Sequence record: LC739533.1 | Length of the DNA stretch: 64,000 nt | Source of the DNA: Escherichia phage phiWec179 | Strand: one strand, 5' to 3' | Part shown: positions 1 to 64,000 of the stretch, one piece after another | How the letters are laid out: each line of letters begins with the position of its first letter | Numbering within the stretch: position 1 is the first letter of the stretch | Notes under the pieces: model-generated | Database searches by the model: none | Told to the model about the DNA's origin: nothing | Seen by the model: only the letters and a program-made list of their open reading frames with translations | Made by a program: the position numbers and the translations under genes

Positions 1-35
1 GATTTAGCCATGATGTTAATCTCTTTTTCAGTGAG

Positions 36-94
36 GCGGGAACTATTCCCGCGCCCTATGTAATACAGTTTACTCTTTTTATTCGTGCTGTCAA
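36..94 (-). promoter_or_regulatory. Early promoter (TTGACA-N16-TAAACT) with conserved 5' leader hairpin, copy 1
   Basis: Minus strand: -35 TTGACA (89-94), 16-nt spacer, -10 TAAACT (67-72), then GTATTACATAGGGCG and perfect hairpin GCGGGAA/TTCCCGC (36-52). ATG of the next leftward gene is at 9-11; that gene runs off the window. Confidence 0.6.
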
Positions 95-100
95 TGCTTT

Positions 101-454
101 TTATAAATCTTTTTTACGTTTTACATCGCTTGCATGACTGTATACAGCGATCCCATTATCACGACAAAAACGGGTAAGGTATGATCCGCGTGAAAACTCT
201 TTCCCTTCCAGGTCAACAACCTTGCTAAATTCTTCCAGGGCAACGGTATCAAAATGATCACCATAACCATATTGAAACGGCACGTTAACAACTTCAATCA
301 ATTTACCGCCGATCTCAACGTCCACGCTTAAAGAAAAATATGTGTTACCGTAGGACTGTTGAAACCAGCGACGGGCGCTAATGTGAACGGCTTCAATCTC
401 ACCAATTTTAAATTGAGTGTTACCCAGGATCGCAACGTTGATATTTTTAGCCAT
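101..454 (-). CDS. Hypothetical protein (117 aa)
   Basis: Intact ORF in the leftward early cluster; no motif recognised. Confidence 0.6.
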   Translation of the reverse strand: MAKNINVAILGNTQFKIGEIEAVHISARRWFQQSYGNTYFSLSVDVEIGGKLIEVVNVPFQYGYGDHFDTVALEEFSKVVDLEGKEFSRGSYLTRFCRDNGIAVYSHASDVKRKKDL

Positions 455-550
455 GATTTTTTCTCTCTTTTTGGTTAGTGGGAAGTGTTCCCGATAAAAG
501 TTATTATGCTTATACTATCGTTTTTTGTCAATAGTATAAGACTAAAACTT

Positions 551-730
551 TTAACGATAATCATCGTAGGCTTTATTAACCTGGCGAATATAACATTCGA
601 AAGCGAGATCAATAGAATCATATTCCCGCACATAATCCCCGTAAGAAACTACATACACACCTTTTTGATCCTCAAACGTCATGATGATAGAATCCAGGCC
701 GATGATTTCAGTTTTAGCGATGATAGTCAT
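551..730 (-). CDS. Small hypothetical protein (59 aa)
   Basis: ORF MTIIAKTEIIGLD...; just downstream of promoter copy 2; not in the ORF track (<60 aa). Confidence 0.45.
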   Translation of the reverse strand: MTIIAKTEIIGLDSIIMTFEDQKGVYVVSYGDYVREYDSIDLAFECYIRQVNKAYDDYR

Positions 731-751
731 AATAATAACCTTTTTATTGTT

Positions 752-808
752 GGCGGCACCATTGCCGCCCTACGTGATAAACTATACCAGAATTTTAAAC
801 AGTGTCAA
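752..808 (-). promoter_or_regulatory. Early promoter (TTGACA-N16-TATAGT) with conserved 5' leader hairpin, copy 2
   Basis: Minus strand: -35 (803-808), -10 (781-786), then TTATCACGTAGGGCGG and perfect 7-bp hairpin GGCGGCA-AUGG-UGCCGCC (752-769). Confidence 0.6.
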
Positions 809-818
809 ACGTTTTTTC

Positions 819-1064
819 TTAGTTTGCGAAATATGGCGCGGCGGCTGATGCCGTTAATCTCCAAGTGATTTGGCTATCGATCAAGTATTCTTCATTCTTG
901 ATCCGCACGGTATCAATCGAGAAGTTACTGAAAGGCTTGCTCTTGATTTTACGAACAACCGTTACACGACGGTTATTTTTCATCTCTTTTAACTGAATCC
1001 AGGCGTAACCTTTTTCATTGACAAATATTTCATTGTGATTGGTGATAGATGATAAGTGTTTCAT
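819..1064 (-). CDS. Hypothetical protein (81 aa)
   Basis: ORF directly downstream of promoter copy 3. Confidence 0.55.
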   Translation of the reverse strand: MKHLSSITNHNEIFVNEKGYAWIQLKEMKNNRRVTVVRKIKSKPFSNFSIDTVRIKNEEYLIDSQITWRLTASAAAPYFAN

Positions 1065-1087
1065 GATTTTTCTCTCTTCTGTTTTGA

Positions 1088-1147
1088 GCGGTGGACCATT
1101 CCGCCGCCCTATGTGTTACATCTTACTACTTTTTTAAACATTGTCAA
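1088..1147 (-). promoter_or_regulatory. Early promoter (TTGACA-N16-TAAGAT) with conserved 5' leader hairpin, copy 3
   Basis: Minus strand: -35 (1142-1147), -10 (1120-1125), then GTAACACATAGGGCGGCGG and hairpin (1088-1107, one mismatch). Confidence 0.6.
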
Positions 1148-1155
1148 GGATATTT

Positions 1156-1437
1156 TTAACTATATGATCCACATCGTTCGCAGTAGTGATCATCGTCGTC
1201 ATCTGCTACCTGGCTGATAAAATGATCTACCTTTGCTTTCAAATTATTATAATTGCTTTCTACTTCCTGTAGTCGTCGTTGGTAGTATTCCAGGGCTTGC
1301 ACATAGGCCATTTGTTCGGTTTTAGCTTGCATAGCTAAATTCATGCCACGCGTTTCATCGTATAACCAATAACCATCATTACATTCACTAATAGATAGTG
1401 TAGGGCTTAGTTTTTCGTGACGGATAACCTTGCTCAT
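1156..1437 (-). CDS. Hypothetical protein (93 aa)
   Basis: Intact ORF; acidic DDDDD stretch followed by CxxC near the C-terminus. Confidence 0.55.
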   Translation of the reverse strand: MSKVIRHEKLSPTLSISECNDGYWLYDETRGMNLAMQAKTEQMAYVQALEYYQRRLQEVESNYNNLKAKVDHFISQVADDDDDHYCERCGSYS

Positions 1438-1447
1438 AGTGTGCCCC

Positions 1448-1558
1448 TTACTTCAAAATGATTGTTGTGATAACTGCTACGGTGATCCAGAATGGAACAA
1501 CTAAGATAATAGCGTTAATCGTTCCAACTGTCAAACTATTTTCTTTCTTGATCATCAT
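1448..1558 (-). CDS. Putative small hydrophobic peptide (36 aa)
   Basis: MMIKKENSLTVGTINAIILVVPFWITVAVITTIILK; AAGGA RBS. The longer track ORF 1448..1681 would run through the promoter hairpin. Confidence 0.35.
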   Translation of the reverse strand: MMIKKENSLTVGTINAIILVVPFWITVAVITTIILK

Positions 1559-1565
1559 GTTTTCC

Positions 1566-1649
1566 TTACAGTGTCCAAAGAATGATTTCAAGTGCAGCAC
1601 GGAAACCAGGAATAAAATTGATTGCAAAAAACAGGGAAGTAGTAAACAT
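1566..1649 (-). CDS. Putative tiny hydrophobic peptide (27 aa)
   Basis: MFTTSLFFAINFIPGFRAALEIILWTL; ATG about 20 nt downstream of the copy 4 hairpin. Confidence 0.25.
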   Translation of the reverse strand: MFTTSLFFAINFIPGFRAALEIILWTL

Positions 1650-1671
1650 TTTTCTATCCTTTCAGTTGTGA

Positions 1672-1727
1672 GCGGCACCATTGCCGCCTGATGAGTTAAC
1701 TATAAGGGATCACGTTTTACCTGTCAA
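1672..1727 (-). promoter_or_regulatory. Early promoter (TTGACA-N17-TATAGT) with conserved 5' leader hairpin, copy 4
   Basis: Minus strand: -35 (1722-1727), -10 (1699-1704), then TAACTCATCAGGCGG and hairpin GCGGCAAUGGUGCCGC (1672-1687). Confidence 0.55.
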
Positions 1728-2281
1728 CCTAAATCATCAAAATAAAGATAATTTTTTTCGGCTTCTTTCTTCTCTTCCTGTGATGCCTCAAAGACTGGGA
1801 GAAAGTGATCAAAGGCGACGCACTCAACCGCTTGATCGTCTTCCTCTTCCTGGTCTTCCTCCTGGGCTATGGCTGCAATTTTGGCTAATTTCCTTTCAGC
1901 CTGGATCAGCTTACCATCTAAAACGCTTTTAGCGGTGCTGTACGCCGTCCAAGTGATGCGCTTACTTTCCAGCGCGGCATCAAGCGCCGCTATCTTGCTG
2001 GGGTATTCATCCAGGACACGAAAAGCCGGATCTACCTTGTACAGCGGATTATCTTTCGCGCCGTCGCTATCATCTGCGGCGCTTGCAATGTCAGCGTTAC
2101 CATTCGCCAGCCAACCAGGGCGATCGCTGCGTGTTTTGGTATTCCCATGACTACGCGCCGATCTGTTGCCTACTTGCTCGCCACTATAGCCAGGAGCATG
2201 ATCGATCATGTCGTCCGGTATAATGCGCGGATCATTAACGTCATGTTTTACCCAGGACTGGATCACATATTCGCGCCCCAT
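1724..2281 (-). CDS. Hypothetical protein (185 aa)
   Basis: Intact ORF with acidic C-terminal region (EEDQEEEDD); no motif recognised. Confidence 0.6.
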   Translation of the reverse strand: MGREYVIQSWVKHDVNDPRIIPDDMIDHAPGYSGEQVGNRSARSHGNTKTRSDRPGWLANGNADIASAADDSDGAKDNPLYKVDPAFRVLDEYPSKIAALDAALESKRITWTAYSTAKSVLDGKLIQAERKLAKIAAIAQEEDQEEEDDQAVECVAFDHFLPVFEASQEEKKEAEKNYLYFDDLG

Positions 2282-2541
2282 TATACACCCCTTTTAACAA
2301 TCATTTCACACACAAGAAATAAGCTGGCGGAATCACGGCAAGGATAGAAAGATGTACGATAATCTCTCACCCCTGCTTTTATGATCTCCGTGGTTTTACC
2401 TGATAGCACATTGTAAATAGTGTAACTTGTCGGACTGTTTTTATATACCTTGCCAGGGTAGATCATAACATAACGAGCAAGGTTATAAAATTCCTCGTTA
2501 CGAAAGGCTATGATCTTCCCGCATACCTTAAGAAAGTGCAC
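2281..2541 (-). CDS. Hypothetical protein (86 aa), GTG start
   Basis: GTG at 2539-2541 preceded by AAGGGGG RBS; stop overlaps the start of the downstream gene. Confidence 0.45.
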   Translation of the reverse strand: MHFLKVCGKIIAFRNEEFYNLARYVMIYPGKVYKNSPTSYTIYNVLSGKTTEIIKAGVRDYRTSFYPCRDSASLFLVCEMIVKRGV

Positions 2542-2551
2542 GTTAGCCCCC

Positions 2552-2824
2552 TTACAGCAAAAAGTTTACTTGTCTTGCTGTTAATGTAGTATCAACCATT
2601 TTCGGGCTTTTATAATTGACAAAACGCGCGGTTTTTTCAATAGCGAAGCCGAGATAATCTTGTTTGTTGAAATTACATTCTTTCTTAAATGTTTCCCGTG
2701 CAATGGCGATCGCTGCGTCCAGGGATAAACGCCCGTCAATATTGATATTTGCGAAAGATCCGCCACCGCTCATAGGTTTACCAGTGGTGCCCGTTACGAT
2801 CATTGTTGCGCTATATGATGCCAT
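2552..2824 (-). CDS. Hypothetical protein (90 aa)
   Basis: Start taken at the internal Met (MASYSATMIV...) downstream of the copy 5 hairpin; the track start at 2860 lies inside the hairpin. Confidence 0.55.
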   Translation of the reverse strand: MASYSATMIVTGTTGKPMSGGGSFANINIDGRLSLDAAIAIARETFKKECNFNKQDYLGFAIEKTARFVNYKSPKMVDTTLTARQVNFLL

Positions 2825-2846
2825 GATGATAATCTCTCTTAGTTGT

Positions 2847-2908
2847 GAGCGGTGGACCATTCCGCCGCTCTACGTGATACATCTTATCAGGTTGTTGCCT
2901 GTTGTCAA
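2847..2908 (-). promoter_or_regulatory. Early promoter (TTGACA-N16-TAAGAT) with conserved 5' leader hairpin, copy 5
   Basis: Minus strand: -35 (2903-2908), -10 (2881-2886), then GTATCACGTAGAGCGGCGG and hairpin 2847-2870. Confidence 0.6.
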
Positions 2909-2914
2909 TACTTT

Positions 2915-3112
2915 TTATTCAAGCCCTACGATATGTAAGACACGGCGATTAGCAATAGCGTGCTGGTCTTCTGTTATAACGCCCATTTCTACCAGTGAAT
3001 CAAGAAAGGAAAGCACCGTGATATATTCGTCATCGGGTACACTCATTTCATTAGTACCGTTTACCACTACGTTGATTTGTCCTGCTTTCGCTACAATGTG
3101 CAATGTTGCCAT
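2915..3112 (-). CDS. Hypothetical protein (65 aa)
   Basis: Intact ORF with GGAG RBS; first gene of the leftward small-gene cluster. Confidence 0.5.
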   Translation of the reverse strand: MATLHIVAKAGQINVVVNGTNEMSVPDDEYITVLSFLDSLVEMGVITEDQHAIANRRVLHIVGLE

Positions 3113-3309
3113 GATCTTAACTCCAGGTGATGAATGATGTTTTTTGTTGGTTGACGGTGGATTATGGAGATCCTCACCTTTGCCCGTCCTGCATTGCGCC
3201 CTCCTGTTGTTTATTGTCGTTGTGCCTCGCCCCCCTCGACAAGATTAATACTACGCTACCAGGTGCGGAACGTCAACGACTTTTTCAATCTTTTTTATTT
3301 TCTTTTTGC

Positions 3310-3338
3310 TTGCTATATATAAAGGAAAGGGCTATCAT
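3310..3338 (+). promoter_or_regulatory. Putative sigma70-like promoter (TTGCTA-N17-TATCAT)
   Basis: Hexamers at 3310-3315 and 3333-3338, upstream of the rightward ORF at 3387. Confidence 0.35.
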
Positions 3339-3386
3339 CTTTCTACCGCGCCAACCAGGGCGCACAACAGAAGAAAGGGCGACACC

Positions 3387-3653
3387 ATGACAACTACTAC
3401 ATTACACCTTATGCACTCGTTAGGCTGGCAAGGCGGCACGGTCCACCAGGTAGCAAGCGCAACGGGCTTAAAGGTTGAAACAGTTCTCAACCTGGGCGAT
3501 CATAAAGTGGAAGAGATAGACCATTTTGATCCGTTCGCTGATGGTTATCTCTGGGCTTGCAGTGGCGGCGGGGAAAGCAAGATACCGCCAGCCGCGCGGG
3601 GCGATATGCATTTTTGGTTAGGTGTTCTCTCCTGGCAAGAAAACAAAAAATAA
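3387..3653 (+). CDS. Hypothetical protein (88 aa)
   Basis: ORF MTTTTLHLMHSLGWQGG...; divergent from the leftward cluster. Confidence 0.45.
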   Translation: MTTTTLHLMHSLGWQGGTVHQVASATGLKVETVLNLGDHKVEEIDHFDPFADGYLWACSGGGESKIPPAARGDMHFWLGVLSWQENKK

Positions 3654-3655
3654 TC

Positions 3656-3684
3656 TTGACAAGCCCAGGGATCGGGCTTATACT
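3656..3684 (+). promoter_or_regulatory. Consensus sigma70 promoter (TTGACA-N17-TATACT) firing into a non-coding region
   Basis: Perfect -35 at 3656-3661, 17-nt spacer, -10 TATACT at 3679-3684. No credible ORF with an RBS lies downstream before about 4470. Confidence 0.6.
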
Positions 3685-3908
3685 GTTTTACATACAGAAG
3701 AGGAAGCGCCACCCCACGGCGTAAAGGCGGGGCTAACATACCAGGGGCACTGGTTGGAAGGTCGATCGCCGGGAGGCTGGGCGCTATATATTTGTAAAGA
3801 AATGTAAAGATAAAATAATCGCTTGCTTTCCTGGCTGGATCTGTTATTCTTATTACATGGCGAGGGGACACGGGAGCGCGAGACAATCACCGGACCTGCC
3901 CGTCATTC

Positions 3909-4020
3909 TGCAAATGAGAAAAATTCTCATTTGCAAATAAGACTCATTCGCATTTAATAATTGAATGAGAATCATTCTCATTCTCATTCGTATTTCGATT
4001 TTAAGTGAGAATAATTCTCA
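3909..4020. repeat. Three palindromic operator-like sites with core TGAGAA-N1-3-TTCTCA
   Basis: Palindromes at 3909-3935 (12-bp arms), 3963-3983 (10-bp arms) and 4006-4020 (7-bp arms). Confidence 0.7.
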
Positions 4021-4034
4021 TTTCGGTAATTTTC

Positions 4035-4219
4035 ACGTAAACTTTAGAATTTGCTTTTCAACTTTCACTTTTGTAAAAGCAAAAAAACTTTAAATACCTG
4101 GTGCGCGCGACTTTTTAAAAAATTTTTCTCGGTTTTTTGCTTTGAAATCTGGCCCACCAATTTGAGATAGTGTACGTAAACTTTAGAATTTGGTTTTGGA
4201 TTCTCACTTTTGTAAACTC
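4035..4219. repeat. Imperfect ~46-bp direct repeat pair plus TTGAGATA triplet
   Basis: ACGTAAACTTTAGAATTT identical at 4035-4052 and 4174-4191, with similar extensions ending ACTTTTGTAAA. TTGAGATA occurs at 4162, 4248 and 4271. AT-rich context. Confidence 0.7.
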
Positions 4220-4375
4220 GTAAAAAGTTTAAATAATTGTAGGGATTTTGAGATAGTTTGCTTGTAAGGTTTGAGATAATCCTTCCCGAAGATGTTACGC
4301 AGCCTACAGCCTACCTGAATGCTCGTCTAACGAGATTAACTCTAAAAGATGAGTGTTGGTGTAGCTAAAGAGAAA

Positions 4376-4402
4376 AGGCTCTCTACGGTGTTGTAGGAGC
4401 CT
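4376..4402. terminator. Intrinsic terminator hairpin, probably bidirectional
   Basis: Stem AGGCUC/GAGCCU with extended CUAC/GUAG pairing; T-rich tail on the minus strand (UUUUCUCUUU) after the leftward operon, weaker T-tract on plus. Confidence 0.55.
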
Positions 4403-4473
4403 TATTTCTGTGGCACAAAGTTGACGTATTCTTTTTAAAAACGAATTTTTTCAAAATATCACGAATATCGCCT

Positions 4474-5001
4474 TTATGGTATTTTGGCTGGGAACAGGAT
4501 TTTAATCAGATTGTTGTGGTATTGTCCTAAAAGATTCTGCCCTTTCCAGTTGGCAGGATTAAGCACCCCTGGTTCGTACATACCCATTCCAATTCCGTAA
4601 ACCTTATCATAAGGACTCGCCTCAACGAACGTTTTGAATTGGTACAGTCGCAAGTCAGAATAAAGATCAGGGTTCTGTGTATACTTCAAGCATAAGCCTC
4701 GCATTACGATACGCTCTCGGTACTCTTCCCACATGTCATTATTAAAACCAGACACCGCTCGACCCATGCGCTTGTAGTATGCCTGTCCCTTCTCGTCGTC
4801 ACGCTTCATTGAGTGATCAAGGATAGCTGCTGCGATTACCTGATCCTTGAACAGCAAAGCCTTACGCCACATCATGTATTGCTCTACACAACAGAAAGTT
4901 TCATTGTACCCTGGTTCCGTCTCTGTGAATGGTGCAATGTACCAATTGCTAAACACATCTTTATGTGAAAAGAAGAATACATATTCATTAGTTATTCGCA
5001 T
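4474..5001 (-). CDS. NADAR (YbiA-like, DUF1768) domain protein; candidate ADP-ribosyl-guanine hydrolase
   Basis: Recalled YbiA/NADAR family motifs: FFFSHKDVFSNWY, CCVEQYMMWRKALLF, RMGR, YTQNPDL...FVEASPYD..YGIGMG...NLLGQ. Confidence 0.8.
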   Translation of the reverse strand: MRITNEYVFFFSHKDVFSNWYIAPFTETEPGYNETFCCVEQYMMWRKALLFKDQVIAAAILDHSMKRDDEKGQAYYKRMGRAVSGFNNDMWEEYRERIVMRGLCLKYTQNPDLYSDLRLYQFKTFVEASPYDKVYGIGMGMYEPGVLNPANWKGQNLLGQYHNNLIKILFPAKIP

Positions 5002-5176
5002 TTTTCATGCCTCTTAAGACTTCAGCTTGCCCGTCTTGAAAAGCTTTCATCAGAACTATCTTAAGATTGACTTCCAAGCGTTCTTCATCCTCTTTATAAC
5101 AATCCAACACTGCCTTAAGTTCATCATAGTGGTTCAGAATAGGTTTAAAGATTTCATGATCTGCTAAACGTGCCAT
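4988..5176 (-). CDS. Hypothetical protein (62 aa)
   Basis: Start at MARLADHEIF with AAGGAG RBS; the track's upstream Met at 5212 has no RBS. Confidence 0.5.
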   Translation of the reverse strand: MARLADHEIFKPILNHYDELKAVLDCYKEDEERLEVNLKIVLMKAFQDGQAEVLRGMKNANN

Positions 5177-5189
5177 AGTTTCTCCTTTG

Positions 5190-5555
5190 TTAGTCCATCC
5201 ACCAGTAGCCATAAACTGCGTCTGCGTCGATGAGTTTGTGTTTGTTGTTCCGCATGTAGTCTAAGATAAGTAGACGTTTATTGTATCTGGAGAGATTATG
5301 ACCCTCTTTTCCGCCATAGTCAAAATATTTTGCAAGACTTTTACACTCAAACAAAATCAGTTCGGGAGTTTCTTCACATTGGTCTGTCTGGTACACTTGA
5401 CGGATGATCATGTATACGTCATCGTCTTCCGCTAAGTGCTCTACTGGTCCACACCCAGCAGGAATAAATTCATAGTCCCATCGAATCAGATGTTTCTCTA
5501 CTGCTTCAAAGAAATCCATTTTTTCGCTACGCATGATCTGAACATCAATTAACAT
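5190..5555 (-). CDS. Hypothetical protein (121 aa)
   Basis: ORF with AGGAGG RBS; overlaps the stop of the upstream gene. Confidence 0.55.
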   Translation of the reverse strand: MLIDVQIMRSEKMDFFEAVEKHLIRWDYEFIPAGCGPVEHLAEDDDVYMIIRQVYQTDQCEETPELILFECKSLAKYFDYGGKEGHNLSRYNKRLLILDYMRNNKHKLIDADAVYGYWWMD

Positions 5556-6561
5556 AATTTTCCTCCTGTCTCATTATTCCACCTGCTTGGTTGATAGCAC
5601 TTAAGACAACAGCCAAATCCTCACGCAGGAAGGTTTCACTATGACCGTCTTTCATGTGCAACGCTTCCACACAGCCGATAGACGGTAGGATCTGATCAGT
5701 CTTAGATTTTAGCTTACTCTCTAACGCCCTGCAAGCCTGGTAGGACGGCAGATCAAACAATGCTACACGTTGCATAAAGTAGTTATTATTTGCATTCTGA
5801 ATCTTCAAACGTATATCACTATCCTTTGCAATCCCCAGCTTGAAAGCTCCCGTATCTTCTCCATACTCATCAAGGATAACGTTGATGTAAAATTCTTGCT
5901 GTGATCTGCCTTTACATTCAGAACAACCATTCCCACTTAGATACTTATTAGGTGTTATCGTTTGTTCTCCGTGCTCACTACATAAATATTTAAACTTAGA
6001 CATGGTTCCCACCTTACCAACGAACCCTATAAACTGGTCCCCTCGTTCCTGGCAAGCTTCAGTCATACGGAAAATCCATTGCGCAGGAGTGTAACGATGG
6101 TTTTTAGAACAACGGCAAGCAAGCAGCCCATCTCTAAGACTGCTCCTCGTTACTTCAAACCTACCGTTACACACGCCAGCCTTTACATATTCGTCATGAG
6201 AACATACGGAACACTTAACTATCCAATAAGCCGCCCATCCTTTACTATCTAATCTATCACTACGATAATACTCACGCGGAACGTTATCAGGACACGCTTT
6301 GTTAAAGGTTGTGATATGGATTGAATCATCAATTAAACATGTTTGCCTTATTGCTTCCACCCTACAACCTTTACAACCACTTCCTATTTTAGCATTATCT
6401 ATAGAAGTTGTTCTCCATTCCCCATGTATAGAACATTCACAGGTTAGTTTAGTGCGTGCCCCCTTCCATTCACCATGCCACCCCGTAATGGTCCACGGTT
6501 TATCCTGGTAAGCTTGTTCTATTTCTTCCTGATATTCCTCCCAACTTTTAGCCCTCATCAT
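5545..6561 (-). CDS. T5orf172-type (GIY-YIG superfamily) domain protein with N-terminal Cys-rich repeats; homing-endonuclease-like
   Basis: C-terminus FKLGIAKDSDIRLKIQN...ACRALESKL...KDGHSETF fits the T5orf172 pattern; CxxC / C..HG repeats in the N-terminal part. Paralog of 10129..11082. Confidence 0.6.
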   Translation of the reverse strand: MMRAKSWEEYQEEIEQAYQDKPWTITGWHGEWKGARTKLTCECSIHGEWRTTSIDNAKIGSGCKGCRVEAIRQTCLIDDSIHITTFNKACPDNVPREYYRSDRLDSKGWAAYWIVKCSVCSHDEYVKAGVCNGRFEVTRSSLRDGLLACRCSKNHRYTPAQWIFRMTEACQERGDQFIGFVGKVGTMSKFKYLCSEHGEQTITPNKYLSGNGCSECKGRSQQEFYINVILDEYGEDTGAFKLGIAKDSDIRLKIQNANNNYFMQRVALFDLPSYQACRALESKLKSKTDQILPSIGCVEALHMKDGHSETFLREDLAVVLSAINQAGGIMRQEENYVN

Positions 6562-6575
6562 CCCCCCTACAACAA

Positions 6576-6593
6576 ATGCCCCTTGCGGGGCAT
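6576..6593 (-). terminator. GC hairpin (AUGCCCC-UUGC-GGGGCAU), terminator-like
   Basis: Between the AAA+ ATPase stop and the T5orf172 start; weak U-tract on the minus strand. Same GCCCCTTGCGGGGC core as the late terminator at 49347-49360. Confidence 0.35.
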
Positions 6594-6598
6594 CTTTA

Positions 6599-7738
6599 TT
6601 AGAACACGCTACTTAAGGTTGCAGATCGTGTAGTGGTTGGTTCCAGAACCACACGGAACGTATCCCCAGGTTTATCGCTCACTACTACAATCTTACCACC
6701 TTCGATCAGGTCACACTTCAAACCTTCGGCAGTAGCTTTCAGGTCGATGCGTGGATCGCCATCATCATCCAGGATAACGTAGCTGCTATCTTCGAGAGGC
6801 TCCAGTTCTTCGTCTTTCACGGCTTCCAGGTAGATGTTCAGTTCACATGCACCAGACAAGAACTTGGTAGGAGTGAACTCATGCCAGTTGTTGACCCAGT
6901 TAGGCTTGATAGCTTTACCGTTGACAACAATAGAGCTAATCGTCCAGCGTGCATCGTTACCCAGAGAGATACCCATCATCTCCAGACAGGTCTTGAACGT
7001 CATTTTCGGATAGAAGTTTAACTCTTCTACGATCCCTTGAATAACATCGAAAGACAGTTCAGTGCTAACATCCCACAAACGTTGGAAGCTTTCAACATGT
7101 TTGCGATTCTTCAGATTCTTGTCCAGGTAGTCCAGCATAGTTTCAATAGACAGTTTGTCGTAGTTGAAGCTATAGAAGATACGGCTCGGACGGTTGACGA
7201 AGTATTCCGAGATGTATCCGCTGTTCTTTGTCAGCATGAACAGTTTGTTACCGCTACCTGTGCCATCCAGCAGAGTCAGCAGTGCTTCCTGATCTTCCTT
7301 CTTGGAATACACTTTGTCGAACTCATCGAACAGTACTACTGCGCGTTCAGAGATCTTACTCATGAACTCCAGGAAATTGGCATCAGAATATGGCTGCGTT
7401 ACCAGAATAGTTGGGATTCCCAGGTCTTCCGCTTCCAACAGAGTGTTACTGATCAGTTTTGCCAGCATTGTCTTGCCACTGCCTTTTGTACCCGACAACA
7501 GGACACCTGTGTTCTTACCTTCTTTACTACGACGAGCGAAGGTACGGATAACGTGGGCTGCACGTTCTTTGGTTTCCCCGTACAGGCGATCAGGAATCGT
7601 GAACTTATCAGCGCGACTAAGAGAATAGTTACCATGTGGATCACAATTGACAGTCCAAACGCCAGCGGGGAGTTTATCAACCTCTACACCAAAATCTTTA
7701 TTAACAATTGCAACATCCCCATAAACTGTGTATTTCAT
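6599..7738 (-). CDS. AAA+ family ATPase
   Basis: Walker A GTKGSGKT, Walker B VVLFDEFD, downstream arginine-containing segment NRPSRI. Confidence 0.75.
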   Translation of the reverse strand: MKYTVYGDVAIVNKDFGVEVDKLPAGVWTVNCDPHGNYSLSRADKFTIPDRLYGETKERAAHVIRTFARRSKEGKNTGVLLSGTKGSGKTMLAKLISNTLLEAEDLGIPTILVTQPYSDANFLEFMSKISERAVVLFDEFDKVYSKKEDQEALLTLLDGTGSGNKLFMLTKNSGYISEYFVNRPSRIFYSFNYDKLSIETMLDYLDKNLKNRKHVESFQRLWDVSTELSFDVIQGIVEELNFYPKMTFKTCLEMMGISLGNDARWTISSIVVNGKAIKPNWVNNWHEFTPTKFLSGACELNIYLEAVKDEELEPLEDSSYVILDDDGDPRIDLKATAEGLKCDLIEGGKIVVVSDKPGDTFRVVLEPTTTRSATLSSVF

Positions 7739-7763
7739 TTACTTTCTCCTCTTCTGTTGGAAT

Positions 7764-7798
7764 AGACGTATTATCTCTTGTCTAATACGTCTTGTCAA
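7764..7798 (-). promoter_or_regulatory. Promoter (TTGACA-N17-GATAAT) embedded in a 10-bp inverted repeat
   Basis: Minus strand: -35 (7793-7798), -10 (7770-7775). Perfect inverted repeat AGACGTATTA (7764-7773) / TAATACGTCT (7783-7792) spans the -10 box. Confidence 0.5.
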
Positions 7799-7806
7799 TA
7801 CTTGTT

Positions 7807-8166
7807 TTAGATCCCTTCGCCTTTAGTGATGATAGCTTCCATCACCACAGCTTTCTTCTTACGTTGAACATCTTGACGGATCAGGAGGCTACCACCTTGA
7901 TCATCCTTATACTGCTTCATGATGATGAAGTTGTTGCCACACACAGCGCCGATAGCCACGTATGGGCGATTAGAATTATCCACATCCGCAGATGGGGTTA
8001 CATCCGTGCAAGTAAAGAACTTGCCATCAGGATCAGTATAAGCAAAGTGGCCTTTAGCAGTTACTGCAACTTCTCCGGTGCTTGTGGACTGTGCAGCCAC
8101 AAACGGTGCAGCAGATGCTACGAAACTTGCAGACAGCAGGGCTACAGCTAAAATAATCTTTTTCAT
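7807..8166 (-). CDS. Secreted protein with N-terminal signal peptide (119 aa)
   Basis: MKKIILAVALLSASFVASA then mature domain; AGAGGAG RBS. Confidence 0.65.
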   Translation of the reverse strand: MKKIILAVALLSASFVASAAPFVAAQSTSTGEVAVTAKGHFAYTDPDGKFFTCTDVTPSADVDNSNRPYVAIGAVCGNNFIIMKQYKDDQGGSLLIRQDVQRKKKAVVMEAIITKGEGI

Positions 8167-8178
8167 GGTGATCTCCTC

Positions 8179-8340
8179 TTATTCCAACAACATACACAAT
8201 GCAGCTACAACCAAGAACAGAGTAGCCACGCTTAAAGCGATAAACATTCCTAATTGAGAATGAAATTCGCCTATGATAGGTGCAGACAACGCACTTAGCA
8301 AACAACCTGTCAAACTTGCTTTGATAATAAGATCTAACAT
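8179..8340 (-). CDS. Small hydrophobic membrane protein (53 aa)
   Basis: MLDLIIKASLTGCLLSALSAPIIGEFHSQLGMFIALSVATLFLVVAALCMLLE; strong AGGAGG RBS; not in the ORF track. Confidence 0.45.
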   Translation of the reverse strand: MLDLIIKASLTGCLLSALSAPIIGEFHSQLGMFIALSVATLFLVVAALCMLLE

Positions 8341-8348
8341 ATTACCTC

Positions 8349-8600
8349 CTACAATTCCACAATAGTTTTATCTAAGTGGTGTGCCTCAACTTGAGATAAG
8401 GTTAGCACTTCAACCAAACCTCTGTCAATACCTAATTTGATCACTTGCAAATAATCACCGAAAAGATCAGAGATTTCAATCTGGTGTTCAGTAACCACCA
8501 CGACCTCGTTACCCTTGGTATACTCTCTCCAGATTCGTCCACACTTATAAATGAAATCTTTCTGGTCTTCACTGATCATCTTAGGCTTAACGCTTAACAT
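8349..8600 (-). CDS. Hypothetical protein (83 aa)
   Basis: Intact ORF with GGGAG RBS; ATG overlaps the upstream stop. Confidence 0.55.
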   Translation of the reverse strand: MLSVKPKMISEDQKDFIYKCGRIWREYTKGNEVVVVTEHQIEISDLFGDYLQVIKLGIDRGLVEVLTLSQVEAHHLDKTIVEL

Positions 8601-8938
8601 TACATACTCCCGTAGTCTGGTTCAATATGGTGTTTACGACAAATAGCATCCCAACGTTCACTACCGAAACCCCGTCCGTGTAGTGCATCGTATGCGAAAT
8701 GTTCTGCCAACCACAATACTACACCATCTGGTTCAGTGTCAAGCGGAATTCGAAATTCTCGATCATAACGCATACGGAGAACAAACTCATTACCGTCTTC
8801 CAGGAGATGCATGTGACTTTTCGCTCGTGATGCCAAGTCAAAGAAAGGTGCCTCGTCTTTCCAAACCTGGCGCTCAACCTCAATACCGTGATCAACTACC
8901 AGGGTAGCAATCACATCTTTCATTTCTTTACTAAACAT
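8600..8938 (-). CDS. Hypothetical protein (112 aa)
   Basis: Start at MFSKEMKDV with AGGAGGG RBS; the track start at 8968 would overlap the upstream gene by 22 nt. Confidence 0.55.
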   Translation of the reverse strand: MFSKEMKDVIATLVVDHGIEVERQVWKDEAPFFDLASRAKSHMHLLEDGNEFVLRMRYDREFRIPLDTEPDGVVLWLAEHFAYDALHGRGFGSERWDAICRKHHIEPDYGSM

Positions 8939-8946
8939 ATTCCCTC

Positions 8947-9192
8947 CTAATAATGTTTTAAAGTCCACTCAATACCTGACGGGTAACTGCCTCGACAAAT
9001 CTTACCATCGGAATGCCAGTTAATGCTATCAGGGAAAGTATGATTTAGTGTTTTTTCATGAGGAAGCCATTCTGTAGGCTTCTCTCCACCATTGATCCAT
9101 ACAAAACCTTCGTCTTCCAGTAAACCTAAAGCAAACTCCATCTCTTCTGCATCGTGAACCGTTACTTTCTGACCTTTCTGTAATTTAATCAT
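8947..9192 (-). CDS. Hypothetical protein (81 aa)
   Basis: Intact ORF in the leftward operon. Confidence 0.55.
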   Translation of the reverse strand: MIKLQKGQKVTVHDAEEMEFALGLLEDEGFVWINGGEKPTEWLPHEKTLNHTFPDSINWHSDGKICRGSYPSGIEWTLKHY

Positions 9193-9201
9193 ATTACCCC
9201 C

Positions 9202-9375
9202 TTAACCAATTAGTTGGACTGCCTTGCAGATGTAAATCCAAACAGGACTAAGCATAAGTGCTACAATACTGGGGTAAATCCCTTTTGGCTCTATCTCAAT
9301 TATTGATAAGATTAAGGTGACAGCACTGATAAACATATAAGCTCCCAAGAAAGCCAGCGTCAAGAATTCAGACAT
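9202..9375 (-). CDS. Small membrane protein (57 aa)
   Basis: Start at MSEFLTLAFLGAYMFISAVTLIL with GGAG RBS; two hydrophobic segments. Confidence 0.5.
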   Translation of the reverse strand: MSEFLTLAFLGAYMFISAVTLILSIIEIEPKGIYPSIVALMLSPVWIYICKAVQLIG

Positions 9376-9377
9376 AA

Positions 9378-9710
9378 TTAGCTCCACAAGTTATGAAAAT
9401 ATTCAGCAAACAGGCAACGACCTTCGATTTTATCCGTTTTGGTCATAACGGATTCAGGTTTAAAACCTTCAATCATTTGATCAATAATGGATAACCACTC
9501 CACTGTAGCTTCCCGCTCCTGCTCTTCTGTTAGTTTACGGTAATCTGACACATATTTAGCCCAAATCTTAGATGGGATAAGGATATCCCCTCGTTCCACA
9601 ATACGTGCCTTGAACGCGTACAGTCCAGCACAGATAATCGCGGAGAACGTATCATCCAGGTCTTGCAGATCTTCTACGCCAAATTGTAATTCATCATGGA
9701 TAATTTTCAT
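9378..9710 (-). CDS. Hypothetical protein (110 aa)
   Basis: Intact ORF; 4-nt overlap with the upstream gene. Confidence 0.6.
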   Translation of the reverse strand: MKIIHDELQFGVEDLQDLDDTFSAIICAGLYAFKARIVERGDILIPSKIWAKYVSDYRKLTEEQEREATVEWLSIIDQMIEGFKPESVMTKTDKIEGRCLFAEYFHNLWS

Positions 9711-9994
9711 TTTGTTTCTCCCCGCTCTGCGTCTAATTTCAATAAGAAGGCTGCATACTCTTCCGAACCTTTGTGTAAGAACATACGATAAGAACTCACC
9801 AGTTTCTTCGTTGTTGTATAACGCTCCATTCCGCCGACAACCCCTGTACCGAGAGTGTAGAGAACAACACCTTCAACCCCAACATGGGTTACGACTTCAA
9901 CCATGTCCGTGTTATCCCAGTGATATTTAGGGGATACAATAAGATCGCCAACTGCTAATTTGATGTTTGCCGCTTCGTCTTGTGAATAGTACAT
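9707..9994 (-). CDS. Hypothetical protein (95 aa)
   Basis: First gene of the leftward operon, downstream of the divergent promoter. Confidence 0.6.
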   Translation of the reverse strand: MYYSQDEAANIKLAVGDLIVSPKYHWDNTDMVEVVTHVGVEGVVLYTLGTGVVGGMERYTTTKKLVSSYRMFLHKGSEEYAAFLLKLDAERGETK

Positions 9995-10039
9995 TTTGTT
10001 CTCCTCTCACATTAGGACACGTTTTGTGTCGATGGGTGT

Positions 10040-10104
10040 AGATTACGTGAGCACAAAGGGGTTGTCAACTACTTATTGACAAAAATTTCTAAACGTTGTA
10101 AATT
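10040..10104. promoter_or_regulatory. Divergent back-to-back sigma70-like promoters
   Basis: Plus: TTGACA (10076-10081)-N17-TAAATT (10099-10104). Minus: TTGACA (10063-10068)-N17-TAATCT (10040-10045). The -35 boxes form the palindrome TTGTCAA-N7-TTGACAA (10062-10082). Confidence 0.6.
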
Positions 10105-10128
10105 AAAAACATCTACAAAGGAGGAAAC

Positions 10129-11082
10129 ATGAAATACGAAGATTTTAAACAAATAGTTAAAGACGATGTGGTATTTGAGAACTTACAGGAAGGTTGTGAA
10201 GTCTTAGGTTGGACAGAAAGAGATAGAAACTTTGCAAAAATATACGTAATACGTTGTAGTGTTTGTGCCAAAGACCCCGAAATGTATGGAGATGGTCTTT
10301 TTACAGCTACAAAAGGGCGTTTAGTGAAAGGTCAGAAATGTTGCGCGTGCGCTGTATCCTTTAAATACAGTCAAAACCAACACCTAATTCTGCTAAACAG
10401 GCATTTAAGTGTCGCAGGGTACAGCATAGTTTCTATTGGTGCTTGGGAGTGTTCTAAGACGAGAATAGAGTTTAGTTGTGAGAATGGACACACGAAGAAC
10501 AGAACCCTGGCTCAAGCAAAGGTAGTAGAACCTTGTAAACAGTGTCTTGAAGAAGGCTGTACAAAACACAAACAAGATGAGGCAGAGGCAAAAATTATGA
10601 AGATAATAGAAGATAAATGTTTACCTTATGTATTTGTAGGGTGGGATACTTCTTACAAGAATGTAACTTCAAAATTCAACCTCATCTGTTCGGATCACGG
10701 TTTAAAAACAATAAGATACGCTTGTTTCCTAAATGGTCATTTTTGTAACGAGTGTTCTGGTAGAAATTGCCTAAGTCTTTATTTATTAGGAGTTTATGAT
10801 AGAGACTTGTTGGTAGGTTTAAAATTTGGCATCTCTCAGAGTCCAGTAAGAAGGGTTCAACAGTTAAATAAAAGGAACTTATTTAAATGTAAAATACTAC
10901 AGATTTGGACTTTTACATCACATGATCAAGCTGTACGGATGGAAACATTATTAAAGAACACATTGCGAACTGGAATATTTACTAAAAGAGAGATGAAAGA
11001 TGGTCATACAGAAACCACAGAAGTTACTAATTTAGAAACCATAATGGACCTTATGACCTCATCTCATGGATTGGTTAGTTAA
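10129..11082 (+). CDS. T5orf172-type (GIY-YIG superfamily) domain protein with N-terminal Cys-rich repeats; homing-endonuclease-like
   Basis: C-terminus LKFGISQSPVRRVQQLN...AVRMETLLKN...KDGHTET; CxxC / C..HG repeats. Paralog of 5545..6561. Confidence 0.6.
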   Translation: MKYEDFKQIVKDDVVFENLQEGCEVLGWTERDRNFAKIYVIRCSVCAKDPEMYGDGLFTATKGRLVKGQKCCACAVSFKYSQNQHLILLNRHLSVAGYSIVSIGAWECSKTRIEFSCENGHTKNRTLAQAKVVEPCKQCLEEGCTKHKQDEAEAKIMKIIEDKCLPYVFVGWDTSYKNVTSKFNLICSDHGLKTIRYACFLNGHFCNECSGRNCLSLYLLGVYDRDLLVGLKFGISQSPVRRVQQLNKRNLFKCKILQIWTFTSHDQAVRMETLLKNTLRTGIFTKREMKDGHTETTEVTNLETIMDLMTSSHGLVS

Positions 11083-11377
11083 CAAAAACCTTAACATTTC
11101 CGATGTTCTTGCTGACTTCTTGTGAGAACATTGAAAGTACCTTGTCAAGCAGTTTTACTAATTCATTTGTAATTTGTTCCTCTGAACGAGAAGAAGTAAG
11201 TACCTTACTCTCACCAACGATGTGCATCACCTTGATAGGAGCATTCAGGATAACATTGTGCTTTTCATCTTCTTCGAAAGATGCTAACCACTTCTCATTA
11301 TTCCCGTGCAAAGCCACGATAACACCAAAACCGTTAATAGTTTGTGAAATGTTCTTAGTTGCTAATGTAATGTTCAT
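11075..11377 (-). CDS. Hypothetical protein (100 aa), antisense-oriented within the rightward block
   Basis: Own promoter and AGAGAGG RBS; 3' end overlaps the 3' end of 10129..11082 by 8 nt. Confidence 0.55.
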   Translation of the reverse strand: MNITLATKNISQTINGFGVIVALHGNNEKWLASFEEDEKHNVILNAPIKVMHIVGESKVLTSSRSEEQITNELVKLLDKVLSMFSQEVSKNIGNVKVFVN

Positions 11378-11405
11378 TGTTCACCTCTCTTAATAATGTA
11401 GGGCT

Positions 11406-11433
11406 ATTGTACACTAAAAATATTTCAGGTCAA
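11406..11433 (-). promoter_or_regulatory. Promoter (TTGACC-N16-TACAAT) for 11075..11377
   Basis: Minus strand: -35 (11428-11433), -10 (11406-11411). Confidence 0.5.
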
Positions 11434-11494
11434 GTGTTGACAAGCTTTTTGGTTCTGTTATGATTAGCTCATACTAAATGAGAGGAGAAAACAA

Positions 11495-11932
11495 ATGCAA
11501 AACATCAAACTGACTTGGACCGAAGCTAAAGAAGCAATGAAGGAAGGTAGACGTGTTAAACACGAGTATTTCTGTGGTGGGGAATGGTTTGAGATGCAAT
11601 ATGGTGTTATTCTGGACGAACATGGTTATAATATGACTGATTGGTATCGTGACGAAGCTTGGCAGGATGATGGTTGGTCTGTGGTTGAGAAAGAAGGTAA
11701 TGAGGAAGAAGGACTGTTGTCTAATGTAGAGCGCGAAATGCGGGAAACAAAGGTGCCCGAACTGGACTACCATCACCTGGAACTTCTTGTGGCAGCATCT
11801 TTCGCTACTGGAGATACAATGTGGCAAACTCCGGTGTCCCGTGTCGATAACCAAAATAAACCGTCTGCCCGTAATCACAAGCTTTACAAAGGTAAAGGTC
11901 ATAACAAACTGAAGAAAGGAAAGAAGAAATGA
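11495..11932 (+). CDS. DUF2829-like protein (the family that includes anti-Thoeris Tad2) with Lys-rich C-terminal extension
   Basis: N-terminus LTWTEAKEAMKEGRRVKHEYF and later WQDDGWSVV resemble the recalled DUF2829 pattern; family call is from memory. Confidence 0.4.
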   Translation: MQNIKLTWTEAKEAMKEGRRVKHEYFCGGEWFEMQYGVILDEHGYNMTDWYRDEAWQDDGWSVVEKEGNEEEGLLSNVEREMRETKVPELDYHHLELLVAASFATGDTMWQTPVSRVDNQNKPSARNHKLYKGKGHNKLKKGKKK

Positions 11933-12075
11933 TCTACAAAAACAAGTTCACTGGTTGTCTACGTAAGTTTGTCGATAAAAAAGGTTATGTTTCGCTTGAC
12001 AACGGGACTACATGGGTGCAGAATGGGACTTCAGAACAATTGATCAAGGCTCTGCCTTACTACGAGGAGGTTTAA
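11929..12075 (+). CDS. Small hypothetical protein (48 aa)
   Basis: ATGA-coupled to the upstream gene; ends immediately before the next ATG; not in the ORF track. Confidence 0.4.
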   Translation: MIYKNKFTGCLRKFVDKKGYVSLDNGTTWVQNGTSEQLIKALPYYEEV

Positions 12076-12399
12076 ATGTCCAACAATCTGTTTAGCGTGT
12101 CAATCGCACCGCGTGTTAATATTCGCTGTCAGTTTGTTACCTTGCCAGGCGTGACACACATTACTTTAGAGTATGATCCTCGTTCACGAGAGAACCCAAT
12201 TACAGGCAAGATTGATTCAGCCTACGGCGACTTCCTAATGGATCACCAAGCGATCTTATGTTGTGTGCAACGCTTACAGGCAGGGTCTTTATACATCTTT
12301 AAGAAGTCTGTGTTCCAAGAGATTGCTCAAGCAGTTGAAAGCGGTATGGAGACTCTTAACGCTATGATTGAAGCAGCCAACAAGAAGGAGGTTTTATGA
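12076..12399 (+). CDS. Hypothetical protein (107 aa)
   Basis: Tightly coupled operon member with GAGGAGG RBS. Confidence 0.6.
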   Translation: MSNNLFSVSIAPRVNIRCQFVTLPGVTHITLEYDPRSRENPITGKIDSAYGDFLMDHQAILCCVQRLQAGSLYIFKKSVFQEIAQAVESGMETLNAMIEAANKKEVL

Positions 12400-12653
12400 C
12401 ACTCTATCACGTAACCACTGAAGGCGATACCGAAGGTCGTACTACAAAAGACTTAGGGTATGTTGAAGCAGATTCGCCTGAACATGCAATCAAGTATCTG
12501 CACTCTATAGGGAAGTATGCAGGGTATAAATATGACATTCAAGAAGTTGAAGTCAACCCTGTACAAGTGGCAACACCTATGGTAGAGTTGCAGTATCTTA
12601 AAGCCAAGGTTACACCTGGGCCTTTGGGCGGTTATAAGGGAGAGGTAAAATGA
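12396..12653 (+). CDS. Hypothetical protein (85 aa)
   Basis: 4-nt overlap coupling; AAGGAGG RBS. Confidence 0.6.
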   Translation: MTLYHVTTEGDTEGRTTKDLGYVEADSPEHAIKYLHSIGKYAGYKYDIQEVEVNPVQVATPMVELQYLKAKVTPGPLGGYKGEVK

Positions 12654-12859
12654 GCGGTTGGATTAAGGTATCTGGCACCGAAGATGTTCCTGTAGGAGAG
12701 TGGCTTGTCATCATGGCAGACGGCAAGAAGGGCTTCTGTGAGGTGCACAAAGCCGCAAAAGGGACAATAGCAGTCATTAACCGTTTATTTTACTTTGACT
12801 GTGAACCTGTAATAGCGTATCATGCATTACCAACTTATGAAGAGGAGACTAACAAATGA
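12650..12859 (+). CDS. Hypothetical protein (69 aa)
   Basis: 4-nt overlap coupling. Confidence 0.55.
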   Translation: MSGWIKVSGTEDVPVGEWLVIMADGKKGFCEVHKAAKGTIAVINRLFYFDCEPVIAYHALPTYEEETNK

Positions 12860-13152
12860 GCCTTACCACTATGCACAAAACACTGCTCAAACTATTTAAC
12901 AATCAACGTAATCTTTTGATCGAAGATTTCCGTAGCTTTAAACGTAACAAGGTCAATCGTGCCTACATGCCTCATTCAGCCTTTGATGCCACGTTAAAAG
13001 AGTTTCGTAACCGTATCTCTGAAATGGATGCTTACATCCGTGGCACAAAGCTTGCACGCACAGTAACTATCCAAACAGGATTGTTGCACTTTTATGATGG
13101 AACTACCGGATCGATCTACAATCCAGACAGCATAGAGAATTATTTAAAATAG
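12856..13152 (+). CDS. Hypothetical protein (98 aa)
   Basis: 4-nt overlap coupling; last gene before the structured intergenic region. Confidence 0.55.
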   Translation: MSLTTMHKTLLKLFNNQRNLLIEDFRSFKRNKVNRAYMPHSAFDATLKEFRNRISEMDAYIRGTKLARTVTIQTGLLHFYDGTTGSIYNPDSIENYLK

Positions 13153-13354
13153 TTGTTGACTTTGATATACGAAGTATGCTACCCTACCCACGAAGTGCCG
13201 AGCGGGAGCGAGGTATAAGTGTTACCCTCCCGTTAGGGTAGAGGGTAGTAATTATAGTTTCTATCGTTAGATTGTTCGAAGAACAGAAACTTAGATCTTG
13301 TTCTTATCGTTAGATGATCGTAAGATCAAGAACATAATATAGAGGAGATAAAGA

Positions 13355-13891
13355 ATGAAATTGTTAGACTATGCGATGGTTATGGATCTTAGTGTGCTTC
13401 GTGACGATGCTCAATACATGACACAGAACCAGGATGGCACCTTAAACCTGTATTCTGCCTATCCACGTAATCATGGTCCAGTTACAACTTACGGTTGGGG
13501 TGATAGCAACTTCCTGGATTACTACCCAGCACCACGTAGCCTGGAAACTGCTGAAGATTGGTTCCACTCTATTATCAACTTGCAAGCAATCCGTGACTAC
13601 CAAGAGAGTGGGTCAGATAGCAACCTGGCAAATACATTGGGAACGTTGAATACCATCTCTTACAAAGAGAAGCCGCCTAAGCTTTACTTCCTGCGGGATA
13701 TTCCAGAAGGCACTTTCTTTGTCTATGGCGGTGCTGACGCTTCTGGTGAGCCTCCTATCTGGCAGAAAGTAGATGGCGGTTTAGCAGTTATGTTTGATAC
13801 AGGGATCACTTCTCCGCAAGATACTTTCTCTCAAGATCGTGTGTGGAAAATCTTGAAAGCGCATCTGACTGTTAGCCCAATCCGAGAATAA
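13355..13891 (+). CDS. Hypothetical protein (178 aa)
   Basis: Intact ORF with GAGGAG RBS. Confidence 0.6.
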   Translation: MKLLDYAMVMDLSVLRDDAQYMTQNQDGTLNLYSAYPRNHGPVTTYGWGDSNFLDYYPAPRSLETAEDWFHSIINLQAIRDYQESGSDSNLANTLGTLNTISYKEKPPKLYFLRDIPEGTFFVYGGADASGEPPIWQKVDGGLAVMFDTGITSPQDTFSQDRVWKILKAHLTVSPIRE

Positions 13892-13911
13892 TCCTAATCT
13901 GCAAATAAGTC

Positions 13912-13940
13912 TTGATCACGAGGTTGTATTCTGATAGAAT
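13912..13940 (+). promoter_or_regulatory. sigma70-like promoter (TTGATC-N17-TAGAAT)
   Basis: Hexamers at 13912-13917 and 13935-13940, upstream of the ORF at 13970. Confidence 0.5.
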
Positions 13941-13969
13941 GCAATCTCACTAAACAAAAGGAGATTTAA

Positions 13970-14167
13970 ATGGCTACGAAGAAACAAAAAATGAAGTGTC
14001 TGTCACTGACTCAACTGGGGCATAGTTCTGGTTGTGTGACGATCGGAAAAACCTACTCCACCACTTTGAATAAAGAGAACAACAGCTTTACATTCAAAGA
14101 TGACAATGGTAACATGCAAGTGGGGATTTACCCTGAGTGTGCATTCGGTACTTGGGAAAAAGTTTAA
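13970..14167 (+). CDS. Hypothetical protein (65 aa)
   Basis: ORF with AAGGAG RBS. Confidence 0.5.
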   Translation: MATKKQKMKCLSLTQLGHSSGCVTIGKTYSTTLNKENNSFTFKDDNGNMQVGIYPECAFGTWEKV

Positions 14168-14186
14168 TTAACTGATCGGAGGGAGT

Positions 14187-14360
14187 ATGCAAGACAAGAA
14201 AAACAATGTTCGTTATGCTTTGTACGGACGTATGGGCGTAGACTGCGAATGGAGACTTCTGTTACAGCGTATTCCCTCTTATCAAGAAGCTATGACGAAG
14301 AGAGAACATTATAAGAAGACGTGGAGACACGTTGTTTGCAAACATTACGAGGAGGCATAA
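14187..14360 (+). CDS. Small hypothetical protein (57 aa)
   Basis: MQDKKNNVRYALYGRMGVDCEWRLL...; GGAGGGAG RBS; stop overlaps the next ATG (TAATG); not in the ORF track. Confidence 0.4.
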   Translation: MQDKKNNVRYALYGRMGVDCEWRLLLQRIPSYQEAMTKREHYKKTWRHVVCKHYEEA

Positions 14361-14668
14361 TGAGCACATTATCAACAGCAGTCAAGTTCCACCAGGATTA
14401 TGAAGAAGCTGTCAAAGATGCTGACAATCCTTCCTCATTAGTGTTTGAGGATCGTACAGGTTTGAAGTGGGTTAAATCTTTCGATGAGATCTATTTCTGG
14501 TATCCGCAGGGAGCCACAAGCAATAGTTCTCTGTATAGCTACGAACTGGAATACCGTGGCCCTGTAGACGAAGATGAAAACTTTATCATGTATTTCGTAA
14601 ATAATGGTTGCGGTGAAACGTTTAATGTTGTATTCTCTAAAGCAGATGAGTCTGACGAGGAGGTGTAA
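14360..14668 (+). CDS. Hypothetical protein (102 aa), tandem paralog 1
   Basis: Start at MSTLSTAVKF after GAGGAGG RBS; shares ELEYRGPVDEDENFIMYFVNNGCGETFNVVF with the next gene. Confidence 0.6.
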   Translation: MSTLSTAVKFHQDYEEAVKDADNPSSLVFEDRTGLKWVKSFDEIYFWYPQGATSNSSLYSYELEYRGPVDEDENFIMYFVNNGCGETFNVVFSKADESDEEV

Positions 14669-14973
14669 TGCAGTACAATACGACTTTAAGTTTGGCAGTT
14701 GCAGCCCACATGCTGTACAATGATTCTGTGAAGGATGAGTTGTCGCCTGTGAGTTTAGCTTTCTATCTGATAGAAAGGGATTGGATGTTCTCTGGTGAGG
14801 ACGAAATCTACTACGTAAATTCGCGCGGTTTTATTGAAAGTTTTGAACTTGAACATCGCGCACCGACAGCAGAAGATGATCGTTTTATTATGTTCTGTGT
14901 AAATGATGGTTACGGAGAGGTATATGACGTAGTATTCTTCAAAAACCGACAGAAGACTGAAGAGGAATTCTAA
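14668..14973 (+). CDS. Hypothetical protein (101 aa), tandem paralog 2
   Basis: Carries ELEHRAPTAEDDRFIMFCVNDGYGEVYDVVF, matching the previous gene. Confidence 0.6.
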   Translation: MQYNTTLSLAVAAHMLYNDSVKDELSPVSLAFYLIERDWMFSGEDEIYYVNSRGFIESFELEHRAPTAEDDRFIMFCVNDGYGEVYDVVFFKNRQKTEEEF

Positions 14974-15336
14974 ATGAAAAAGCTACTTTGTGTCCTGATG
15001 TTGATGATTGCCACCAATGCTACAGCCGCCCGTGACGGTTTCAAGATTGGGGTGGAAGGTAGCCAATTCTTCACTTGGTACGGTGGTGAAGCTGTCTACC
15101 AGGTGGATGATAAAAAGTATAACTGTAAGTTTGATCGTATAGATCGTGGAGTAGATAATTGGGGCGACGCTTATAAAGCAACAGGTTTTTATTGCACCAA
15201 AGAAATCTACATTACGGTCAAAGAACCACAAGACAACAGAAAGGTGTTGTTTATTGTGATAAACCCTGCTAAATTTGAAGAACGTAAAGCTTACTATGCA
15301 GATATGTTCATTGAATACAAAAAGGAGGAAAAATGA
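14974..15336 (+). CDS. Secreted protein with signal peptide (120 aa)
   Basis: MKKLLCVLMLMIATNATAA signal peptide. Confidence 0.6.
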   Translation: MKKLLCVLMLMIATNATAARDGFKIGVEGSQFFTWYGGEAVYQVDDKKYNCKFDRIDRGVDNWGDAYKATGFYCTKEIYITVKEPQDNRKVLFIVINPAKFEERKAYYADMFIEYKKEEK

Positions 15337-15695
15337 GAGAAACAATCGTAGATGTTGTTATTAATGGACAACGTTATGTACCTGTTATAGAGAAAGCTGA
15401 ACCAGACGCTTTAGATGTTGTCTTTGAAGATGATGATCTTGGCACTGTTACTGTGCGTGAATATTTCAGACGACTACTCTCTACACTTTGGGAAGAAGAA
15501 GACAGTTTTAGTGGAAAACGACCTTTTGGTAACTCTTGCTGGCAGTTCGATTTGATTATCGGTTTGATCGATGCTGGCTACCTGGAGGGTAAAGTTTATC
15601 GTGACGAAGATGGAGGTATAGAAGATACCGACTATGATCGTGAAGAAGCAGATAAACTCATTCAAGGTCTAATTTCACGTATGTGTTTGGGGTAA
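15333..15695 (+). CDS. Hypothetical acidic protein (120 aa)
   Basis: 4-nt overlap coupling; acidic composition. Confidence 0.55.
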   Translation: MRETIVDVVINGQRYVPVIEKAEPDALDVVFEDDDLGTVTVREYFRRLLSTLWEEEDSFSGKRPFGNSCWQFDLIIGLIDAGYLEGKVYRDEDGGIEDTDYDREEADKLIQGLISRMCLG

Positions 15696-15696
15696 T

Positions 15697-16065
15697 ATGA
15701 AAGTCTTGAACTTCTACCATTTAGGTAAAGTTGTTCCCGACACTGCAATATACATTGGACGCGCGATGCCCCACTTCGGGTTGAAAGCGTCAAAGTTTGC
15801 CAACCCGTTCAAACTGAAAGAGGATGAACCAAGAGGTGCTACCATTCAAAGATACAAAGAGTGGTTGTGGGATCAGATCCGTTCTGGTAAGATAACTCTT
15901 GAAGATTTGTTGGAGTTGGAAGGTAAAGATGTAGTCTGCTTTTGCTCGCCCCAGAAATGTCATGGAGATGTGCTCGTTGCAGCCGTGGCATGGGCGCGAA
16001 GGGAATACGATAGACGTAATCCACCGTTTACGGATGGGTATTGGAACTGGGAGGAAAATCTATGA
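15697..16065 (+). CDS. DUF4326-like protein
   Basis: Recalled family motifs IYIGRAMPHFGL, FANPF, VCFCSPQKCHGDVL. Confidence 0.45.
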   Translation: MKVLNFYHLGKVVPDTAIYIGRAMPHFGLKASKFANPFKLKEDEPRGATIQRYKEWLWDQIRSGKITLEDLLELEGKDVVCFCSPQKCHGDVLVAAVAWARREYDRRNPPFTDGYWNWEENL

Positions 16066-16415
16066 AGAATATTATTGCGGTGGATGTATTTGGTGCAAGC
16101 GTCTTGCAAGACAAGCAAGCTATGCTGTACCACTATGAAGAAGATAAGCTTACGTACATTTATGTCGGGTCAGAAAAGTATCGTATCTTTGATTTGGCTT
16201 TGTTGAAAGAGGGTGATCTCCCTTTAACAGAGAAGCTATATGGCTTCAAATTCAGACGAGATGTAAAGCTTGATGGGAAGATTGCAGTGATTCAAGTTGA
16301 CGCGTATTATATCATTACCTTTGTCACCCCTGTGTTCAGCGATCTGAACGGAGAAGGTGCTATTAATGATGTGATCGTCCTGAAAGTAGGTAATGCATTG
16401 CACGATGTGAAATAA
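16062..16415 (+). CDS. Hypothetical protein (117 aa)
   Basis: Start at MKNIIAVDV with GGGAGG RBS; overlaps the upstream stop. Confidence 0.55.
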   Translation: MKNIIAVDVFGASVLQDKQAMLYHYEEDKLTYIYVGSEKYRIFDLALLKEGDLPLTEKLYGFKFRRDVKLDGKIAVIQVDAYYIITFVTPVFSDLNGEGAINDVIVLKVGNALHDVK

Positions 16416-16426
16416 CAGGAGGTAGT

Positions 16427-16936
16427 ATGTTCTTTGACGTAGATTCCTTATTCGTTGCCACTGCTGGACAATCTGCGGTTAACGCAGAGTTTGAAGAAAG
16501 GGAGGCGTGGATTGATGCTCATAACTATGATCCTACAAACCTAAACTGGTGCTGTATGGATATCAAAGGTATGAGCAGGGATAGTGCGTTTAGGGCATAC
16601 TACGCTGTATATACTCTTGACAATCTTTATCAGTATTTTGTATTCCGTAATATGATTGTCAACCTTAATCTTGCTGGGAGACTAAAGAACAAAAAAGAGT
16701 TTACTTTAGGGCACTACATACCGTTCAAAAAAGGTGGTGAACATTTTCCTTCCAACTGGACAGTGCAAATAAGAGTTGAAAATAACAACGCAGGTGATAC
16801 AATACCAAAAGTCAAAACAAAATGGTCATGGGAGAAACAGGAACGTTATATACGTTCCCATCTCCCACCAAACCTGAGAGAGCCGTATGCGAGTCGGGCC
16901 TTTCATTTAATGAATATTGTCAAGAGTTTTTACTAA
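16427..16936 (+). CDS. Hypothetical protein (169 aa)
   Basis: Intact ORF with AGGAGG RBS. Confidence 0.6.
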   Translation: MFFDVDSLFVATAGQSAVNAEFEEREAWIDAHNYDPTNLNWCCMDIKGMSRDSAFRAYYAVYTLDNLYQYFVFRNMIVNLNLAGRLKNKKEFTLGHYIPFKKGGEHFPSNWTVQIRVENNNAGDTIPKVKTKWSWEKQERYIRSHLPPNLREPYASRAFHLMNIVKSFY

Positions 16937-16946
16937 GGAGGATTTA

Positions 16947-18548
16947 GTGTCTAATACTTTGAGTTTCACTCCAACCGAAGAGCAATTTGCTATTGAGCGT
17001 GCTTTCGGGGAAAACCGTTTTGTAACTATTCAAGCAAAATCTGGTTCGGGGAAAACATCTACTCTATACATGTTGGCAAATGGCACAGACAAGAGCATCC
17101 TGTACCTGGCATTCAATAAGAGCATGGCGGAAGAGGCGCGTCGCAAGATGCCGCACAATGTAGAGTGTCGAACTCTGCACTCAATCTGCTATCAGAAGCT
17201 TCCACAAAACTTACGTCACAAACTCTCGCGTCCTGAAGGGAAGTATGTGAATGTGGCGGGAACAGGTAGCGAAATTGCCAAGAAGTTTAAGATCCAAAAC
17301 CTTATTGATAAAAACGGAAAGACTTTGGTCACTCGTGCTATGATCGGTTTAATGGTTAAACAAACTTTGGCTAAATATGAGTTTTCAGATGATGAGCATA
17401 TCTCTTTGAAACACTTCCCTAAAATGCACATCTCTGATCTGAAACGTAAGAATGTGAATGAGAATAAGCTGATCGCAGAAGTCGTTAAATATGCAAAACA
17501 ATTGTGGCGTGAGCGTATTGATCCTAACTCGGAAACGATCATGACTCATGACACCTATGTGAAACTGTTCGAACTATCGGGCGAAGATTTAGGGTATGAT
17601 ATCATCTTTGGTGATGAGTTCCAGGATGTTAACCCTGCATTCCTGTCTATCCTACGTAACGCAGAAAAGGCCAGTCGTATTGTGGTTGTAGGCGATGAGT
17701 TCCAGAGTATTTATCAGTTCCGAGGTAGTCAGAACATGATGAAAGAGACGGCTCAATATGGTGTAGAATTACCATTGACAGCATGTTTCCGTTTTGGTCC
17801 TAAAGTGGCAGACATTGCTAATGCGATCCTTAGCGATAAAACTCCACTGGCCCATCCACTGGTAGGGAAAGGGTATAACACGGTGACAGGTAGCTTCCAC
17901 TCGGATATAGTGGACTTCTCCAAACCGTACACAATCATCTTCCGTAAAAACCTGACGTTGCTTATGGATGCAATGGATCGTATTGCGAACGGAGAAGATA
18001 TCAATATTAACGTTGACACCAAAGATTTTATTGCTATGGTGGACAGTGTGAATGCGTTGCGTCGAGGAGATATTGACAAAGTGAAGCATGAAACCGTTCT
18101 ACCGTATGCAGACTGGCAGGAGTTTGTGGATTGTGCGGAATCAGATCCAGACGCTAAACGTCTACTGAATATTGTTGTTTCAGGTAAGGCTAACAACATT
18201 GCGTACACACTCCGTATGCACCGTAACTCACCTACAGCAAAGGTGACACTGACCACAGCACACAAATCGAAAGGTTTGGAATGGGACCAAGTTATTGTTG
18301 CAAATGACTTCCCTTCGAACTATGATAAGAAGACACGCGAGTGGGTAGGGCTGGAAGAATCTGAACGTAACCTTCTATATGTTGCTCACACACGTTGTAT
18401 TAAATGTTTGCAGTGGAATGAGACAGTGCATGAGATCTTAACCATGCAGCAATTAGGAGGAGACACATCTCCTAAAATGACGGAAGAAGATGAGATGGTT
18501 GCAGCATTGGCTCGTAAGATCAAGCAGATTCGATGCGAGGAGTATTAA
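16947..18548 (+). CDS. UvrD/Rep/PcrA-like superfamily 1 DNA helicase
   Basis: GTG start after AAGGAGG. Motif I AKSGSGKTST, motif II GDEFQDVN, motif III VVVGDEFQSIYQFRGS, motif VI VAHTRC. Confidence 0.8.
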   Translation: MSNTLSFTPTEEQFAIERAFGENRFVTIQAKSGSGKTSTLYMLANGTDKSILYLAFNKSMAEEARRKMPHNVECRTLHSICYQKLPQNLRHKLSRPEGKYVNVAGTGSEIAKKFKIQNLIDKNGKTLVTRAMIGLMVKQTLAKYEFSDDEHISLKHFPKMHISDLKRKNVNENKLIAEVVKYAKQLWRERIDPNSETIMTHDTYVKLFELSGEDLGYDIIFGDEFQDVNPAFLSILRNAEKASRIVVVGDEFQSIYQFRGSQNMMKETAQYGVELPLTACFRFGPKVADIANAILSDKTPLAHPLVGKGYNTVTGSFHSDIVDFSKPYTIIFRKNLTLLMDAMDRIANGEDININVDTKDFIAMVDSVNALRRGDIDKVKHETVLPYADWQEFVDCAESDPDAKRLLNIVVSGKANNIAYTLRMHRNSPTAKVTLTTAHKSKGLEWDQVIVANDFPSNYDKKTREWVGLEESERNLLYVAHTRCIKCLQWNETVHEILTMQQLGGDTSPKMTEEDEMVAALARKIKQIRCEEY

Positions 18549-18549
18549 T

Positions 18550-18801
18550 ATGGCGGGTTATCATTTAATAGATATTGAGAAACAACCTTACGGCAGTATT
18601 GAAAAGATTCAGGAAGAAGTTTATGAACTTTTTGATGCTGTCGAACAGGATTGCAAAGTTATGCAATTGGTTGAATTGTCTGATATTGTGGGTGCTGTTG
18701 AAGGTGTGCTGGAGACACAGTTTCCTGGGATGACGTTGCAAGATTTGATCACCATGTCAGACATTACCAAACGTGCTTTCCGCACAGGAGGAAGATCATG
18801 A
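18550..18801 (+). CDS. Putative MazG-like nucleotide pyrophosphohydrolase (small, all-alpha)
   Basis: EEVYELFDAVEQD...ELSDIVGAVEGV resembles the MazG EExxE...E..D pattern. Confidence 0.35.
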   Translation: MAGYHLIDIEKQPYGSIEKIQEEVYELFDAVEQDCKVMQLVELSDIVGAVEGVLETQFPGMTLQDLITMSDITKRAFRTGGRS

Positions 18802-19361
18802 ATGGGGAAGTCATTGCCAATGCGATCCACTATTACGGACGCTATGCACAAATGATTCAAGTACCTTACCTGGTAGATGCAGATATTCTTGCATACACAC
18901 TACCAGAAGGTAAAGAGGATCGCCCTTTGGGGCATCCTAATGGGAGATTCTATGTTGCCAGCGCAGAACAATCCTTCCTCCAGATGGAGAAAGATGGTTT
19001 TGAGTTTGTAGCAGAGCATCCTTATATGGCATTGACACCATGTTACCGCACAGAAGATGTTCTTGATGAAAGTCATTTTAACATCTTTCTGAAACTGGAA
19101 CTAATTGAGTTTTATCCGAAACATGGGCCTATAGCATATGCAAAGGATATGTGTAATTTTCTTTGGACCTATTATAGTCTGGAAACACGTATAGTAAAAA
19201 CTGAAATAGGGTTTGACGTGGAAGACAAATATGGGTTAGAATTAGGATCATTCGGGATGAAGAATTCTCCGAAAGGTCATCCGTACATGTATGCCACAGG
19301 CATAGCAGAACCACGAGCATCTATTGCTCTTAACCACAGAGAGGGGTTTATTTATGAATAA
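18798..19361 (+). CDS. Hypothetical protein (187 aa)
   Basis: Intact coupled ORF; weak resemblance to class II ligase motifs (see findings). Confidence 0.55.
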   Translation: MNGEVIANAIHYYGRYAQMIQVPYLVDADILAYTLPEGKEDRPLGHPNGRFYVASAEQSFLQMEKDGFEFVAEHPYMALTPCYRTEDVLDESHFNIFLKLELIEFYPKHGPIAYAKDMCNFLWTYYSLETRIVKTEIGFDVEDKYGLELGSFGMKNSPKGHPYMYATGIAEPRASIALNHREGFIYE

Positions 19362-20853
19362 GTCGATGGAAGAATTAGTTAAATATTATGTCCACACAGA
19401 AGACCTGACAGACGCAGAGTTTACCAAGATTTATGATCTGTGCGAACAGCTTCAACCTGGCCCGTGGAACAGTGAAGAAGACTTCCGTGCCGATGTTAAT
19501 CAAGATACAGGGTTTTTGTTCTTCGATCCTGCTAATGGCATTGATGCCGTACACAACGAAGATTATATCCCAGCAGGTCTTTCTGTTACCACTACAGAGC
19601 ATTTCGTTGATCTGCTTTTGGAGACAGCTTGGTGTGATTCCAAACCAATCTACTACTGCATGAAGGATACGCTACGTATGGCAGCAAGTCGCCTGTATGA
19701 CGGGAACTCTCGCTTATATACGGCTGTAGCCGAGCTTTATGGTAATGGTTGGACTGCCGATCAACTCCAAAAAGCTTGGGAAGAAGGGCGTGGTGGGCGT
19801 GACGTTGTTATTTTCTCTGAAGTTTTAGGGGTGGATTCTATCGCTTATGAAAATATTCCACGCTTAGGGACAAAACCAGAAATCATTGATGGAGAAGAAA
19901 TGTTAGATCTTATTTTAGCTAAAGTGGCAGGGCGATCTATTCACGAAGTGTGCGTATCTACCAGAAAGATCTCCACAAGTCAAATGGAATCTCTTTTAAA
20001 GATTTTCACCCTGGTGACTGGTGAAGGGTATTGGAAAGATGCTGAACATTTTCTGATGTATAGTCGTGGTCTGTCTGAACACTACTCTTTCTATAGTTCT
20101 AAGTCGGGGATTGATGGTCACAACAGTCCACAAGGATTAGAAATAGGTGTTGACGAATTTATCAAACTGTTTTTGAAGCATTTAGGTATTGACAATACCG
20201 AGAAATCATTGGAAGATATCCTTGCTGACTTAACAAAAGAAGGAGAAGAAGTGGAAGAGAATACTTTTGAAGTTGAAGAATATGTGGAAGAATACCTTCC
20301 GAACCCTGGGTTCCCTCCAGAGGGTAATCCTTATGTGAAGATCGTCTGCCGTAACGGGCAAACTTTCACAGGTCCAGCCGACGATATGGGTTGGAGGGTC
20401 GATGAGAACCATCCCCATGATCTGGATATGGTGAAATATATGATTGTTCCGCGTGTAGCCAAAGTGGAGGCTGCTCCAGATGAGGTAGTTGCTCCGGTAT
20501 ATGCACCGAAGCCACGTTATCGTAAGACGCGCCAAAAGCCTCCTGTAGGTAAGAAGCCAGTTGTGCGTATTCTCTACACTACACAACAAACGTACATGTT
20601 TAAGAATGTGGACAGTGTGCAGGTTACAGGTGAGAAAGTGTATATCCAGTATGCTCGTAATATTGCAGAAGGTATTGTTGAGTCTGTTGTTTCCGAGATC
20701 GACAGCAATCTGCTTCTCGCAGTGGTGATTGAAGAGAATGGACACCGTGATAATTTCTTAGCTAACATCGACGGTTCTTGGGATTACCAAGGGCATGATG
20801 GTACTGCCGTTAAAGGTGGTAAGCTGATGGGACGACAGTTCCTTTCTAAATAA
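19354..20853 (+). CDS. Hypothetical protein (499 aa)
   Basis: Long ORF followed by an intrinsic terminator; no motif recognised. Confidence 0.6.
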   Translation: MNKSMEELVKYYVHTEDLTDAEFTKIYDLCEQLQPGPWNSEEDFRADVNQDTGFLFFDPANGIDAVHNEDYIPAGLSVTTTEHFVDLLLETAWCDSKPIYYCMKDTLRMAASRLYDGNSRLYTAVAELYGNGWTADQLQKAWEEGRGGRDVVIFSEVLGVDSIAYENIPRLGTKPEIIDGEEMLDLILAKVAGRSIHEVCVSTRKISTSQMESLLKIFTLVTGEGYWKDAEHFLMYSRGLSEHYSFYSSKSGIDGHNSPQGLEIGVDEFIKLFLKHLGIDNTEKSLEDILADLTKEGEEVEENTFEVEEYVEEYLPNPGFPPEGNPYVKIVCRNGQTFTGPADDMGWRVDENHPHDLDMVKYMIVPRVAKVEAAPDEVVAPVYAPKPRYRKTRQKPPVGKKPVVRILYTTQQTYMFKNVDSVQVTGEKVYIQYARNIAEGIVESVVSEIDSNLLLAVVIEENGHRDNFLANIDGSWDYQGHDGTAVKGGKLMGRQFLSK

Positions 20854-20861
20854 TAAATAAG

Positions 20862-20886
20862 AAGGCGCTAAGTGCGCCTTTTTTGA
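20862..20886 (+). terminator. Rho-independent terminator
   Basis: Stem AAGGCGC / GCGCCTT with 5-nt loop, followed by TTTTTT. Confidence 0.7.
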
Positions 20887-20954
20887 TCCTGAACAAAGTC
20901 TTTCGATGGATAAATGGTAAAATAGAATCTCAATCTATTAAATAAGGAACCCAC

Positions 20955-22769
20955 ATGCATAATTTATATCAGGACGTATTTTCTTTTTTGGATAAAACTT
21001 GTGACACATATACACGAGAGAACGCAAACAAACCCTCTCACCTCGTTAACACACATAGGGACTTACTGGCGGGGATTTTAAGTAAGCACATGGCAATGAC
21101 TCAGATATTACCAAAGAACCTCGCAGAATGGCATACAGAAGGTTTTGGACATATCCATGATCTTGATTATCTGTTGTCTCCTCTTACGAATTGTTGTCTG
21201 GTAAACTACCAAGATATGCTGGAGAATGGCTTTAAAATCGGTGCTGCATATATTGAGAAACCTAAGTCCATTGGTGTAGCCACCACAGTGTTGACGCAAA
21301 TCATCCAGGCTGTTGCTTCAAGCCAGTATGGGGGACAAACTTGTGCTCATATTGATCAGGGGTTAAGTCAGTATGTTGAAGCTACCTACCTTAAGAATTT
21401 GAGAGAAACAGAACTACGTTACGGATACCCAGCCTGTAACGAAGCTTTAGCAGCAACAGATAAGGCTGTATATGATGCTATGCAGACATTGCTGTACCAG
21501 GTGAATACACTGATGAGCGTCAATGGACAATCTCCTTTCATCACTATCAGTATGGGATTAGATACAACAGTTTTTGGGAGAATGATCACTAAGAACTATC
21601 TTAAGGTACACAGTGAAGGGTTAGGGAAAGATCATGTCACACCTGTGTTCCCTAAAGTTGTGTTCTTCCTGGAGGAAGGTGTTAACATGGCAACTGAAGA
21701 TCCTAATTACGATCTGAAAAAACAAGCTTTAGAGTGTTGTGCAGATCGAATCTATCCTGACTTCATTTCTGTGCCTCTTAACAAGGAAGTGACAGGCTCT
21801 ACGAAAGGAAATGTTACCAGTATGGGGTGCCGTTCGTTCCTGTCTTACTACACTACAGAACAGGGAGAGAAGTATGATGGACGTTTTAATTTAGGAGTTG
21901 TGTCAATAAACTTACCATTAATTGCAGCTAAAGCAAAAACAGAAGGATATTGTTTCTCTGACCTACTTGATGAACATATGCGTCTGGCTTACGATGCTCA
22001 TATGCTTCGGGTGGAACGCCTACGTCATACACGCGCATCAGAGAACCCTATCCTGTTTATGGAAGGGGCTTTAGCACGTCTCAATGCTGACGATGAGATT
22101 GGAGTTTTGTTTGAGGGTGGGTATGCTTCAATCAGTATTGGGTATGTAGGATTGTCCGAAGCTTTGGAGATCTTATACTCTGAAGAAGCGGATAAGAAAG
22201 AGATGGGCAAAGCTATTCTGCAATACATGAAAGACACTTGTGCAGAGTTTAAAGAGTTGTCTAATCTGCCTTTCAGTTTGTATGGCACTCCTGCGGAATC
22301 CTTGTGCTACAAGTTTGCCACAGCTTTAAATAAAAATTATCCTAATCTGCATGTACGGGATTACCTGACCAACTCGTTCCATCAACCTGTTTGGGAGGTT
22401 ACAAATCCTTTTGAGAAGTGGGACTACGAAACAGGTTTTGCTCAAATCAGTAATGGCGGGAATATTAGTTATGTAGAAACTCCCAACCTGAAGAACAACT
22501 TGGAAGCTTTAGAAGCTTTGGTCGATTATGCTTATGAGCGCATCCATTACTTTGGCATCAATCAACCAGTGGATCAATGTTTCAAATGCAACTTTCATGG
22601 GGAGTTTAAAGCTACAGCAAAAGGTTTTGAATGCCCTTCGTGCGGGAATAATGAAGAAGAAACTATCTCCGTTATTCGTCGTGTTTCCGGTTATCTGTCT
22701 GCCCCTAACTCGCGCCCTTACAACAAAGGGAAAATGCAGGAAGTGTTACAAAGGGAGAAACATCTTTGA
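20955..22769 (+). CDS. nrdD: Anaerobic ribonucleoside-triphosphate reductase (class III RNR)
   Basis: C-terminal glycyl-radical motif RRVSGYL; zinc ribbon CFKCNFHGE...CPSCGN; 604 aa. Confidence 0.85.
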   Translation: MHNLYQDVFSFLDKTCDTYTRENANKPSHLVNTHRDLLAGILSKHMAMTQILPKNLAEWHTEGFGHIHDLDYLLSPLTNCCLVNYQDMLENGFKIGAAYIEKPKSIGVATTVLTQIIQAVASSQYGGQTCAHIDQGLSQYVEATYLKNLRETELRYGYPACNEALAATDKAVYDAMQTLLYQVNTLMSVNGQSPFITISMGLDTTVFGRMITKNYLKVHSEGLGKDHVTPVFPKVVFFLEEGVNMATEDPNYDLKKQALECCADRIYPDFISVPLNKEVTGSTKGNVTSMGCRSFLSYYTTEQGEKYDGRFNLGVVSINLPLIAAKAKTEGYCFSDLLDEHMRLAYDAHMLRVERLRHTRASENPILFMEGALARLNADDEIGVLFEGGYASISIGYVGLSEALEILYSEEADKKEMGKAILQYMKDTCAEFKELSNLPFSLYGTPAESLCYKFATALNKNYPNLHVRDYLTNSFHQPVWEVTNPFEKWDYETGFAQISNGGNISYVETPNLKNNLEALEALVDYAYERIHYFGINQPVDQCFKCNFHGEFKATAKGFECPSCGNNEEETISVIRRVSGYLSAPNSRPYNKGKMQEVLQREKHL

Positions 22770-23236
22770 ATTGTTCAGGCTATGAAGCAACAGACATGCT
22801 TAACGGAGAAGGGGTGAGATGCTCTCTATGGGTCAGTGGATGTAGCCACGGATGCAGAGGATGTTTCAATCAGAAAGCCTGGTCATACTCTTACGGCGCA
22901 GCTTTCACAGAAGCAGATGTAGAACGTGTGTTAGCAGATTTGGCACGACCTTTCATTAAAGGTGTAACAATCTTAGGGGGAGAACCTTTAGACCCACAGA
23001 ATATTGATGAAGTTTATAAGTTGATACTCCGAATCAAGGAAGTGTACGGGGAAGATAAGGATGTGATGGTGTATACAGGATATTTGTTTGAAGACATTCC
23101 TTCCCACATCAAGAATGTTGTGGATACAATCATGGATGGTAAATATGATTTAAATCAACCAACAGCAAAGCCATTCAGAGGTTCTGATAATCAGAGATTA
23201 TGGAACAAGAAGAATGGTATTTGGCAAGCAGATTAA
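22766..23236 (+). CDS. nrdG: Anaerobic RNR activating protein (radical SAM)
   Basis: CSHGCRGC (CxxxCxxC) cluster. Probable TTG start; N-terminus aligns with the E. coli NrdG N-terminus as recalled. Confidence 0.8.
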   Translation: MNCSGYEATDMLNGEGVRCSLWVSGCSHGCRGCFNQKAWSYSYGAAFTEADVERVLADLARPFIKGVTILGGEPLDPQNIDEVYKLILRIKEVYGEDKDVMVYTGYLFEDIPSHIKNVVDTIMDGKYDLNQPTAKPFRGSDNQRLWNKKNGIWQAD

Positions 23237-23249
23237 TACAGGAGATAAT

Positions 23250-23441
23250 ATGGTTACGTATTTTGCAGTTAAAAACGAAGTAGGGACGGCTGGGAAGCTG
23301 ATTCTGGACAGCGATCGAGATACCCGTGAGGTTATTTGTACCCTGATTGATATTTTACAAAGAAAAGAGTTGCTTTCTGATCGGGACATTGCTAATCTAT
23401 TGGATATCGGCGGTGACGAACTCGAACGACTGCCATTCTAA
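23250..23441 (+). CDS. Hypothetical protein (63 aa)
   Basis: Start at MVTYFAVKNEV with AGGAG RBS. Confidence 0.45.
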   Translation: MVTYFAVKNEVGTAGKLILDSDRDTREVICTLIDILQRKELLSDRDIANLLDIGGDELERLPF

Positions 23442-23453
23442 AGGAGACTAACA

Positions 23454-24056
23454 ATGCAACAACTGATCGTTAATATGCCTCGCACTGGTAATGAAGTTTT
23501 TGGCTCACCAGTAGACAAAGTTTGGAAAGCACACTTTCATCTGACCTTAGCCGAGGTAAGTAGTAAAGAGCTTATGCGAGCAGCAAAGATTATCGGTGCA
23601 AAATGCACAACTATCGATCTACATCGGGACACGCAATCACAGCGCGATCGTATGTTAACTAAGTATCAGGGTGGCATTGACACAGGCTTAATGTTGGAAT
23701 GTGTGGCAAAGTTAAAAGCGGCTGGCTTCAAAGTGTTACGCTATAAACTGGAACAAATGTTCAAGGACGTAGAACACGTAATGCAGATGAACCTAAGCAA
23801 AGAACATTACGGAGAAGTACACATCAAGACTCCTGCCTCTATGCCGGAGATTGATACTGGCTTCTTCCGTATCTCTTCTAATGCCGAAGAGGTGGATTAT
23901 CGTTTCTATAATGCCCGTCTGTATACCGAAGAAGATAAGTTGCAGTTCAAGAAAGCTTATGATATGCTTCTGGCAAATGATGTTGAAATAAAGGGCTACC
24001 ATGTAGAACAAGTGGTAGTAGACAGTAATCTTAACTTAGACGCATGGTGGGCTTAA
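23454..24056 (+). CDS. Hypothetical protein (200 aa)
   Basis: Intact ORF with AAGGAG RBS. One H-x-T-x element (HLTL) but no clear second one, so no family call. Confidence 0.55.
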   Translation: MQQLIVNMPRTGNEVFGSPVDKVWKAHFHLTLAEVSSKELMRAAKIIGAKCTTIDLHRDTQSQRDRMLTKYQGGIDTGLMLECVAKLKAAGFKVLRYKLEQMFKDVEHVMQMNLSKEHYGEVHIKTPASMPEIDTGFFRISSNAEEVDYRFYNARLYTEEDKLQFKKAYDMLLANDVEIKGYHVEQVVVDSNLNLDAWWA

Positions 24057-24057
24057 T

Positions 24058-24714
24058 ATGACTATTAAACATATCTCTTTTGATGTATGGAACACACTGA
24101 TCACAGCAAACCCCAATTACGCAGATATGCGAGCGTGGACTATCGCAAAATACGGGGATATTACGGAAGTAGAAGCAAGAGCAGCTTACAAGAAGATCAA
24201 AAAGGAACTGGACAATGCCGCACTTCAGGGAACAGCCGAGTGTGCAGCATATGCCTGGGAAAGACTTGGTTACGAACTTGGGATAACACCTTTGAAGTCT
24301 GCAAAGCTTCGTTTCGAGTGTGAACAGTGGTTCCTTAAGTTTCCACCGCATGTGGCTGTGGATTTACCGATGCACTTGCTGTATCTTTCGGGGCGTTATG
24401 ATTTGAGCATCAAGAGTAATACCAACTTCATATCAGGAGATATCTTGCGACGTGCCTGTAAGTTTGAAGGTTGGAATTGTTTTGAGTTCACACATTTCTC
24501 GGATGAAGCTTTACTTTGTAAACCAGATCCGCGATTCTTTGCTCGCACGATCACTTATTCTCCAATCCCTCTGGTAGGGCAGGAAGTGTTGCACGTAGGT
24601 GATAGTGAAGAATATGATGGAAAATGTGTTGACGTAGGATTTAACTTCTGTCATATTAAGAACCCTAACGACTTGTTAGATAAACTTGCTAAAGGAGAAC
24701 TTGTTAATGCGTAA
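24058..24714 (+). CDS. HAD-superfamily hydrolase-like protein
   Basis: Motif I-like ISFDVWNTLI (second Asp replaced), motif II SIKSNTN, motif III CKPDP, motif IV VGDSEEYD. Confidence 0.5.
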   Translation: MTIKHISFDVWNTLITANPNYADMRAWTIAKYGDITEVEARAAYKKIKKELDNAALQGTAECAAYAWERLGYELGITPLKSAKLRFECEQWFLKFPPHVAVDLPMHLLYLSGRYDLSIKSNTNFISGDILRRACKFEGWNCFEFTHFSDEALLCKPDPRFFARTITYSPIPLVGQEVLHVGDSEEYDGKCVDVGFNFCHIKNPNDLLDKLAKGELVNA

Positions 24715-25534
24715 TCAAACTCAAATCTTTGCTCACAAATTCGATAGTCTGGAAACTGCTCGCTTTGATATTCGTGACTATTCCAAACTGAAGTTTGGCA
24801 GCAACCAGGCGGCTCGCCGTATGGGGCGAACGCTGGCAGTCTCTTTCTATGACTTGGTAGTCAAGAATATGCCGGAAGAAGAATTTGTGGTGATTCCTTC
24901 ACCTTACAACCATGTGCATAACGCAGCAACCATGATGACCAATCAGTTCATCAACTTCCTGAACCTGTTGCTGTTGAATCACAAGGGTAGCCGTGCAGTA
25001 GAATTGGATACGATCCACCGCAAGGTGAGTTACATTAACGATTATGGTTTCCTGGACAAAGCGAGCCGTAAGAAACTGATTGATGGTGACACCTTCTATT
25101 GCAACAAAGATTTTTGGGGCAACAAGAAGCTGATCTTCATTGATGATGTGAACATCACGGGAACTCATGAAGACAAACTGATTGAGATCCTGGATGAAAA
25201 TAAAGTTACGAATGATGTTTACTTCCTGTATTTTGCGAAGTATACTGGTAATCAAGCAGACACAGAGGCTAAACTGAACTTCAACCATATTAACACGACA
25301 GATGCTTTTGTTAAGATGATCAATGAAGAATGTGATGCGCAGTGTCTTGTTCGTCCTATCAAGTATTTGATGGGACAAACACCGGAAGAGTTTAAAATCA
25401 TTCTTTCCCGTTTGCCGCACCAATACGTAGAAGCACTGTTCTTTGGGTGTCTTGGGGAAGGTTATGATAAGATCGAGAAGTATTCTGAAAACTTCGTCTT
25501 CCTGAACCGTTACTTTAACCAGCATATCCTGTAA
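24707..25534 (+). CDS. Type I phosphoribosyltransferase (PRTase) domain protein
   Basis: PRPP-binding loop KLIFIDDVNITGTHED. Start at MRNQTQ after AAAGGAG RBS. Confidence 0.65.
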   Translation: MRNQTQIFAHKFDSLETARFDIRDYSKLKFGSNQAARRMGRTLAVSFYDLVVKNMPEEEFVVIPSPYNHVHNAATMMTNQFINFLNLLLLNHKGSRAVELDTIHRKVSYINDYGFLDKASRKKLIDGDTFYCNKDFWGNKKLIFIDDVNITGTHEDKLIEILDENKVTNDVYFLYFAKYTGNQADTEAKLNFNHINTTDAFVKMINEECDAQCLVRPIKYLMGQTPEEFKIILSRLPHQYVEALFFGCLGEGYDKIEKYSENFVFLNRYFNQHIL

Positions 25535-25543
25535 GGAGGGAAA

Positions 25544-26026
25544 ATGTTGAAGGTTGTTACTGGGAATCTGATCGATGCCGCCAAGAATGGGAAAGTGAAC
25601 GTTATAGCCCACTGTTGTAACTGTATGTGTAATATGGGTGCAGGGATTGCTCCGCAAATTAAACGAGCATTTCCTTATGCATATGCAGCCGACTTGGATA
25701 CAGCGGCAGGTGATCAAAGCAAACTGGGTTCTTTTAGTTTAGGGGTGCCGGAGGAAGTGTCTGACCCACTGGTTTATAACCTGTACGGACAGTACCGTTA
25801 CGGGTATAACGGTAAAGGTCGTCAGTTGGACTATGATGCCCTGTACGATGCTCTTGAGGCTATGGCAAAGGATCTCCACAAATGGGTGAACACATCTGCC
25901 AAACATAAGATTGGTCTACCTATGATCGGAGCAGGGTTGGCAGGAGGTAATTGGGCTATCATTGAAGTGATGATTGAAGAAACTTTAGTAAAAACAGGTC
26001 ACGATGTGACTATTTATAAACTTTAA
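25544..26026 (+). CDS. Macro domain protein, TARG1/OARD1-like (ADP-ribose binding or hydrolysing)
   Basis: VNVIAHCCNCMCNMGAGIAPQIKRAFP and C-terminal LPMIGAGLAGGNWAIIEVMIEE...VTIYKL, close to recalled OARD1 motifs. Confidence 0.7.
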   Translation: MLKVVTGNLIDAAKNGKVNVIAHCCNCMCNMGAGIAPQIKRAFPYAYAADLDTAAGDQSKLGSFSLGVPEEVSDPLVYNLYGQYRYGYNGKGRQLDYDALYDALEAMAKDLHKWVNTSAKHKIGLPMIGAGLAGGNWAIIEVMIEETLVKTGHDVTIYKL

Positions 26027-26039
26027 GAGGAGAAATAAT

Positions 26040-26261
26040 ATGGGTGTTGTTGCAGGTGTTCTGGCAGTAGTTATCGTGTTTGTTCTGGCTTTCCTGATTA
26101 GTATGATTCCAGCATGGCTTCTGCTGCTGGCTTATAACTACGTTGTTGAAATGATGGGTCACACAGATATCACTGTTCCTATCACCTTCTGGACTGTGGT
26201 GTGTGTGGCATTTATCATGGCTGTACTACGTGGGATCTTTTCCTCAAGTTCTTCAAAATAA
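26040..26261 (+). CDS. Small membrane protein (73 aa)
   Basis: Two hydrophobic helices. Confidence 0.5.
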   Translation: MGVVAGVLAVVIVFVLAFLISMIPAWLLLLAYNYVVEMMGHTDITVPITFWTVVCVAFIMAVLRGIFSSSSSK

Positions 26262-26264
26262 GTG

Positions 26265-26323
26265 TTGACAAGGTTTTAGAATAGAGTAAGATGTATCACA
26301 TGAGGCGGGGAGTGGTTCCCCGC
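26265..26323 (+). promoter_or_regulatory. Conserved early promoter (TTGACA-N16-TAAGAT) with 5' leader hairpin, plus-strand copy upstream of terC
   Basis: -35 (26265-26270), -10 (26287-26292), then GTATCACATGAGGCGG and hairpin GCGGGGA/TCCCCGC (26305-26323). Confidence 0.6.
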
Positions 26324-26342
26324 AAAGAGAAAGGAGAAAATA

Positions 26343-27317
26343 ATGCAACTTGGTTTTCCAATCATTGATGTAGTGGTGTTGGTAGGTATTCTTGTTCTGT
26401 CGATCTGTGTTGACTTTTTTGGTCATCGTGAAAACAAGGAGATCTCTTTCAAATCCGCTGTGGCTTGGTCAGTATTCTGGATTGGTGTGTCTTTAGCCTA
26501 CTACGGTTTTGTATACTTCCAGCACGGCGCAGCTTTTGCAAACTTATTCTTGAGTGGATATGTGTTAGAGAAGTCGCTCTCGGTAGATAACTTGGTAGTG
26601 TTTGTAGCAGTGTTCTCCAGTTTCGGGATTAAGAGCACACACTTACAACACAAAATTCTACTCTGGGGTATTGCAGGTGCGATTGTCTTCCGAGGTGTGT
26701 TTGTAGCAGCAGGGACTTATCTGCTAAGTTTGGGTTGGTTTGTTAATATCATCTTCGGTGCTGTTATCCTGTTCTGTGCTTTTAAAATGGTAATGGCTGG
26801 CGGTGATGATGAAGAAGTGGATTACTCTAAACATTGGGCGACACGCTTTGTACGTAAACTATTCCCAGTATCGGATCAGATGGATGGCGAGAAGTTCTTC
26901 ACAATTAAGAATGGTGTTCGTGTAGCAACTCCGGCTCTGGTTTGTGTGTTCGTGATGGAAATGGTGGATGTGATCTTTGCAGTAGACTCGGTTCCGGCTG
27001 TAATTGCAGTGACACAAGAACCACTGCTTGTATTCTCTTCGATGCTCTGTGCAATCTTAGGCTTACGTGCTCTGTTCTTTGTTCTTAGTGTGGCCCTGAA
27101 GTATCTGGTTCACCTGGAAAAAGCAGTTATCGCAGTCCTGGTGTTTGTTGGTGTGAAACTGATGTATCACCCGTTTGCAGAAACGCTGCACGCAAAAGTG
27201 AGCTTCCTGCCAGCGCATATTGACCCGACGATCAGCATGTATATCGTGCTTGGTACTCTGACCCTGGGCGTGATTGCAAGTTTCATCTTCCCTGAAAAAG
27301 AAGAAGCTACCGCTTAA
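26343..27317 (+). CDS. terC: TerC-family integral membrane protein
   Basis: Signature segments EKSLSVDNLVVF and AVDSVPAVIAVTQEPLLVFSSMLCAILGLRALFF; multiple transmembrane helices. Confidence 0.85.
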   Translation: MQLGFPIIDVVVLVGILVLSICVDFFGHRENKEISFKSAVAWSVFWIGVSLAYYGFVYFQHGAAFANLFLSGYVLEKSLSVDNLVVFVAVFSSFGIKSTHLQHKILLWGIAGAIVFRGVFVAAGTYLLSLGWFVNIIFGAVILFCAFKMVMAGGDDEEVDYSKHWATRFVRKLFPVSDQMDGEKFFTIKNGVRVATPALVCVFVMEMVDVIFAVDSVPAVIAVTQEPLLVFSSMLCAILGLRALFFVLSVALKYLVHLEKAVIAVLVFVGVKLMYHPFAETLHAKVSFLPAHIDPTISMYIVLGTLTLGVIASFIFPEKEEATA

Positions 27318-27325
27318 TACCAATG

Positions 27326-27347
27326 AACCTCCTTCGGGAGGTTTCTT
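27326..27347 (+). terminator. Rho-independent terminator
   Basis: Stem AACCTCC / GGAGGTT with TTCG loop, followed by a T-rich tract. Confidence 0.65.
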
Positions 27348-27365
27348 ACTAACATAGGAGGAATT

Positions 27366-27716
27366 ATGTCTGTATATTTTGACGATGTTCAGGAATATGT
27401 TTGGTGTCTTTCTGGCACAATCTCGGAAGTAGAAGCTGCGATTCAAGAGGTTTTTCCTTACGCTTATGTAGAAGTTAAACAGGCACCTCCTATGGATCTT
27501 CCCCCTAATGTGGAAGCTTGTTGTGGTTCCGGCGAGGGTACAGTCATCCCAGTTCTGCGTTACGAACTACAAGCAGCAAGTGCAAATGTCGATGATATTA
27601 TTACAGAAATTAAGGCGTATGGTTTCTGGACCTCTCCTTACGCTAAATGGGATAACTCTGACACTTGGGATTTATTCTTCTGGGATAATGAGACAGATGA
27701 CGAGGTATTTCTGTAA
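27366..27716 (+). CDS. Hypothetical acidic protein (116 aa)
   Basis: Intact ORF with AGGAGG RBS. Confidence 0.55.
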   Translation: MSVYFDDVQEYVWCLSGTISEVEAAIQEVFPYAYVEVKQAPPMDLPPNVEACCGSGEGTVIPVLRYELQAASANVDDIITEIKAYGFWTSPYAKWDNSDTWDLFFWDNETDDEVFL

Positions 27717-27958
27717 TGAAAGTTGTTTGGGTTGTGTTTGAAAATATTTGTTTTGCAATAGGTTTGTTCGTCATACTTTTTGTGTTGACAAACGTGATCA
27801 ATGGTAGTAAAGTATCCCTATACAAAGACGGGGAGCAGATTTACTGCTTCTCTGGAGATTTCAAACACACCTGTGTTAATATGCAGAAAGAAGAAACTCC
27901 ACACCAGAAGTCAAGAGAAGATTTTGATTGGTGGTCACTACTTAATAACTTAAGATGA
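27716..27958 (+). CDS. Small membrane protein (80 aa)
   Basis: N-terminal transmembrane helix VVWVVFENICFAIGLFVILFVL. Confidence 0.5.
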   Translation: MKVVWVVFENICFAIGLFVILFVLTNVINGSKVSLYKDGEQIYCFSGDFKHTCVNMQKEETPHQKSREDFDWWSLLNNLR

Positions 27959-27967
27959 GGAGAAAAT

Positions 27968-28837
27968 ATGAAAAATATTCAGCCATTACCTGTAGTTGGG
28001 GATTTGTATTTCTTATCTGGTACGGGTTATTCCCCAGAAGCATTAGAAGTTAACAAGAACGTCTTCCGAGTGAAAGAAATAAGAGAAGAATGTAATGAAA
28101 TTGTTTTCGAAGGTATTACTAATGGAGTTCTTCAGTATGCAGAGATGCGTAGCTGCTTCCAGCAACCTTTCCGCCCGTTGGCAGACGAGTATAAGATTGC
28201 GGTAAATATTGATGATCTTAAAAAAGAACCAGGGTTCGAAGCGTTCTCTACTTTTATGGAAGATACGTATGTGGATGTAAAGAGATCTAACCTTTTCGCG
28301 GGGGATAATTTCCCTCACTTTGTGTCAGAGAAAAGTGATGGTTTTTCCGACTACGTGGATGCTGTAAACTATGATGTTTCTGAATTGACAGGAGAGCAGG
28401 ATTATCTTCTGCTGTCTCCTAAAGATTTCATGCGCGTAATGTATGCCGTAGCCGAACAGAAAAAGAAGAAAGAAAAGCTTGTAGCCAAAAAAGTTAAAAA
28501 GGTTAAAGGTAAACGTGCCAAAGGTGTTCCAGAACGTAAGCGCACCGTAAATAAGGCGACAGTCTTCTTTACCAGCGGTGAGCAATATACGATCAAAGGT
28601 TTTAAAGAAGTGGGTTACACTGCTGGCGGAAACCTTCTGTTCTTCACAGTTGCAGAAGAAGGAGAAACTTTTATCCGTTTTTCCAATATGTGGGAAATGT
28701 CTGTAGAAGATATTAAAAGTGTTGTTGTTTTAGGTGTACATAAGAGTTTCATTATTAATCAAATCTCTGATTTCAGTGCACACTTGACAGCACCAGATTT
28801 CGAAACTACCACAACAAGCTTTAACTTCAAGGTGTAA
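27968..28837 (+). CDS. Hypothetical protein with central Lys-rich segment (289 aa)
   Basis: Intact ORF with GAGGAG RBS; KKKKEKLVAKKVKKVKGKRAK stretch. Confidence 0.6.
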   Translation: MKNIQPLPVVGDLYFLSGTGYSPEALEVNKNVFRVKEIREECNEIVFEGITNGVLQYAEMRSCFQQPFRPLADEYKIAVNIDDLKKEPGFEAFSTFMEDTYVDVKRSNLFAGDNFPHFVSEKSDGFSDYVDAVNYDVSELTGEQDYLLLSPKDFMRVMYAVAEQKKKKEKLVAKKVKKVKGKRAKGVPERKRTVNKATVFFTSGEQYTIKGFKEVGYTAGGNLLFFTVAEEGETFIRFSNMWEMSVEDIKSVVVLGVHKSFIINQISDFSAHLTAPDFETTTTSFNFKV

Positions 28838-28840
28838 TGC

Positions 28841-29431
28841 ATGAATACCGAGAGAGATTTAAAACTCTTGTGGTGGGAAGTGATGCAGGAGATCAAGGAG
28901 GATTTCCCTGTTTACTACAACATGCTACGTGAAGCTGGATATACGGCTTGCGTTAGGAACAAAGTGAATAACTCTTTCGGTTGGTGCAACTACCGAGAAA
29001 AGATTGTTGTTGTGAATTGGCACTTGCATAAAAACTCCACAAGGGATATGATAGTGGACACAATGAAGCATGAGATTGCTCATGCGATCGACGGTTGTAT
29101 GGGTAAGTTCAGTCGTCATGGACCACACTGGCAAAAGCTGGCAGCAGAGTTGGGAGCCAATCCTAAAGCTACTTCCAAAGAACCGTTAAACCATGAGTAC
29201 AAATATGTTCTTGTTTTGGTGGACAGATTTGCCACAAGATGTGTTAGAGGGTATAATCGTAAACCTAACCGTATGACTCCAGGGAAACAACCACATATTT
29301 GGTTGAAGAGTGATAAAGAGGGGACAGAAGGAAAAATATGGTTGTATAAATGGGAAGATTGGGTTAAAGTAGCTAAAGAATATGGTGTTTCACCTTACAC
29401 AAGAGAAATAGAAGAGGAGAATGAAGAATGA
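28841..29431 (+). CDS. SprT-like zinc metalloprotease domain protein
   Basis: HExxH motif MKHEIAHAI followed by HGPHW. Confidence 0.5.
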   Translation: MNTERDLKLLWWEVMQEIKEDFPVYYNMLREAGYTACVRNKVNNSFGWCNYREKIVVVNWHLHKNSTRDMIVDTMKHEIAHAIDGCMGKFSRHGPHWQKLAAELGANPKATSKEPLNHEYKYVLVLVDRFATRCVRGYNRKPNRMTPGKQPHIWLKSDKEGTEGKIWLYKWEDWVKVAKEYGVSPYTREIEEENEE

Positions 29432-30540
29432 CAAGTCCATTTTTGAAAGCGGCAACTGGTGGTCAAAAGAAATCTGAAACGAGTGTACTGACTGCTACTA
29501 CAGATGCAAGCAAGTCCGTGTTCGCTCCGAGTGTCCTGGATGCAAGTCCAGTGTATGCTCCAGCAGCGCCAAAAGCTGTGCCTACCTTGCCAACAATGTC
29601 TCGTAAAGAGATTGAAGAAGTGGGTGCAGAAGCAGGTTTAACTCTCCGCACGCTGAATGCCGAAGTGTTAAAGCACCAACGTAGCAATCAAGGCGATGAA
29701 ATGAGCCAACGCCTTACCGCGCTGATTAAACAAGCCAAACAGCTTGATCCTGCTTCTATCAAGCAGAGCAAAGGTGTAGGCAAACTTATCAAGAAACTGA
29801 TGGGTATGAAGGAAGATCTGTTCGGGGAATTCGATAATGTGAACAACCGTATCGAAGAACTCGTTAAGAATCTTCAGATGGATATTCGTAAAGAAGAAGA
29901 TTCTCTGGTGTACCTGGAGAAGCTGCACCAGGCGATCGGACAGTACGCCGCAAGCCTGAATCGTGATATGGAATTACTCACAGCAGCTTATGAGCAAGAA
30001 CTGGCTAACTTTGAAGCTACGCCAGAAGATGACGTAGAAGCCCGTCAACGCGTCCGTGACACGCTTGATCTTCTGGAGATACGTATTGCTGACTTGAAGG
30101 CATTACGCTTGCTGTGCGTGCAAATGGGTCCGCGTGTATTGGGTATGCAGAAAGTATCTGCCAGCCTCATGCGTTCTGCTCGTAATATTGTGAACAATGT
30201 GATTCCTGCTTACTCGGCAAACTTCTCGATGTATATTGAAAGTCTGCGCCAGAAGAAAGCAGCAGAAACACAGAACAACGTTCTGGACGAGTTCAACCTG
30301 GCAATCAAACTGGGTAGCGATCTTGCCACACAGAACCAGATCGAAGCAGCAGCACTGGCTAACCGCCAAGTGTTGGATATCGAAACTCTGCGTCACGATC
30401 AGGAGAACTTGGTTAAGATGTTGGAAGAAACTAACCGCATCAATACGGAAGCCCGTGCTGCCCGTGTTGATTACATCAATGAAGTTCAATCTCTCGAAGA
30501 TGGGATGGTTGACGCTGTTAAGAAGGGGTTGGGTAAATGA
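29428..30540 (+). CDS. TelA-like (toxic anion resistance family) coiled-coil protein
   Basis: 370-aa largely helical protein adjacent to TerC and TerD; family call is from recalled profile and context. Confidence 0.45.
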   Translation: MTSPFLKAATGGQKKSETSVLTATTDASKSVFAPSVLDASPVYAPAAPKAVPTLPTMSRKEIEEVGAEAGLTLRTLNAEVLKHQRSNQGDEMSQRLTALIKQAKQLDPASIKQSKGVGKLIKKLMGMKEDLFGEFDNVNNRIEELVKNLQMDIRKEEDSLVYLEKLHQAIGQYAASLNRDMELLTAAYEQELANFEATPEDDVEARQRVRDTLDLLEIRIADLKALRLLCVQMGPRVLGMQKVSASLMRSARNIVNNVIPAYSANFSMYIESLRQKKAAETQNNVLDEFNLAIKLGSDLATQNQIEAAALANRQVLDIETLRHDQENLVKMLEETNRINTEARAARVDYINEVQSLEDGMVDAVKKGLGK

Positions 30541-30743
30541 GAATCCGTGTATACATGCTTGACGAACAAGCTGGAGAAATAGGTGTTCGTTATGATGAAG
30601 AGAAACGCTTTGCCCCAATGACCCAGCTACAAACTCCAGATATTTTTGCAGCTTGTCGTGACGGATATATCTATGAAGGTTGTCGCAACTTTGGCAGATT
30701 TAAAGTTATTTCTGATGTGGAATTTAACGAGGAGGAAGAATGA
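30537..30743 (+). CDS. Hypothetical protein (68 aa)
   Basis: 4-nt overlap coupling. Confidence 0.5.
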   Translation: MRIRVYMLDEQAGEIGVRYDEEKRFAPMTQLQTPDIFAACRDGYIYEGCRNFGRFKVISDVEFNEEEE

Positions 30744-30910
30744 AAACATTGCGTGTGAACATCGAAACTACCTGGCGAGATTTCGAGGTTGTTGATATTG
30801 AGATTGAAGACGATATGTCTCAAGAAGATATCGAAGATCTTGCAAAAGAAACATTTCAGGACTATTGTAATTACGGGTTCCATATTTTAGGGGAGGAAGA
30901 AGATGTTTAA
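30740..30910 (+). CDS. Small acidic hypothetical protein (56 aa)
   Basis: ATG overlaps the upstream stop and the stop overlaps the next ATG; not in the ORF track. Confidence 0.4.
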   Translation: MKTLRVNIETTWRDFEVVDIEIEDDMSQEDIEDLAKETFQDYCNYGFHILGEEEDV

Positions 30911-31301
30911 ACACACAAACGTAAACTTGAAATTAACAGTAACAGATCCGACTCTTTTCATCAATCTTACAAGCGGGGAAGTTTATGAAGTTATCACAGA
31001 CGAGGATGGTTCTTGCTTCCTTAAAGGTTATTATCTCTGTGAATCTGATGAGTTGGTATCTATTATCACCTTGGGAGAATACGAAGAACCAGGCTTCCGT
31101 GTGGAGGTTGTTAAGAATCCCGATATTATCCAGTTGACTCGCCAAGAACTGATCACAATCATGGAAGACGCTTTTATTGATGGATGGAAGACTCAAAACT
31201 ATGATTGGAGTGGCCCAGAAGACTTCCTGCGTCTTCATAAAGAGTATGACGATTCCAGCGAAACTACTATTGCCATTGATAGTATTAAGGCTGGTGTGTA
31301 A
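30903..31301 (+). CDS. Hypothetical protein (132 aa)
   Basis: Intact ORF with GGAGG RBS. Confidence 0.6.
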   Translation: MFKHTNVNLKLTVTDPTLFINLTSGEVYEVITDEDGSCFLKGYYLCESDELVSIITLGEYEEPGFRVEVVKNPDIIQLTRQELITIMEDAFIDGWKTQNYDWSGPEDFLRLHKEYDDSSETTIAIDSIKAGV

Positions 31302-31370
31302 TGAAAAGTGTTGACAACAATCTCCATAAGATGGATAATACCTCCATCGAAAAAACGGGAGGAGATAAGA

Positions 31371-31643
31371 ATGTTTGATTTTAAAATAAAGGATTCAAAA
31401 CCCCAAGATGTAGCAGTTCGTTTCGAAGAGTTGGGGATTGGTGAAACTTTCATGTATTATTCAGCATATGAAGAAAATGGTTTGGATACATTTGCAAACT
31501 TAGTATTCCTTAAAAGCGGCGGCGCGACTGCTGTTTGTTTGAATAGTTCATCAAGAGGGAGTGTCCATACCGTATCCCCAGATGTGCCGATGGTTGCAGT
31601 TCGTTTAGTAGTTACTGATATTACACTTACAGAGGAGAAATAA
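31371..31643 (+). CDS. Hypothetical protein (90 aa), cassette paralog A
   Basis: MFDFKIKDSKPQ...SAYEENGLD; paralog of 32665..32946. Start after GGGAGGAG RBS. Confidence 0.55.
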   Translation: MFDFKIKDSKPQDVAVRFEELGIGETFMYYSAYEENGLDTFANLVFLKSGGATAVCLNSSSRGSVHTVSPDVPMVAVRLVVTDITLTEEK

Positions 31644-31644
31644 T

Positions 31645-32445
31645 ATGTCCAATAAAATTAGCCTGAAGAAACGCCAAGACACCCTGACCATTTCACTGAA
31701 GAAAAAGAAAATTGTCAACGAAGATCAAAAGATCGTTCTGCGTGTTGCAAGCGCACTGGATATCTCCGGCAGCATGTCCAGCCTGTATCGTAACGGTACT
31801 GTAAGTGAGTTTGTTGGTAAGCTGCTTCCGTTTGGTATGCTGTTCGATGATAACGCGCAGATCGATATGTGGGCTTTCAACAATAGCTCTCGTGAAATCA
31901 CTCCAGCAACTGCTGATGTGTATGATGATTACGTTGGTAAATGCATTAATGGTCGTGTAACAGTCCAGGGTGGCACAAGCTATGCACCTGTTATGCAGGA
32001 TATTTACGATTCCTACTTCGGTAGCACCACTAAATATGAAACTGTAGAAACCCCTGTAACCAAAGAAGTTCCTAAGAAAGGTTTCTTCAACCGTTTACTG
32101 GGTAAAACCGAAACTGTAGAAGCTATTGTAGAAAAAACTGTAGCCGTTGCTGTGCCTGGTGTAGACGTTACTCCGGCAGTTGTGTTCTTCCAGACAGATG
32201 GAGAGAACGATGATCCGAGCCGTGTACTCTCCGTACTGGAAAAGAACAAGGGTAAACCTATTTACTGGTTCATGGTGGGTGTTGGTAGTGCTCGTTTCTC
32301 TTTCCTGAAAGATTTGGCTGAAGCTTACGACAACGTAGCATTCATTGGTCTGAACGATCTTTCCTTGACAGACGAGCAGCTTTACGATAAACTCTTGTCT
32401 GAAGAGTTCGGTGAGTGGGTTGAAAAGGTTGGTGCTAAGAAATGA
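31645..32445 (+). CDS. von Willebrand factor A (vWA) domain protein, TerY-like
   Basis: MIDAS motif DISGSMS, downstream GGTSYAP and VVFFQTDGENDD. N-terminus ISLKK...ISLKK resembles the TerD N-terminus. Confidence 0.7.
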   Translation: MSNKISLKKRQDTLTISLKKKKIVNEDQKIVLRVASALDISGSMSSLYRNGTVSEFVGKLLPFGMLFDDNAQIDMWAFNNSSREITPATADVYDDYVGKCINGRVTVQGGTSYAPVMQDIYDSYFGSTTKYETVETPVTKEVPKKGFFNRLLGKTETVEAIVEKTVAVAVPGVDVTPAVVFFQTDGENDDPSRVLSVLEKNKGKPIYWFMVGVGSARFSFLKDLAEAYDNVAFIGLNDLSLTDEQLYDKLLSEEFGEWVEKVGAKK

Positions 32446-32684
32446 TCGACACGCTGATCTCTCAAACGGTGTTGCAAGTGATGCGTGAGAGAGAAGCTTT
32501 CATCATGAAGGGTCTTAAAGATTATTTTGGGACTCTTTCTTTGGAAGAACTCAAACTACGCGTTGAGATCCATGCGTATCCTTCTTATGAAGAATGGATT
32601 GACAAAGCAAATAAAGCTGTTATAATGCGTATCAACAAACCAGAAATCACGACAGGAGGACAAGATGTTAAATTTCGCCATTAA
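32442..32684 (+). CDS. Hypothetical protein (80 aa)
   Basis: 4-nt overlap coupling. Confidence 0.5.
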   Translation: MIDTLISQTVLQVMREREAFIMKGLKDYFGTLSLEELKLRVEIHAYPSYEEWIDKANKAVIMRINKPEITTGGQDVKFRH

Positions 32685-32946
32685 GAAAGATAGCAAACCA
32701 AAGATTCAGACTTGTCGCATTGCAAATCTTACACATGGTGATTTGTTTGTTCTGAAAAGTGCCTACGACGAAGACGGTCTTGATCCAGAAGCAGTCGTCG
32801 TTTATATGGTGTTGCGGCGAGATGAAGACACCAAGCACCCATACAATGCGGTAGAGATGAATTACAATGCAATGTTGTGCTCAATACACTATACGGCAGA
32901 GTTGGTGCAGGTAGAGTTAACAGTTAACGAAATTAAACTTAAATAA
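32665..32946 (+). CDS. Hypothetical protein (93 aa), cassette paralog B
   Basis: MLNFAIKKDSKP...SAYDEDGLD; paralog of 31371..31643; AGGAGG RBS. Confidence 0.55.
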   Translation: MLNFAIKKDSKPKIQTCRIANLTHGDLFVLKSAYDEDGLDPEAVVVYMVLRRDEDTKHPYNAVEMNYNAMLCSIHYTAELVQVELTVNEIKLK

Positions 32947-32961
32947 TAGAGGAGACACATA

Positions 32962-33564
32962 ATGAGCGATAAAATTTCCCTGAAAAAAGGTTCCACCGAG
33001 AAGATTTCCCTGAAGAAAGTTGCTCCGGCACTGAAAGAACTGCGTCTGGAGTTCTCCTGGAAATCAAACTCTAAACTGGATCTGGATGTAAGCGCACTTG
33101 TATGCCGACACAACGCCTCTGGCAACCCTGAAATGCTGTCTGCACGTCATCTGGTTTGTTATGCTAACAAGTTTGATCCAGAACGTTCTGTATTCGCAGG
33201 TGATGATGTTCGTGACGGTACTGGTCAAATGGAACAAATCGATGTAACCTTGGCTAAGATCTCCGATAAAGCCGAAGAGATTGCTTTTGTCCTAACTATT
33301 GATGATGAAACGGGTCAGAAACGTCTGGGTCACGCTACTGAAGGTATGCTGAAGATCTTTGATGCCGAGCGTAACGTTGAGATCCTGGACTTCGACTTCT
33401 TGGCTCCTGAAGTGGCTGGTAATACCATCTGCCACGTAGCTTCCCTGGTTCGTGAAGACGGTGAATGGAAACTGAAAGCTTACGGTGTTGGTAAAGCAGG
33501 TATGGATATCTGTGATGTGGTTATGGCCTTCGGTGGTCAGAAAGAATGGTACGATTGCCCGTAA
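32962..33564 (+). CDS. terD: TerD-domain protein
   Basis: Aligns along its length with recalled TerD: ISLKKGSTEKISLKK, DLDVSAL, GDDVRDGTGQMEQIDV, IAFVLTIDDE, EDGEWKLKAYGVG. Confidence 0.8.
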   Translation: MSDKISLKKGSTEKISLKKVAPALKELRLEFSWKSNSKLDLDVSALVCRHNASGNPEMLSARHLVCYANKFDPERSVFAGDDVRDGTGQMEQIDVTLAKISDKAEEIAFVLTIDDETGQKRLGHATEGMLKIFDAERNVEILDFDFLAPEVAGNTICHVASLVREDGEWKLKAYGVGKAGMDICDVVMAFGGQKEWYDCP

Positions 33565-33584
33565 GATTTAACTGAAATGTTGTT

Positions 33585-33600
33585 GGGGGAGAAATCCCCC
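33585..33600 (+). terminator. GC hairpin (GGGGGA-GAAA-TCCCCC), weak terminator candidate
   Basis: Directly after the terD stop; no clean U-tract. Confidence 0.3.
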
Positions 33601-33601
33601 A

Positions 33602-33630
33602 TTGCAAAAACGCCTCTCATGTGTTATACT
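33602..33630 (+). promoter_or_regulatory. sigma70-like promoter (TTGCAA-N17-TATACT)
   Basis: Hexamers at 33602-33607 and 33625-33630; AAGGAGG RBS and TTG start follow. Confidence 0.55.
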
Positions 33631-33661
33631 GGTAGTTCATTCACCCAAAAGGAGGCAAAAT

Positions 33662-34183
33662 TTGCTGATAAAAAACTTTGTAACAGTTGCGTTACTATCC
33701 TTAACTGCTTTTACATTTACACCTGTCACGGCAACCGCCGAAGCTGCAAACGTAAAGACTGCTAAAGTAGTTCACAAATGTGCAAAGCAAGATACTAAAG
33801 AAAATCTCTTGGCTTGTGCAATTTACGCTGAAAGTCGTAATCAGGGTAAACGTGGGATGTATGCTGTAGGTAATGTAGTATTGAACAGGAAAGGTGATGA
33901 TTACTTCCCTGATAATATTAAAGATATTCTCTTCCAACGAGGACAATTCTCTTACAGGAAGAAGTTTAACGTTACCGAAGCAGAGCGATGGAAAGAAGCT
34001 AAAGCTATCGCAAAACGACTTATATACCTGGATACACACTTCCCTACACTTAGAGAAGCCCAGGACATGACAAAAGGTGCGACATTTTTTAAGAAAGTAA
34101 AAACCCGTGCACACTGGACAAAAGATATGGTCTTAGTGTATCGTTATAAAGAACATCAGTTCTACCTACCGACAAGGAGCTAA
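33662..34183 (+). CDS. Secreted cell-wall hydrolase, SleB/Hydrolase_2-like
   Basis: Probable TTG start. Signal peptide LIKNFVTVALLSLTAFTFTPVTATAEA; motifs AIYAESRNQG, GMYAVGNVVLNR, FPDNIKDILFQRGQF. Confidence 0.6.
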   Translation: MLIKNFVTVALLSLTAFTFTPVTATAEAANVKTAKVVHKCAKQDTKENLLACAIYAESRNQGKRGMYAVGNVVLNRKGDDYFPDNIKDILFQRGQFSYRKKFNVTEAERWKEAKAIAKRLIYLDTHFPTLREAQDMTKGATFFKKVKTRAHWTKDMVLVYRYKEHQFYLPTRS

Positions 34184-34184
34184 T

Positions 34185-34469
34185 ATGCGAGAAGATAATA
34201 CTGTTGTTGTTGCGAGCTATCTCGTTATCGGTTTAACCGAAGAAGATGTGTACTACATTCGTAAAGGTTTGGAAGCTTACGCTACCCTCTTCATGGAAGA
34301 CGAAAGCGATGTTGATAAATATTCCGTGGAGTTGATCAACGACAGTATTTATCCTTGCATAGCTCTTAAAGTAGATGCTGTTCTGTGGGAGCGTTTTGCA
34401 AGAAGTCACGATGCTATTGAATCTTCAATGGTTATGACACAAAACAACATTTTGGGGGTGATTCACTAA
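34185..34469 (+). CDS. Hypothetical protein (94 aa)
   Basis: Intact coupled ORF. Confidence 0.55.
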   Translation: MREDNTVVVASYLVIGLTEEDVYYIRKGLEAYATLFMEDESDVDKYSVELINDSIYPCIALKVDAVLWERFARSHDAIESSMVMTQNNILGVIH

Positions 34470-34699
34470 TGGCAGATATCATTGAGGTAAACTTCCGTAC
34501 TCGGAAGAAAGTAGAGAAATATACAATATTGAAAAGTGTTTGCGTTGTTTGTTTCAATAGTGTAATCTACGATTCAAGAAAGGGCGAAGACGGTAATGAG
34601 CCGTATATCGAACTGTCAAAGGGCAACGGTAGTTGCATTTGTAAAGCTTGTGCTGTTCAGATTAAGGGGGTTGTTGATGAAAACGAATGGGATAAATAA
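34469..34699 (+). CDS. Small Cys-rich protein (76 aa), possible zinc ribbon
   Basis: CVVC...CICKAC pairs. Confidence 0.5.
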   Translation: MADIIEVNFRTRKKVEKYTILKSVCVVCFNSVIYDSRKGEDGNEPYIELSKGNGSCICKACAVQIKGVVDENEWDK

Positions 34700-34871
34700 T
34701 ACAGGGGAACTTTCTCTTGAGAACGTAACAAACGACAAACTGATTAAAATGCGAGATGTAGCTTTGGATCATCTCCAAGACTCCTTCAAGGAATATATGG
34801 AAGCACGGGATCGTGTGCTTGAGATTCGTCAAGCAATGGTTAAACGCGGAATGGTGGTGGATTCTAAATAA
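34677..34871 (+). CDS. Hypothetical protein (64 aa)
   Basis: Start at MKTNGINN after AAGGGG RBS; the track's longer start at 34596 would overlap most of the upstream gene. Confidence 0.45.
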   Translation: MKTNGINNTGELSLENVTNDKLIKMRDVALDHLQDSFKEYMEARDRVLEIRQAMVKRGMVVDSK

Positions 34872-34880
34872 GGGGTCAGT

Positions 34881-35444
34881 ATGATTTATTATATTACCCC
34901 CTATCTAAGTGGAGATATCGGCAAAGCAATTAACGATGCTATTGCCGTTCTTCACGAAGATAGTTGGGTCTGTTTACGTGATATCGATACCATGTTCTTA
35001 CTGCCAGACCAACCTTCTATGTTGGAAGATTTGGTAGCAACCAATCCACCGTTTGATGTGATCGGTGCGTCTTGTAATCGTTTAGGTAGTGGTTATCAAC
35101 TTCTCGGTGGAAAGATTGATGATGATCCTAACATTCTGAACCATATTTCTCATGCCAAAGTTGCTCGTGATTACTATGGTGATGAAATTGAAGAAGTCCC
35201 ACAAGGCACTCCCTTAGCAGGTTTCTTTCTATTGTTCAGGAAATCATTATGGAAGGAGATCCCTTTTGAAGAACGTACCATCCAGTTCGATATAATCTTC
35301 TCAAACACTTTACATGAACGAGGAAAAAGGTTAGGATTGATGCGTGGGATGTATCTCTTCCATATTTACCGTTTAGGTCAAAAAGATCCTCAACGGGCAA
35401 TATCACACCTTATGCATTGTCATGATCACCGGAAAACTATTTAG
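34881..35444 (+). CDS. Putative glycosyltransferase-like protein
   Basis: DxD-like LRDIDTMF; call rests mainly on position at the head of the glycosyltransferase block. Confidence 0.35.
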   Translation: MIYYITPYLSGDIGKAINDAIAVLHEDSWVCLRDIDTMFLLPDQPSMLEDLVATNPPFDVIGASCNRLGSGYQLLGGKIDDDPNILNHISHAKVARDYYGDEIEEVPQGTPLAGFFLLFRKSLWKEIPFEERTIQFDIIFSNTLHERGKRLGLMRGMYLFHIYRLGQKDPQRAISHLMHCHDHRKTI

Positions 35445-35452
35445 GGGGAAAG

Positions 35453-36136
35453 ATGGAAAATATTAAAATTGGGGTTGGCGTTATCACTGTAGGTGTTCGT
35501 CCACTTAAAGATTACATGGTTGCACCTGGTGTAGACTTCAAAGTGTTTCACGATCCCGATCGTAAAGGTGTAGCTTATGCTCGCAACCAATTAATGAAAC
35601 AGTTCTACGATGAAGGTTTTGACTACTGGTTCATTTTTGACGATGATTGCTATCCGGTTAAACGTGGCTGGGAAGAATACTTCGTTAACCAGGCTGTCGA
35701 GAATGGTTGGGACTTCTTCGGTATGCCAGAATACTTCAAAGATACTGTGATAGGTTGTTCTGGAGAAGTAGTCTTCTGGGAATTGGCTATGTGTCAGTTT
35801 GCAATGTATTCTCGTGCAACTGTTGAGACGATGGGTTATTTCCGTCCTTATACACACGGATATGGTTTCGAAGATGCAGAATGGACTAATCGTCTGAAAG
35901 CTTCAGGTTTGAATAAAGGACTCCAGGGCGTACCTTGTCCGATGCGCATTATGGCGTACATTCACCCCGACGATGTTTTCGGTGATAACCCTTTACCTTT
36001 TGCTAATCTGACAAAAGAAGAGAAAGAATCAGCAATCGGGATCAATTGGGAAGAATACAAACTGTCTTTGGAGGATATTAATAATGGCAAAACACACATC
36101 TCTTTTGAAGAGGCTGAAGGATATGGCGTTAAATAA
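35453..36136 (+). CDS. GT-A fold glycosyltransferase
   Basis: DYWFIFDDDCYP (DxD) and GYGFEDAEW segments typical of GT-A enzymes. Confidence 0.6.
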   Translation: MENIKIGVGVITVGVRPLKDYMVAPGVDFKVFHDPDRKGVAYARNQLMKQFYDEGFDYWFIFDDDCYPVKRGWEEYFVNQAVENGWDFFGMPEYFKDTVIGCSGEVVFWELAMCQFAMYSRATVETMGYFRPYTHGYGFEDAEWTNRLKASGLNKGLQGVPCPMRIMAYIHPDDVFGDNPLPFANLTKEEKESAIGINWEEYKLSLEDINNGKTHISFEEAEGYGVK

Positions 36137-37070
36137 GAAACCAACCCTACTGTGTGACAACAAATTCAACAGTGGTTGTGATTACCATCGCATTGTCATG
36201 CCATTTTCTAACACAGAGATCAAGCCACGTACTGATGTACTGGTCTTTAACCGCATCTTCTCGAAGGGTGCTGATGAAGTAGCCAAACTTAAGCGCCAAG
36301 GTGTTAAGATTGTTGTAGATTTGGATGATTTCTATCAATTGAATCCAGAACACTACCTGGCGCATCTGTACGCGCCAAACACCCGCACAATCGTGGAAAT
36401 GGTTAAAATAGCAGATATTGTCATTGTCACAACCGAATACCTGGCGTACAAAGTTCGTCACTTAAACTCTAACGTTGTTGTGATCCGAAATGCTCTACCG
36501 TTTGATGATGGTCAATTCACTCTCTCGAATGATCGTACTTCGGGTACGCCTATCATTTGGGCTGGAGGTGCGAGTCATGAACCGGATTTACGTTTGCTTT
36601 CAAACACTTTTGATGATAGTTTATTGTCTATCGCAGGGTATGAAGCGAGCAGCACAGTGACAGGGCAAGAGTGGGTTAAGATCCGCCGTAGTTTGCCTAA
36701 TGCGCAGTATAAACCTGCTGTAGATTCTTTGAATCATTATATGTCTGCATACGATGGTCATGCTATGGCTGTAGCTCCGTTAGTAGATAACGACTTCAAC
36801 CATTGCAAGAGCAACCTGAAAGTATTAGAAGCTGGTGCTAAAGGCATTCCAATCGTTTGTTCTAAGGTATTACCTTACTACAACCCGATCGATGCCCGTG
36901 CAGTAACCTTCGCAGATAGCAAAGCAGAGTGGCACTATGAAGTTGTAAAACTACTTCGTAATCCAAACTACCGCGAAGATCGTGGACTGTTCTTGGCTGA
37001 ACATGTTCGTACTCACTACAACTTGAAGGATGCAAACGAATTGCGTCGTCAAGTGATCGAAAGTCTGTAG
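36084..37070 (+). CDS. GT-B fold glycosyltransferase, paralog 1
   Basis: C-terminal KSNLKVLEAGAKGIPIVCS nucleotide-sugar binding motif; paralog of 37071..38021. Start has GGAGGA RBS but overlaps the upstream gene by 53 nt. Confidence 0.6.
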   Translation: MAKHTSLLKRLKDMALNKKPTLLCDNKFNSGCDYHRIVMPFSNTEIKPRTDVLVFNRIFSKGADEVAKLKRQGVKIVVDLDDFYQLNPEHYLAHLYAPNTRTIVEMVKIADIVIVTTEYLAYKVRHLNSNVVVIRNALPFDDGQFTLSNDRTSGTPIIWAGGASHEPDLRLLSNTFDDSLLSIAGYEASSTVTGQEWVKIRRSLPNAQYKPAVDSLNHYMSAYDGHAMAVAPLVDNDFNHCKSNLKVLEAGAKGIPIVCSKVLPYYNPIDARAVTFADSKAEWHYEVVKLLRNPNYREDRGLFLAEHVRTHYNLKDANELRRQVIESL

Positions 37071-38021
37071 GTGTTTATGGGACAAATTATTCTTGACAAT
37101 CGTGGTGGAAAAGAATATAGTGTCTGTGATTATCACCGAGTAATGCTGCCTTACACAAGGCAGTTCTCGGCCCAACCGTCACAGAACGTATATGTCTTTA
37201 ACGGTGTCCCTACGAAAGGGAAACAAGGCTTCATAGCCCTTAAGAGCATGGGCTTTAAGATGGTAATGGATTTGGATGACTCTTTAAACATTCCCCAAGG
37301 CCATATGCTGGAAGACATTTTTGATGCAGGTATTCGAGAAGACTTGCAATGGTTCCTCGAACGCAGTGATCTTGTAACGACAACAACCCCTGCTCTCCAG
37401 GTGGAATTGTCCCAGTACAATCCTAACGTGCATATTATCCCAAATGGTTTACCGTTTGACGAGGATCAGTTTACGTTAACTCGTGATCGCTACTCCAAGT
37501 CCCCTGTAGTTTGGGCTGGAAGTGAAACACACAAGCAAGACCTGGCTCTACTACCGAACTTCGGGAGTGACTTAACGATTTGCGGATTCCGCAGAGATAG
37601 TGAAGTGTTAAGTAGTCAGCAATGGACCGATATACGTGAAAAGGTGGCTCCAAGCTGCAAATATGAGGCTGTTAGACCATATGAGAGCTATATGGAATCT
37701 TACGACGGTCATCAGATAATGCTTGCACCTCTAACAGATAACATGTTTAATAACGCTAAGAGTAACCTGAAGATTCTGGAAGCAGGTGCCAAGGGTTTAC
37801 CTTTAGTGTGTTCTCCCCGTGAAAACTACTTCACCGAAGAGTTTAAAGATTTGTTGTTCTTTGCAGAAACAAAAAGCGAGTGGGAAGATATTGTTAATTA
37901 CCTGATCCAGTGTCCTGATGTGGGTATTGAAAAGGGATTAGCTTTAGCTAAGTATGTTCGTAAGCATTACCATATTGATGTGCTGAATGAACGCCGTAGA
38001 TTATTATTTGAGGAGTTATAA
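37071..38021 (+). CDS. GT-B fold glycosyltransferase, paralog 2
   Basis: KSNLKILEAGAKGLPLVCS; shares CDYHR(I/V)(V/M)(M/L)P and other blocks with the previous gene. Start codon GTG 37071 or ATG 37077. Confidence 0.6.
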   Translation: MFMGQIILDNRGGKEYSVCDYHRVMLPYTRQFSAQPSQNVYVFNGVPTKGKQGFIALKSMGFKMVMDLDDSLNIPQGHMLEDIFDAGIREDLQWFLERSDLVTTTTPALQVELSQYNPNVHIIPNGLPFDEDQFTLTRDRYSKSPVVWAGSETHKQDLALLPNFGSDLTICGFRRDSEVLSSQQWTDIREKVAPSCKYEAVRPYESYMESYDGHQIMLAPLTDNMFNNAKSNLKILEAGAKGLPLVCSPRENYFTEEFKDLLFFAETKSEWEDIVNYLIQCPDVGIEKGLALAKYVRKHYHIDVLNERRRLLFEEL

Positions 38022-38299
38022 TGCTGAATACTTTTGATTTTGAATACACTACGAAAAGTGGTTTTAATGTTGTGGTGGAGGTTGACTATTACTACGAAGA
38101 GCCTGATCCACACTCACGGGAAAGTGATTGGGATTACCACGGCGGGTTACTGATCGACGGTATCCGTTTCTATGCGGGTCTGGAACAGATTAATGCGGAA
38201 GACATTAACGTCACCGTAACAGAAATCGCATACCAATTCAAAAAACATATGGAGGCATTAGAAGCCGAGTACATGATGGAAACTAACGAATCATTTTAA
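38021..38299 (+). CDS. Hypothetical acidic protein (92 aa)
   Basis: ATG overlaps the upstream stop. Confidence 0.5.
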   Translation: MLNTFDFEYTTKSGFNVVVEVDYYYEEPDPHSRESDWDYHGGLLIDGIRFYAGLEQINAEDINVTVTEIAYQFKKHMEALEAEYMMETNESF

Positions 38300-38314
38300 C
38301 AGGAGAGGATGACC

Positions 38315-38953
38315 ATGAGGTTAGTACAAGGTTGGGGGATTAATGATATAGGTAGTATCCCTAAAACAGGTTTTATCCGAGTAGCTTACAGGTGTTGGTC
38401 AAGAGTTTTAGAAAGATCTCACAGTAAAGCTTGGAAGAATAAGTATCCTACATACAAGGATGTAACATGTTGCGAAGACTGGAAATATTTTTCAGTATTC
38501 ATGGACTGGATGGAGACACAACCTTGGGAAGGAAACGATTTGGATAAGGATTTGTTAGGAGATGGTAGCTTATACTCCCCTCAAACTTGTGTTTTTATAC
38601 CTCCTGAAATAAATAAAGCTTTAGCTGCAAATAAAAAACAAGGAGAATTCTTATCTGGAGTCTGGTTTCAAACAAAGTCTAAAACTATGGTTAATAGTTT
38701 AAAACGTCCTTGGGCTGTTAAAGCCCATAGACAGGGTAGTAAAAAACCTGTATATTTAGGAAACTATTATTCAGAACAAGAAGCCCATAATGTGTGGTTG
38801 ACTACACGCGCAGAGGATATGTTATGGTGGTGCGACCAATGGGAAAACAACGAGAAGTATAATAAATCTTGGAAACCTGTGTTTAAAGAAGCTTTTAATA
38901 AGAAAGCTGAAGCTTATAGAGGGAGGATAAAAAATGTCATACATTGTCACTAA
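38315..38953 (+). CDS. AP2-domain homing-endonuclease-like protein, paralog A
   Basis: N-terminal W..RC...Y..V.C.DW..F..F..W and LDKDLLGDGSLYSPQTC segment; C-terminal AP2-like VYLGNYYSEQEAHNVW. No catalytic His seen in the HNH-like segment. Confidence 0.5.
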   Translation: MRLVQGWGINDIGSIPKTGFIRVAYRCWSRVLERSHSKAWKNKYPTYKDVTCCEDWKYFSVFMDWMETQPWEGNDLDKDLLGDGSLYSPQTCVFIPPEINKALAANKKQGEFLSGVWFQTKSKTMVNSLKRPWAVKAHRQGSKKPVYLGNYYSEQEAHNVWLTTRAEDMLWWCDQWENNEKYNKSWKPVFKEAFNKKAEAYRGRIKNVIHCH

Positions 38954-40715
38954 GTATGGTTTTGATGTAGATTTAAGCAAAGAGGGGCACACAGGGTGTC
39001 CCCGTTGTATGAAGAACGGAAAAGATAGATCGAAGAATAACTTGATGTGTTATGGGTTGGATTCTAACGATGAGCATAAAGGAGCAAAATGCTTCGCGTG
39101 TGAGTACACAATCCCCAGCGTTGAATGGTTACGAGAGAATGGTGAAGTTTTAGAAGAAGAGGAGGATATTGTGGGTTCGGAATTTAATAAAGAGATTCAT
39201 CGTAAGATTGTAGAAGAAACAGGCACTAACCCACGAGGCTACCGTGGGATCAAGGAAGAATATTCTAAATTCTACGGTGTACGTTACCAGTACAAACAAG
39301 AAGAATCTGGTGTTGTTGTGGAACATACTTTGTATCCAACAACTATCGGTAAAGAACTGGTAGGTTTTAAGCGTCGTATCCACCCTAAAGACTTCTCCAA
39401 GCCCATTGGTCAAGTAGGTAAAGATGTAGATTTGTTTGGACAAGTTCGTTTCCTTGAGCGTTCCCACACCGTAATCATTACTGGTGGTGAACATGATGCC
39501 TTGGCAGCATATCAAATGTTGGCAGAAGGTCTTGACAGGAAATATGAATTACCAGCAGTAGTTAGTGGCACAACTGGTGAAACCAGTATGTACAAACAGG
39601 TACAGGCACAGTACCCTTTCTTTGAGAAGTTCAAGAAGATCATCGTCTGCATGGATAATGATAAGGCAGGTAAAGAAGCTTTTGAGAACATTGTGAAGGT
39701 GTTGCCTCGTAATAAAGTTTACCTGATGAAGATGGAACTGAAAGATGCTAATGAATACCTGGTGCAAGATAAAGCAAAAGATTTTGTGAAAGCTTATTGG
39801 GGTGCAAAACTTTATACCCCAGCGGGTGTTTATGCTTCGAACGAACTTTATGAAGCTGCAATGGACTGTCTGGATGCACAAGTGATCACCCTCCCTCCGT
39901 TCATGCGTACTGCTGCGAACATGTTGGGTGGTGGTCTGGTAGAAGAAGAGATCACAGTTATTCTGGCTAAAACGAGTATCGGTAAGACGTTGATGGTCAA
40001 TGAGATCACCAAACACATTATCGTGGCTCATCCAGAACATGTGCTGGGTATTCTGTCTCTGGAGGCAACGTATAAGAAATACTCCCGTAACCTTCTTTCT
40101 TCGTTCCTGCATATTCCTTTGCATCGTAAGACTAAGGAAGAAAAGGCTGCGATCCTGGAAGAGAACAAGGAAGCTATCAATAACTTCTACGTTCGTGAAG
40201 ATGGTTCTCCTCGCTTCTTTGTTTGTGATGATCGTGGTGCAGACATTGATTCAATCAAGGAGAAAGTGCTGGAGATGATCATCTACTTCGGCATTACCAT
40301 CCTGGTAATTGACCCATACTCGGATCTGTTGTCGGGGATGAGTGTTCAGGAACAAGAAGAGTTGGCAACGTGGTTGAAGCGCATCATGAAAGAATACGGC
40401 ATCACGATCATTGTAATCTCGCACGTTAAGAAAGCTGCCAACAATGGTAACGAACACTTAACAGAAGATGATGCAATGGGTAGTAGCTTCTTGGCTAAAG
40501 GCGCAGGTATTACACTGGCACTGGAACGAGATAAGGCTAACGATGACCCCGTACTTAGAAACACAACTTTTTGTTATATTCTCAAAAACCGAGAGTTTTC
40601 AGAAACTGGTCCGGCTGGGGAGTTTTATTACGATATTAAAACTGCCACGCTACACGACAAAGCACAGTATTTTGCTAACCCTGATAATGCAGGTGGTGCA
40701 GAAGGCGCGTATTGA
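38934..40715 (+). CDS. Bifunctional primase-helicase (T7 gp4-like)
   Basis: N-terminal zinc ribbon CPRC...CFAC, TOPRIM-like VIITGGEHDALAAYQ, DnaB-like Walker A ILAKTSIGKT and IIVISHVKK. Confidence 0.8.
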   Translation: MSYIVTKYGFDVDLSKEGHTGCPRCMKNGKDRSKNNLMCYGLDSNDEHKGAKCFACEYTIPSVEWLRENGEVLEEEEDIVGSEFNKEIHRKIVEETGTNPRGYRGIKEEYSKFYGVRYQYKQEESGVVVEHTLYPTTIGKELVGFKRRIHPKDFSKPIGQVGKDVDLFGQVRFLERSHTVIITGGEHDALAAYQMLAEGLDRKYELPAVVSGTTGETSMYKQVQAQYPFFEKFKKIIVCMDNDKAGKEAFENIVKVLPRNKVYLMKMELKDANEYLVQDKAKDFVKAYWGAKLYTPAGVYASNELYEAAMDCLDAQVITLPPFMRTAANMLGGGLVEEEITVILAKTSIGKTLMVNEITKHIIVAHPEHVLGILSLEATYKKYSRNLLSSFLHIPLHRKTKEEKAAILEENKEAINNFYVREDGSPRFFVCDDRGADIDSIKEKVLEMIIYFGITILVIDPYSDLLSGMSVQEQEELATWLKRIMKEYGITIIVISHVKKAANNGNEHLTEDDAMGSSFLAKGAGITLALERDKANDDPVLRNTTFCYILKNREFSETGPAGEFYYDIKTATLHDKAQYFANPDNAGGAEGAY

Positions 40716-40721
40716 TTCAGA

Positions 40722-40745
40722 AGGGGCGCAAGCCCCTCTTGACTT
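40722..40745 (+). terminator. Terminator-like hairpin (AGGGGC-GCAA-GCCCCT)
   Basis: After the primase-helicase stop; followed by CTTGACTTTTGATT. Confidence 0.45.
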
Positions 40746-40798
40746 TTGATTGAGGAATGTGATACCCTTCAGGTTGAGTTACATAATATGGAGGACTA

Positions 40799-43396
40799 AT
40801 GAGTAAGTTTACATGGGATATTGAAGCAACCGCATTACTGAACAATGACACAATTGATTACCTGGCAAGCCCTTATCGATTGAAAGACACTTTTGGTATG
40901 CATTGTATTTGTCTGGAAAACCACGAAACAGGAGAGATCATTGCTTTTCACGATGGTCCTAAGTACATTTTCGATGGTCGTCCTTATGAAGAGTCTGACG
41001 GTAAGTACACTTATGTACTGAAGGAGTATGTGGCACAAGAATACACACACTTTCCTCTGTCAGATTTTCCAGATTTTGTCAACCATACAGGCAAGTTCGC
41101 AGATAAGCCTGAATACCTCGTAGAAATGGCTGTAGCCCACAACGGCATCAACTATGACCACTTGGCAGTTAAGCTTTACTACGGGCTGAATTACAGCGTT
41201 AAATACAATACTTGGGGTGATTCGAAAGTTAAGATTATTGATACCCTGATCCTTAGTAAAGTATTGAACCCTGATCGCAAGGTTGATGGTAAACCTGGGC
41301 ACAACTTGAATGCTCTTTCTAAAAAAGCTGGCGGTGATGTTAAGATTGATTTCCGTAAAGAGCTTCCAGAAGGAGAACGATTCAAGACTTTCGCAGCAGA
41401 TATGTTGTACTACTGTATCTACGACAACAAGGCAACTACAGCAGTATATTATTACCTCATGGAAGAATGGGGCGATTATAAGAAGTGGCAAGAGCCGTTC
41501 GACTTGGAGCAACGTATTGCGGATATCATCACCCGTCAAGAACACCGTGGCTTTAAGTTCAACATGCAACAAGCTGAACAGAACCTGGAATTCTTGGACA
41601 AAGAAATGGAACGTCTACGTTTGTTGGTAGAGCCTATTCTTCCACCTAAGCCAGCGACTAAAGGTTATCTGAAAGATTTTATTCCGCCGAAACTTCAAAT
41701 CAAGAAGAACGGTGAGCCAACAAACCATATCATCAGGTTTGCGGAGAAACATGGCGGTAGCCTTGAAGAACGTGAAGGTGATTGGTGGCTGCTTGTTTTA
41801 GATAAAGAGTTTAAGTTACCGATCTCAAGTGAAGAACCTATTTGTGAACCTACCATTCCGTCTACGCTGAATGATACGACACACATTAAAAACTGGCTTG
41901 TAGGTTTAGGTTGGGTTCCGTCTGAATATAAAGACAAGGATTTGACGCTTAAATCTGGTTCGAAGATCAAGAAAGATCCTGACGACTTAGAGAAAGGTAT
42001 TCTGTCTTATGTCAAACAGACCTTGGAAAGCAATTTCTGTAATGACCGTTGCGAACACTTACAAGCCGATGCTGAAACACTGGAGCTTAGAATCCGTGAA
42101 CGTCTGGCTAAAGGGAAAGGTCGTGGTCTTAAAGTGCTGACCAACCCATGCTTCACGAAGGGGCAGGAGAAAGAGATTTGTCCTAATCTTGAAGCACTGG
42201 GCGAGAAGTTCCCGTATGCCACACAGATTGTGCAGTACCTGACGTACAAACATCGTCGAAACTCTATTTTGGGCGGTGGTGCAGATTGGGAAGACGATGA
42301 GGAAGATCAAGAATACGACAAAGGTTTCTTGGCAGCAGTTCGTGCCGATGGTCGTATAGCGACTCCAGCGGCTACATGTGACGCTGCAACATCTCGTATG
42401 AAGCATCGCTCTGTTGCTAACGTTCCTCGCGTTACATCGTTGTTTGGGTACGAAATGCGTAACTTGTTTGGGGTAGAAACACCGCGTTACTTCCAGATCG
42501 GTTATGACTTTGACTCCTTGGAAGCAAAGATTGAGTCGCATTATTGTTGGCGCTACGAACCGGAGCCTCATGAATACTGTAACGCTCTCTTGTTGGAGAA
42601 GCCTAACGATGTTCATACCATGATGGCAAGACGTATCACAGAAACTATTGGACGTAAGTTTGAACGTAGTCCAGCTAAATCTGTTAAATACGGGATTACA
42701 TATGGAGCACAGGCAGACAAAGTTGCTAAGACAATTGGTAGTGATAAGTACACAGGACAACTGGTATTTGATGCGTTCTGGGAAGCAGCTTTCCCGTTAG
42801 CACAACTGAAAGAGAAGTTGAATGCTTTCTGGGTTAACACTGGCAAGCAGTATGTTCTCGGTATTGATGGACGTAAAGTTCCAACACGATCTGCACATGC
42901 AATCTTAAACTCCTTGTTCCAAAGTGGCGGGGTTATCTGTGCCAAGCGTGCAATGGTAATCTATGACGATATGATTGAAGAGGAAGGTTTAGCTGTTGAC
43001 TTCTTCGTAGATGACTGGAAGAATAAAGAGTTCGTTCAGCAAATGATTGCTTACCACGATGAAGCGCAGCTTGAAGTATCTCGTAACTTGGTGGAATTTA
43101 AATGGTTCTCCAAAGAGTCTTTAGGTTGGGTTAAAGTGGATGACGAGAAAGAGCAGAAGAAAATAGATGCGGAATGTCTTGCAAAAGCTAATGAATGGAA
43201 GCATAATAAAGAGAAAGAGACAGGGCAGATTTGGGCTAACGTTCACGAATCACCTAAAGGTGGTTGGTTTACCGCTTATAGTCGTGCCGGAGAACTTGCT
43301 TCTCTTGCTGTTATCAAAGCTGGGGAATATTACAAACTAAACGTTCAGCTTACCGCTGGATACGATGTTGGTAGTTCCTGGGCCAGTTGTCATTGA
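40799..43396 (+). CDS. Family A DNA polymerase with 3'-5' proofreading exonuclease
   Basis: Exo I FTWDIEAT; motif A IGYDFDSLEAK; motif B RSPAKSVKYGITYG; motif C IAYHDEAQ. Confidence 0.85.
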   Translation: MSKFTWDIEATALLNNDTIDYLASPYRLKDTFGMHCICLENHETGEIIAFHDGPKYIFDGRPYEESDGKYTYVLKEYVAQEYTHFPLSDFPDFVNHTGKFADKPEYLVEMAVAHNGINYDHLAVKLYYGLNYSVKYNTWGDSKVKIIDTLILSKVLNPDRKVDGKPGHNLNALSKKAGGDVKIDFRKELPEGERFKTFAADMLYYCIYDNKATTAVYYYLMEEWGDYKKWQEPFDLEQRIADIITRQEHRGFKFNMQQAEQNLEFLDKEMERLRLLVEPILPPKPATKGYLKDFIPPKLQIKKNGEPTNHIIRFAEKHGGSLEEREGDWWLLVLDKEFKLPISSEEPICEPTIPSTLNDTTHIKNWLVGLGWVPSEYKDKDLTLKSGSKIKKDPDDLEKGILSYVKQTLESNFCNDRCEHLQADAETLELRIRERLAKGKGRGLKVLTNPCFTKGQEKEICPNLEALGEKFPYATQIVQYLTYKHRRNSILGGGADWEDDEEDQEYDKGFLAAVRADGRIATPAATCDAATSRMKHRSVANVPRVTSLFGYEMRNLFGVETPRYFQIGYDFDSLEAKIESHYCWRYEPEPHEYCNALLLEKPNDVHTMMARRITETIGRKFERSPAKSVKYGITYGAQADKVAKTIGSDKYTGQLVFDAFWEAAFPLAQLKEKLNAFWVNTGKQYVLGIDGRKVPTRSAHAILNSLFQSGGVICAKRAMVIYDDMIEEEGLAVDFFVDDWKNKEFVQQMIAYHDEAQLEVSRNLVEFKWFSKESLGWVKVDDEKEQKKIDAECLAKANEWKHNKEKETGQIWANVHESPKGGWFTAYSRAGELASLAVIKAGEYYKLNVQLTAGYDVGSSWASCH

Positions 43397-43423
43397 CATT
43401 TACTTGATTTTAAAGGAGTTTTT

Positions 43424-44020
43424 ATGCTTACTGTATATGGTGAAGGTATTAATGATCTGGAGGGTGAGAGCACTCTACCTGGTAGTAAGAAACTGACTCC
43501 TCATTATATGAAATGGATGGCTATGTTGGGGAGGTGTTACTCCCCTTGCCAACAAGAACGTGATCCTTGTTATCATGGGGTGCTGGTCTGTGAAGAATGG
43601 AAGCTGTTTTCCAACTTCTATGCTTGGTTAAAAACTTGGGAAGAGTGGGAGAAATTAGAATTAGACAAGGATATTATTGGAGGGGGAGTTTACTCCCCTA
43701 ACACCTGCCTTTTAGTAACAGGAGATCTTAACAAGTTCTTAGCTTATAGAGTGAGTAAAAGATCTCATGGAACTATGGTAGGTTTACATTACGAAAAAGA
43801 TCGTAAGAAGTATAAAGCCAATATTAAAACAGGCTCACGCATGGTAACACTTGGACGTTTTGATACTGAACTTGAGGCGCATCTTTGTTGGTTGAAAGCT
43901 AAAGCAGAACAACTTACAAAGTTTTTTGAAACAGAAGACAAAAGAGTTGTTCCACATCTTAAAGCATTGTATAATGATATGCTTGAACATATTGAACAAC
44001 GTAAGGAGTGGACACGATAG
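43424..44020 (+). CDS. AP2-domain homing-endonuclease-like protein, paralog B
   Basis: W..MLGRC...Y..V.VCEEW..F..F..W, LDKDIIGGGVYSPNTC, AP2-like MVTLGRFDTELEAHLCW; paralog of 38315..38953. Confidence 0.5.
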   Translation: MLTVYGEGINDLEGESTLPGSKKLTPHYMKWMAMLGRCYSPCQQERDPCYHGVLVCEEWKLFSNFYAWLKTWEEWEKLELDKDIIGGGVYSPNTCLLVTGDLNKFLAYRVSKRSHGTMVGLHYEKDRKKYKANIKTGSRMVTLGRFDTELEAHLCWLKAKAEQLTKFFETEDKRVVPHLKALYNDMLEHIEQRKEWTR

Positions 44021-44028
44021 GAGGGTAT

Positions 44029-44223
44029 ATGCGTTACGATTTAGATTACTTTGGTATGCCTTACCTACCCGATGAGTTCGCAGATGAGGCGGAAGATCGT
44101 GAGTGGGATGATGGGGATATCCGTTGTTGGTCTTGTGGTAAAGACATGTCTTACGAACAACACATGCACAACGATGGCTTCTGTCCGCACTGTCAGAATG
44201 AAATAGATTTAGAGGAGGACTAA
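44029..44223 (+). CDS. Small zinc-ribbon protein (64 aa)
   Basis: CWSCGK...CPHCQN; AGGAGG RBS. Confidence 0.5.
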   Translation: MRYDLDYFGMPYLPDEFADEAEDREWDDGDIRCWSCGKDMSYEQHMHNDGFCPHCQNEIDLEED

Positions 44224-44225
44224 TA

Positions 44226-44393
44226 ATGACTTCCGGTATTATGATCTGTTATAAGATCGTTCGTATTGTTGGGGATGAAGTTACTACTCGCCACTTTATG
44301 ATTGAAAATCATGCTGATGAGGTGTATAATGATTGGCTGGAACAAGGCGGATACGACTTCGTATCTAAAGAAACTTTCCACTTAGAAGTATAA
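44226..44393 (+). CDS. Small hypothetical protein (55 aa)
   Basis: GGAGGA RBS then ATG; not in the ORF track. Confidence 0.4.
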   Translation: MTSGIMICYKIVRIVGDEVTTRHFMIENHADEVYNDWLEQGGYDFVSKETFHLEV

Positions 44394-44402
44394 GGAGAAG
44401 AA

Positions 44403-44621
44403 ATGCGTAAATTAGTGAGTTTTAATGTTTCAATTCTGATTGATGAACAAAATGAAGATGTTATTAAAGGTCTTGCAAATAAGATTGAAGGTGGAATGAC
44501 GGAAGCAGAAGTATGGGAAGAATGTGCTCGACTTTATGAAGCAGGTGTTCTTGAAGTCTTGGAAGATGAGATTAATATGGATGATGTTGTTAAAGTAACT
44601 GTGGAGCGTATCAATGACTAA
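44403..44621 (+). CDS. Hypothetical acidic protein (72 aa)
   Basis: AAGGAG RBS. Confidence 0.5.
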   Translation: MRKLVSFNVSILIDEQNEDVIKGLANKIEGGMTEAEVWEECARLYEAGVLEVLEDEINMDDVVKVTVERIND

Positions 44622-45219
44622 ATCAAGCCAGATTACCCTTGCCCGTGAGATCCTTACTGTTCTTAAGATTGCTGATCCTCGTTCAATCCTGGCAGGTGGC
44701 GCGGTCCGTGATTGGTACATGCTGGACATTGCAGGGCGAGATCTGGACTTCTATACATCATTCCAGCCACACCGAAACATAGATCAGGTGATTACGTTTA
44801 TCAAAGAGAATCTTAAAGGCACCAATGTAACCGTGTTAGGTCAGGAGGAAATGGGTGACAACTATGAGTCTATGATCGGACTGAAACATGTGTTTGAGTT
44901 TATCCGTGATGATCAGGTTTGCAATCTCATGATCATGGAACCATGCTACATGAGCAACATCCTGAAAAACTTTGATCTTTCTGTTTGCAAAGCTTCGTTT
45001 GATGGTGTAGAATATTACTTCGATCCTGACTTCCTGGTAACAGATGCAACAAATATTTGCTTCGTGCATAAGGATGTTAAAGTGGATGCGAAACACGTCC
45101 GTAAGATCGCGGATCGCTTCCCGCACATGCGTTTTGTACGTGACTTGGATGTGCAGCGTCGCACGCAAGATAAGGCTCTACCAAAGTTCGAAGATACTGA
45201 TGAAGATATTCCTTGGTAA
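44614..45219 (+). CDS. Minimal nucleotidyltransferase (CCA-adding/poly(A) polymerase head-domain-like) with SSB-tail-like C-terminus
   Basis: ILAGGAVRDWYMLDIAGRDLDFY resembles the GGxVRD...DxD head-domain motif. Protein ends EDTDEDIPW, resembling the SSB tip DDDIPF. Confidence 0.45.
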   Translation: MTKSSQITLAREILTVLKIADPRSILAGGAVRDWYMLDIAGRDLDFYTSFQPHRNIDQVITFIKENLKGTNVTVLGQEEMGDNYESMIGLKHVFEFIRDDQVCNLMIMEPCYMSNILKNFDLSVCKASFDGVEYYFDPDFLVTDATNICFVHKDVKVDAKHVRKIADRFPHMRFVRDLDVQRRTQDKALPKFEDTDEDIPW

Positions 45220-45263
45220 TAAAGCTTGACTTTCACTAATCTTTTATGATAGGATGACAATCA

Positions 45264-45659
45264 ATGACTGAACGTTCAAAAGTAAGTGTTGAAACTGAAT
45301 ACAGCGAATACCTGAACAGTTTGATACTTGTTGAAAAAGATGTAATAGGTCTGGATAACTCGTTCTTCTTTCAAATCCTGATAGGTAAGGGTGGACACCG
45401 AAAGTTATTCTCTCGCGTGGAAGACTCTGACCTATCCGAAACTGAAATAACGGTTAAAGAACTTATTAGCCTACAGGATAACATCCGAAAAGTTATTGAC
45501 ACAGCCGGGAACGCTGTTACAATAAAACTCGACATGCATTCTGTGCAATTTGTTCATTTTCCGAATGGAGAAATTGGAGTTGGAATAGGTAAAGGTAAGT
45601 ACCTTTTAGAAAAAGAAAACGCAGAGCTTCTTCGTGAGTTCTGTGCAAAAACAATGTGA
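45264..45659 (+). CDS. Hypothetical protein (131 aa)
   Basis: Intact ORF. Confidence 0.55.
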   Translation: MTERSKVSVETEYSEYLNSLILVEKDVIGLDNSFFFQILIGKGGHRKLFSRVEDSDLSETEITVKELISLQDNIRKVIDTAGNAVTIKLDMHSVQFVHFPNGEIGVGIGKGKYLLEKENAELLREFCAKTM

Positions 45660-45676
45660 ATATAGAGGAGATAATA

Positions 45677-46585
45677 ATGTCCGTAATTAATACTGAAACT
45701 GATCGTAAAGGCAAAACTGTAACTTATGCAACTGGTGTTGTAGACTACGTTAAACTGGATAAATTCGCAGAGCCTAAAACCTTCCAATGGGATGGTAAGT
45801 CGATTGTTTCTACTCACCGTGCTTCACTCGTTCTGAAAGAAAAGGGTGCCAAGCAGGATGCAAAAGGGACGTGGATTAGCCTGGGTGATATTGAACTGAA
45901 AGAAGGTTACGAAAATCTTCAGGTTAAAGATGGTGATACTTGGATCACTATCGAAAAAGGTGTTGAAGTTAGTATTGATATCGACAAAGTTGATACCAAA
46001 GGCGACAAAACTTACTACAATACCAAGAAATCTCGTATCACTGTTCTTTCTACTGAAGGTGTTCAGAAGAAAGAAAATAAATCTGGTGGGACTGGCGTTT
46101 CAGGTAATACTGGAAACAAACAATCCTTCAAAAAACGTGATACCGTAGGTCTTGAGACTGGTCATGCAGTTAACGGAGCTTTGGAACTGATTCGTAATGG
46201 TGTGAAAGGTGAAGCGTTTGATATTGCAGGTGTGGTTCAGTCTGCTACTGTGACTCTGAAAGCTGAAGTGGCTAAAGAGCGTGGCGTAGATATCAGTGAT
46301 TATGATCTGGGGGCTTCTGTTGGTCACGCTGTTCTGAATGCCTGTAAAGATCATTCCGGTAAGACTGTTTCGGTAGAAGATTTGATTGAAACTGCTCGTG
46401 AAGTTCTGGCACTTTCTGACAAGGTAGCTAATGCCATTCGTGGCGCAGCAGAACAACCTAAGAAAGAAGAAGCCAAGAAAGAGCCTAAGAAGGAAGAACC
46501 GAAGCAGGAGCCTAAACAAGAACCTGCTCCTCAACAAAATCCAGAAGAACCTCCAATGGACTTCGATGATGATATTCCATTCTGA
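45677..46585 (+). CDS. ssb: Putative single-stranded DNA-binding protein
   Basis: C-terminal acidic tail ends MDFDDDIPF, identical to the E. coli SSB tip as recalled; Lys/Glu/Pro-rich linker precedes it. Start at MSVINTETD after GAGGAG. Confidence 0.55.
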   Translation: MSVINTETDRKGKTVTYATGVVDYVKLDKFAEPKTFQWDGKSIVSTHRASLVLKEKGAKQDAKGTWISLGDIELKEGYENLQVKDGDTWITIEKGVEVSIDIDKVDTKGDKTYYNTKKSRITVLSTEGVQKKENKSGGTGVSGNTGNKQSFKKRDTVGLETGHAVNGALELIRNGVKGEAFDIAGVVQSATVTLKAEVAKERGVDISDYDLGASVGHAVLNACKDHSGKTVSVEDLIETAREVLALSDKVANAIRGAAEQPKKEEAKKEPKKEEPKQEPKQEPAPQQNPEEPPMDFDDDIPF

Positions 46586-46619
46586 TCTTATTGATTTATA
46601 AAGAGTTTTTATAAAAGAA

Positions 46620-46648
46620 AAGGGAACCTTTGCGGGTTCCCTTTTTTA
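46620..46648. terminator. Bidirectional intrinsic terminator between convergent early and late genes
   Basis: Stem GGGAACC / GGTTCCC flanked by A-run upstream and TTTTTT downstream, so U-tracts on both strands. Confidence 0.7.
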
Positions 46649-49324
46649 TTAGTCGTAATATTTCAAACCTGTAATAAACTTCGATCCCCAATCCGCACTT
46701 GCGGCGGTGAACGTCAACATCCAAGTTGTAGCTGTACCAGTGAAGACCTCTCGTTGCACAGTACCATCAGTGTGGTAAATGTCCACGCCAGTATGTCCAT
46801 TCTTAGGAATAGTGAAGGTAACAGCACTGGTAGTGTCTCGTGCATAAGAACAAACAAATGGTGTCCCCGCCCAGACTGGATTTGTCAAATCACCCATCTC
46901 AAGTTGTGGAACCCAAGCAATAAGACCTGCCGTACCATCTCCTGCGAAAGTGTCTGATCCACTTGCATTCAAAGCTATAATCTCATAGGTTATAGATGCT
47001 TGTTTGGCAACTGTCACTTTGTGTAGAATTACACGATACCAACCATTCCCCATATCGATTATGTTTGCATCTGCACCTGTAAATGTTCCAGCTACAAGAT
47101 CATAAGTCCCTTCGTTAATCTCATCTCCTGAAGTCAATTTGAGTTTCACTTTAGTGATCCCGTCTGGCTTCAAGAATACGGATGCCGCCCAGTGCTTACC
47201 TGCTGTAATATCAGAAGCTGTATTCACTGCTGATAAAATATGTTGTCCTGAAGTTGTAGAAGGTGTTAACTTGTAAGTGTTAGCCGTAGTTCCAATCGGA
47301 GAGTTGATTGTTGATGCTGTGACTGTCAAGTTCGTCTTCAACCACGGGGAAGCTGTTGTCAAGTTATTGTTGATAAAGATATGTGTACGGTTGGCTGCTA
47401 CAACACGTCTACCTTGTGGAGTTGTACCAACATATTCTAAAGGTGCTACGGGAGCAGAACTCTCTGTAGGTACAAGGATATCTCCAGAAGTCCTGGCATA
47501 ACGGTTACTCCTGTTGACCTTTACATCCACCGGAATAGTTTCTTGCGTCAAATCATAGTCCATCACAATCACCACAGCATTCACTGCGAGATAAGAACTA
47601 TCTTCGGCAGTTACCACGCCTTGATAAGTTGCTCTACAACCAATACGACAATCTCCATCAGTAACCGCTGTAATAACGCCTGTAACGGGGTCAACTGTTG
47701 CTACTGTAGGGTCGTTAGAGAAATACTCAACAACCATACCAGGGAGGTTTTCTGCCCCTGCTGGGGTTATTTCTGCCACCAATGTTTGCGTTGTCCCTTC
47801 ATCCATAGCTGAAAGACTTGGAGTATACACTTCCAACGTTGAAGCATAACCTCCAGAGCTATCTGATAAAGTTGTTCCTGCTGCATTCAGTGCTGTCATC
47901 CCCGCATCAAAACCACCTTCAGCCACAAACGTCATCAAACCAGAAGCAGATATTGTCATGTACGCTGGGGCAGATGTTGTGTAAGCTTCATTGAAGATTT
48001 TGGCTCCTGAAGGACTTACTGAATAGGTTAACTGTTTGCTCCCACCAACAATACAAATACCTAAAGAATCTGTAGTTAAACTGGTAGCCAACTCTGATCC
48101 TAAGATCGAATCTTGTGAAATAGGTGCGAACTTGTTAGAATTCAACGTCCCATTAAACAGAGGATTGGTCTTACCATCAACAGTAACACCAGAGTAAAAC
48201 AGATTACCATCGTAGACAAAGAAAGTTGCATGGTAGCCTAACTGGTTAGTCACATCCAGATTCTGACTGTGGACACTTGTTAGTTTGCTCATGTCCCAAC
48301 TCGGAACACCTTCGGGCTTAAGAGGCTTCTCAACAACCAAAGGATCTGTTGCCAGAGATGCGTAACCAACACCTAAGTTTCCTGTGTAGTTTTTACCTAC
48401 AGCCCACAAACTGTTATTAATACTTAAGAAGAAAGCGTGGCGACTCATTGGGAAACTCCATGCAGAGAAACCGCCAGAGAAGTTGCTTACTTTCGTATAA
48501 GTTGTCGCAGTGTTAGAACGTGCATACAAATAATTCGTTGTTCCAGTACCGCCAGAGGTATCTCCAATTACCAATGTCTGGGAAACTGTGTTAACGTAAT
48601 CTTTCACATAAACTGTTTCGGTAGAAGATATAGTCGCAGTAACGAAAGCTGTTGTTGTACTGTTGTTACCTGCCATACCTTTGCTTGCACCGCAAACACG
48701 TAATGAACCAACGTTGTTAAGGTAAGAACATTGGTTGTATCCTGCATCAAATGCTAAAGCAACAGAAGTTATTTGACGTGGACTTGGGATTTGGTTAGTA
48801 TTACTTGAACCAAGGCTCCCCACTGTGTTTTGTCCTGAACCATAAAGCACTCCATTGTTCATGAGCCACAAGGTATTATTATAACCCCCTTTAACCTCTT
48901 TCAGGTTGGCTAAGGTTATGATTGAGGTAATAGACGATGGGAAGCTGGTCCACGTAGTCATGCAAACATCAGCGCCGCCAGCGGCTGTAGATCCAACAAG
49001 ACCTGCTAACAAGCCAGCATACTGCCAACCACCACTTTGAAGCTTGATAACGAAGCAACGATCTGCCGGAAATATATCTTCTGCTGTTGTTGATGCCAAA
49101 TGGAAGGTAGAGTATTTTGCTGTACGTGTGCCGTCAGCAATCTCTCCGAACACATTATCCCCTTGAGTGAATAAACGCCCATCGTTCAAGAGGAGAGCTA
49201 AACTGGTTTTAGAGTTGCCAGAAGCGTCTGGGTAATCTAAAGTTATTACTTTCTTGATTATTCCTGCTGGAAGTGGAACTACACCTGTGCTGGTCATAAT
49301 CATCATTACTGGAATTGGAAACAT
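46649..49324 (-). CDS. Tail fibre / receptor-binding protein with Ig-like (Big_2-type) domain (891 aa)
   Basis: Segment NDPTVATVDPVTGVITAVTDGDCRIGCRATYQG resembles a bacterial Ig-like domain; Ser/Thr/Gly-rich beta-rich composition; sits in the late fibre block. Confidence 0.65.
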   Translation of the reverse strand: MFPIPVMMIMTSTGVVPLPAGIIKKVITLDYPDASGNSKTSLALLLNDGRLFTQGDNVFGEIADGTRTAKYSTFHLASTTAEDIFPADRCFVIKLQSGGWQYAGLLAGLVGSTAAGGADVCMTTWTSFPSSITSIITLANLKEVKGGYNNTLWLMNNGVLYGSGQNTVGSLGSSNTNQIPSPRQITSVALAFDAGYNQCSYLNNVGSLRVCGASKGMAGNNSTTTAFVTATISSTETVYVKDYVNTVSQTLVIGDTSGGTGTTNYLYARSNTATTYTKVSNFSGGFSAWSFPMSRHAFFLSINNSLWAVGKNYTGNLGVGYASLATDPLVVEKPLKPEGVPSWDMSKLTSVHSQNLDVTNQLGYHATFFVYDGNLFYSGVTVDGKTNPLFNGTLNSNKFAPISQDSILGSELATSLTTDSLGICIVGGSKQLTYSVSPSGAKIFNEAYTTSAPAYMTISASGLMTFVAEGGFDAGMTALNAAGTTLSDSSGGYASTLEVYTPSLSAMDEGTTQTLVAEITPAGAENLPGMVVEYFSNDPTVATVDPVTGVITAVTDGDCRIGCRATYQGVVTAEDSSYLAVNAVVIVMDYDLTQETIPVDVKVNRSNRYARTSGDILVPTESSAPVAPLEYVGTTPQGRRVVAANRTHIFINNNLTTASPWLKTNLTVTASTINSPIGTTANTYKLTPSTTSGQHILSAVNTASDITAGKHWAASVFLKPDGITKVKLKLTSGDEINEGTYDLVAGTFTGADANIIDMGNGWYRVILHKVTVAKQASITYEIIALNASGSDTFAGDGTAGLIAWVPQLEMGDLTNPVWAGTPFVCSYARDTTSAVTFTIPKNGHTGVDIYHTDGTVQREVFTGTATTWMLTFTAASADWGSKFITGLKYYD

Positions 49325-49344
49325 TTTTATCCTCCATAAAAGAA

Positions 49345-49362
49345 AAGCCCCTTGCGGGGCTT
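49345..49362 (-). terminator. Intrinsic terminator between tail-fibre genes
   Basis: Stem AAGCCCC / GGGGCTT with TTGC loop and U-tract on the minus strand; RBS GGAGG of the next gene follows. Confidence 0.6.
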
Positions 49363-49365
49363 CTA

Positions 49366-51411
49366 TTATCGTGTTACAACAACCATGTCCACGATATTAC
49401 CCGCACCTGGATACGTCAACTGTAGAATTGTCACAGCACTTGCTGCTGTTGCTACATCCGTATCGTTCAGTGCTCCGTAAGACGCATCCAGCGTCACGGT
49501 GTGTCCCGTTGTATCTTGCAGAAGGTAAATCATTGCAGAGAAAGCTTTCGGTTTTGTAGCTCCTGTAACTCCAGGCCATGCCCCGATCGTCAATGCATCT
49601 GTAACGTTGACCACGTACATATTGGTCGCCCCAGAAGGAGTCCAAGAAGTACCTGAACTTGCTACGGTAGTAGTTTCAAGTTCAAGATAACCTGCTGTTA
49701 CTTTTGTAGGCGTTATTGCCTCTGTAGGATCGCCAGCCGAGATTTCAATCCAATCACCATCAGAACGCCCGTAGGTCAAACCATCTTCAGGAGCTTCAGG
49801 AATGCTTGGAAGTGTACCAACTTGCGTCCAAACAGTAGCAGCGGTTTTCTTAAAGACAGCCCCTGTTGCAGTGTTGAAAGCGTAGTCGTTAATAACACCT
49901 TCGGCATTGGTTGGGTTGGTTGCAGCTACAAACCATTGCGCCCCGTCCTTACCATCTGTTCCATTAGTCCCTGGTGTACCGTTAGTTCCGTTTGTCCCGT
50001 TAGTACCTGCTGGACCTGGATCACCCTTATCCCCTTTGTCACCTTTATCGCCTTTTATGCTACCCATGTCAACAAAAGAGGCGGTGTTCGTATCTTTGTC
50101 GTAAGTGTAAATATAAAGGTTACTGGTGTCTTCTGTCAGATAAGCATCGCCATAGTTGTTGTACGTTGGCAGCGCAGAACCGTTTGGTACATGACCTTTG
50201 GCAGTGATAGATGTTCCACCAAGGCTTCCTACGTTCATCCAGTCTGTAGCGCCTTCTACCCAAACATACAAGTTGTTGTTGATAATATATGCATCACCAA
50301 CTTCCCCTGTTGCTGGGAGTTCAGATTCATTAGAGAGAACGTCTAAGATTTCCAAGCCAGAGCCTGTTGCCCCAACTGGACCTTGCGGACCTATTTCACC
50401 CTGATCGCCCTGTTCACCTTGAATCCCTTGGTCGCCTTTCTCACCTTTGATCGCTGCGATAAAATCTACTTCCGTCCCTGTGTTACCAATATCTAACCAA
50501 GATTGGTAAGCTGACTTCCCTTCGTCACCATCTGTCCCATCAAGACCATCAGTACCTGCTTCACCCTGCGGACCTTGTGGGCCTACAATGTTACCCATGT
50601 TAACCCAGTCTTCACCATTGGAGACATAAAGATATCCACCAATAGAGTAAGCTTGGCTTACGTTATTTGGGTTAGCTGCTGGTAGGTTAGCAGTAGAGTC
50701 AAGATCCCCACGGTAATCAAAACCGTTCGCATTAAGACCTGCTGCCCCTTGTGGACCTTGAGGACCAACGTCTCCTCGATCTCCTTTCAGAGATGCCAAG
50801 TAGTCGTAAATTGTACCAGTATTACCTACTGACAACCACACTTGGTACGCTGACTTCCCTTCTGGACCCAAAGAAGAAATCATTTTCCAAGTTGCGCCGT
50901 CCCAAGCGTAAATGGCATCTCCGACAATCCAACCGTCCCCTAAAGCATTACCTGTTGTAGGTAATTGGTTGATGTTGTTCAAAGATCCTTTGATATTTAA
51001 TTGTGCGCCAGTGTCACCTTTAAGAGACGCTAACCATTGTTGTTCTGTGCCTACGAAACCATTATCCAGAGCAATCTGGTAGGCTGATTTCCCAGCTTCA
51101 GGGATTTGAGTAGAGATGTTATTGATCTCTTGCTGCATTATTGCAAAACGGGCATTAATTACTGCGATATCATCAGCAGTACCTACGCTCTCCCATCCAG
51201 TGGAGTTAATACCACCTGTGCTTGCCGGAGTAGAGTTCTCAGGAACAACTTTCGGAAAAGCACCTTTCCATTTATAATAGTTACCGTCATCATCTAAAAG
51301 CAGAACTTCACGGGCATTACGTAAAGTAAATCCCGCTGCAAAGCTTCGACGTTTACGGTACGTAGCTTCGACCATATCTGCAATCGAGCTATTCGGTCTT
51401 GTTAAAAGCAT
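49366..51411 (-). CDS. Tail fibre protein with collagen-like Gly-X-Y tracts and phage tail-fibre repeats (681 aa)
   Basis: GDKGDKGDKGDPGPAGTNGTNGTNGTPGTNGTDGKDG, GPQGPQGEAGTDGLDGTDGDEG, GEKGDQGIQGEQGDQGEIGPQGPVG; three copies of GKSAYQ.WL..GNTGT...D(Y/F)(L/I)A.(L/I)KG. Confidence 0.75.
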   Translation of the reverse strand: MLLTRPNSSIADMVEATYRKRRSFAAGFTLRNAREVLLLDDDGNYYKWKGAFPKVVPENSTPASTGGINSTGWESVGTADDIAVINARFAIMQQEINNISTQIPEAGKSAYQIALDNGFVGTEQQWLASLKGDTGAQLNIKGSLNNINQLPTTGNALGDGWIVGDAIYAWDGATWKMISSLGPEGKSAYQVWLSVGNTGTIYDYLASLKGDRGDVGPQGPQGAAGLNANGFDYRGDLDSTANLPAANPNNVSQAYSIGGYLYVSNGEDWVNMGNIVGPQGPQGEAGTDGLDGTDGDEGKSAYQSWLDIGNTGTEVDFIAAIKGEKGDQGIQGEQGDQGEIGPQGPVGATGSGLEILDVLSNESELPATGEVGDAYIINNNLYVWVEGATDWMNVGSLGGTSITAKGHVPNGSALPTYNNYGDAYLTEDTSNLYIYTYDKDTNTASFVDMGSIKGDKGDKGDKGDPGPAGTNGTNGTNGTPGTNGTDGKDGAQWFVAATNPTNAEGVINDYAFNTATGAVFKKTAATVWTQVGTLPSIPEAPEDGLTYGRSDGDWIEISAGDPTEAITPTKVTAGYLELETTTVASSGTSWTPSGATNMYVVNVTDALTIGAWPGVTGATKPKAFSAMIYLLQDTTGHTVTLDASYGALNDTDVATAASAVTILQLTYPGAGNIVDMVVVTR

Positions 51412-51455
51412 TTATTTACTCCTGATTAATCATTCGTTTATCGTTGGGAGTTAAA

Positions 51456-51476
51456 AAGGGGGACAAGCCCCCTTTC
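51456..51476 (-). terminator. Intrinsic terminator after the tailspike gene
   Basis: Stem AAGGGGG / CCCCCTT with 5-nt loop and U-tract on the minus strand. Confidence 0.6.
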
Positions 51477-51478
51477 AC

Positions 51479-54400
51479 TTATGTCGTCGGAGTATCAATC
51501 ACCGGAGTAGGACGAATTACCGCAGTGTTACCAACCGCAACGTTGCTTGCGCTATTAGGAATAGTTGTGATACGTACTCCTGCTGCTGTCGCTGTTTGGA
51601 TAGGATCTGCGATATCCACCTTCACTGGGTTGGTCCAAGTATCGTTATCCTGATAAGGGGCACGAGTGATTACTGTGTCCAAATCAGATCCACCTGGACC
51701 TGCACCTGCGATACGGATACGTGTACCTGCTGACAGTGGGTAATGATATAACCAAGAAGCATTTGTCGCTGTACCGTTAGGTGTCAGGTTCTGCACAATC
51801 GATTTATCACCAACATTTGTCGCTCGGATACCGAAGGCTGGAATGTCTGGAATGTACGCACCACTTGTTGTTACAAGGAAGAACGTATTGTCTGCTTTAA
51901 CGATAATATCCCCTTTATCGAATTCTTTCCCAGTTGGGAAGTGCATCCCGTCAATGTTGCGACCTGGGATTGCTTCGATGTAGTAAGATTTACCAGTAGA
52001 GCCTACCAGAGCACCAATACCACCTGCGATGTTCGTATACATGTTCGCTTCAACGTTACAGTTGATACGATGAATATCCGAGTAACGGCAACGACTCCAT
52101 TGAGGACGTCCAGTTACCATTGTGTTTCCATTCGGATAGCAGTTTACGTTCACCATTTCCAGAACTGACTTCTCTCTACGGAAGAATCCATCGTAGAAAG
52201 TACCTGGACCAGATTCCGGTTGACCTACACACTCGAAAGAGTTACAAGTGATGTTAGCCATTGACAACCAAGAAGCGATACCAAACAATTGCAGAGCGTT
52301 ACAACGGATGTTATCGAAGCTAACGCGGTTCTCAAAACCTGGACCCGCTGATACACCTGCGAAGACACGTCCTGTAGCTGTATGTACGTTACGTACCGAG
52401 TAATTGAAGCAAGGGTTTGATGGGCGACCCTGTGCAGGAACAACAGGTTTACCATCCTCGCCTAAAACTGCGTTCGTACCCCATTCCAGATAGATCATAC
52501 GGATTGCACTTGGCAACGTATTGTCGTCTGTAATAGGCTCACCATAAACACCATCGATCGTGAAATCTTTACAGCCGTACATTACAACAGCGCCTGTTGC
52601 AAGCCCTGTACCAACAGAAACTGTCTGGTCAGGATCACCGTGGATGTTCTGGATAGAAATGTTACGACCAACTTCTACGTGAACAATCTGGCGGCAACGT
52701 TTCGCAAATACGTTACGGATTGTAATGTTCTTACAATACTGCGTATCTGGAATGTCATAACCGTATGGACCTTTACCTGCTACACCGATACCGATACCCC
52801 AGTTAGAAAGAGGAATTGGTGCGTTCGTTCCGTCGATGTGAGACAAGTAGATGTTCTCAATAACACAACCTTCATCGTAGTGCTTGTTGATTACGTTCAG
52901 TTCGATTGCATCGCCCTGCATATCCATAAACGTCAAGTTACGGAAGACACCGCGACTAACTGGTTCGCCAGTACCTTGTTGAAGGATACCGTAAAGTCCG
53001 TTTTTAAATGTACAGTTGTCAATCTCAAAAGTACCTGGAATTGGGTTGCCCTGGAATACCAAGCTACCAACCTGTCCTGGACGAGGTGCACCATCCCACA
53101 AGCAGTCATAGATACGCACATCGCCACCCCAATACATTACACGGGAGTTGCGGAAAGTCGTACCTTCCACTTTACAGTTCTGTAGACGGTAGTCACGTTG
53201 TCCACGGAAGACACCACCAAGGAGGGTGATCCCAGTAATATCAAAAGAACTTGTAGTGAAGGTCATATCACAACCATAAGCATTCAGGATCTTGCTCTTG
53301 GTTGCTGCTGTTGCCACGAGAGCCGCTTGGAAAGCTGCTTCTTGAGTAGCGTACACTGCACTGTTTGCAAACTCGGACAGGTAAACAACATCAAACAGAT
53401 CGTCAAACTTACCACCGTGTGGAGTTAACAGACCTTCTGTGTTTGTCAGTACCCAAGCATTTGGACCTACGCCACCAGAGGAGGCAAGGGTGTCACTCGC
53501 AGAGAGAGTTTTTGGCAAAGTGCCAGCCCAACGGTAACGACCTGCACCCATACCAATAGTCTGGTGTTTAAGGGTCAGGGTAATTTCATTACCGAAACTG
53601 GTAGGCAGATGTACATATTGCTGACGTTCAACTGCTAATGCTGCCAAGTCAACAGTACCAGAAGAGTGGGTAAGAACACCAGTATCTGATAAGCTAACAA
53701 ATGTCCCAGTTAAACCAGGTGGCAGGGTGTAAGCTATTTGGTTAGTGGCATCATACAGGGCTTTCAGACCTATTAAAGCTTGTCCTGATTTTGCGTAAGC
53801 CACTTCATAATTCAGGAAACCATATTTACGAGCGATTGTCTGAAGAGGAACAGCGTTCATATCTTCGGTCAATGTTTCAGTAGTTGTTTCCAGGTTAGAA
53901 ATTCGGTTTTCGAGGTTAGGATCGTTTTCTGCGCTTGCTACAATCTTACCGATGTAAGCAAACAACTGATTAGGTAATCCGGTTGCAGGATCATGTCCAA
54001 GTGGTTCGGACAAGATGATCTGACTGTTCTCAATACGGAATGCATCACCCACAATCTGGATAACGCCGTTGATAGTCACAATAGCACTATCGAACACGTA
54101 AGGAGGACTGATTACTTTTTCATAACCTGTTGCAGAGGTATACAACCAAGGAATAACTTCACTTGGGAGTTGTTCAGTCTGCATTCCCCACAGCACCCAG
54201 TTATTGTCCCCGACTGGAGTCCCTTGCATTGGGATAGGGTTCACCAGTGTTGCTGCTGGAGCGTAGTAGTATCCACTCAAGATTCCGTTCTGATAAAAAC
54301 GGAGTTGGTTGAATACTGTTTCATTAGTCCCTTGCGCCCAGGCAATAGGACTTTTGAAGTAAAAGTTATCAACCAAAGCCTTACGTAAAGTCGGAATCAA

Positions 54401-54529
54401 TCCTGATTCCGTATCAATACTTTCTGTTGCGCTTCCGTTGATGATATCGTGTATCTGGTTAGAAGAAAAGATTACCAGATCTACGCCCTGTTCCAGGGAC
54501 GTAGCGGGATATGTTGGGAATAGTGTCAT
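51479..54529 (-). CDS. Tailspike-like protein with right-handed beta-helix (depolymerase candidate) (1016 aa)
   Basis: Long run of short beta-strand repeats rich in N, G, C and aromatics (NCTFKNG, NITIRNV, NISIQNI), typical of pectate-lyase-fold tailspikes. Confidence 0.6.
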   Translation of the reverse strand: MTLFPTYPATSLEQGVDLVIFSSNQIHDIINGSATESIDTESGLIPTLRKALVDNFYFKSPIAWAQGTNETVFNQLRFYQNGILSGYYYAPAATLVNPIPMQGTPVGDNNWVLWGMQTEQLPSEVIPWLYTSATGYEKVISPPYVFDSAIVTINGVIQIVGDAFRIENSQIILSEPLGHDPATGLPNQLFAYIGKIVASAENDPNLENRISNLETTTETLTEDMNAVPLQTIARKYGFLNYEVAYAKSGQALIGLKALYDATNQIAYTLPPGLTGTFVSLSDTGVLTHSSGTVDLAALAVERQQYVHLPTSFGNEITLTLKHQTIGMGAGRYRWAGTLPKTLSASDTLASSGGVGPNAWVLTNTEGLLTPHGGKFDDLFDVVYLSEFANSAVYATQEAAFQAALVATAATKSKILNAYGCDMTFTTSSFDITGITLLGGVFRGQRDYRLQNCKVEGTTFRNSRVMYWGGDVRIYDCLWDGAPRPGQVGSLVFQGNPIPGTFEIDNCTFKNGLYGILQQGTGEPVSRGVFRNLTFMDMQGDAIELNVINKHYDEGCVIENIYLSHIDGTNAPIPLSNWGIGIGVAGKGPYGYDIPDTQYCKNITIRNVFAKRCRQIVHVEVGRNISIQNIHGDPDQTVSVGTGLATGAVVMYGCKDFTIDGVYGEPITDDNTLPSAIRMIYLEWGTNAVLGEDGKPVVPAQGRPSNPCFNYSVRNVHTATGRVFAGVSAGPGFENRVSFDNIRCNALQLFGIASWLSMANITCNSFECVGQPESGPGTFYDGFFRREKSVLEMVNVNCYPNGNTMVTGRPQWSRCRYSDIHRINCNVEANMYTNIAGGIGALVGSTGKSYYIEAIPGRNIDGMHFPTGKEFDKGDIIVKADNTFFLVTTSGAYIPDIPAFGIRATNVGDKSIVQNLTPNGTATNASWLYHYPLSAGTRIRIAGAGPGGSDLDTVITRAPYQDNDTWTNPVKVDIADPIQTATAAGVRITTIPNSASNVAVGNTAVIRPTPVIDTPTT

Positions 54530-54535
54530 TTATAA

Positions 54536-54871
54536 TTAACCCTTACTCTGTGTACGTTTAGTAATATCCTCTAACATCATCTGGATCGTTGCATTCTTGA
54601 GGTCCATGATTTTTTCAATCTTCTGCTCAAGAGTAGTATTGTTCGCCAGTAATGTAGAGTTAATCTGATTCAGCATTTGAGTAAGTTCAGCTTTCGTTGC
54701 GTAAGTGGATTCGACGAAAACAAGTTTCTTTTCCAACTCACGGGCCTTGTCTTCGACCTTCTCCAAATCAACACCAAACTTATCTATTTTTTGTTTAAAC
54801 AGGAACCAGATTAAACCGATTAGAGGGATGATTGCGTCCTTAGCAAGACCCCAGACTTCTTGAAATTCCAT
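54536..54871 (-). CDS. Hypothetical protein with N-terminal hydrophobic segment and coiled coil (111 aa)
   Basis: AIIPLIGLIWFLF then helical heptad-like region. Confidence 0.5.
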   Translation of the reverse strand: MEFQEVWGLAKDAIIPLIGLIWFLFKQKIDKFGVDLEKVEDKARELEKKLVFVESTYATKAELTQMLNQINSTLLANNTTLEQKIEKIMDLKNATIQMMLEDITKRTQSKG

Positions 54872-54882
54872 ATTTGCATCCC

Positions 54883-55428
54883 TTATTTTGTTGGTAAGGT
54901 AGGCCAGTTAACCTCGTAAGGATATCCCTCTTGAACAGGAACACGGTTCAATTCCACAACATAAACCTGGAGTTGCTTCAGTTCCGCAAGTTCTTCGGGT
55001 GTCGCTATCTCAAGGTCTTTTGCATATTGCAAAGGAGTGATAAGGGCAACGGCTGCTTCTTGCTTATTCTTTATTTCAGCAGAAACCTTGACAATCATTT
55101 GTTCACGACTGTACTCTTTATCTTTCAGTGTAAGAGTTTCTAAGTCTAAAACCTTGTCACGGATATCTTCGAAACTTGTAATCTCAAAATCAACTTGTGC
55201 AAGAGACATGTTTTCGGGACACAACAGAGTAGGATCTGTGTTCCAAAAAACTATACGGTTCTGATCGTCAAACACAACTTTCATTTTGTCGTTTTTTAAC
55301 AGACCATCGCGTAATTCATACCAATCAAAACCCTGGTCGCAAAGTAGGAACAAAATGTTCTCTACTTCTACGAGTTCTCTTAGGGCGGGATCTTCTGGGA
55401 TATACTTCTTAAAATTAGTGTAGAGCAT
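54883..55428 (-). CDS. Hypothetical protein, possible tail-fibre assembly factor (181 aa)
   Basis: Sits immediately downstream of a fibre gene; function inferred from position only. Confidence 0.4.
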   Translation of the reverse strand: MLYTNFKKYIPEDPALRELVEVENILFLLCDQGFDWYELRDGLLKNDKMKVVFDDQNRIVFWNTDPTLLCPENMSLAQVDFEITSFEDIRDKVLDLETLTLKDKEYSREQMIVKVSAEIKNKQEAAVALITPLQYAKDLEIATPEELAELKQLQVYVVELNRVPVQEGYPYEVNWPTLPTK

Positions 55429-56490
55429 TTAGCCTCCAATATCGTACCAGTTTCCGTTCACGTTTCGCTGGAGACGTTTGAAGTAAACACCACCAATGTT
55501 ATCCGCAGAACTACGGCCTGTTTCCTGAACAATAATACCAGAAAGAACATAGCCGGAAGAACAAACGTATGTCCAAGACACTTCGTTACCTGGTGGGTAA
55601 TATACGCCTTGGCTGGTATAACGTATGTCACGAACAAAGTTACCATTCGCATAGTTATAGTTGTTACTGATCTGGTTTTGCAAGTTACTGTTCACGCTGT
55701 CAATACGTGAGTTTAAGTTGTTGTTAACGTTGTTCAGGTTGTTTTGAACAGAGTTAATATTCGTTTGCAAGGTGTTCTGTAAAGAGCTTAAACGCGAGTT
55801 CAAGTAATCTAAACGAACCAGAGCATTGCCGTTCCCAGTATCTTGTCCACTATTAGATCGTGGATTATCAATCAGAACATAACCGCCATCATACAAACGT
55901 ACTGCACAGGATACGTTACCATTGGTAGGGTTCCTGCGATATATGTAAAGGTGTCCTCCGTTATTATATTCGGAAGAGATTTCACCGTTAGTTTGACCTG
56001 CAAAGTTTTTAAAGAAGATAGTAGCAGGATCTGAAGTAGATGTACCATTTACATAAATATCTCCACCATAGATAGCACCGCCGCCATCGCGTTTAACCAA
56101 CACGTTAGGGGTTACTGTCGTGCTTGTTGCATCTGTGATGTTTGAAGATAAGTGGTTGTGGCTATTATCTACAACTTGAATAGAAAGTGTTACTGCTGCA
56201 TTCCCGTTCCAGGTTACTTCACCTGTTGCATCCCCTGACATTGTTATTTTAGTACCAACCAGAGGAAGATACGTATTTGGTAATGTTGGAAGAAACTCGT
56301 CAACCAGATAACGAATCCATAATCCGTTATTGTTGAGTACCCAATTCATTTCTTCACAGGTCATGATTTGACCGTAATCCATACCCACGGTACGAATAAT
56401 TTCTTTAGGTCGAATCTTGTTTAAGTTTTGTGTTCCTGGGAGGGTAACTGTTTCTACAGCCCAATCAGGATAGTATATTGGCTTCGCCAT
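55429..56490 (-). CDS. Tail fibre protein (353 aa)
   Basis: Asn/Ser/Gln-rich helical repeat region (NSRLSSLQNTLQTNINSVQNNLNNVNNNLNSRIDSVNSNLQNQ) flanked by Gly/Thr-rich beta regions. Confidence 0.6.
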   Translation of the reverse strand: MAKPIYYPDWAVETVTLPGTQNLNKIRPKEIIRTVGMDYGQIMTCEEMNWVLNNNGLWIRYLVDEFLPTLPNTYLPLVGTKITMSGDATGEVTWNGNAAVTLSIQVVDNSHNHLSSNITDATSTTVTPNVLVKRDGGGAIYGGDIYVNGTSTSDPATIFFKNFAGQTNGEISSEYNNGGHLYIYRRNPTNGNVSCAVRLYDGGYVLIDNPRSNSGQDTGNGNALVRLDYLNSRLSSLQNTLQTNINSVQNNLNNVNNNLNSRIDSVNSNLQNQISNNYNYANGNFVRDIRYTSQGVYYPPGNEVSWTYVCSSGYVLSGIIVQETGRSSADNIGGVYFKRLQRNVNGNWYDIGG

Positions 56491-56499
56491 TGGAACTCC

Positions 56500-57129
56500 T
56501 TAATCGATTTGTTTCAGAAGCATACACATGCGTCCAGTTTCATCCCCTGTGGATTCCAAGTACAAGGAACCCAAACCACCAATACCATGAGGATCTTTGG
56601 TAGCGTAATAAGAGGTGAATCCAAAAGCTGATCCGGCTTTAGCTCCCAGTCGGTAGTTGCTTATAATTGGGAACACACTTAAAAGTTGCTCAAGAGCTTG
56701 ATCAGACTGAAGACACAAGTTATAAAAGAACACATCAAAGGATTTATTCAATCCCACATATGTGTTAATTGTATCTCGTTTTGTACCTGTGAAACGGGCG
56801 AAGATATCAATAATGTCCCCACGAGTCCCCGAAGAGGCAACACGATAAGCCCTGATTTTTAAAATTGTGCGGTACTCTTCATCATCAGAACCATTTCGTT
56901 CAATACCCATCTCTTCACCAAGGAGATCAAGATAATCTCCCGTGGCTGTAGATATTAAACGGTGTTTAGCAAGATAGATCATTGCCTGATCTATCTTTTG
57001 CTTTTCACTTGATACGATGTAGAGGAGCTTGACAATGTTAGGGGAAGATTTAAAATCTTCAATCAACAGATCTTTAACGTCTTCATTGATATTCTCCCAA
57101 GTCGTTACATGGTCAACACTCACTGCCAT
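56500..57129 (-). CDS. Baseplate-associated structural protein (209 aa)
   Basis: Position between the fibre gene and the large baseplate-like gene; composition consistent with a baseplate component. Confidence 0.45.
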   Translation of the reverse strand: MAVSVDHVTTWENINEDVKDLLIEDFKSSPNIVKLLYIVSSEKQKIDQAMIYLAKHRLISTATGDYLDLLGEEMGIERNGSDDEEYRTILKIRAYRVASSGTRGDIIDIFARFTGTKRDTINTYVGLNKSFDVFFYNLCLQSDQALEQLLSVFPIISNYRLGAKAGSAFGFTSYYATKDPHGIGGLGSLYLESTGDETGRMCMLLKQID

Positions 57130-57131
57130 TT

Positions 57132-58619
57132 TTAGACTCCATACTCGTAGGAAATGTTATCAAGGTCGAAAGACGGGACAATATTGTAGGCAGGAACAAT
57201 GTTCCCTTCTGTATATTTACTGTCGTCTTCATTATTAAGTTTAACATAAACACGGAGAGAAGTCAAGCGCCCAAAAGCAAGTGCTGCATAAATAACGCCT
57301 TTAATCTGGTCGTTAGTTACAGAAGAACCCAATTCGAAGTAGGCTTGCAGGTTATCCAGTGCTTTAACAATGTTTTCTTTCTCTGTTCCACTTAACGTTG
57401 TACCATTGATTGTCTGGTATACAAGTTTCAAGGAGTACGTTGCAGTAGCACCAGGAGAGAAGCGGATAATCTCTTGTCCACCGTCTTCCGTCATGACAGT
57501 AATGTTAGTTGTGCCATACGTCAAGGTATTGATTGGTTTAGTGTCGTAAATCACTTTAGCGACTTCTTCGGCACTCCCACCGTACACGATTGTCTGGAAA
57601 CTCATTGCAGGTGCATGTTCCTGATCGTGGATTGTCGGGTTGTCGTAAATCTTAACCTTAGTTACGCCATCAGTTTGCAACAAGGCTTTAACGATAGCTG
57701 CGCGTGTACCTGCGTTTGCTTCATCAAGGTTATCGTTGAAACGTGAGCGGAACTCTGCGTCTGTCTCTACATCTCGTCCTGAAGAGAAAGCATAGAAGTT
57801 ACCAGAATCAAGGTAGCCTGTGAAGGTTGAAGAGATTCCCGAAATGGATTCCACACCTACCGGATTGTACCCTGCTTCCGCCCCTACCACCGGAATTTCA
57901 CTCCACTTCATCCCAACAGGGACAGAAGCGTAGAATTTTATTGGTGTTACCAAACCAACAGGTTCTGCATCTCCCGCTGCTGCGAAGCCAACATAAACGT
58001 TACTTGCGTCTGTGTGGATTAAACCCTGATCCGTAGTGGAGAGGTTGTCTCGAATAAAGTTTGCAAGATCTGTAATGAATGTCGAAGACGCTGGAGAGAG
58101 TACACGACTGTTCAGACCACCATCATTTGCACTTTGTGCGTAGAAAGTTATGTTAGCCACACCTGTAGCTGTTGCATTCGCACGCGAGATTTGATATGCT
58201 GCGATCTTAGCATTCAACATGGTAGGTGCGCTGACATAATAGTTCATGTCGTTGTCTGCATTAAAATACGTATCTGTACCAAGTTCAAAAGTCCAAGGGG
58301 CTTTGTTGTTGCTTTTCACATAAGCAAAACCTGAACCAGGTGCAGCGGCTGAACGGTAGAAACCACGTTTGGAGAAGATCTCATCAAGGTAGATACCTTC
58401 GGCACCATCCAGTGTCTGGGTATTATAAACCCCTTGCATTCCTTCCCATAAGGTGTAGTCGGTATAAGCAATAATACGGAACAACTGCCCGAAGACAGTA
58501 TCCTCCGAAGTCGCTGCATCAGCACCAAAGGTGTTCTTAAGTGCAGTCATGTAGTTGTTAAGTACATCGTCGAATGTCGGGATTACAAATCCCGCATCGG
58601 TTAAACCATATTCATCCAT
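57132..58619 (-). CDS. Baseplate wedge protein (gp6/J-like candidate) (495 aa)
   Basis: Large structural ORF in the baseplate block, coupled to neighbours; family call is positional. Confidence 0.5.
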   Translation of the reverse strand: MDEYGLTDAGFVIPTFDDVLNNYMTALKNTFGADAATSEDTVFGQLFRIIAYTDYTLWEGMQGVYNTQTLDGAEGIYLDEIFSKRGFYRSAAAPGSGFAYVKSNNKAPWTFELGTDTYFNADNDMNYYVSAPTMLNAKIAAYQISRANATATGVANITFYAQSANDGGLNSRVLSPASSTFITDLANFIRDNLSTTDQGLIHTDASNVYVGFAAAGDAEPVGLVTPIKFYASVPVGMKWSEIPVVGAEAGYNPVGVESISGISSTFTGYLDSGNFYAFSSGRDVETDAEFRSRFNDNLDEANAGTRAAIVKALLQTDGVTKVKIYDNPTIHDQEHAPAMSFQTIVYGGSAEEVAKVIYDTKPINTLTYGTTNITVMTEDGGQEIIRFSPGATATYSLKLVYQTINGTTLSGTEKENIVKALDNLQAYFELGSSVTNDQIKGVIYAALAFGRLTSLRVYVKLNNEDDSKYTEGNIVPAYNIVPSFDLDNISYEYGV

Positions 58620-58876
58620 TACTCATCCTCTTTGTTGTGTTCAGGGGTGGAAGACCTACCCCAACGCAGGTCTATTAGATTTTTCATTAGTCGTGAGGGA
58701 GTGACCATAAAAACAAAAGCCCAGCCCATCCATTCAGGAATTTCTTTTTCTATTCCTAAAAAGATGAACATGCCTGTCATTGTCATCATACCTACGGCGT
58801 TCCATACTTTAGTGGAACTTACCCCGTTCCCAGGGTAAGTGCAGAACATGCCACGTAAAAATTTTTTAATGCTCAT
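58619..58876 (-). CDS. Small membrane protein within the structural block (85 aa)
   Basis: Two predicted transmembrane segments (VWNAVGMMTMTGMFIFLGI, WMGWAFVFMV). Confidence 0.5.
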   Translation of the reverse strand: MSIKKFLRGMFCTYPGNGVSSTKVWNAVGMMTMTGMFIFLGIEKEIPEWMGWAFVFMVTPSRLMKNLIDLRWGRSSTPEHNKEDE

Positions 58877-58877
58877 A

Positions 58878-61709
58878 TTATGGCCTCAAATCAATACCGA
58901 TGTTTGGTAAGCTGGATTGTGCATTGCTTCGACGATACAAAGCGTACAGACCAAAGCCACGGAGGATTTCTCCAGAGTGGAAACCAAACGCCGGAGCGTT
59001 ATCATTTGCAGAATCAGGGTTAGAACTCCAAGAACCGTTCATTACATGGTTAGGACCAGCAACAACATAATTCTCTTGCAGGAGGTCAAAGCAACGATCC
59101 GCTACGATGGAAATATTAGGGATCTGGTTTTCCAGATTAGCCAACCCGATATAACAACAACCTGCCAAGAACAACGCAGACATGTGTGATGTAAAGTCCC
59201 ACGTAGGAGCCGAGACTGTGCCATCAGGCATGAAGATTGTAGGGGTACGCCCTTCGTTGTTGTCTTGGAACCACTTCAGATAGTTCACCCAGTTCTTAGT
59301 TACTGTCATGAGTTTGGCTGGAATAGGTTCACCACGAGCTTGCAGTTCATGCAAACAACGAGCACCACAATAGAATGCACGAGCTTCATATCCGTCCCAA
59401 GCTTTTTCATTCCAGTGTTTCATTGTGAACTGGTTCTTTTCCCCGTACTTCAATGCATCCCAACGATCCCATACAAAGGCTTGAGCCATTGGTCCAGGCA
59501 TAACCGGATCAAATGTTTCATAGAACCACATTTGAGAGTCATAAAGGAAGTTGATACTTTCTGTTAAGCGTGTATACTCAATATTCTCACCAGCAAAGCA
59601 ATACAATACTGGGTACTGATATCCAGGGTAGGGCAGTCCACGCCAACCATCAAAGAGCGCCGTATTAGGATCGCTAATGTTGGAGAATGGAATAATACCT
59701 GGTGTGTAATGGAGGCTATTCAGTTTGTAGTCAACAATTACGCAGTCGCCAAGTTTCGCGCTGTATGGATTTTGTGCTTGCAAAGAGATGCGGAAATACA
59801 TTGTGTAATCATCACCATTTGCAGAAGAATACCGAGTAGGCACTTCATTCACACAATACCAATCAAACTGTGCGTTAACACCATTAACAGGATCAGTGTC
59901 CAGCCCAATGTTGATTTGGTCGAGAGCACTAATGTCGATAGTTGCAGGTTTAGGATCTGTTTCTGGGTGATTCGGTTGCCAAGAGCTTAACTGGAAACTT
60001 GCCGCAGTTATTGTCTTAGTTACCCAAGTCCCACCAGTTTTCTCCAACATAGCCCACCATCTCCATCCGTCTTTATCCGTCAATGTGATATTGAAATCAT
60101 CATTGTAAGTACGGTAAGATAAAGATTGGAGTGGTGCTACTTCTTCATCCAGTAGCCAGAAGCCAATAGAGATTCCACCGTCAGTATCCATAACCGCAGT
60201 GCAAATCTGATCGCTAATGTTGGCAGGTAAAATATTCGTCGTATACTGGAAGTTTACCACAGTATTGTCACCCCAGTCAATAACATTTCGCGGATCAGCA
60301 ACAATATACTGTCCACCGCCTGGAGGTGTCGAACGAATAAAACTGGATAATGGAATATCCATTGATTGGATAGAGGTTGTCGCTGTCGGAATACCGCAAC
60401 GATAATCTACCAAATCGTCATTCGTTTTTGTCTTACTCAAAGACAATTCAGGACGGAAGATAACAGGGACACCCGCATCATCCACACCTGCAAACTCTAC
60501 ACGCAATTTGGAATTATTATCCACACGGAACCAAATAGCTTGTTGCTCCATTGTCGTCTGTGCAGCCACCTTCTGACGAATGGTAATGTACCCTTGAGCA
60601 TCACGACCAAAATCAGCCGTAGATCCTGATGGATAGTAATAATCATAACTAATACCATCTGTGAACGGAATACTTGCCAATGTGGATTTACGGAAGAACT
60701 TGTCGAAACGGTCGATATCAGAGTAATCAATACAAACCATCAAAGAAGACTTCCACGCCAGACGATACTTTTCTTCTCCGGTGATCTTGTACATCATGTA
60801 ACAAGCATCGCACCACCAAGTTTCAGCATCGGAAGCATTATCTGCAAACGAAATATCAATCGGAACGTTTACAGGGCGGTTATGCCACATTTCGTTACGT
60901 CCGATCAGATAACCACCTTTGTCTACAGGGTTGCATGTTGCGTAGTTGAACTTATAGTTTCCAGTGACTGTCTTATTTTTCAGTTGAACCGTACCATACT
61001 CGGAAAGAGAGTGTCCAGTAGAAAGAATGTTTCCGTCCCAGTCTACTTTACGTCCCAGACGATCAATAATCCAATCCACATCCCACTGACTGCCCTTAAC
61101 ATCCCAATCTGTTGATCCGTCTGCTTTGGTGCCATACACTGTAGCGTTTACAGAGTTCCATCCCAGATTACCGTTGAAAGCAAACCAAGCTTTATCCAGG
61201 TATTCTCCCCAATGCGGAGCGCCTTTAGGAATCACTGTACGTCCGTTGGTCCAAGTCATCACGCTTCCTTTAAAGCCGCCGTGAGTTGGATACCCATCGT
61301 CTGTCAGAGGGTAGTGAGCCAAACGAGGCTCCTTTCCGTTGATGATCCAGTTAGGACGATATTTTGCCGGAGGATTAGGGATTGGCTGACCACCAAAAAA
61401 GTGGTCAATGTAAGCTTGCCAGTAAGTTTTAGCCAGGTCAAGATACTTAACATCGCCAGTCCCCAAATAAGCATAAGCACACCCCAGAACTAAAACAGAT
61501 TGACCTTCTGTGGTCGCATCTCCGTTGGGCTGTCCTTCCTGTCCAGTCCAGTTGATGAAGTGTCGGTTGTTTGCAAGAACATGCTCTGGGTTGATAAGGT
61601 AGTGCTGTACCGTTGGATCGATTGTCAAACCTGTGCTTCTTTCCATGAACTGGACATGACCATCAATCAGTTGGAAAGCATTATCAATATTGTGCTTAAT
61701 TTGAGACAT
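58878..61709 (-). CDS. Large structural protein, baseplate or tail-associated (943 aa)
   Basis: Long ORF rich in W, Y, G, N and D in the late block; no specific motif recognised. Confidence 0.55.
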   Translation of the reverse strand: MSQIKHNIDNAFQLIDGHVQFMERSTGLTIDPTVQHYLINPEHVLANNRHFINWTGQEGQPNGDATTEGQSVLVLGCAYAYLGTGDVKYLDLAKTYWQAYIDHFFGGQPIPNPPAKYRPNWIINGKEPRLAHYPLTDDGYPTHGGFKGSVMTWTNGRTVIPKGAPHWGEYLDKAWFAFNGNLGWNSVNATVYGTKADGSTDWDVKGSQWDVDWIIDRLGRKVDWDGNILSTGHSLSEYGTVQLKNKTVTGNYKFNYATCNPVDKGGYLIGRNEMWHNRPVNVPIDISFADNASDAETWWCDACYMMYKITGEEKYRLAWKSSLMVCIDYSDIDRFDKFFRKSTLASIPFTDGISYDYYYPSGSTADFGRDAQGYITIRQKVAAQTTMEQQAIWFRVDNNSKLRVEFAGVDDAGVPVIFRPELSLSKTKTNDDLVDYRCGIPTATTSIQSMDIPLSSFIRSTPPGGGQYIVADPRNVIDWGDNTVVNFQYTTNILPANISDQICTAVMDTDGGISIGFWLLDEEVAPLQSLSYRTYNDDFNITLTDKDGWRWWAMLEKTGGTWVTKTITAASFQLSSWQPNHPETDPKPATIDISALDQINIGLDTDPVNGVNAQFDWYCVNEVPTRYSSANGDDYTMYFRISLQAQNPYSAKLGDCVIVDYKLNSLHYTPGIIPFSNISDPNTALFDGWRGLPYPGYQYPVLYCFAGENIEYTRLTESINFLYDSQMWFYETFDPVMPGPMAQAFVWDRWDALKYGEKNQFTMKHWNEKAWDGYEARAFYCGARCLHELQARGEPIPAKLMTVTKNWVNYLKWFQDNNEGRTPTIFMPDGTVSAPTWDFTSHMSALFLAGCCYIGLANLENQIPNISIVADRCFDLLQENYVVAGPNHVMNGSWSSNPDSANDNAPAFGFHSGEILRGFGLYALYRRSNAQSSLPNIGIDLRP

Positions 61710-62182
61710 TAGATCACTCCCGCCATCACCATACTTCCAATCCAGGAAGCACCGTTGTCTAAACTGATAAATTCAAAAGTATCGATCGCACCTTGACGAT
61801 AACTCAAAACAGGTGCACGCCCAAAACTCCACTTAACCGACGCTGGCCATACCACTTTATTCGCCCCACTACCCTGACGCAAAGCCAGACTAAAGTTTAA
61901 AACTGTTGCTGTGGTAACGGGAATGTTTGTAAAGCTGATCGTACAAGTAGCAGAAGAGAGGGTAGCATAAAAATACTCTGCTGATCCCACATCTAAAGCT
62001 AAGGTACTGGTGGCGGTGCCACGGGTACTTAAACGGTTACGAGTAACCCCAGCACCATTCAAAAGAACACGAAGGGACGTTTTCTTAGTTATCCCTGCCT
62101 GATCCGTTACAAAGAAATCTGTATCTGAAACAGACGTGGTTTGAACCAAATCTGTAACTTTGATAGTTGTTAAATCTGCCAT
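61709..62182 (-). CDS. Structural protein (157 aa)
   Basis: Thr/Ser-rich beta-type ORF coupled to neighbours. Confidence 0.5.
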   Translation of the reverse strand: MADLTTIKVTDLVQTTSVSDTDFFVTDQAGITKKTSLRVLLNGAGVTRNRLSTRGTATSTLALDVGSAEYFYATLSSATCTISFTNIPVTTATVLNFSLALRQGSGANKVVWPASVKWSFGRAPVLSYRQGAIDTFEFISLDNGASWIGSMVMAGVI

Positions 62183-62183
62183 C

Positions 62184-62804
62184 TTATACTCCTGTCATAG
62201 CCGTAAGGCCGAAGTTATTACTTGTTGAAAGAACTGAACCAGAATCGCTAACCATCATGCGTTCAACAGCAGTTTCCGTCGCCCACTCATTCCACCAAGT
62301 AGAATATGTATTTTCAGGCAGACCAACAAAGTTAATGAAGCGGTACAGACGGTTAGAAGATTCAACAATGGTATATGCTTCACAAGTGATTGCTGCATTA
62401 TCATCGCCAGCTTCTGGGTAAATAAATTCTTCAGAAGGTTGGGTGTTGAAACTTGTTGTTACTGTGTCTGCGCCTACTGTGACAACAACATCCATATTAT
62501 AATAGCGTTGGTCACGATCGTAATAAGATTTGTAAGAATTGATTGTGTCAATATAAATGTTCTTGGCAATCTCTGCCAGGAAGATTCGGTCCACAATATC
62601 TTTCTTTCGTGCTACACCGATAATCTCTTGCAGGTAAGGAACACCGAACGTGGTGTTAAGGAACCATTCCCCACGATATGTTTTGAGGGTGATCCCTAAT
62701 GTCTGCGCTGCAATCTCGGTACGAGTGGTTGTCAAAACAAGATCCCCATCATCCATGATGAGGTCGTTGTCTGATCCCAATTTTAAATCATATGGGATAC
62801 CCAT
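62184..62804 (-). CDS. Baseplate protein candidate (206 aa)
   Basis: Located between the spike-like gene and other structural genes; family call is positional. Confidence 0.45.
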   Translation of the reverse strand: MGIPYDLKLGSDNDLIMDDGDLVLTTTRTEIAAQTLGITLKTYRGEWFLNTTFGVPYLQEIIGVARKKDIVDRIFLAEIAKNIYIDTINSYKSYYDRDQRYYNMDVVVTVGADTVTTSFNTQPSEEFIYPEAGDDNAAITCEAYTIVESSNRLYRFINFVGLPENTYSTWWNEWATETAVERMMVSDSGSVLSTSNNFGLTAMTGV

Positions 62805-62806
62805 TA

Positions 62807-63541
62807 TTATGCTCCTGAAGGTTTCAAGGATTCCGCACTTGAGCTTCCGCTCTGAATGTTGCGAACCGTATGGGTGTGGGTATGGAAGCCAATACCATTA
62901 CCGTCTGTCATCAATCCGTTCTGATCAATCTGTAGTCCGTTAATGTTTGCAGACGTGCCTTTGAAAGTCATGACACCACCTGTCAAATCCAGGGTGCCGG
63001 AACCGTCTGTCATTGTTATTCCAGAAGGAGTAATATCAATCTTCATTCCTTGACTATTCCATATCGATATAGTGCCAGAAGGATCGAAAGATGCATACGT
63101 GTTTTTGTTATTTGAAATAACTACCTTCTCGGAATCTACTGCTTCTGTTGAATCGGTGCCTGTGGAAATCTTAGGAATAAAGCAAATCGGATATAAACCG
63201 CAAGGCTGCATTAATGTAGTCGTTGTGGCTGCTTCTCCAGAAGTTTGCATTGCATTCGAAGGATCTCGTTCAGAGAAAATAACAACACCAATATCACCGG
63301 ATTTAATAGGGAAGGAGATACGCCCTGTACCTCCTCCATTAACCATAAAAGGAACATCGTGGAAGGTTGGATAGTCGATAGAATCTTCTTCTGATCGCGT
63401 ATTCTTCACAATGGATTCCAGTGTCAGTGTTTTTGCACCGTAATTAACACCTGTAACTCGCACTGGTAATGAGGTATGCACCTCTGCCAGTTGTTCTGTC
63501 ATCATGCCACGCATTGCTGTGACAAAGTTCAAAGCATCCAT
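62807..63541 (-). CDS. Baseplate central spike-like protein (gpV/gp5-like candidate) (244 aa)
   Basis: Gly/Thr/Ser-rich repeats (GGGTGRISFPIKSGDIG, TPSGITMTDGSGTLDLTGG) and His-rich HTHTHT near the C-terminus. Confidence 0.5.
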   Translation of the reverse strand: MDALNFVTAMRGMMTEQLAEVHTSLPVRVTGVNYGAKTLTLESIVKNTRSEEDSIDYPTFHDVPFMVNGGGTGRISFPIKSGDIGVVIFSERDPSNAMQTSGEAATTTTLMQPCGLYPICFIPKISTGTDSTEAVDSEKVVISNNKNTYASFDPSGTISIWNSQGMKIDITPSGITMTDGSGTLDLTGGVMTFKGTSANINGLQIDQNGLMTDGNGIGFHTHTHTVRNIQSGSSSAESLKPSGA

Positions 63542-64000
63542 TATTTACCTTCCTTCGTCATGATCGCAGATACAGATACGCACTCAACCTCGGTAATCCA
63601 CTCACTACCTTCCTTGTCTCCATGATGCGATACCGACACCACTTTAAATGGTCCATCGTAATCACGACTCTTCAGCCAGATAGTTTTTTCAGGTAAGATT
63701 GCACCATTCATTTGACATTTGAACTTCACACCGTCTGTAGGTTTCTTGGCTTTCTTAGAAGCTTTAGTCACCTTCTTGGCAGGTTTGATATCGTTGTGGA
63801 ATGGTTCTGGGCTTCCTATCAACCCTGTTTCAGGACTGATGTAGGCGCTTCTTGCGTTGGACATTTGTGAACGAGGTGTAACATAAACAGACCCATCTTG
63901 AATAGACACGTTATGATCAATACTCTTACAAATGTGTTCCAGGTAGTGTGAAGTATTTCCACACATCGCTGTCGCAGAAGAAAGGGTCTGATCATTGTCG
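63541..64000 (-). CDS. Structural protein, partial (5' end beyond the window)
   Basis: The reading frame stays open upstream of the Met at 63966 to the window edge and that Met has no RBS. Confidence 0.45.
   Translation of the reverse strand, partial: DNDQTLSSATAMCGNTSHYLEHICKSIDHNVSIQDGSVYVTPRSQMSNARSAYISPETGLIGSPEPFHNDIKPAKKVTKASKKAKKPTDGVKFKCQMNGAILPEKTIWLKSRDYDGPFKVVSVSHHGDKEGSEWITEVECVSVSAIMTKEGK

Follow-up and report, generated by a model that had tools for sequence, protein, structure and literature searches.

Immediately downstream of a helicase gene in an Escherichia phage lies a gene for only 83 amino acids, which raises the question of what so small a protein does and whether it does it alone. 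An earlier note, made from the letters of the DNA, had read it as a MazG-like pyrophosphohydrolase that might degrade alarmones or signalling nucleotides, condition the host nucleotide pool or counter nucleotide-based defence. The window, meaning the whole 64-kb stretch of DNA analysed (64,000 nucleotides), comes from a phage of the genus Phapecoctavirus (phiWec181/186-type).

The open reading frame (18550..18801, plus strand; ATG at 18550, TGA at 18799-18801) translates as MAGYHLIDIEKQPYGSIEKIQEEVYELFDAVEQDCKVMQLVELSDIVGAVEGVLETQFPGMTLQDLITMSDITKRAFRTGGRS, the sequence of BDU12459.1 from phiWec181, deposited as a "hypothetical protein", and matches phrog_6408 (E=1e-41), whose PHROG function label is "unknown". 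The position beside a helicase had been described correctly, with the ATG beginning 1 nt past the stop of an upstream UvrD-type DNA helicase gene on the same strand (16947..18548, plus; PF00580, 4e-19; phrog_1967, 1.6e-156). A Shine-Dalgarno element, GAGGAG (18537..18542, plus strand), was read from the sequence 7 nt 5' of the small-gene ATG, the helicase stop codon TAA (18546-18548) standing between the two. Homologues of the protein numbered 45 in a set of 5.8 billion proteins, the family comprises 1,024 representative clusters at E<=1e-3, and the gene is present in 262 phage records. Compared with relatives, 36 of 61, 30 of 45 and 52 of 100 substitutions fall at third codon positions. The frame is a real gene, and it is under purifying selection.

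The acidic helix pair on which the first reading was based is present as E22-E23-x-x-E26, a 15-residue spacer and E42-x-x-D45, although the literal string "EE..E...E..D" is not contiguous, and in the structure model its two halves occupy consecutive predicted helices (residues 17-32 and 36-57). Across the window's 325 stop-to-stop ORFs that reach 60 aa, EE..E-x(12-28)-E..D appears a single time, and it turns up in 0.4% of 20,000 composition-preserving shuffles of the protein. Of 186 family segments, 181 have a spacer of exactly 15 residues, and E22, E23, E26, E42 and D45 are all invariant, both in 41 close homologues and in 150 diverse representatives. The notion that the ORF is non-functional, or its motif a chance feature of a Glu-rich helical peptide, can appeal to the shortness of the frame and the lack of a curated family assignment, but it is effectively refuted by the conservation data, the third-position bias, the strong ribosome-binding site and the rarity of the motif, and we give it practically no credence.

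Around this motif, the invariant residues fall into a pattern shared with HisE. The first acidic helix carries K19-I-Q-E22-E23-V-Y-E26 (codons 18604..18627, plus strand), a K-x-x-E-E-x-x-E motif of metal-binding type in which K19 is invariant as well, and the second carries E42-L-S44-D45 (codons 18673..18684, plus strand), an invariant E-x-S-D motif that pairs with E172-A-S174-D175 of E. coli HisI. Near the N-terminus, G3-Y4-H5 (codons 18556..18564, plus strand) is invariant in the same 41 and 150 sequences, and Y4 pairs with the Tyr that HisE has in its "SYT/SYV" segment, without gaps in C. violaceum HisE (2a7w) and in an identical register in E. coli HisI. In all, eight invariant residues fit E. 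coli HisI in one ungapped register (Y4=Y134, K19=K149, E22/E23=E152/E153, E26=E156, E42=E172, S44=S174, D45=D175), the acidic-motif register being common also to both E. coli MazG domains. Other invariant features are foreign to HisE and MazG, namely H5, Q33, M38 and T73-K-R-A-F77 (codons 18766..18780, plus strand); the last of these, a family-specific C-terminal signature outside the HisE/MazG consensus, served as a search pattern that returned 42 viral and 19 genome loci.

Profile and fold comparisons point the same way, and the gene probably encodes a very small HisE/MazG-type nucleotide pyrophosphatase. PRA-PH and MazG were the sole Pfam matches of the 83-aa protein, both sub-threshold: PF01503 (PRA-PH/HisE) at E=0.013 and 16.3 bits, below the cut-off of 21.3, and PF03819 (MazG) at E=0.042 and 14.6 bits, below the gathering cut-off of 22, with residues 17-47 aligned to profile positions 7-37 of 74. 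The PF03819 search that had been suggested as a check thus gave a match, but a borderline one. The signal recurs across the family, PRA-PH being matched at E<=1 by 34 of the 41 close homologues and at E<=0.01 by 33 of the 150 diverse representatives (best 2e-4), and MazG at 1.5e-4 by one of the 150, whereas none of 41 shuffled controls matched either profile. NCBIfam scans returned nothing relevant for the small protein or for the product of the adjoining gene.

AF2 models were made of two monomers, the small protein and the product of the adjoining gene. That of the small protein (pLDDT 90.7) has three helices, its N-terminal 16 residues being non-helical, and in Foldseek its PDB ranks 1-10 are HisE (1yvw, 2a7w, 7bgn, 7bgm, 1yxb) and MazG (2yxh, 3cra) structures, with probabilities up to 0.97, TMq of 0.48-0.57 and rmsd of 1.6-3.1 Å for most. 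The corresponding E-values are weak (0.4-1.2 in the top ten, 0.4-3 overall), which is common for helical proteins of only 83 residues. Beyond its own family, BFVD matches are viral proteins named "NTP-PPase-like", "MazG" and "PRA-PH-like". By sequence, the broad 150-member family profile aligned 53 residues ungapped to HisE 2a7w as its second-best PDB match (E=0.18), while a single-sequence PDB search gave just designed helical proteins (E at least 0.13) and a profile of the 41 homologues found no HisE or MazG in the PDB. With hhalign, the family gave a spurious, non-significant 21-column match to E. coli MazG, and its 186-segment alignment no significant match to a 113-sequence HisE alignment of low diversity (Neff 2.8); with a custom HisE HMM, family members could not be told apart from their reversed or shuffled versions. 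We therefore claim no significant sequence relationship beyond the Pfam-level signal.

MazG and HisE are placed in one all-alpha NTP-PPase superfamily by Moroz et al. 2005, as that work is cited in PMC10014863. The label "MazG-like" holds at this superfamily level only, that of the all-alpha NTP pyrophosphohydrolases, which take in MazG, HisE and dimeric dUTPase, where motif, fold and recurrent sub-threshold Pfam matches bear it out; within the superfamily, the 83-aa protein is closer to HisE than to MazG. HisE/PRA-PH comes first both in Pfam and among the structural neighbours (1yvw, 2a7w, 1y6x, 1yxb), has a similar size (83-92 aa), and shares in one ungapped register the Tyr, the Lys, EExxE, the 15-residue spacer and ExSD. 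With MazG, the protein shares the EExxE...ExxD motif and Foldseek matches that include 2yxh, 3cra, 7yh5 and 1vmg. Besides, in the tandem-domain relatives P0046 and P0047 the second copy is degenerate, as is also the case in tandem MazG enzymes, and Acinetobacter phage depositors independently labelled a homologue "MazG-like". However, the MazG score stays under its threshold with a single one of the 150 relatives doing clearly better, and no (p)ppGpp or dNTP role is evidenced for the protein. To our knowledge, MazG enzymes are not obligately linked to a partner resembling an aminoacyl-tRNA synthetase (aaRS), of the kind described below.

The likeness to HisE has its own bounds, as the protein scores under the curated threshold, carries the extra invariant H5, Q33, M38 and TKRAF, and is predicted to have three helices, whereas HisE and MazG folds have four or five. 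These foreign invariant features, together with the three-helix model, imply that its chemistry could differ from that of HisE and MazG. No association with his genes, whether as a hisI fusion or in a his operon, was found for the gene, its only conserved neighbour being the aaRS-like gene, and PR-ATP is unlikely to be its substrate.

That neighbour, the partner gene (18798..19361, plus strand), begins within the end of the small gene. The two are joined by a translational coupling element (18786..18801, plus strand), consisting of a Shine-Dalgarno sequence, AGGAGG (18786-18791), inside the end of the small gene and an ATGA overlap of the partner ATG (18798-18800) with the small-gene TGA (18799-18801). 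The arrangement extends far beyond this phage: in 63 of 63 related non-truncated loci the small gene adjoins, or is fused to, a class II core of about 180 aa (45/46 viral or metagenome loci and 18/18 informative genome loci). Among 59 unique pairs, 50 have the small gene ahead of the ligase, 6 have the reverse order and 3 are fused; in 47 of the 56 pairs without fusion, the genes overlap or leave a gap of at most 6 nt. Fusions of aaRS-like and HisE-like parts account for 5 of the 150 representative proteins. The two genes are also co-inherited (Mantel r=0.52, a value reached in 0 of 2000 permutations). Pairing, fusion and co-inheritance of the small gene and the class II core are thus direct observations.

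No third gene belongs to this unit, since every other neighbour is limited to at most 6 of the 46 loci searched. The UvrD-type helicase is a feature of the phiWec lineage, other loci carrying different upstream genes. Downstream, a 499-aa ORF (19354..20853, plus strand) overlaps the end of the partner by 8 nt but is not conserved with the pair and is absent from its recurrent neighbours; it has no Pfam match, and only its C-terminal 115 aa match phrog_15930. Our literature search found no publication describing the HisE-like/class II core pair, and genome papers and deposited annotations treat the genes as unrelated, one as "MazG, nucleotide scavenging" and the other as "seryl/histidyl-tRNA synthetase, protein synthesis".

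The partner is a 187-aa minimal class II aminoacyl-tRNA-synthetase-like catalytic core, SerRS-like in character, that matches phrog_4806 (E=1e-63). Although a Pfam scan of the window protein gave no aaRS match, its profile retrieves SerRS 2dq3 from the PDB (E=1.8e-6), with PylRS and AspRS too, and its AF2 model (pLDDT 94.2) matches PylRS, SerRS and HisRS in Foldseek at E~1e-9 with TMq up to 0.77. Motif 2, T80-P-C-Y-R84-T-E86 (codons 19035..19055, plus strand), is of the class II "fRxE" type and pairs with TPCYRRE of Aquifex SerRS; T80, P81, C82 and R84 are invariant, E86 being so only in a four-sequence alignment. Further on, T167-G-I-A-E-P-R173 (codons 19296..19316, plus strand) is of the class II "GxGxGxxR" type, and E148, G150, S151, G153, T167, P172 and R173 are invariant, as are P23 and F97. 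From general knowledge of class II synthetases, we take T167-R173 to be motif 3 and E148-x-x-S151 to be a SerRS-type Mg ligand site; the "SAE" and "ExxS" elements are likewise SerRS-like. The partner has the class II fold and motifs. It has neither a tRNA-binding nor an anticodon-binding domain, its 187 aa corresponding to the catalytic core alone against aligned targets of 250-520 aa, and about 6-7 of the residues that SerRS has in its motif 2 loop are missing. Some depositors have labelled it a seryl- or histidyl-tRNA synthetase. A histidine link, combining the HisE-like protein with the "histidyl-tRNA synthetase" label in a His-ADPR- or HisZ-like scheme, was considered and not adopted, since the partner is no closer to HisRS than to SerRS and PylRS.

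Class II paralogues that act independently of tRNA include the truncated SerRS-like amino-acid:[carrier-protein] ligases, AsnA, EpmA/PoxA and HisZ, known examples having about 300 aa or more. The partner resembles them as a catalytic core that lacks tRNA domains and stands beside a helical protein of about 80 aa, but at about 180 aa it is much smaller. Unlike the neighbour of the SerRS-like carrier-protein ligases, the small protein here has a fold and motif of HisE/MazG type instead of the fold of an acyl-carrier protein.

How the two proteins relate functionally can be read in several ways. If the pair acted on tRNA or RNA ends, the class II core would aminoacylate or modify a tRNA-like 3' end without anticodon recognition, and the HisE-like subunit, as part of one shared pathway of repair or evasion, would process a nucleotide, a 5'-triphosphate or a 3'-terminal nucleotide. 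The partner keeps residues assigned to SerRS-type catalysis, some depositors gave it the synthetase labels mentioned above, and tRNA genes lie within 4-6 kb of the pair in 13 of 60 loci, directly 3' of it in three (L040, L041 and L043); single loci have an Rnl2 RNA ligase, a PolyA_pol/CCA-type domain, an RF-1 domain or a TyrRS as neighbours. However, each of these translation-related neighbours was seen once, no tRNA gene is found in the 64-kb window or near the pair in 47 of the 60 loci, and the missing tRNA- and anticodon-binding domains and the shortened motif 2 loop also speak against this scheme. The linkage to tRNA genes is too weak to build on, we know of no role linking an NTP pyrophosphatase with aminoacylation, and an action on RNA ends appears quite improbable.

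The small protein might instead be no hydrolase but an accessory subunit of the mini-synthetase, specifying or regulating it, for which HisZ/HisG-type partnerships provide a model, or else an acceptor or carrier of the activated amino acid. Truncated SerRS homologues reportedly have an adjacent carrier protein of about 80 aa, an arrangement ascribed to work by Mocibob et al. in 2010 and likened to the present one. Obligate pairing and fusions would suit such a role, as would a small, helical, acidic protein with invariant Ser44, Lys19 and Lys74 whose sequence link to HisE/MazG is sub-threshold. Against it, Pfam scans of the 41 and 150 members gave no PP-binding (PF00550) or ACP match, and no carrier protein is among the 50 Foldseek PDB matches listed. 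Ser44 lies in the middle of a helix (36-57, in a high-confidence model) and not at a helix N-cap, and HisE has an equivalent Ser, while the putative metal ligands E22, E23, E26, E42 and D45 are invariant in more than 150 divergent sequences, a constancy for which a non-catalytic scaffold would have no need. On the fold and profile evidence we reject the carrier-protein reading, and a non-catalytic role as a whole seems distinctly unlikely.

The reading closest to the original proposal is that of a free-standing phage MazG-like house-cleaning or pool enzyme, acting on dNTPs, (p)ppGpp or immune signalling nucleotides, with an incidental neighbour. It is served by the identical fold and motif evidence, and by a phage neighbourhood (helicase and NrdD) that places the gene within a block of DNA and nucleotide metabolism. 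Atd1 and cyanophage MazG are phage precedents: Atd1 cleaves and depletes (p)ppGpp (bioRxiv 10.1101/2022.06.09.495361), whereas the cyanophage enzyme does not cleave (p)ppGpp and prefers dGTP and dCTP (PMC6850273), and MazZ is (d)GTP-specific (PMC8342488). Since substrates differ in this way among phage MazG-like enzymes, family membership does not predict the substrate. Meanwhile, the class II gene is retained in all 63 informative loci, in unrelated contexts and in both gene orders, a constancy not expected of independent enzymes, which counts against an incidental neighbour and against free-standing conditioning of the nucleotide pool. A PADLOC scan gave no match for the small protein, the partner or the fusion proteins, save for a weak resemblance noted below, and PF03819 was matched only below threshold. 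Degradation of alarmones or signalling nucleotides found no linking evidence, the proposed counter-defence role likewise drew no support, and we hold independent action to be improbable.

The pair is, in our view, probably one uncharacterised two-part enzyme, and not a lone "alarmone degrader". That it combines specifically a minimal HisE-like NTP pyrophosphohydrolase with a SerRS-like core into a two-component enzyme is a proposal to which we give an even chance. For catalysis, oligomeric state, physical complex, substrate, product and biological role, we infer the following scheme. By analogy with its superfamily, the small protein would form dimers or tetramers, bind Mg2+ through E22, E23, E26, E42 and D45, and split an NTP or NTP derivative between the alpha and beta phosphates to give NMP and PPi. 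The partner core, which appears to keep the ATP-, Mg- and alpha-amino-binding residues while lacking tRNA-binding domains, should for that reason form an aminoacyl (or acyl) adenylate. The HisE-like subunit would then commit a nucleotide by hydrolysis of NTP to NMP, and the ligase would attach the amino acid, once activated, either to this nucleotide or to some related small acceptor, yielding a nucleotide-amino acid conjugate for use in infection. Against the scheme, PPi inhibits an adenylating enzyme, and the benefit to it of a pyrophosphatase that sets PPi free is not obvious.

Such a joint mechanism would follow the logic by which MazZ feeds dGMP to PurZ in the 2-aminoadenine (Z-genome) phages, where MazZ makes (d)GMP from (d)GTP that PurZ then uses (PMC8342488). 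In both cases, a phage NTP-PPase of MazG/HisE fold is co-conserved with an ATP-dependent ligase, an analogy of pathway logic only. The differences are that the present partner belongs by fold with the class II aaRSs and shows no homology to adenylosuccinate synthetase, that MazZ carries extra strands at its C-terminus, and that no purZ, datZ or dpoZ was found beside the pair. In the most specific version, the pair would be a hitherto undescribed enzyme of two components, at times of a single chain, that links nucleotide and amino acid, making perhaps an aminoacylated mononucleotide from an NTP cleaved to NMP on the enzyme, and large phages would use it for host takeover, modification of nucleic-acid precursors or counter-defence; this version is tentative and rather unlikely as it stands.

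Taken by itself, the small protein is a modest gain in annotation, a divergent HisE/MazG-fold family uncaptured by Pfam, NCBIfam and PHROG annotation; its strict linkage and fusions to a minimal class II core are the more valuable result. If the proteins act together, the "tRNA synthetase" labels in many large-phage genomes would be misleading, and two small soluble proteins would allow direct tests of a new phage nucleotide-amino acid chemistry. A natural class II core of about 180 aa bears on ideas of minimal ancestral synthetases and, were the conjugate reading true, would be the smallest naturally occurring class II core of synthetase type with catalytic activity.

In some relatives further domains are attached. 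P0061 and P0086 join the HisE-like domain to a radical-SAM domain, and at one locus (L070) the genes clustered with the radical-SAM fusion include the ligase, a Metallophos gene and another radical SAM; elsewhere, the HisE-like domain is joined to an unassigned "HDHRY" domain of about 180 aa. Considered as a third conserved component, the "HDHRY" and radical-SAM domains proved to be lineage-restricted additions. Both kinds of fusion are consistent with a pathway that tailors small molecules or nucleotides and has the pyrophosphatase as its hub. As a separate observation, the radical-SAM part of P0061 weakly resembles pVip in PADLOC.

The small gene (18550-18801, plus strand) encodes an 83-aa HisE/MazG-like protein and coincides with the annotated CDS BDU12459.1, deposited as a 'hypothetical protein'. 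Its ATG at 18550 (+) lies 1 nt past the stop codon (TAA) of a gene for a UvrD-type helicase (PF00580, 4e-19), with a ribosome-binding site, GAGGAG (+), 7 nt 5' of it as read from the sequence. A mechanical ORF listing also gives a longer reading of 103 aa from 18490, but the start is placed at 18550 because homologues begin at MAGYH. The region is 100% identical in phiWec181 and phiWec186 (Stephanstirmvirinae, Phapecoctavirus), about 95% identical in three more records, and about 77% across the wider genus. Against three relatives, 36/61, 30/45, and 52/100 of the changes in the small gene fall at third codon positions, a predominance that indicates purifying selection on its frame. The partner gene, 18798-19361 (+), starts within the small gene's stop codon (ATGA), and its own ribosome-binding site, AGGAGG (+), can be read from the sequence inside the end of the small gene.

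The small protein probably belongs, as a divergent member, to the all-alpha NTP pyrophosphohydrolase superfamily, which comprises the dimeric dUTPases, HisE, and MazG (Moroz et al. 2005, as relayed in PMC10014863), and it is nearer to HisE than to MazG. We make this assignment because weak sequence signals, the fold, and the conservation of catalytic-type residues converge, no single score being significant. PHROGs places the protein in phrog_6408 (E=1e-41), an entry without a function label, and its only Pfam matches are to PRA-PH/HisE (PF01503, E=0.013) and MazG (PF03819, E=0.042), each under the curated cut-off, so that it is placed in neither Pfam family. PRA-PH is matched at E<=1 by 34 of 41 close homologues and at E<=0.01 by 33 of 150 diverse representatives (best 2e-4), one of the 150 matching MazG at 1.5e-4, and residue-shuffled versions of the 41 homologues gave zero matches to either. 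The PRA-PH/MazG signal is a property of the family; beyond the families of fused domains, Pfam revealed no further recurrent family among the 150. Using hhalign, we found no significant match of the family to E. coli MazG or to a narrow HisE alignment, and with a custom-built HisE HMM there was no separation between family members and their shuffles.

A confident AlphaFold2 model (pLDDT 90.7), derived from the alignment of the 41 sequences, presents helices at residues 17-32, 36-57, and 63-78. Its ten best Foldseek neighbours among 350,542 PDB chains are HisE (1yvw, 2a7w, 7bgn, 7bgm, 1yxb) or MazG (2yxh, 3cra), followed at lower ranks by more such entries (1y6x, 7yh5, 6j22, 1vmg), with probabilities of up to 0.97 and weak E-values of 0.4-3. 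Among viral predicted structures, members of the family itself come first, including an Acinetobacter phage protein of 207 aa to which its depositors gave the name 'MazG-like domain protein', and then weak NTP-PPase-like, MazG, and PRA-PH-like matches. A 150-member profile searched against PDB sequences returned Chromobacterium HisE 2a7w as second-best (53 ungapped residues, E=0.18), the same structure being second by fold. An ungapped alignment of the family to E. coli HisI, within the latter's HisE domain, pairs eight residues, all invariant in the family: Y4 with Y134, K19 with K149, E22 and E23 with E152 and E153, E26 with E156, E42 with E172, S44 with S174, and D45 with D175. Family-specific invariant residues are H5, Q33, M38, and T73-K-R-A-F77.

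The acidic residues form a metal-type motif whose halves, E22-E23-x-x-E26 and E42-x-x-D45, are separated by 15 residues and lie on successive predicted helices. A scan of the 325 window ORFs of at least 60 aa finds the pattern EE..E-x(12-28)-E..D once; it arises in 0.4% of shuffles of the small protein, and the exact 15-residue spacer is kept in 181 of 186 relatives. The acidic helix pair from which the earlier note proposed a MazG-like pyrophosphohydrolase is real and non-random, although the note's literal EE..E...E..D is not contiguous. The MazG-like identity holds at the superfamily level, in predicted fold and acidic motif, but the PF03819 search suggested there fell short of the curated cut-off, and HisE is the nearer relative.

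Pfam has no match for the 187-aa partner protein, a member of phrog_4806, which PHROGs labels 'histidyl tRNA synthetase'. A 43-homologue partner profile searched against the PDB reached SerRS at E=1.8e-6, followed by PylRS, AspRS, and AsnRS; TPCYRxE in the family aligns to SerRS motif 2 (TPCYRRE), and SAEQS to the SerRS TAE segment. The AlphaFold model (pLDDT 94.2) presents a predicted class II fold, matching the catalytic domains of PylRS, SerRS, and HisRS (E~1e-9, TMq up to 0.77), and the closest families are cores of the SerRS/PylRS type and class II paralogues that act independently of tRNA. Among the invariant residues are P23 (motif 1), E57, R84 (motif 2), F97, E148-x-x-S151, and R173 (motif 3), E86 (motif 2) being invariant only in a four-sequence alignment; from what is established for class II enzymes, we take these residues to be the ones binding the amino group, ATP, and Mg2+. 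Because a protein of this length has no room for any tRNA-binding domain, and because its motif 2 loop is shorter than in SerRS, we read the partner as a minimal class II core, putatively adenylate-forming, and not as a conventional tRNA synthetase.

The two genes are translationally coupled, conserved in their adjacency, fused in some loci, and co-inherited. The pair is present in 45 of 46 viral-contig and metagenome loci, the exception stopping at a contig edge, and in all 18 informative loci (19 found) of a 185,579-species genome collection, mostly MAG contigs, several from Candidatus Saccharibacteria. Three divergent metagenomic contexts keep the pair adjacent, all other genes being different, and any third gene recurs in at most 6 of the 46 loci. 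The small gene comes first in 50 of 59 unique pairs, the order is reversed in 6, and 3 are single fused ORFs, with an overlap or a gap of at most 6 nt in 47 of the 56 unfused pairs; aaRS-like/HisE-like fusions account for 5 of the 150 representatives. Between the two proteins, distances are correlated (Mantel r=0.52, 0/2000 permutations). Carried by 262 of 50,697 phage records, the pair occurs, for example, in Bacillus phage G, in giant phages of Caulobacter and Brevundimonas, and in T4-like Acinetobacter phages (Lazarus orf119/orf118). The Candidatus Saccharibacteria (CPR) MAG contigs that contain it (L053, L056, L057, L060, L062) reach 736 kb, one being near genome size; the copies there may be prophages, wrongly binned phage contigs, or chromosomal.

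Our literature searches turned up no account that treats the two genes as one unit. Depositors label the homologues separately, the small protein as 'MazG-like' and the partner as 'seryl/histidyl-tRNA synthetase'. In T4-like Acinetobacter phages, the HisE-like protein has 207 aa, an N-terminal domain plus an extension of ~125 aa; in Lazarus (L075:3001-4190) it is annotated 'MazG-like domain protein', and the adjoining 194-aa gene bears two labels, 'histidyl tRNA synthetase' and 'putative seryl-tRNA synthetase', which makes public annotations of the pair inconsistent. In a Citromicrobium phage, MazG genes g118/g119 and 'SerRS' g121, possibly the same module, are given as unrelated functions (PMC8953757). 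The main interest lies in an apparently obligate module of a HisE-like protein and a mini-synthetase, whose chemistry is readily testable.

In the model that we prefer, the small protein, as an oligomer, would hydrolyse an NTP, or a derivative of one, into NMP and PPi, the partner would form an aminoacyl adenylate, and both would act on the same metabolite, the pyrophosphatase committing the nucleotide and the ligase joining the activated amino acid either to that nucleotide or to some related small acceptor. Puromycin biosynthesis likewise includes Pur7 NTP-pyrophosphatase and Pur6 aminoacyl-ligase steps. A further precedent is MazZ, which provides dGMP to PurZ (PMC8342488). We give roughly an even chance to a HisE/MazG-type hydrolase acting as the obligate partner of the ligase; that the pair makes a nucleotide-amino acid conjugate is a tentative and rather doubtful extension. 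Action at a tRNA or RNA end, toward which the tRNA genes close to 13 of the 60 loci and sporadic neighbours with roles in RNA repair or translation weakly point, seems unlikely for a partner without tRNA-binding domains. We also consider it improbable that the small protein is a non-catalytic or carrier subunit, its acidic residues being invariant in the family and no carrier-protein signal having been found. The role that the earlier note had proposed, a free-standing MazG-type enzyme that degrades alarmones or signalling nucleotides or conditions the host nucleotide pool, is contradicted by the strict linkage to the ligase and merits little credence, even though the underlying observation and the fold have stood.

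Variant architectures elsewhere look like a tailoring pathway centred on nucleotides, in which the pyrophosphatase domain is a constant element. Tandem HisE-like domains occur in 14 of the 150 representatives, and in both of those examined, P0046 and P0047, the acidic residues are gone from the second copy, which retains the C-terminal signature. Nine of the 150 (P0083, P0092, P0097, P0116, P0118, P0152, P0157, P0162, P0176) fuse the HisE-like domain to a ~180-aa 'HDHRY' domain, unmatched in Pfam, which carries the conserved segments 'FGLGFIQ', 'HF(W/Y)H', and 'E-x-H-D-H-R/K-Y-x-F' and may be a cupin-like metal site; the ligase gene lies directly 3' of such fusions at L021:3419-4246 and L032:3434-4243, and probably directly downstream at L073:1993-2790. 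Two of the 150 carry a fused radical-SAM domain with weak likeness to MoaA, viperin, and QueE. One of these two lies in a cluster at L070:610-4338 (Logan ERR962072 contig), where the order is radical-SAM/HisE-like, Metallophos phosphoesterase, aaRS-like, a 131-aa gene, and a second radical SAM; in-frame stop codons within the aaRS-like gene and a VWA gene suggest that this phage uses a recoded genetic code with a reassigned stop codon.

Among the neighbours, L005:1255-3757 holds a PRPP-synthetase-like gene (Pribosyltran/Pribosyl_synth) and an NAPRTase-like gene ~2 kb 5' of the pair, which resemble the published phage NAD+ reconstitution pathway NARP1, and an RF-1-domain gene lies two genes 3' of the pair. 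NMNAT-like and Nampt-like ORFs were recognised by eye from the sequences in 3-4 other loci. The tRNA genes of the 13 loci lie within 4-6 kb of the pair (among them L020, L021, L028, L031, L035, L040, L041, L043, L058-L060, and L062), with tRNA-Gln and tRNA-His immediately 3' of it in L040, L041, and L043; the 64-kb window contains no tRNA gene. In the window, a 499-aa ORF (19354-20853) shares 8 nt with the end of the aaRS-like gene and lies just 5' of the anaerobic RNR gene nrdD (20955-22769); it has no Pfam match, and its match to phrog_15930, which bears the label 'ribonucleotide reductase', is confined to the C-terminal 115 residues. A DUF4326 protein (15697-16065; PF14216, E=5e-21), in a run of small genes 5' of the helicase, also matches PHROGs labels 'ribonucleotide reductase NrdA-like' and 'DNA repair protein'.

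Follow-up and report, generated by a model that had tools for sequence, protein, structure and literature searches.

The HAD-like, PRTase and macro genes that stand in a row in Escherichia phage phiWec179 (sequence record LC739533.1; genus Phapecoctavirus) appear, on balance, to make up two functionally separate units within a phage Ter-type cluster. One unit is a biosynthetic cassette consisting of the HAD enzyme and a PRTase of the PRTase_3 family. The other is an independent macro protein that would process ADP-ribose. This reading is built on domain identities, conserved catalytic motifs, predicted folds, and gene-neighbourhood statistics, as observed in the window (the whole analysed stretch of 64,000 nucleotides) and in related loci. 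It departs from the original prediction, in which the three genes form a single ADP-ribose or NAD-related module. That claim is not supported: in 40 of 42 phage and bacterial loci the PRTase gene is immediately preceded by a HAD gene, the macro gene adjoins this pair in one lineage only, and the genes that recur around the pair belong to Ter rather than NAD families.

Layout of the gene run and its Ter surroundings

The three genes are consecutive and coupled on the + strand, as was claimed from the start. The HAD and PRTase genes overlap by 8 nt (ATGCGTAA), and the PRTase and macro genes are separated by a gap of 9 nt that contains GGAGG. The PRTase gene is read here from an ATG; in the mechanical ORF list its start is a TTG at 24686. 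All three earlier domain calls (HAD-like, PRTase, and macro) are supported by family matches. The tight run extends beyond the three genes, with a gene for a 200-aa protein on the 5' side and genes for a 73-aa protein and a TerC/Alx protein on the 3' side. The features of the region are as follows.

23454..24056, + strand: unknown protein of 200 aa, PHROG 22504; ends 1 nt before the HAD start
24058..24714, + strand: HAD-like gene, 218 aa; HAD superfamily subfamily IA, C1 cap
24707..25534, + strand: PRTase gene, 275 aa from ATG; Pfam PRTase_3 (ComF-like), type I
25544..26026, + strand: macro gene, 160 aa; stand-alone, ALC1/TARG1-like class (Adpp / SCO6735 / Poa1p type), PHROG 335
26040..26261, + strand: predicted membrane protein of 73 aa, PHROG 16065; starts 13 nt past the macro stop
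26343..27317, + strand: TerC/Alx-family integral membrane protein, Pfam TerC 136 bits; starts 81 nt past the 73-aa gene
28841..29431, + strand: SprT-like zinc metallopeptidase domain protein; overlaps the TelA start
29428..30540, + strand: TelA-family protein, Pfam TelA 119 bits
31645..32445, + strand: vWA domain protein, TerF C-terminal type, Pfam vWA-TerF-like 129 bits
32962..33564, + strand: TerD-domain protein, Pfam TerD 103 bits

No convincing terminator lies between the genes of the run, from the 200-aa gene to TerC/Alx, and the 73-aa membrane gene that follows the macro gene is kept across the phAPEC8/phi92 lineage. The pair itself comes directly after NrdD and NrdG. A promoter scan finds a promoter-like site at 26265-26292, which belongs to the TerC/Alx gene. 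The TerC/Alx protein scores 324 bits against NCBIfam R_switched_Alx (cut-off 246); a riboswitch before its gene was looked for as well, and no Rfam family reaches the gathering score anywhere in the window.

Ter operons are widespread among bacteria and frequent on virulence plasmids; ties to resistance against phages, colicins, and tellurite have been described since the 1990s. The Ter context of the window, which was absent from the original prediction, begins 300 bp downstream of the three-gene stretch; TerC, TelA, vWA-TerF, and TerD are encoded on the same strand within 9 kb. PRTases and HAD enzymes constitute the predicted 'signal biosynthesis' arm of Ter systems, phages included (Iyer et al. 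2021, PMC7824862). The same group predicted in 2021, and according to later papers already in 2012, that a Ter-linked module of PRTase and HAD enzymes makes a nucleoside-like metabolite (Anantharaman, Iyer & Aravind 2012, Mol Biosyst 8:3142). The arrangement of this module, a PRTase and a HAD enzyme beside TerC, TelA, vWA-TerF, and TerD on one strand, is that of the window, and its function is a computational prediction in the published and present cases alike. The window differs from the module in having one PRTase and a HAD enzyme only and in the Trp that its HAD enzyme bears at the Asp+2 position. Among the window ORFs scanned (10-46 kb), none encodes an ATP-grasp, TIM-barrel lyase, PRTase_1, PRTase_2, or TerB protein. 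The window Ter set is an abbreviated version of the classical Ter biosynthetic module.

The HAD-PRTase pair

The HAD and PRTase genes are a near-obligate pair. Their loci include Rhizobium, Sinorhizobium, Ensifer, Akkermansiaceae, and Fibrobacterota, as well as jumbo phages of Caulobacter, Brevundimonas, and Xanthomonas and phages of Rhizobium; the PRTase family as a whole counts 156 phage records. The pair lies among TerC, TelA, vWA-TerF, and TerD genes in this phage and in at least five other phage lineages, and Ter families are its only recurrent Pfam partners across seven diverse viral loci. One bacterial TerY-P locus also holds the pair: in Haliea L024 it closes a DUF475/TerC - TerD - TerY(vWA) - PP2C - TerD array. 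About half of the distinct phage lineages have no Ter gene within 10 kb of the pair, and the same applies to the rhizobial loci and several jumbo phages. The Ter link of the pair is thus frequent, not obligatory.

The HAD enzyme reaches 22 bits against Pfam Hydrolase, which is under the family cut-off; it is also placed by PHROG 14393 (8.7e-114), by PDB 2om6, and by its four conserved HAD motifs. Motif I is D9-x-W11-x-T13, and the non-canonical FDVWNTL pointed out in the original prediction is thereby confirmed, with Trp at Asp+2, where the general-acid Asp would normally stand. The other three motifs are S120-N121 (II), K155-P156 (III), and G181-D182-x4-D187 (IV). Of 34 aligned sequences, 33 were scored, one fragment being excluded. 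The nucleophile D9, T13, and the Trp at Asp+2 (33/33) are invariant among them, and motifs II, III, and IV are conserved in at least 94%. Because the nucleophile Asp, the Thr, Ser, and Lys residues, and the Mg-binding GDxxxxD are kept, the protein is predicted to be an active phosphoryl-transfer enzyme and not a dehalogenase. Asp+2 is the usual general acid of HAD phosphomonoesterases. Trp at this position removes it, and simple dephosphorylation of nucleotides by the HAD enzyme is therefore not assured. Judged by its sequence, the D-x-W form of motif I appears to fit known HAD branches that do without Asp+2, not a canonical phosphomonoesterase. PH0253 (PDB 2om6) has an identical FDVWNTL. The HAD subfamily IA groups (PH0253, REG-2-like, CTE7, and YjjG) have the four HAD motifs and the C1 cap in common with the window enzyme, which nevertheless scores far under every NCBIfam family cut-off. 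Its profile matches to the YjjG nucleotidase family in NCBIfam are full-length and weak. We know of no D-x-W member of the superfamily with a known substrate.

The PRTase matches Pfam PRTase_3 (PF15610) with 141 bits (cut-off 28.7). The clear PRPP loop ascribed earlier to a type I PRTase is present as LIFIDDVNITGTHE. In an alignment of 18 sequences, with identity down to 45%, the loop D146-D147-V-x-I-T151-G152-T153-H-E is invariant, as are about 60 columns. The core spans approximately residues 1-185 and is followed by a family-specific C-terminal helical domain at about 186-275. An AlphaFold2 model (pLDDT 90.9) has the type I PRTase fold. A Foldseek search with this model gives 57 PDB matches at E <= 0.001; the best 50 of the 57 are HGPRTs and other PRTase-fold proteins, with HGPRTs at the top, APRT and PyrR also present, and ComF 7p0h at rank 24, at a TM of about 0.38. 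A sequence search for solved relatives returned none, and a literature search for PF15610 or PRTase_3 found no paper. With ComF/ComFC and the 6-oxopurine PRTases, the window PRTase has in common the PRPP loop and the five-stranded Rossmann-like core, at an identity of 12-16%. In contrast to them, it ends in an additional helical domain about 90 residues long, and it is without the zinc-finger N-terminus of ComF. Several GenBank records label the PRTase an orotate PRTase.

The position of the pair next to the Nrd genes, and that of class I RNR genes near the pair in L003, could also point to ordinary management of the nucleotide pool. The pair would then supply phage DNA synthesis through a salvage-type purine or pyrimidine PRTase and a nucleotidase; its product would be nothing special, and its link to Ter would not be real. 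The best folds (HGPRTs, APRT, and PyrR), the orotate label, and the weak similarity of the HAD enzyme to YjjG nucleotidases are in keeping with this. We nonetheless regard such a role as unlikely. The fold likeness is limited to the generic PRTase core, the family has a helical domain of its own, and no salvage PRTase family in Pfam or NCBIfam matches its sequence. Synthesis of a nucleotide followed by its dephosphorylation would be futile for salvage. The strict pairing with a D-x-W HAD enzyme is found also in bacteria that already have salvage enzymes, and one bacterial copy of the pair sits inside a TerY-P/TerD locus.

The macro protein and the NAD pathways

The macro protein scores 23 bits against Pfam Macro (cut-off 22), and its key residues are H23, N26, Q83, G129, G131, and G134. 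Its best solved relatives are SCO6735, BT1257, DarG, TARG1, and Poa1p, of which SCO6735 is the closest by sequence (E 6e-13). It also matches the DarG models of PADLOC and NCBIfam, although the match covers the macro part only: positions 1-144 of 329 in PADLOC, and, in the NCBIfam model of 338 positions, a best stretch at the N-terminal end that scores 43.7 bits (cut-off 250). Pfam scans of the window ORFs showed no darT-like neighbour. TARG1 and DarG, with which the original prediction compared the protein, are thus both among its best solved relatives; the catalytic residues of both are replaced. At the positions aligned with the TARG1 Lys84-Asp125 dyad, the window protein has Gln83 and Ala133, and the catalytic Lys of DarG/AdfM is replaced as well (DarG Lys80 -> Gln).

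The same Gln and Ala are found at the TARG1 Lys84 and Asp125 positions in SCO6735, which stands for the SCO6735/BT1257 subclass of ALC1/TARG1-like macrodomains (PDB 5e3b, 2fg1). His24, Asn27, Gln85, and Gly126/Gly128 of SCO6735 correspond to H23, N26, Q83, and G129/G131 of the window protein. The SCO6735 subclass has a mobile loop five residues longer than that of TARG1/DarG, and a 5-residue gap in TARG1 lies opposite the window loop. There are differences from SCO6735, too: its Val25 is Cys in the window protein, and its Gly87 and Lys89 have no conserved counterparts at the same positions.

An experimentally characterised relative is Adpp (KNV71_gp137 of Vibrio phage Gary), to which the window protein aligns from end to end with 40% identity (E 6e-34). 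The two proteins are equal in size, have the conserved H, N, Q, and G-x-G residues in common, and fall into PHROG 335, which carries the label 'phosphatase'. Adpp has been shown to be an ADPR-1''-phosphate phosphatase of the NARP1-AP pathway that helps phages beat the NAD-depleting aRES defence (Osterman et al., bioRxiv 10.64898/2026.01.28.702374). The host range of the window phage overlaps aRES-bearing E. coli and Klebsiella. Unlike Adpp, the window macro protein is not encoded between Adps and Namat, its neighbours being PRTase_3 and the small membrane protein. Taken together, these relatives, the DarG models, and the identity to Adpp support the predicted ADP-ribose chemistry of the macro protein. 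Such an activity has a known use only in combination with NARP1, and NARP1 is missing from this phage.

For comparison with the NAD pathways, L050, the window, and L051 were joined into the whole phage genome, which was searched by tblastn. Adps and Namat (queries from Vibrio phage Quinn) have no match better than E = 2 in the whole genome, and PnuC or NadR-like proteins have none at E < 0.4. There is likewise no genome-wide match to a Nampt-like gene, the Nampt-type half of NARP2, which consists of NadV (Nampt-like) and Nmnat; NARP3 consists of PnuC and NadR. Membership in NARP1 is ruled out by the genome-wide lack of Adps and Namat homologues, and membership in NARP3 by that of PnuC and NadR homologues. 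PRTase_3 was also considered as an Adps/Prs homologue and rejected, as hhalign covers the 30-residue PRPP loop only, with a probability of 0.2. The earlier suspicion that the three genes are not a published NAD-reconstitution pathway is therefore correct. Without an NARP1, NARP3, or Nampt-type homologue, the ADP-ribose idea holds for the macro protein alone.

The three proteins could still be thought to form one ADP-ribose/NAD module that rebuilds NAD in a new way or disposes of ADPR products upon depletion of host NAD. For example, release of ADPR from ADPR-1''-phosphate would fall to the macro protein, and the ribosyl and phosphoryl steps that remain would be the work of the PRTase and HAD enzymes. 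The tight coupling of the genes is consistent with this, and so is a superficial parallel in Vibrio phages, where Adpp sits between a Prs-like enzyme of type I PRTase fold and the PRTase-like Namat. As the phage has neither NARP1 nor NARP3, its Adpp-like enzyme would otherwise be without a known downstream pathway. A few other lineages also have ADPR/NAD-type genes close to the pair: PnuC and a NadR-like gene 3 kb off in L003, in Rhizobium phage RHph_TM2_3B a Nudix gene that follows at 250 bp downstream, Nudix and macro genes at 6-8 kb in XaC1, and a macro gene at 7 kb in L034. (An NMN adenylyltransferase was considered beside the pair in RHph_TM2_3B; the gene has a weak Nudix domain only.) Large phages cluster accessory metabolic genes, and such loose proximity is therefore weak evidence for one module.

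The distribution of the genes makes a single module quite improbable. The macro gene is missing from most HAD-PRTase loci, the pair occurring without it in bacteria and most phages, and it is adjacent or near-adjacent to the pair only in the phAPEC8/phi92 lineage (Stephanstirmvirinae). The macro family is found in 2,965 phage records, where its contexts are many and unrelated, and its spread exceeds that of the PRTase about 19-fold. In addition, PRTase_3 has no profile similarity to Adps beyond the PRPP loop, no Nampt-type gene accompanies it, and its recurrent partners come from Ter and not NAD families. Within the phAPEC8/phi92 lineage, the macro gene stays 0-0.9 kb from the PRTase gene even at 65% protein identity, and this lasting closeness could reflect function rather than history.

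The chief activity of the macro protein might be that of a DNA ADP-ribosyl glycohydrolase rather than an ADPR-1''-phosphate phosphatase. It would then be an orphan, antitoxin-like anti-DarT2 factor of the SCO6735/AdfM type, stripping ADP-ribose off thymidine in phage ssDNA. SCO6735, the best solved relative, cleaves ADPr-thymidine in DNA and rescues E. coli from DarT (PMC9411070), and the phage macro protein AdfM is a demonstrated anti-DarT2 factor (PMC13309987). The window protein has the His, Asn, Gln, and Gly-x-Gly residues and a long basic mobile loop, QYRYGYNGKGRQ, and the DarG model matches lie in the same direction; there is no NARP1 here to give an Adpp activity its known purpose. Adpp has these SCO6735-type residues as well, however, so that they do not tell one activity from the other. 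The window protein is closer to Adpp than to SCO6735, whose Lys89 it does not conserve in position. It is also without the catalytic Lys of DarG/AdfM and the DarT-binding C-terminal domain, having 160 aa against the 329-338 positions of the DarG models. We hold an activity mainly against DarT2 to be possible but the less likely one, and phosphatase activity of the Adpp type remains the preferred assignment.

Proposed roles and neighbouring genes

For the two-unit reading, we infer the enzymatic activities, the identity of the base, the order of the steps, and the link to Ter function from the features described above. The PRTase would join a nitrogen base or base-like nucleophile to PRPP, giving a ribosyl-5'-phosphate and pyrophosphate, and the HAD enzyme would then remove the phosphoryl group to leave a free nucleoside-like small molecule. 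The phage may deploy this cassette with TerC/Alx, TelA, vWA-TerF, and TerD. Following the published prediction, the product would be a signal or effector ligand for the membrane-associated Ter apparatus, which might be used during infection for superinfection exclusion or stress control. The macro gene would be an accessory gene, widespread in phages, that was inserted beside the pair in Stephanstirmvirinae. Its product is predicted to bind ADP-ribose and hydrolyse a substituent at the 1'' position. The likeliest substrate would be the phosphate of ADPR-1''-phosphate (Adpp/Poa1p type), supplied perhaps by RES-type NAD phosphorylases or by RNA-repair chemistry. Additionally or alternatively, the protein may take ADP-ribose off thymidine in DNA (SCO6735/DarG type, anti-DarT2).

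Neither the pair nor the macro protein is a new kind of system. The interest of the pair lies in a minimal, two-gene Ter biosynthetic arm kept in a tractable family of virulent E. coli phages (relatives of phAPEC8 and phi92). It offers a simple system for finding the Ter product, with two small soluble enzymes, PRPP, and metabolomics of infected cells. The macro protein is one more candidate for the growing set of phage enzymes, such as Adpp and AdfM, that reverse ADP-ribose-based immunity, and it raises the question of what an Adpp-like enzyme does in a phage without NARP1. In a more speculative scheme, which we consider a long shot, the Stephanstirmvirinae macro gene was recruited because all three proteins act on one ribosyl-1''-X metabolite, for example in a NARP-independent route from ADPR-1''-phosphate and/or PRPP plus a base to NAD or to a new ribosyl signal. 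More broadly, the nucleoside made by the pair would be the long-sought ligand of the Ter proteins (TerD, TerC, and TelA); if so, that ligand would be used here by a virulent E. coli phage.

The gene upstream of the pair (23454..24056) is probably a lineage-specific neighbour that stands outside it. In other phages, this gene does not adjoin the HAD-PRTase pair. Its HxHxT and ExHxK motifs had suggested a 2H phosphoesterase feeding the macro protein, a reading that neither its predicted fold nor its placement in other phages supports. The model of the 200-aa protein is a duplicated ferredoxin-like fold without a clear solved match; its best PDB matches have a TM of about 0.3 or less, and none of them is a 2H enzyme. 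PADLOC AbiEi models match the protein at 6.7e-13.

Source phage and layout of the gene run

The phage is placed taxonomically in Stephanstirmvirinae. Across the 4-kb region surrounding the three genes, phiWec181 and phiWec186 match at 100% identity, and about 70 Phapecoctavirus relatives of phAPEC8 match at 78–94%. The HAD, PRTase and macro reading frames are all present where the original prediction had placed them, in the following setting:

15697–16065, plus strand: DUF4326 protein
23454–24056, plus strand: 200-aa protein (PHROG 22504), ending 1 nt before the HAD start
24058–24714: HAD-like gene
24707–25534: PRTase gene, with an ATG start consistent with all homologues
25544–26026: macro gene
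26343–27317, same strand as the HAD-PRTase pair: TerC/Alx (Pfam, 136 bits; NCBIfam Alx subfamily, 324 bits)
28841–29431, plus strand: SprT-like metallopeptidase, overlapping the TelA start and conserved in part of the lineage
29428–30540, same strand as the pair: TelA
31645–32445, same strand as the pair: vWA domain, TerF type
32962–33564, same strand as the pair: TerD

The HAD and PRTase genes overlap by 8 nt, and the 9-nt spacer between PRTase and macro contains GGAGG. The tight run extends beyond these three genes, with the 200-aa protein gene on the 5' side and further genes on the 3' side; macro is followed by a gene for a 73-aa membrane protein and then by TerC/Alx. No convincing terminator was found between the genes of the run. 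A sigma-70-like promoter (TTGACA, 16 nt, TAAGAT) lies in the 81-nt gap before TerC/Alx (26262–26342), together with a GC-rich hairpin. No Rfam family scored above threshold there, and the Mn riboswitch by which bacterial alx is regulated was among those that fell short.

Almost the whole of the 200-aa protein is covered by matches to two PADLOC 'AbiEi' antitoxin models (6.7e-13 and 2.7e-10), and it could be the product of an orphan antitoxin-like gene. Its HxHxT and ExHxK motifs are invariant. The predicted model is a ferredoxin-like fold in duplicate, which no solved structure matches clearly. Elsewhere among phages this gene does not adjoin the pair.

The HAD-PRTase pair and its Ter neighbours

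The HAD protein retains the nucleophile Asp, the motif II Ser, the motif III Lys, and the Mg-binding GDxxxxD; judged by sequence, this residue pattern is that of a phosphotransferase, not a dehalogenase. The non-canonical motif I noticed in the original prediction is borne out. The Trp two positions past the nucleophile occurs in 33/33 sequences scored (34 were aligned and one fragment was left out), and the same FDVWNTL is found in the archaeal protein PH0253 (PDB 2om6). The unusual motif is therefore a family trait and not decay. In HAD phosphomonoesterases the Asp at this position is the usual general acid; since it is Trp here, we regard the exact HAD reaction as uncertain.

The PRTase is a clear sequence member of Pfam PRTase_3 (PF15610, 'PRTase ComF-like'; 141 bits). 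Its PRPP loop (D146, D147, T151, G152, T153) and about 60 positions remain invariant among sequences as far apart as 45% identity. In a confident AlphaFold2 model (pLDDT 90.9), the type I PRTase core leads into a C-terminal domain of some 90 residues made up of helices only. By sequence alone, no solved relative was found. Foldseek against the PDB ranked 6-oxopurine PRTases best and also returned H. pylori ComF (rank 24), APRT, and PyrR, all at a TM of only about 0.38 and 12–16% identity, so that base specificity cannot be read from these matches.

Among 5.8 billion proteins searched, 276 relatives were found, with PF15610 in 120 of the 120 listed. Our set of 42 loci draws on viral contigs, species-representative genomes, GenBank phages, and assemblies; they include chromosomes or plasmids of Rhizobium, Sinorhizobium, and Ensifer, one Akkermansiaceae and one Fibrobacterota genome, Caulobacter phage CcrColossus, Rhizobium phages, and the Xanthomonas jumbo phage XaC1. 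A HAD gene lies directly upstream of the PRTase gene at 40 of them. In the phAPEC8/phi92 lineage and five other phage lineages, the pair has Ter genes within 10 kb. NrdD and NrdG genes lie upstream of the run, and the pair might be read as plain nucleotide salvage beside RNR genes, which we consider unlikely. In Pfam searches of seven diverse viral loci, only TerD, TelA, vWA-TerF, and TerC (and RNA ligase, twice) recur beside PRTase_3 and HAD, with one match each to DUF475 and TerB. In a Haliea sp. MAG (locus L024, 146–10669), the order is DUF475/TerC, TerD, three TerY-type vWA proteins (one with TerY_C), PP2C, TerD, HAD, and PRTase_3. This is a TerY-P type (anti-phage) locus with the pair attached as the last element of the array. 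Rhizobia and several jumbo phages carry the pair with no Ter gene nearby, and the pair is thus self-contained; it is deployed with Ter proteins frequently, but not always. The XaC1 locus (L045) has no annotated Ter gene in the 9 kb around the pair, and the gene directly after the PRTase (9941–11524) encodes a 528-aa DUF2828 and DUF7788 protein.

The Ter-associated biosynthetic module was predicted computationally in 2012, and it was noted in phages in 2021, some of which carry it in a relatively complete or abbreviated form; PRTases and HAD enzymes are there described as a predicted signal-making arm of the Ter system (Iyer et al. 2021, PMC7824862). The original prediction had not taken in this Ter setting. 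The phage pair is an abbreviated member of this module, itself a predicted, computational category.

Relatives and distribution of the macro gene

The macro family was found by tblastn in 2,965 of 50,697 phage records, including T4-like, rV5-like, Felix-O1-like, PAK_P1-like, and Vi1-like phages, and its gene contexts are wholly different among the phages sampled. It is a separate, mobile accessory gene. The original prediction had joined HAD, PRTase, and macro in one integrated ADPR/NAD module, in favour of which stand the tight gene coupling, the absence of NARP1 (an NAD-reconstitution pathway) from the phage, and the Nudix, macro, and PnuC/NadR genes that a few lineages have scattered around the pair. 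Such a module is improbable, because within the 42-locus set macro adjoins the pair only in Stephanstirmvirinae, at a spacing that varies from 0 to 0.9 kb, and because the PRTase occurs in only 156 records.

The solved relatives by sequence are, best first, SCO6735 (6e-13), BT1257, the DarG macrodomain, TARG1, and yeast Poa1p; the DarG models of PADLOC and NCBIfam match over the macro part only. The catalytic Lys84 and Asp125 of TARG1 align with Gln83 and Ala133 of the phage protein. SCO6735 has its His, Asn, Gln, and G-x-G residues in common with it and likewise a mobile loop five residues longer; in SCO6735 these features were shown to be important when ADP-ribose is split off thymidine in DNA (PMC9411070). 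The closest characterised relative, at 40% identity, is the Adpp-type macro of Vibrio phages Quinn (L046, 3129–6135) and Gary (L052), flanked by Prs-like (Adps) and Nampt-like (Namat) genes. This order occurs in 49 Vibrio phage records. It is that of the NARP1-AP operon already described in the literature, whose macro goes by 'hypothetical protein' or 'phosphatase' in GenBank and RefSeq. Gary Adpp (KNV71_gp137) dephosphorylates ADPR-1''-phosphate, an activity by which NARP1 can overcome aRES, a RES-domain defence of E. coli, Klebsiella, and Enterobacter (bioRxiv 10.64898/2026.01.28.702374). Adpp has the same conserved residues as the phage macro and SCO6735, so these residues do not separate phosphatase from glycohydrolase activity. 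The phage macro is a putative new member of the Adpp/SCO6735/Poa1p group. Both pair and macro belong to already-known kinds of system, and neither founds a new one.

NAD-related genes and proposed roles

The whole phiWec181 genome was put together from the window and loci L050 and L051, and no homologues of Adps, Namat/Nampt, PnuC, or NadR were found in it. PRTase_3 showed no relation to Adps beyond the PRPP loop. The genome does carry a Sir2/CobB-like gene outside the window (L050, 15686–16486). Phage sirtuins of this type are tied to RNA-end repair yielding phosphorylated ADPR (Iyer et al.), and DUF4326 to NAD/ADPr systems (Iyer et al., PMC7824862); it may be with these two proteins that macro actually works. 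Given these ties, a stand-alone Adpp-like macro could clear the ADPR-1''-phosphate that RNA repair by the phage itself leaves behind, weaken RES-type defence without needing NARP1, or take ADP-ribose off DNA like AdfM, a phage factor demonstrated to do so (PMC13309987). For macro taken alone, an anti-DarT2 role instead of an Adpp-type one is possible, at rather less than even chances.

On balance, we think it probable that the genes form two units. In the first, the PRTase would join a base to PRPP and the HAD would then take off a phosphoryl group, giving a nucleoside-like small molecule that would serve the phage TerC/TelA/vWA/TerD apparatus; here we infer the base identity, the HAD step, and the Ter link. 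In the second, macro would work on its own, in counter-defence or repair, by hydrolysing a 1''-substituent of ADP-ribose, most likely phosphate and possibly thymidine in DNA. What the pair offers is an unsolved biosynthetic step in minimal form, carried by a phage and tractable in E. coli; macro raises the question of what an Adpp-like enzyme does without NARP1.

ADPR/NAD-related genes also lie loosely near the pair in three unrelated phages, where accessory genes may have clustered by chance: a PnuC-like transporter and an AAA_28 (NadR-like) gene, NARP3-like in look, in L003 (13029–14612); a Nudix gene 250 bp downstream in a Rhizobium phage (L044, 6283–6852); and Nudix and macro genes 6–8 kb downstream in XaC1 (15309–17751). 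Elsewhere in the window, four glycosyltransferase-like genes stand in a row on the plus strand (34881–38021) between cell-wall hydrolase and primase-helicase genes; one is GT2-like, another weakly matches a TET-associated GT, and the remaining two are GT1-like. Genes of the dTDP-rhamnose pathway lie at the genome start.

Follow-up and report, generated by a model that had tools for sequence, protein, structure and literature searches.

The 64,000-nucleotide stretch of Escherichia phage phiWec179 analysed here (LC739533.1), which we call the window, carries on its plus strand a gene for an integral membrane protein of the TerC/Alx family (terC) within a co-directional gene array. The terC product matches PF03741 with E=1e-39 and 136.5 bits against a cut-off of 27.8, which bears out the gene identity proposed in an earlier note on this DNA. 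Upstream of terC, and downstream of nrdD/nrdG, lie genes for HAD-like, PRTase_3, Macro-domain and 73-aa membrane proteins, and together with terC this set constitutes an abbreviated Ter system; components of Ter systems include PRTases, HAD enzymes and TerC, and the system has been proposed to act as a phage weapon against superinfecting phages (PMC7824862). Two genes downstream of terC, at 28841–29431, lies a gene for a protein with an SprT-like metalloprotease domain (PF10263, E=2e-9). Neighbouring genes in the array overlap or are separated by 2–15 nt, whereas the gap upstream of terC measures 81 nt and is wholly occupied by a cassette consisting of a promoter, a hairpin and a ribosome-binding site (RBS); none of the HAD-like, PRTase_3, Macro and 73-aa genes has a module of its own. 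Window positions 25500–27400 are 100% identical to Escherichia phage phiWec181 (LC739534.1; Stephanstirmvirinae, Phapecoctavirus), and position 1 of the window corresponds to position 48119 of the phiWec181 record, to which 'record' coordinates refer throughout. The features at the locus are as follows:

24058–26261, plus strand: genes for a HAD-like hydrolase, a PRTase_3 protein (ComF-like, PF15610), a Macro-domain protein and a 73-aa membrane protein
26265–26270, plus strand: -35 hexamer TTGACA, 6/6 consensus, invariant across all family copies
26287–26292, plus strand: -10 hexamer TAAGAT, 4/6 consensus, with -12T, -11A and -7T present
26293–26304, plus strand: conserved discriminator and initial transcribed block GTATCACATGAG (family consensus GTATYACRTAGG, from copy alignments)
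26305–26323, plus strand: hairpin of GCGGGGA (26305–26311), loop GTGGT and TCCCCGC (26317–26323), 7 bp, about -14 kcal/mol
26324–26342, plus strand: A-rich linker with Shine-Dalgarno site AGGAG (26332–26336) 6 nt 5' of the ATG, a layout common to all copies
26343–27317, plus strand: terC, 324 aa, TerC/Alx family integral membrane protein (PF03741)
27326–27343, plus strand: 3' hairpin AACCUCC-UUCG-GGAGGUU, then UCUUACU, 9 nt past the terC stop

The anatomy of the cassette can be read directly. The upstream gene ends in a stop codon at 26259–26261, and TTGACA begins 3 nt later; a 16-nt spacer separates it from TAAGAT, which recurs identically as the -10 of two other family members (copies 2908 and 1147, below), and the two hexamers together match the consensus at 10/12 positions. 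In hexamers, spacing and intergenic placement the site has the properties of a sigma-70-type (host) promoter, and its transcription start is predicted at the conserved purine A26300, 8 nt past the -10. The hairpin is offset from the -10 by 12 nt, and 19 nt (aaagagaaAGGAGaaaata) lie between its 3' end and the terC ATG (26343), giving a leader of about 43 nt with a single hairpin. This reading confirmed the module that the earlier note had described before terC, namely TTGACA and TAAGAT at a 16-nt spacing followed by a 7-bp hairpin.

A genome-wide search with a covariance model trained on the seven copies in the window, in which an E of 6e-5 or better counted as strong, returned 20 strong and about four weaker copies (about 20–24 in all). 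Every copy except that of terC lies on the minus strand at 39–51 kb of the record, directly before the Shine-Dalgarno site and ATG of a small ORF, and the terC copy is the sole family member outside the leftward small-ORF block. This block comprises about 100 small hypothetical genes (record 16.9–51 kb), and the cluster at the left end of the window is its promoter-proximal part. The copies in this cluster, named by their higher coordinate, are:

2822–2908, minus strand: family copy (promoter, hairpin and RBS) before a small ORF
1648–1727, minus strand: family copy
1062–1147, minus strand: family copy, nearest to the terC copy in sequence and part of an inverted repeat
728–808, minus strand: family copy
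452–531, minus strand: degenerate family copy with a weak hairpin, GGGAA-CAC-UUCCC
9–94, minus strand: family copy

With these six left-end copies (2908, 1727, 1147, 808, 531 and 94), the terC copy is the seventh in the window and not the sixth, as had been counted earlier; likewise, the 'left-end cluster' of that count lies at the left end of the window but not at an end of the phage genome, given where the window begins in the record.

That the terC copy belongs to this family was established by a leave-one-out model (R2), which was built from 19 minus-strand copies with the terC copy excluded and gave that copy 63.3 bits (E=3e-12); the best match outside the family in 106 kb reached 16.5 bits. 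Because its stems were misaligned, R2 retained just 3 base pairs and therefore serves as a sequence-based leave-one-out test only. A pattern of 28 specified bases, with at most three mismatches allowed, matched the window twice, against 0.00 matches expected from 100 shuffles. In addition, the elements of the terC copy follow one another in the order and register of the family, that is, -35, -10, GTATYACRTAGG block, GC hairpin, A-rich linker, Shine-Dalgarno site and ATG, and the copy departs from the family in its block (ATGAGG versus ATAGGG) and in having no UCAC flank 3' of the hairpin. Intergenic sigma-70-like promoters outside the family also occur in the window, and they have no hairpin (plus strand: 10076, 11437, 12795, 31311, 32599; minus strand: 7798, 11433); these near-consensus promoters stand directly before genes, with short leaders of 20–35 nt. 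The promoter of terC is thus in a class separate from theirs.

Several further features of the window were noted alongside. Just past the promoter-proximal end of the leftward block, an ORF-poor stretch with GC-rich segments (3130–4470) contains three copies of the palindrome AATGAGAAnnATTCTCATT (3912–4023), a 62-nt direct repeat (4035–4096 and 4174–4235) and, at 3656 on the plus strand, a promoter of perfect-consensus type followed by a GC-rich untranslated stretch; this region may contain an origin or operator or give rise to a non-coding RNA. A 50-nt repeat occurs in three diverged copies at 50474–51096, with spacings of 339 and 234 nt, and probably represents a repeated domain in a structural (fibre-like) gene. 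Similar terminator-like GCCCC-TTGC-GGGGC hairpins with common flanks are present at 6560–6595 and 49329–49364. A tRNA scan found no tRNA.

Folding predicts the hairpin in every family copy. Among the paralogous copies, 86% of cells are paired, versus 41–54% in slid controls, and 5/8 pairs have changes on both sides. When nine orthologous terC leaders were aligned, all seven core pairs were 100% paired, versus 50–65% in slid controls, and compensatory double changes were observed in five of the seven. The terC hairpin reads GCGGGGA-GUGGU-UCCCCGC or GCGGGGAA-UAG-UUCCCCGC in Phapecoctavirus, GCGGAGGA-UUG-UCCUCCGC in the phi92-like phages, and AGGGAGAG-AUAGG-CUCUCCCU, AGAGGGAG-AUAGG-CUCCCUCU or AAGAGGGGG-AUAGG-CUCCCUCUU in the Klebsiella relatives; in these orthologs it is placed 3' of a TTGACA or TTGACT -35 and a TAnnnT -10 and 5' of AGGAG and the ATG. 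The retention of promoter and hairpin while the stem sequence was replaced in a compensatory manner shows that the hairpin forms in RNA and that selection acts on its structure.

A recognition site is a different, and in our view rather unlikely, explanation for this conservation: the hairpin, its flank GTATYACRTAGGGCGG and an AAUGG-type loop would be bound by a phage or host RNA- or DNA-binding factor that controls all cassette transcripts jointly, for example by shutting off, processing or translationally repressing early messages, and terC would be co-regulated in trans with the small-ORF block. Conservation of flank and loop among the roughly 20 copies exceeds the needs of pairing, and GTATYACRTAGGGCGG and the AAUGG loop are strongly conserved across the E. 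coli and Klebsiella phage clusters, which counts against a purely structural role. The GCGGGAA-UGG-UUCCCGC theme recurs in the early cluster of a Klebsiella relative, the loop variants of terC in the E. coli phages (GUGGU and AAUAGUU) match variants in the cluster, and in phAPEC8 the phage-specific motif that PHIRE ranked as most repeated is the hairpin 20-mer. However, paralogous copies exchange by recombination, which is able to explain their similarity without a factor, and the analysis identified no candidate for such a binding protein. The terC hairpin evolves in concert with the cluster hairpins of its own phage in the E. coli Phapecoctavirus phages but not in Klebsiella phage phi1_175008, whose early-cluster hairpins are of the GCGGGAA-UGG-UUCCCGC type, as in the E. 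coli phages, and whose terC hairpin (AAGAGGGGG-AUAGG-CUCCCUCUU) is of another sequence type, its place being kept. This difference weakens the case for a trans-acting factor and favours structure; what is conserved at terC is promoter plus hairpin, rather than a shared recognition sequence. In the same Klebsiella phage, the small gene just 5' of terC has a module of its own (27 bits; L011:4096-4173, minus strand), so that two cassettes stand there in tandem.

The surroundings of the terC cassette are mosaic. Compared with phAPEC8, window positions 25946–26365, which run from the end of the Macro gene through the 73-aa gene and the module into the first ~20 nt of terC, are 95–100% identical, and a sharp mosaic boundary separates them from flanks of about 65–80% identity; the body of terC is about 65–75% identical (72% at the protein level, with a dS of 2.3), the right-hand break falling within the first ~50 nt of the gene, just past the module. 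The phi92-like phages share 93% TerC identity, with homology only from 26332 onward. These comparisons indicate that the terC allele has been exchanged, with the joint at the cassette. In the small-ORF block, phiWec181 has four cassettes more than phAPEC8 (record 47802–49191, window up to 1073), and at this indel phAPEC8 has a single chimeric module (7830–8050 within its 138000–147737 segment), whose upstream half matches the left phiWec181 copy and whose downstream gene matches the right copy. At both junctions examined (n=2), indel or replacement endpoints thus fall in the motifs, as they do in the promoter-early stem-loops (PeSLs) of T4-like phages (Arbiol et al. 2010, PMC2839356; Comeau et al. 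2014, PMC4122927), and at these two junctions the cassettes mark recombination joints as PeSLs do. The repeated cassette would then provide portable homology for exchanging gene cassettes between related phages.

The position of these joints also suggests a reading, which we judge improbable, in which the terC module is a recombination scar left by exchange of terC or of the 73-aa gene, has no selected function and leaves terC to be expressed by read-through. A mosaic joint right at the module and indel endpoints marked by modules are as this reading would have them, and the terminator scan revealed no convincing terminator on the plus strand from about 23200 to 26265, so that read-through into terC is also likely; in addition, two TerC-bearing relatives, L010 and L017 (Klebsiella phage FBKp34), manage without the module, which is therefore dispensable. 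Nevertheless, hexamers, spacing, hairpin and Shine-Dalgarno site are kept between lineages with a 30% difference in TerC protein sequence, the stem changes are compensatory and exhibit no decay, and 69 phage records contain the 81-nt module at a coverage of at least 80%.

That the stem-loop terminates or attenuates upstream transcription, so that the cassette insulates terC and restarts transcription as for the T4-like PeSLs, is very improbable: PeSL stem-loops are reported to be effective terminators (PMC2839356), and the terC hairpin is GC-rich, stable and situated in an intergenic site between two co-directional genes, but it lies downstream of the -10 and within the new transcript, it is followed by AAAGAGAAAGG instead of a U-tract (by UCACAAC, CAACAAU and similar in the other copies) and by CUCAUGUGAUAC on the opposite strand, and a terminator scan of both strands did not call it. 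The absence of a U-tract after the stem, which holds for all copies, therefore rules out an intrinsic (Rho-independent) terminator on sequence grounds.

Other roles known for leader hairpins were considered. The terC leader recalls the yybP-ykoY Mn riboswitch and the alx pH-responsive element in being an RNA leader before a gene of the TerC/Alx family, but it differs from them in having only about 43 nt and one hairpin, and in matching no Rfam model: the whole window gave 0 matches at the gathering score, yybP-ykoY and alx leaders included, and positions 26150–26450 searched at E up to 10 gave noise only (E of 2.9 or more). A riboswitch or known leader is therefore absent. An RNase III site is ruled out by inference, the 7–8 bp of the stem falling far short of the ~20 bp required. 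NAD-capping of the cassette 5' ends was considered as well and set aside, since A and G are about equally frequent at the predicted +1 of the copies. Transcripts of phage T7 gene 10 have a 5' stem-loop. Stabilizing 5' stem-loops have also been described for the E. coli ompA and papA mRNAs (Emory, Bouvet and Belasco 1992, as cited in PMC3997798), and the cassettes resemble these in that a short, stable hairpin opens the message 5' of an unstructured RBS. The accepted basis of such stabilization is that a 5'-terminal stem-loop blocks RppH and RNase E (PMC3997798; PMC8833179), which require at least two unpaired 5' nucleotides and favour at least three (PMC8833179). With the start placed from the -10 spacing, the hairpin begins 0–5 nt from it in all copies. 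In copies predicted to start with G, the flanks GUAG...CUCAC would pair the 5' end fully and leave 0 unpaired nucleotides, a further likeness to ompA and papA, and in copies predicted to start with A there are mostly three; the Klebsiella terC orthologs have 0–3 and the other copies 0–5. The terC copy, in contrast, has about five (range 4–6) at its predicted start, versus the 0–1 that block RppH and RNase E (PMC8833179). Because these nucleotides exceed what RppH and RNase E need, it is doubtful that the terC copy serves as an mRNA stabilizer, unless transcription starts at a point downstream of the predicted one; such a role is plausible, judging from the predicted starts, for copies with 0–3 unpaired nucleotides, that is, for much of the family. 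An internal obstacle to RNase E scanning is ruled out, plain internal stem-loops affording negligible protection (PMC11194081). We propose, as a plausible alternative function, that the hairpin acts as an insulator that keeps the A-rich RBS region free whichever ORF is attached.

At the other end of the gene, the hairpin at 27326–27343 is a putative weak terminator or 3' stabilizer that would close the terC unit. In 10/10 relatives examined, terC is followed by a GC hairpin whose loop is UUCG, UCCG or GAAA and whose tail is short and T-rich, and relatives without the 5' module still carry it. The 5' cassette and this conserved hairpin together argue that terC is a self-contained unit.

Our best reading, and one that is probably right, is that a sigma-70 promoter has been fused to a 5'-proximal RNA hairpin and that the cassette is a self-contained expression unit for terC. 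Unmodified host RNA polymerase would read the near-consensus promoter, a GC-rich stem-loop would form within the first ~25 nt of the terC transcript, and an unstructured A-rich linker with a strong Shine-Dalgarno site would come next. Protecting or standardizing the 5' end of the mRNA, through stability and through insulation of the RBS from its context, would be the most likely roles of the hairpin. Bounded by the cassette and the 3' UUCG hairpin, terC may form an autonomous, probably monocistronic unit inside the co-directional array, and we therefore propose that its expression would begin as soon as the cell is infected and would add to any upstream read-through.

The earlier note had placed terC under the phage's own early regulatory logic. 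The link to the small-ORF block holds, since the terC cassette is of the same family, but the promoter logic is that of the host's sigma-70, and early timing is a reasonable inference from the host consensus and from analogy with other phages. It had further been argued that the module speaks against terC being passive cargo. This does not follow from the module alone, and the argument is weak because such cassettes typically flank shuffled accessory ORFs and because terC has itself undergone allele exchange. Other evidence nonetheless supports a functional terC, mainly purifying selection (dN/dS 0.05–0.13), and also the presence of TerC in 176 phage records, the conserved promoter, hairpin and 3' hairpin and the HAD-like, PRTase_3 and Macro neighbours.

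Parts of the cassette have been annotated before. In the record of the type phage phAPEC8 (JX561091 / NC_020079), the terC site is labelled 'putative host dependent promoter determined with MEME', and a separate label, 'putative promoter determined with PHIRE', is given to the hairpin 20-mer RTAGGGCGGCAATGGTGCCG of the early block. At 138000–147737 of phAPEC8, these PHIRE 'promoters' (RTAGGGCGGCAATGGTGCCG) proved to be the hairpin halves of cassettes and no separate promoters. Thus, what we read as the two halves of one unit was entered there as two kinds of promoter, and that annotation is silent on the PHIRE motif being a hairpin, on the MEME and PHIRE halves forming one unit and on the hairpin at terC. 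Outside phAPEC8, the 81-nt module is unannotated among the matches listed. Our literature search found no description of a promoter-hairpin composite for the phAPEC8 phage group, and no usable transcriptome or transcription start site map for Phapecoctavirus, Stephanstirmvirinae or rV5-like phages; the rV5 paper gives 33 sigma-70-type promoters and, where it discusses them, mentions no hairpin.

Among known systems, the PeSLs offer a close likeness. Here, as there, a strong sigma-70-like early promoter and an adjacent stable GC-rich stem-loop form a composite motif, dozens of copies precede small orphan ORFs while a few isolated ones lie within conserved modules, and the joints of indels and replacements between close relatives fall in the motifs. 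The two systems differ in their hosts of residence, T4-like myoviruses versus a Phapecoctavirus of the Stephanstirmvirinae; in the placement of the stem-loop, which takes five positions in PeSLs and is fixed here at 12 nt past the -10, hence within the transcript; and in termination, which PeSL stem-loops bring about and for which the cassette stems have no U-tract. The lambdoid nut/boxB sites are similar in that a short promoter-proximal RNA hairpin stands beside a conserved linear motif and is repeated in early transcripts. However, the cassettes number about 20, one per gene, versus one nut site per operon, and neither an N-like protein nor downstream terminators to override were identified, so that the similarity is a resemblance only. 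Although real and conserved, the cassette represents an ordinary type of expression signal for a phage.

We also entertain a bolder and doubtful possibility, namely that the Stephanstirmvirinae have their own PeSL-like system, in which cassettes swap genes, terC alleles included, a phage factor reads flank and loop and sets the fate of all cassette transcripts, and terC, with its HAD, PRTase and Macro partners, is wired into an immediate-early host-takeover regulon. If this were true, terC in such a regulon could, for example, exclude superinfecting phages.

Current understanding is not overturned by these results, whose yield is chiefly better annotation: the 'PHIRE promoters' of phAPEC8-type genomes are RNA hairpins belonging to promoter cassettes. 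For the phage TerC gene, which is widely conserved and unexplained, they provide a testable picture of expression, with its own host-type promoter and a 3' hairpin, and terC would then not be merely a passenger of the nucleotide-metabolism operon. Finally, cassette-mediated gene shuffling, known from the T4-like phages, may also take place in an unrelated group of therapeutic coliphages.
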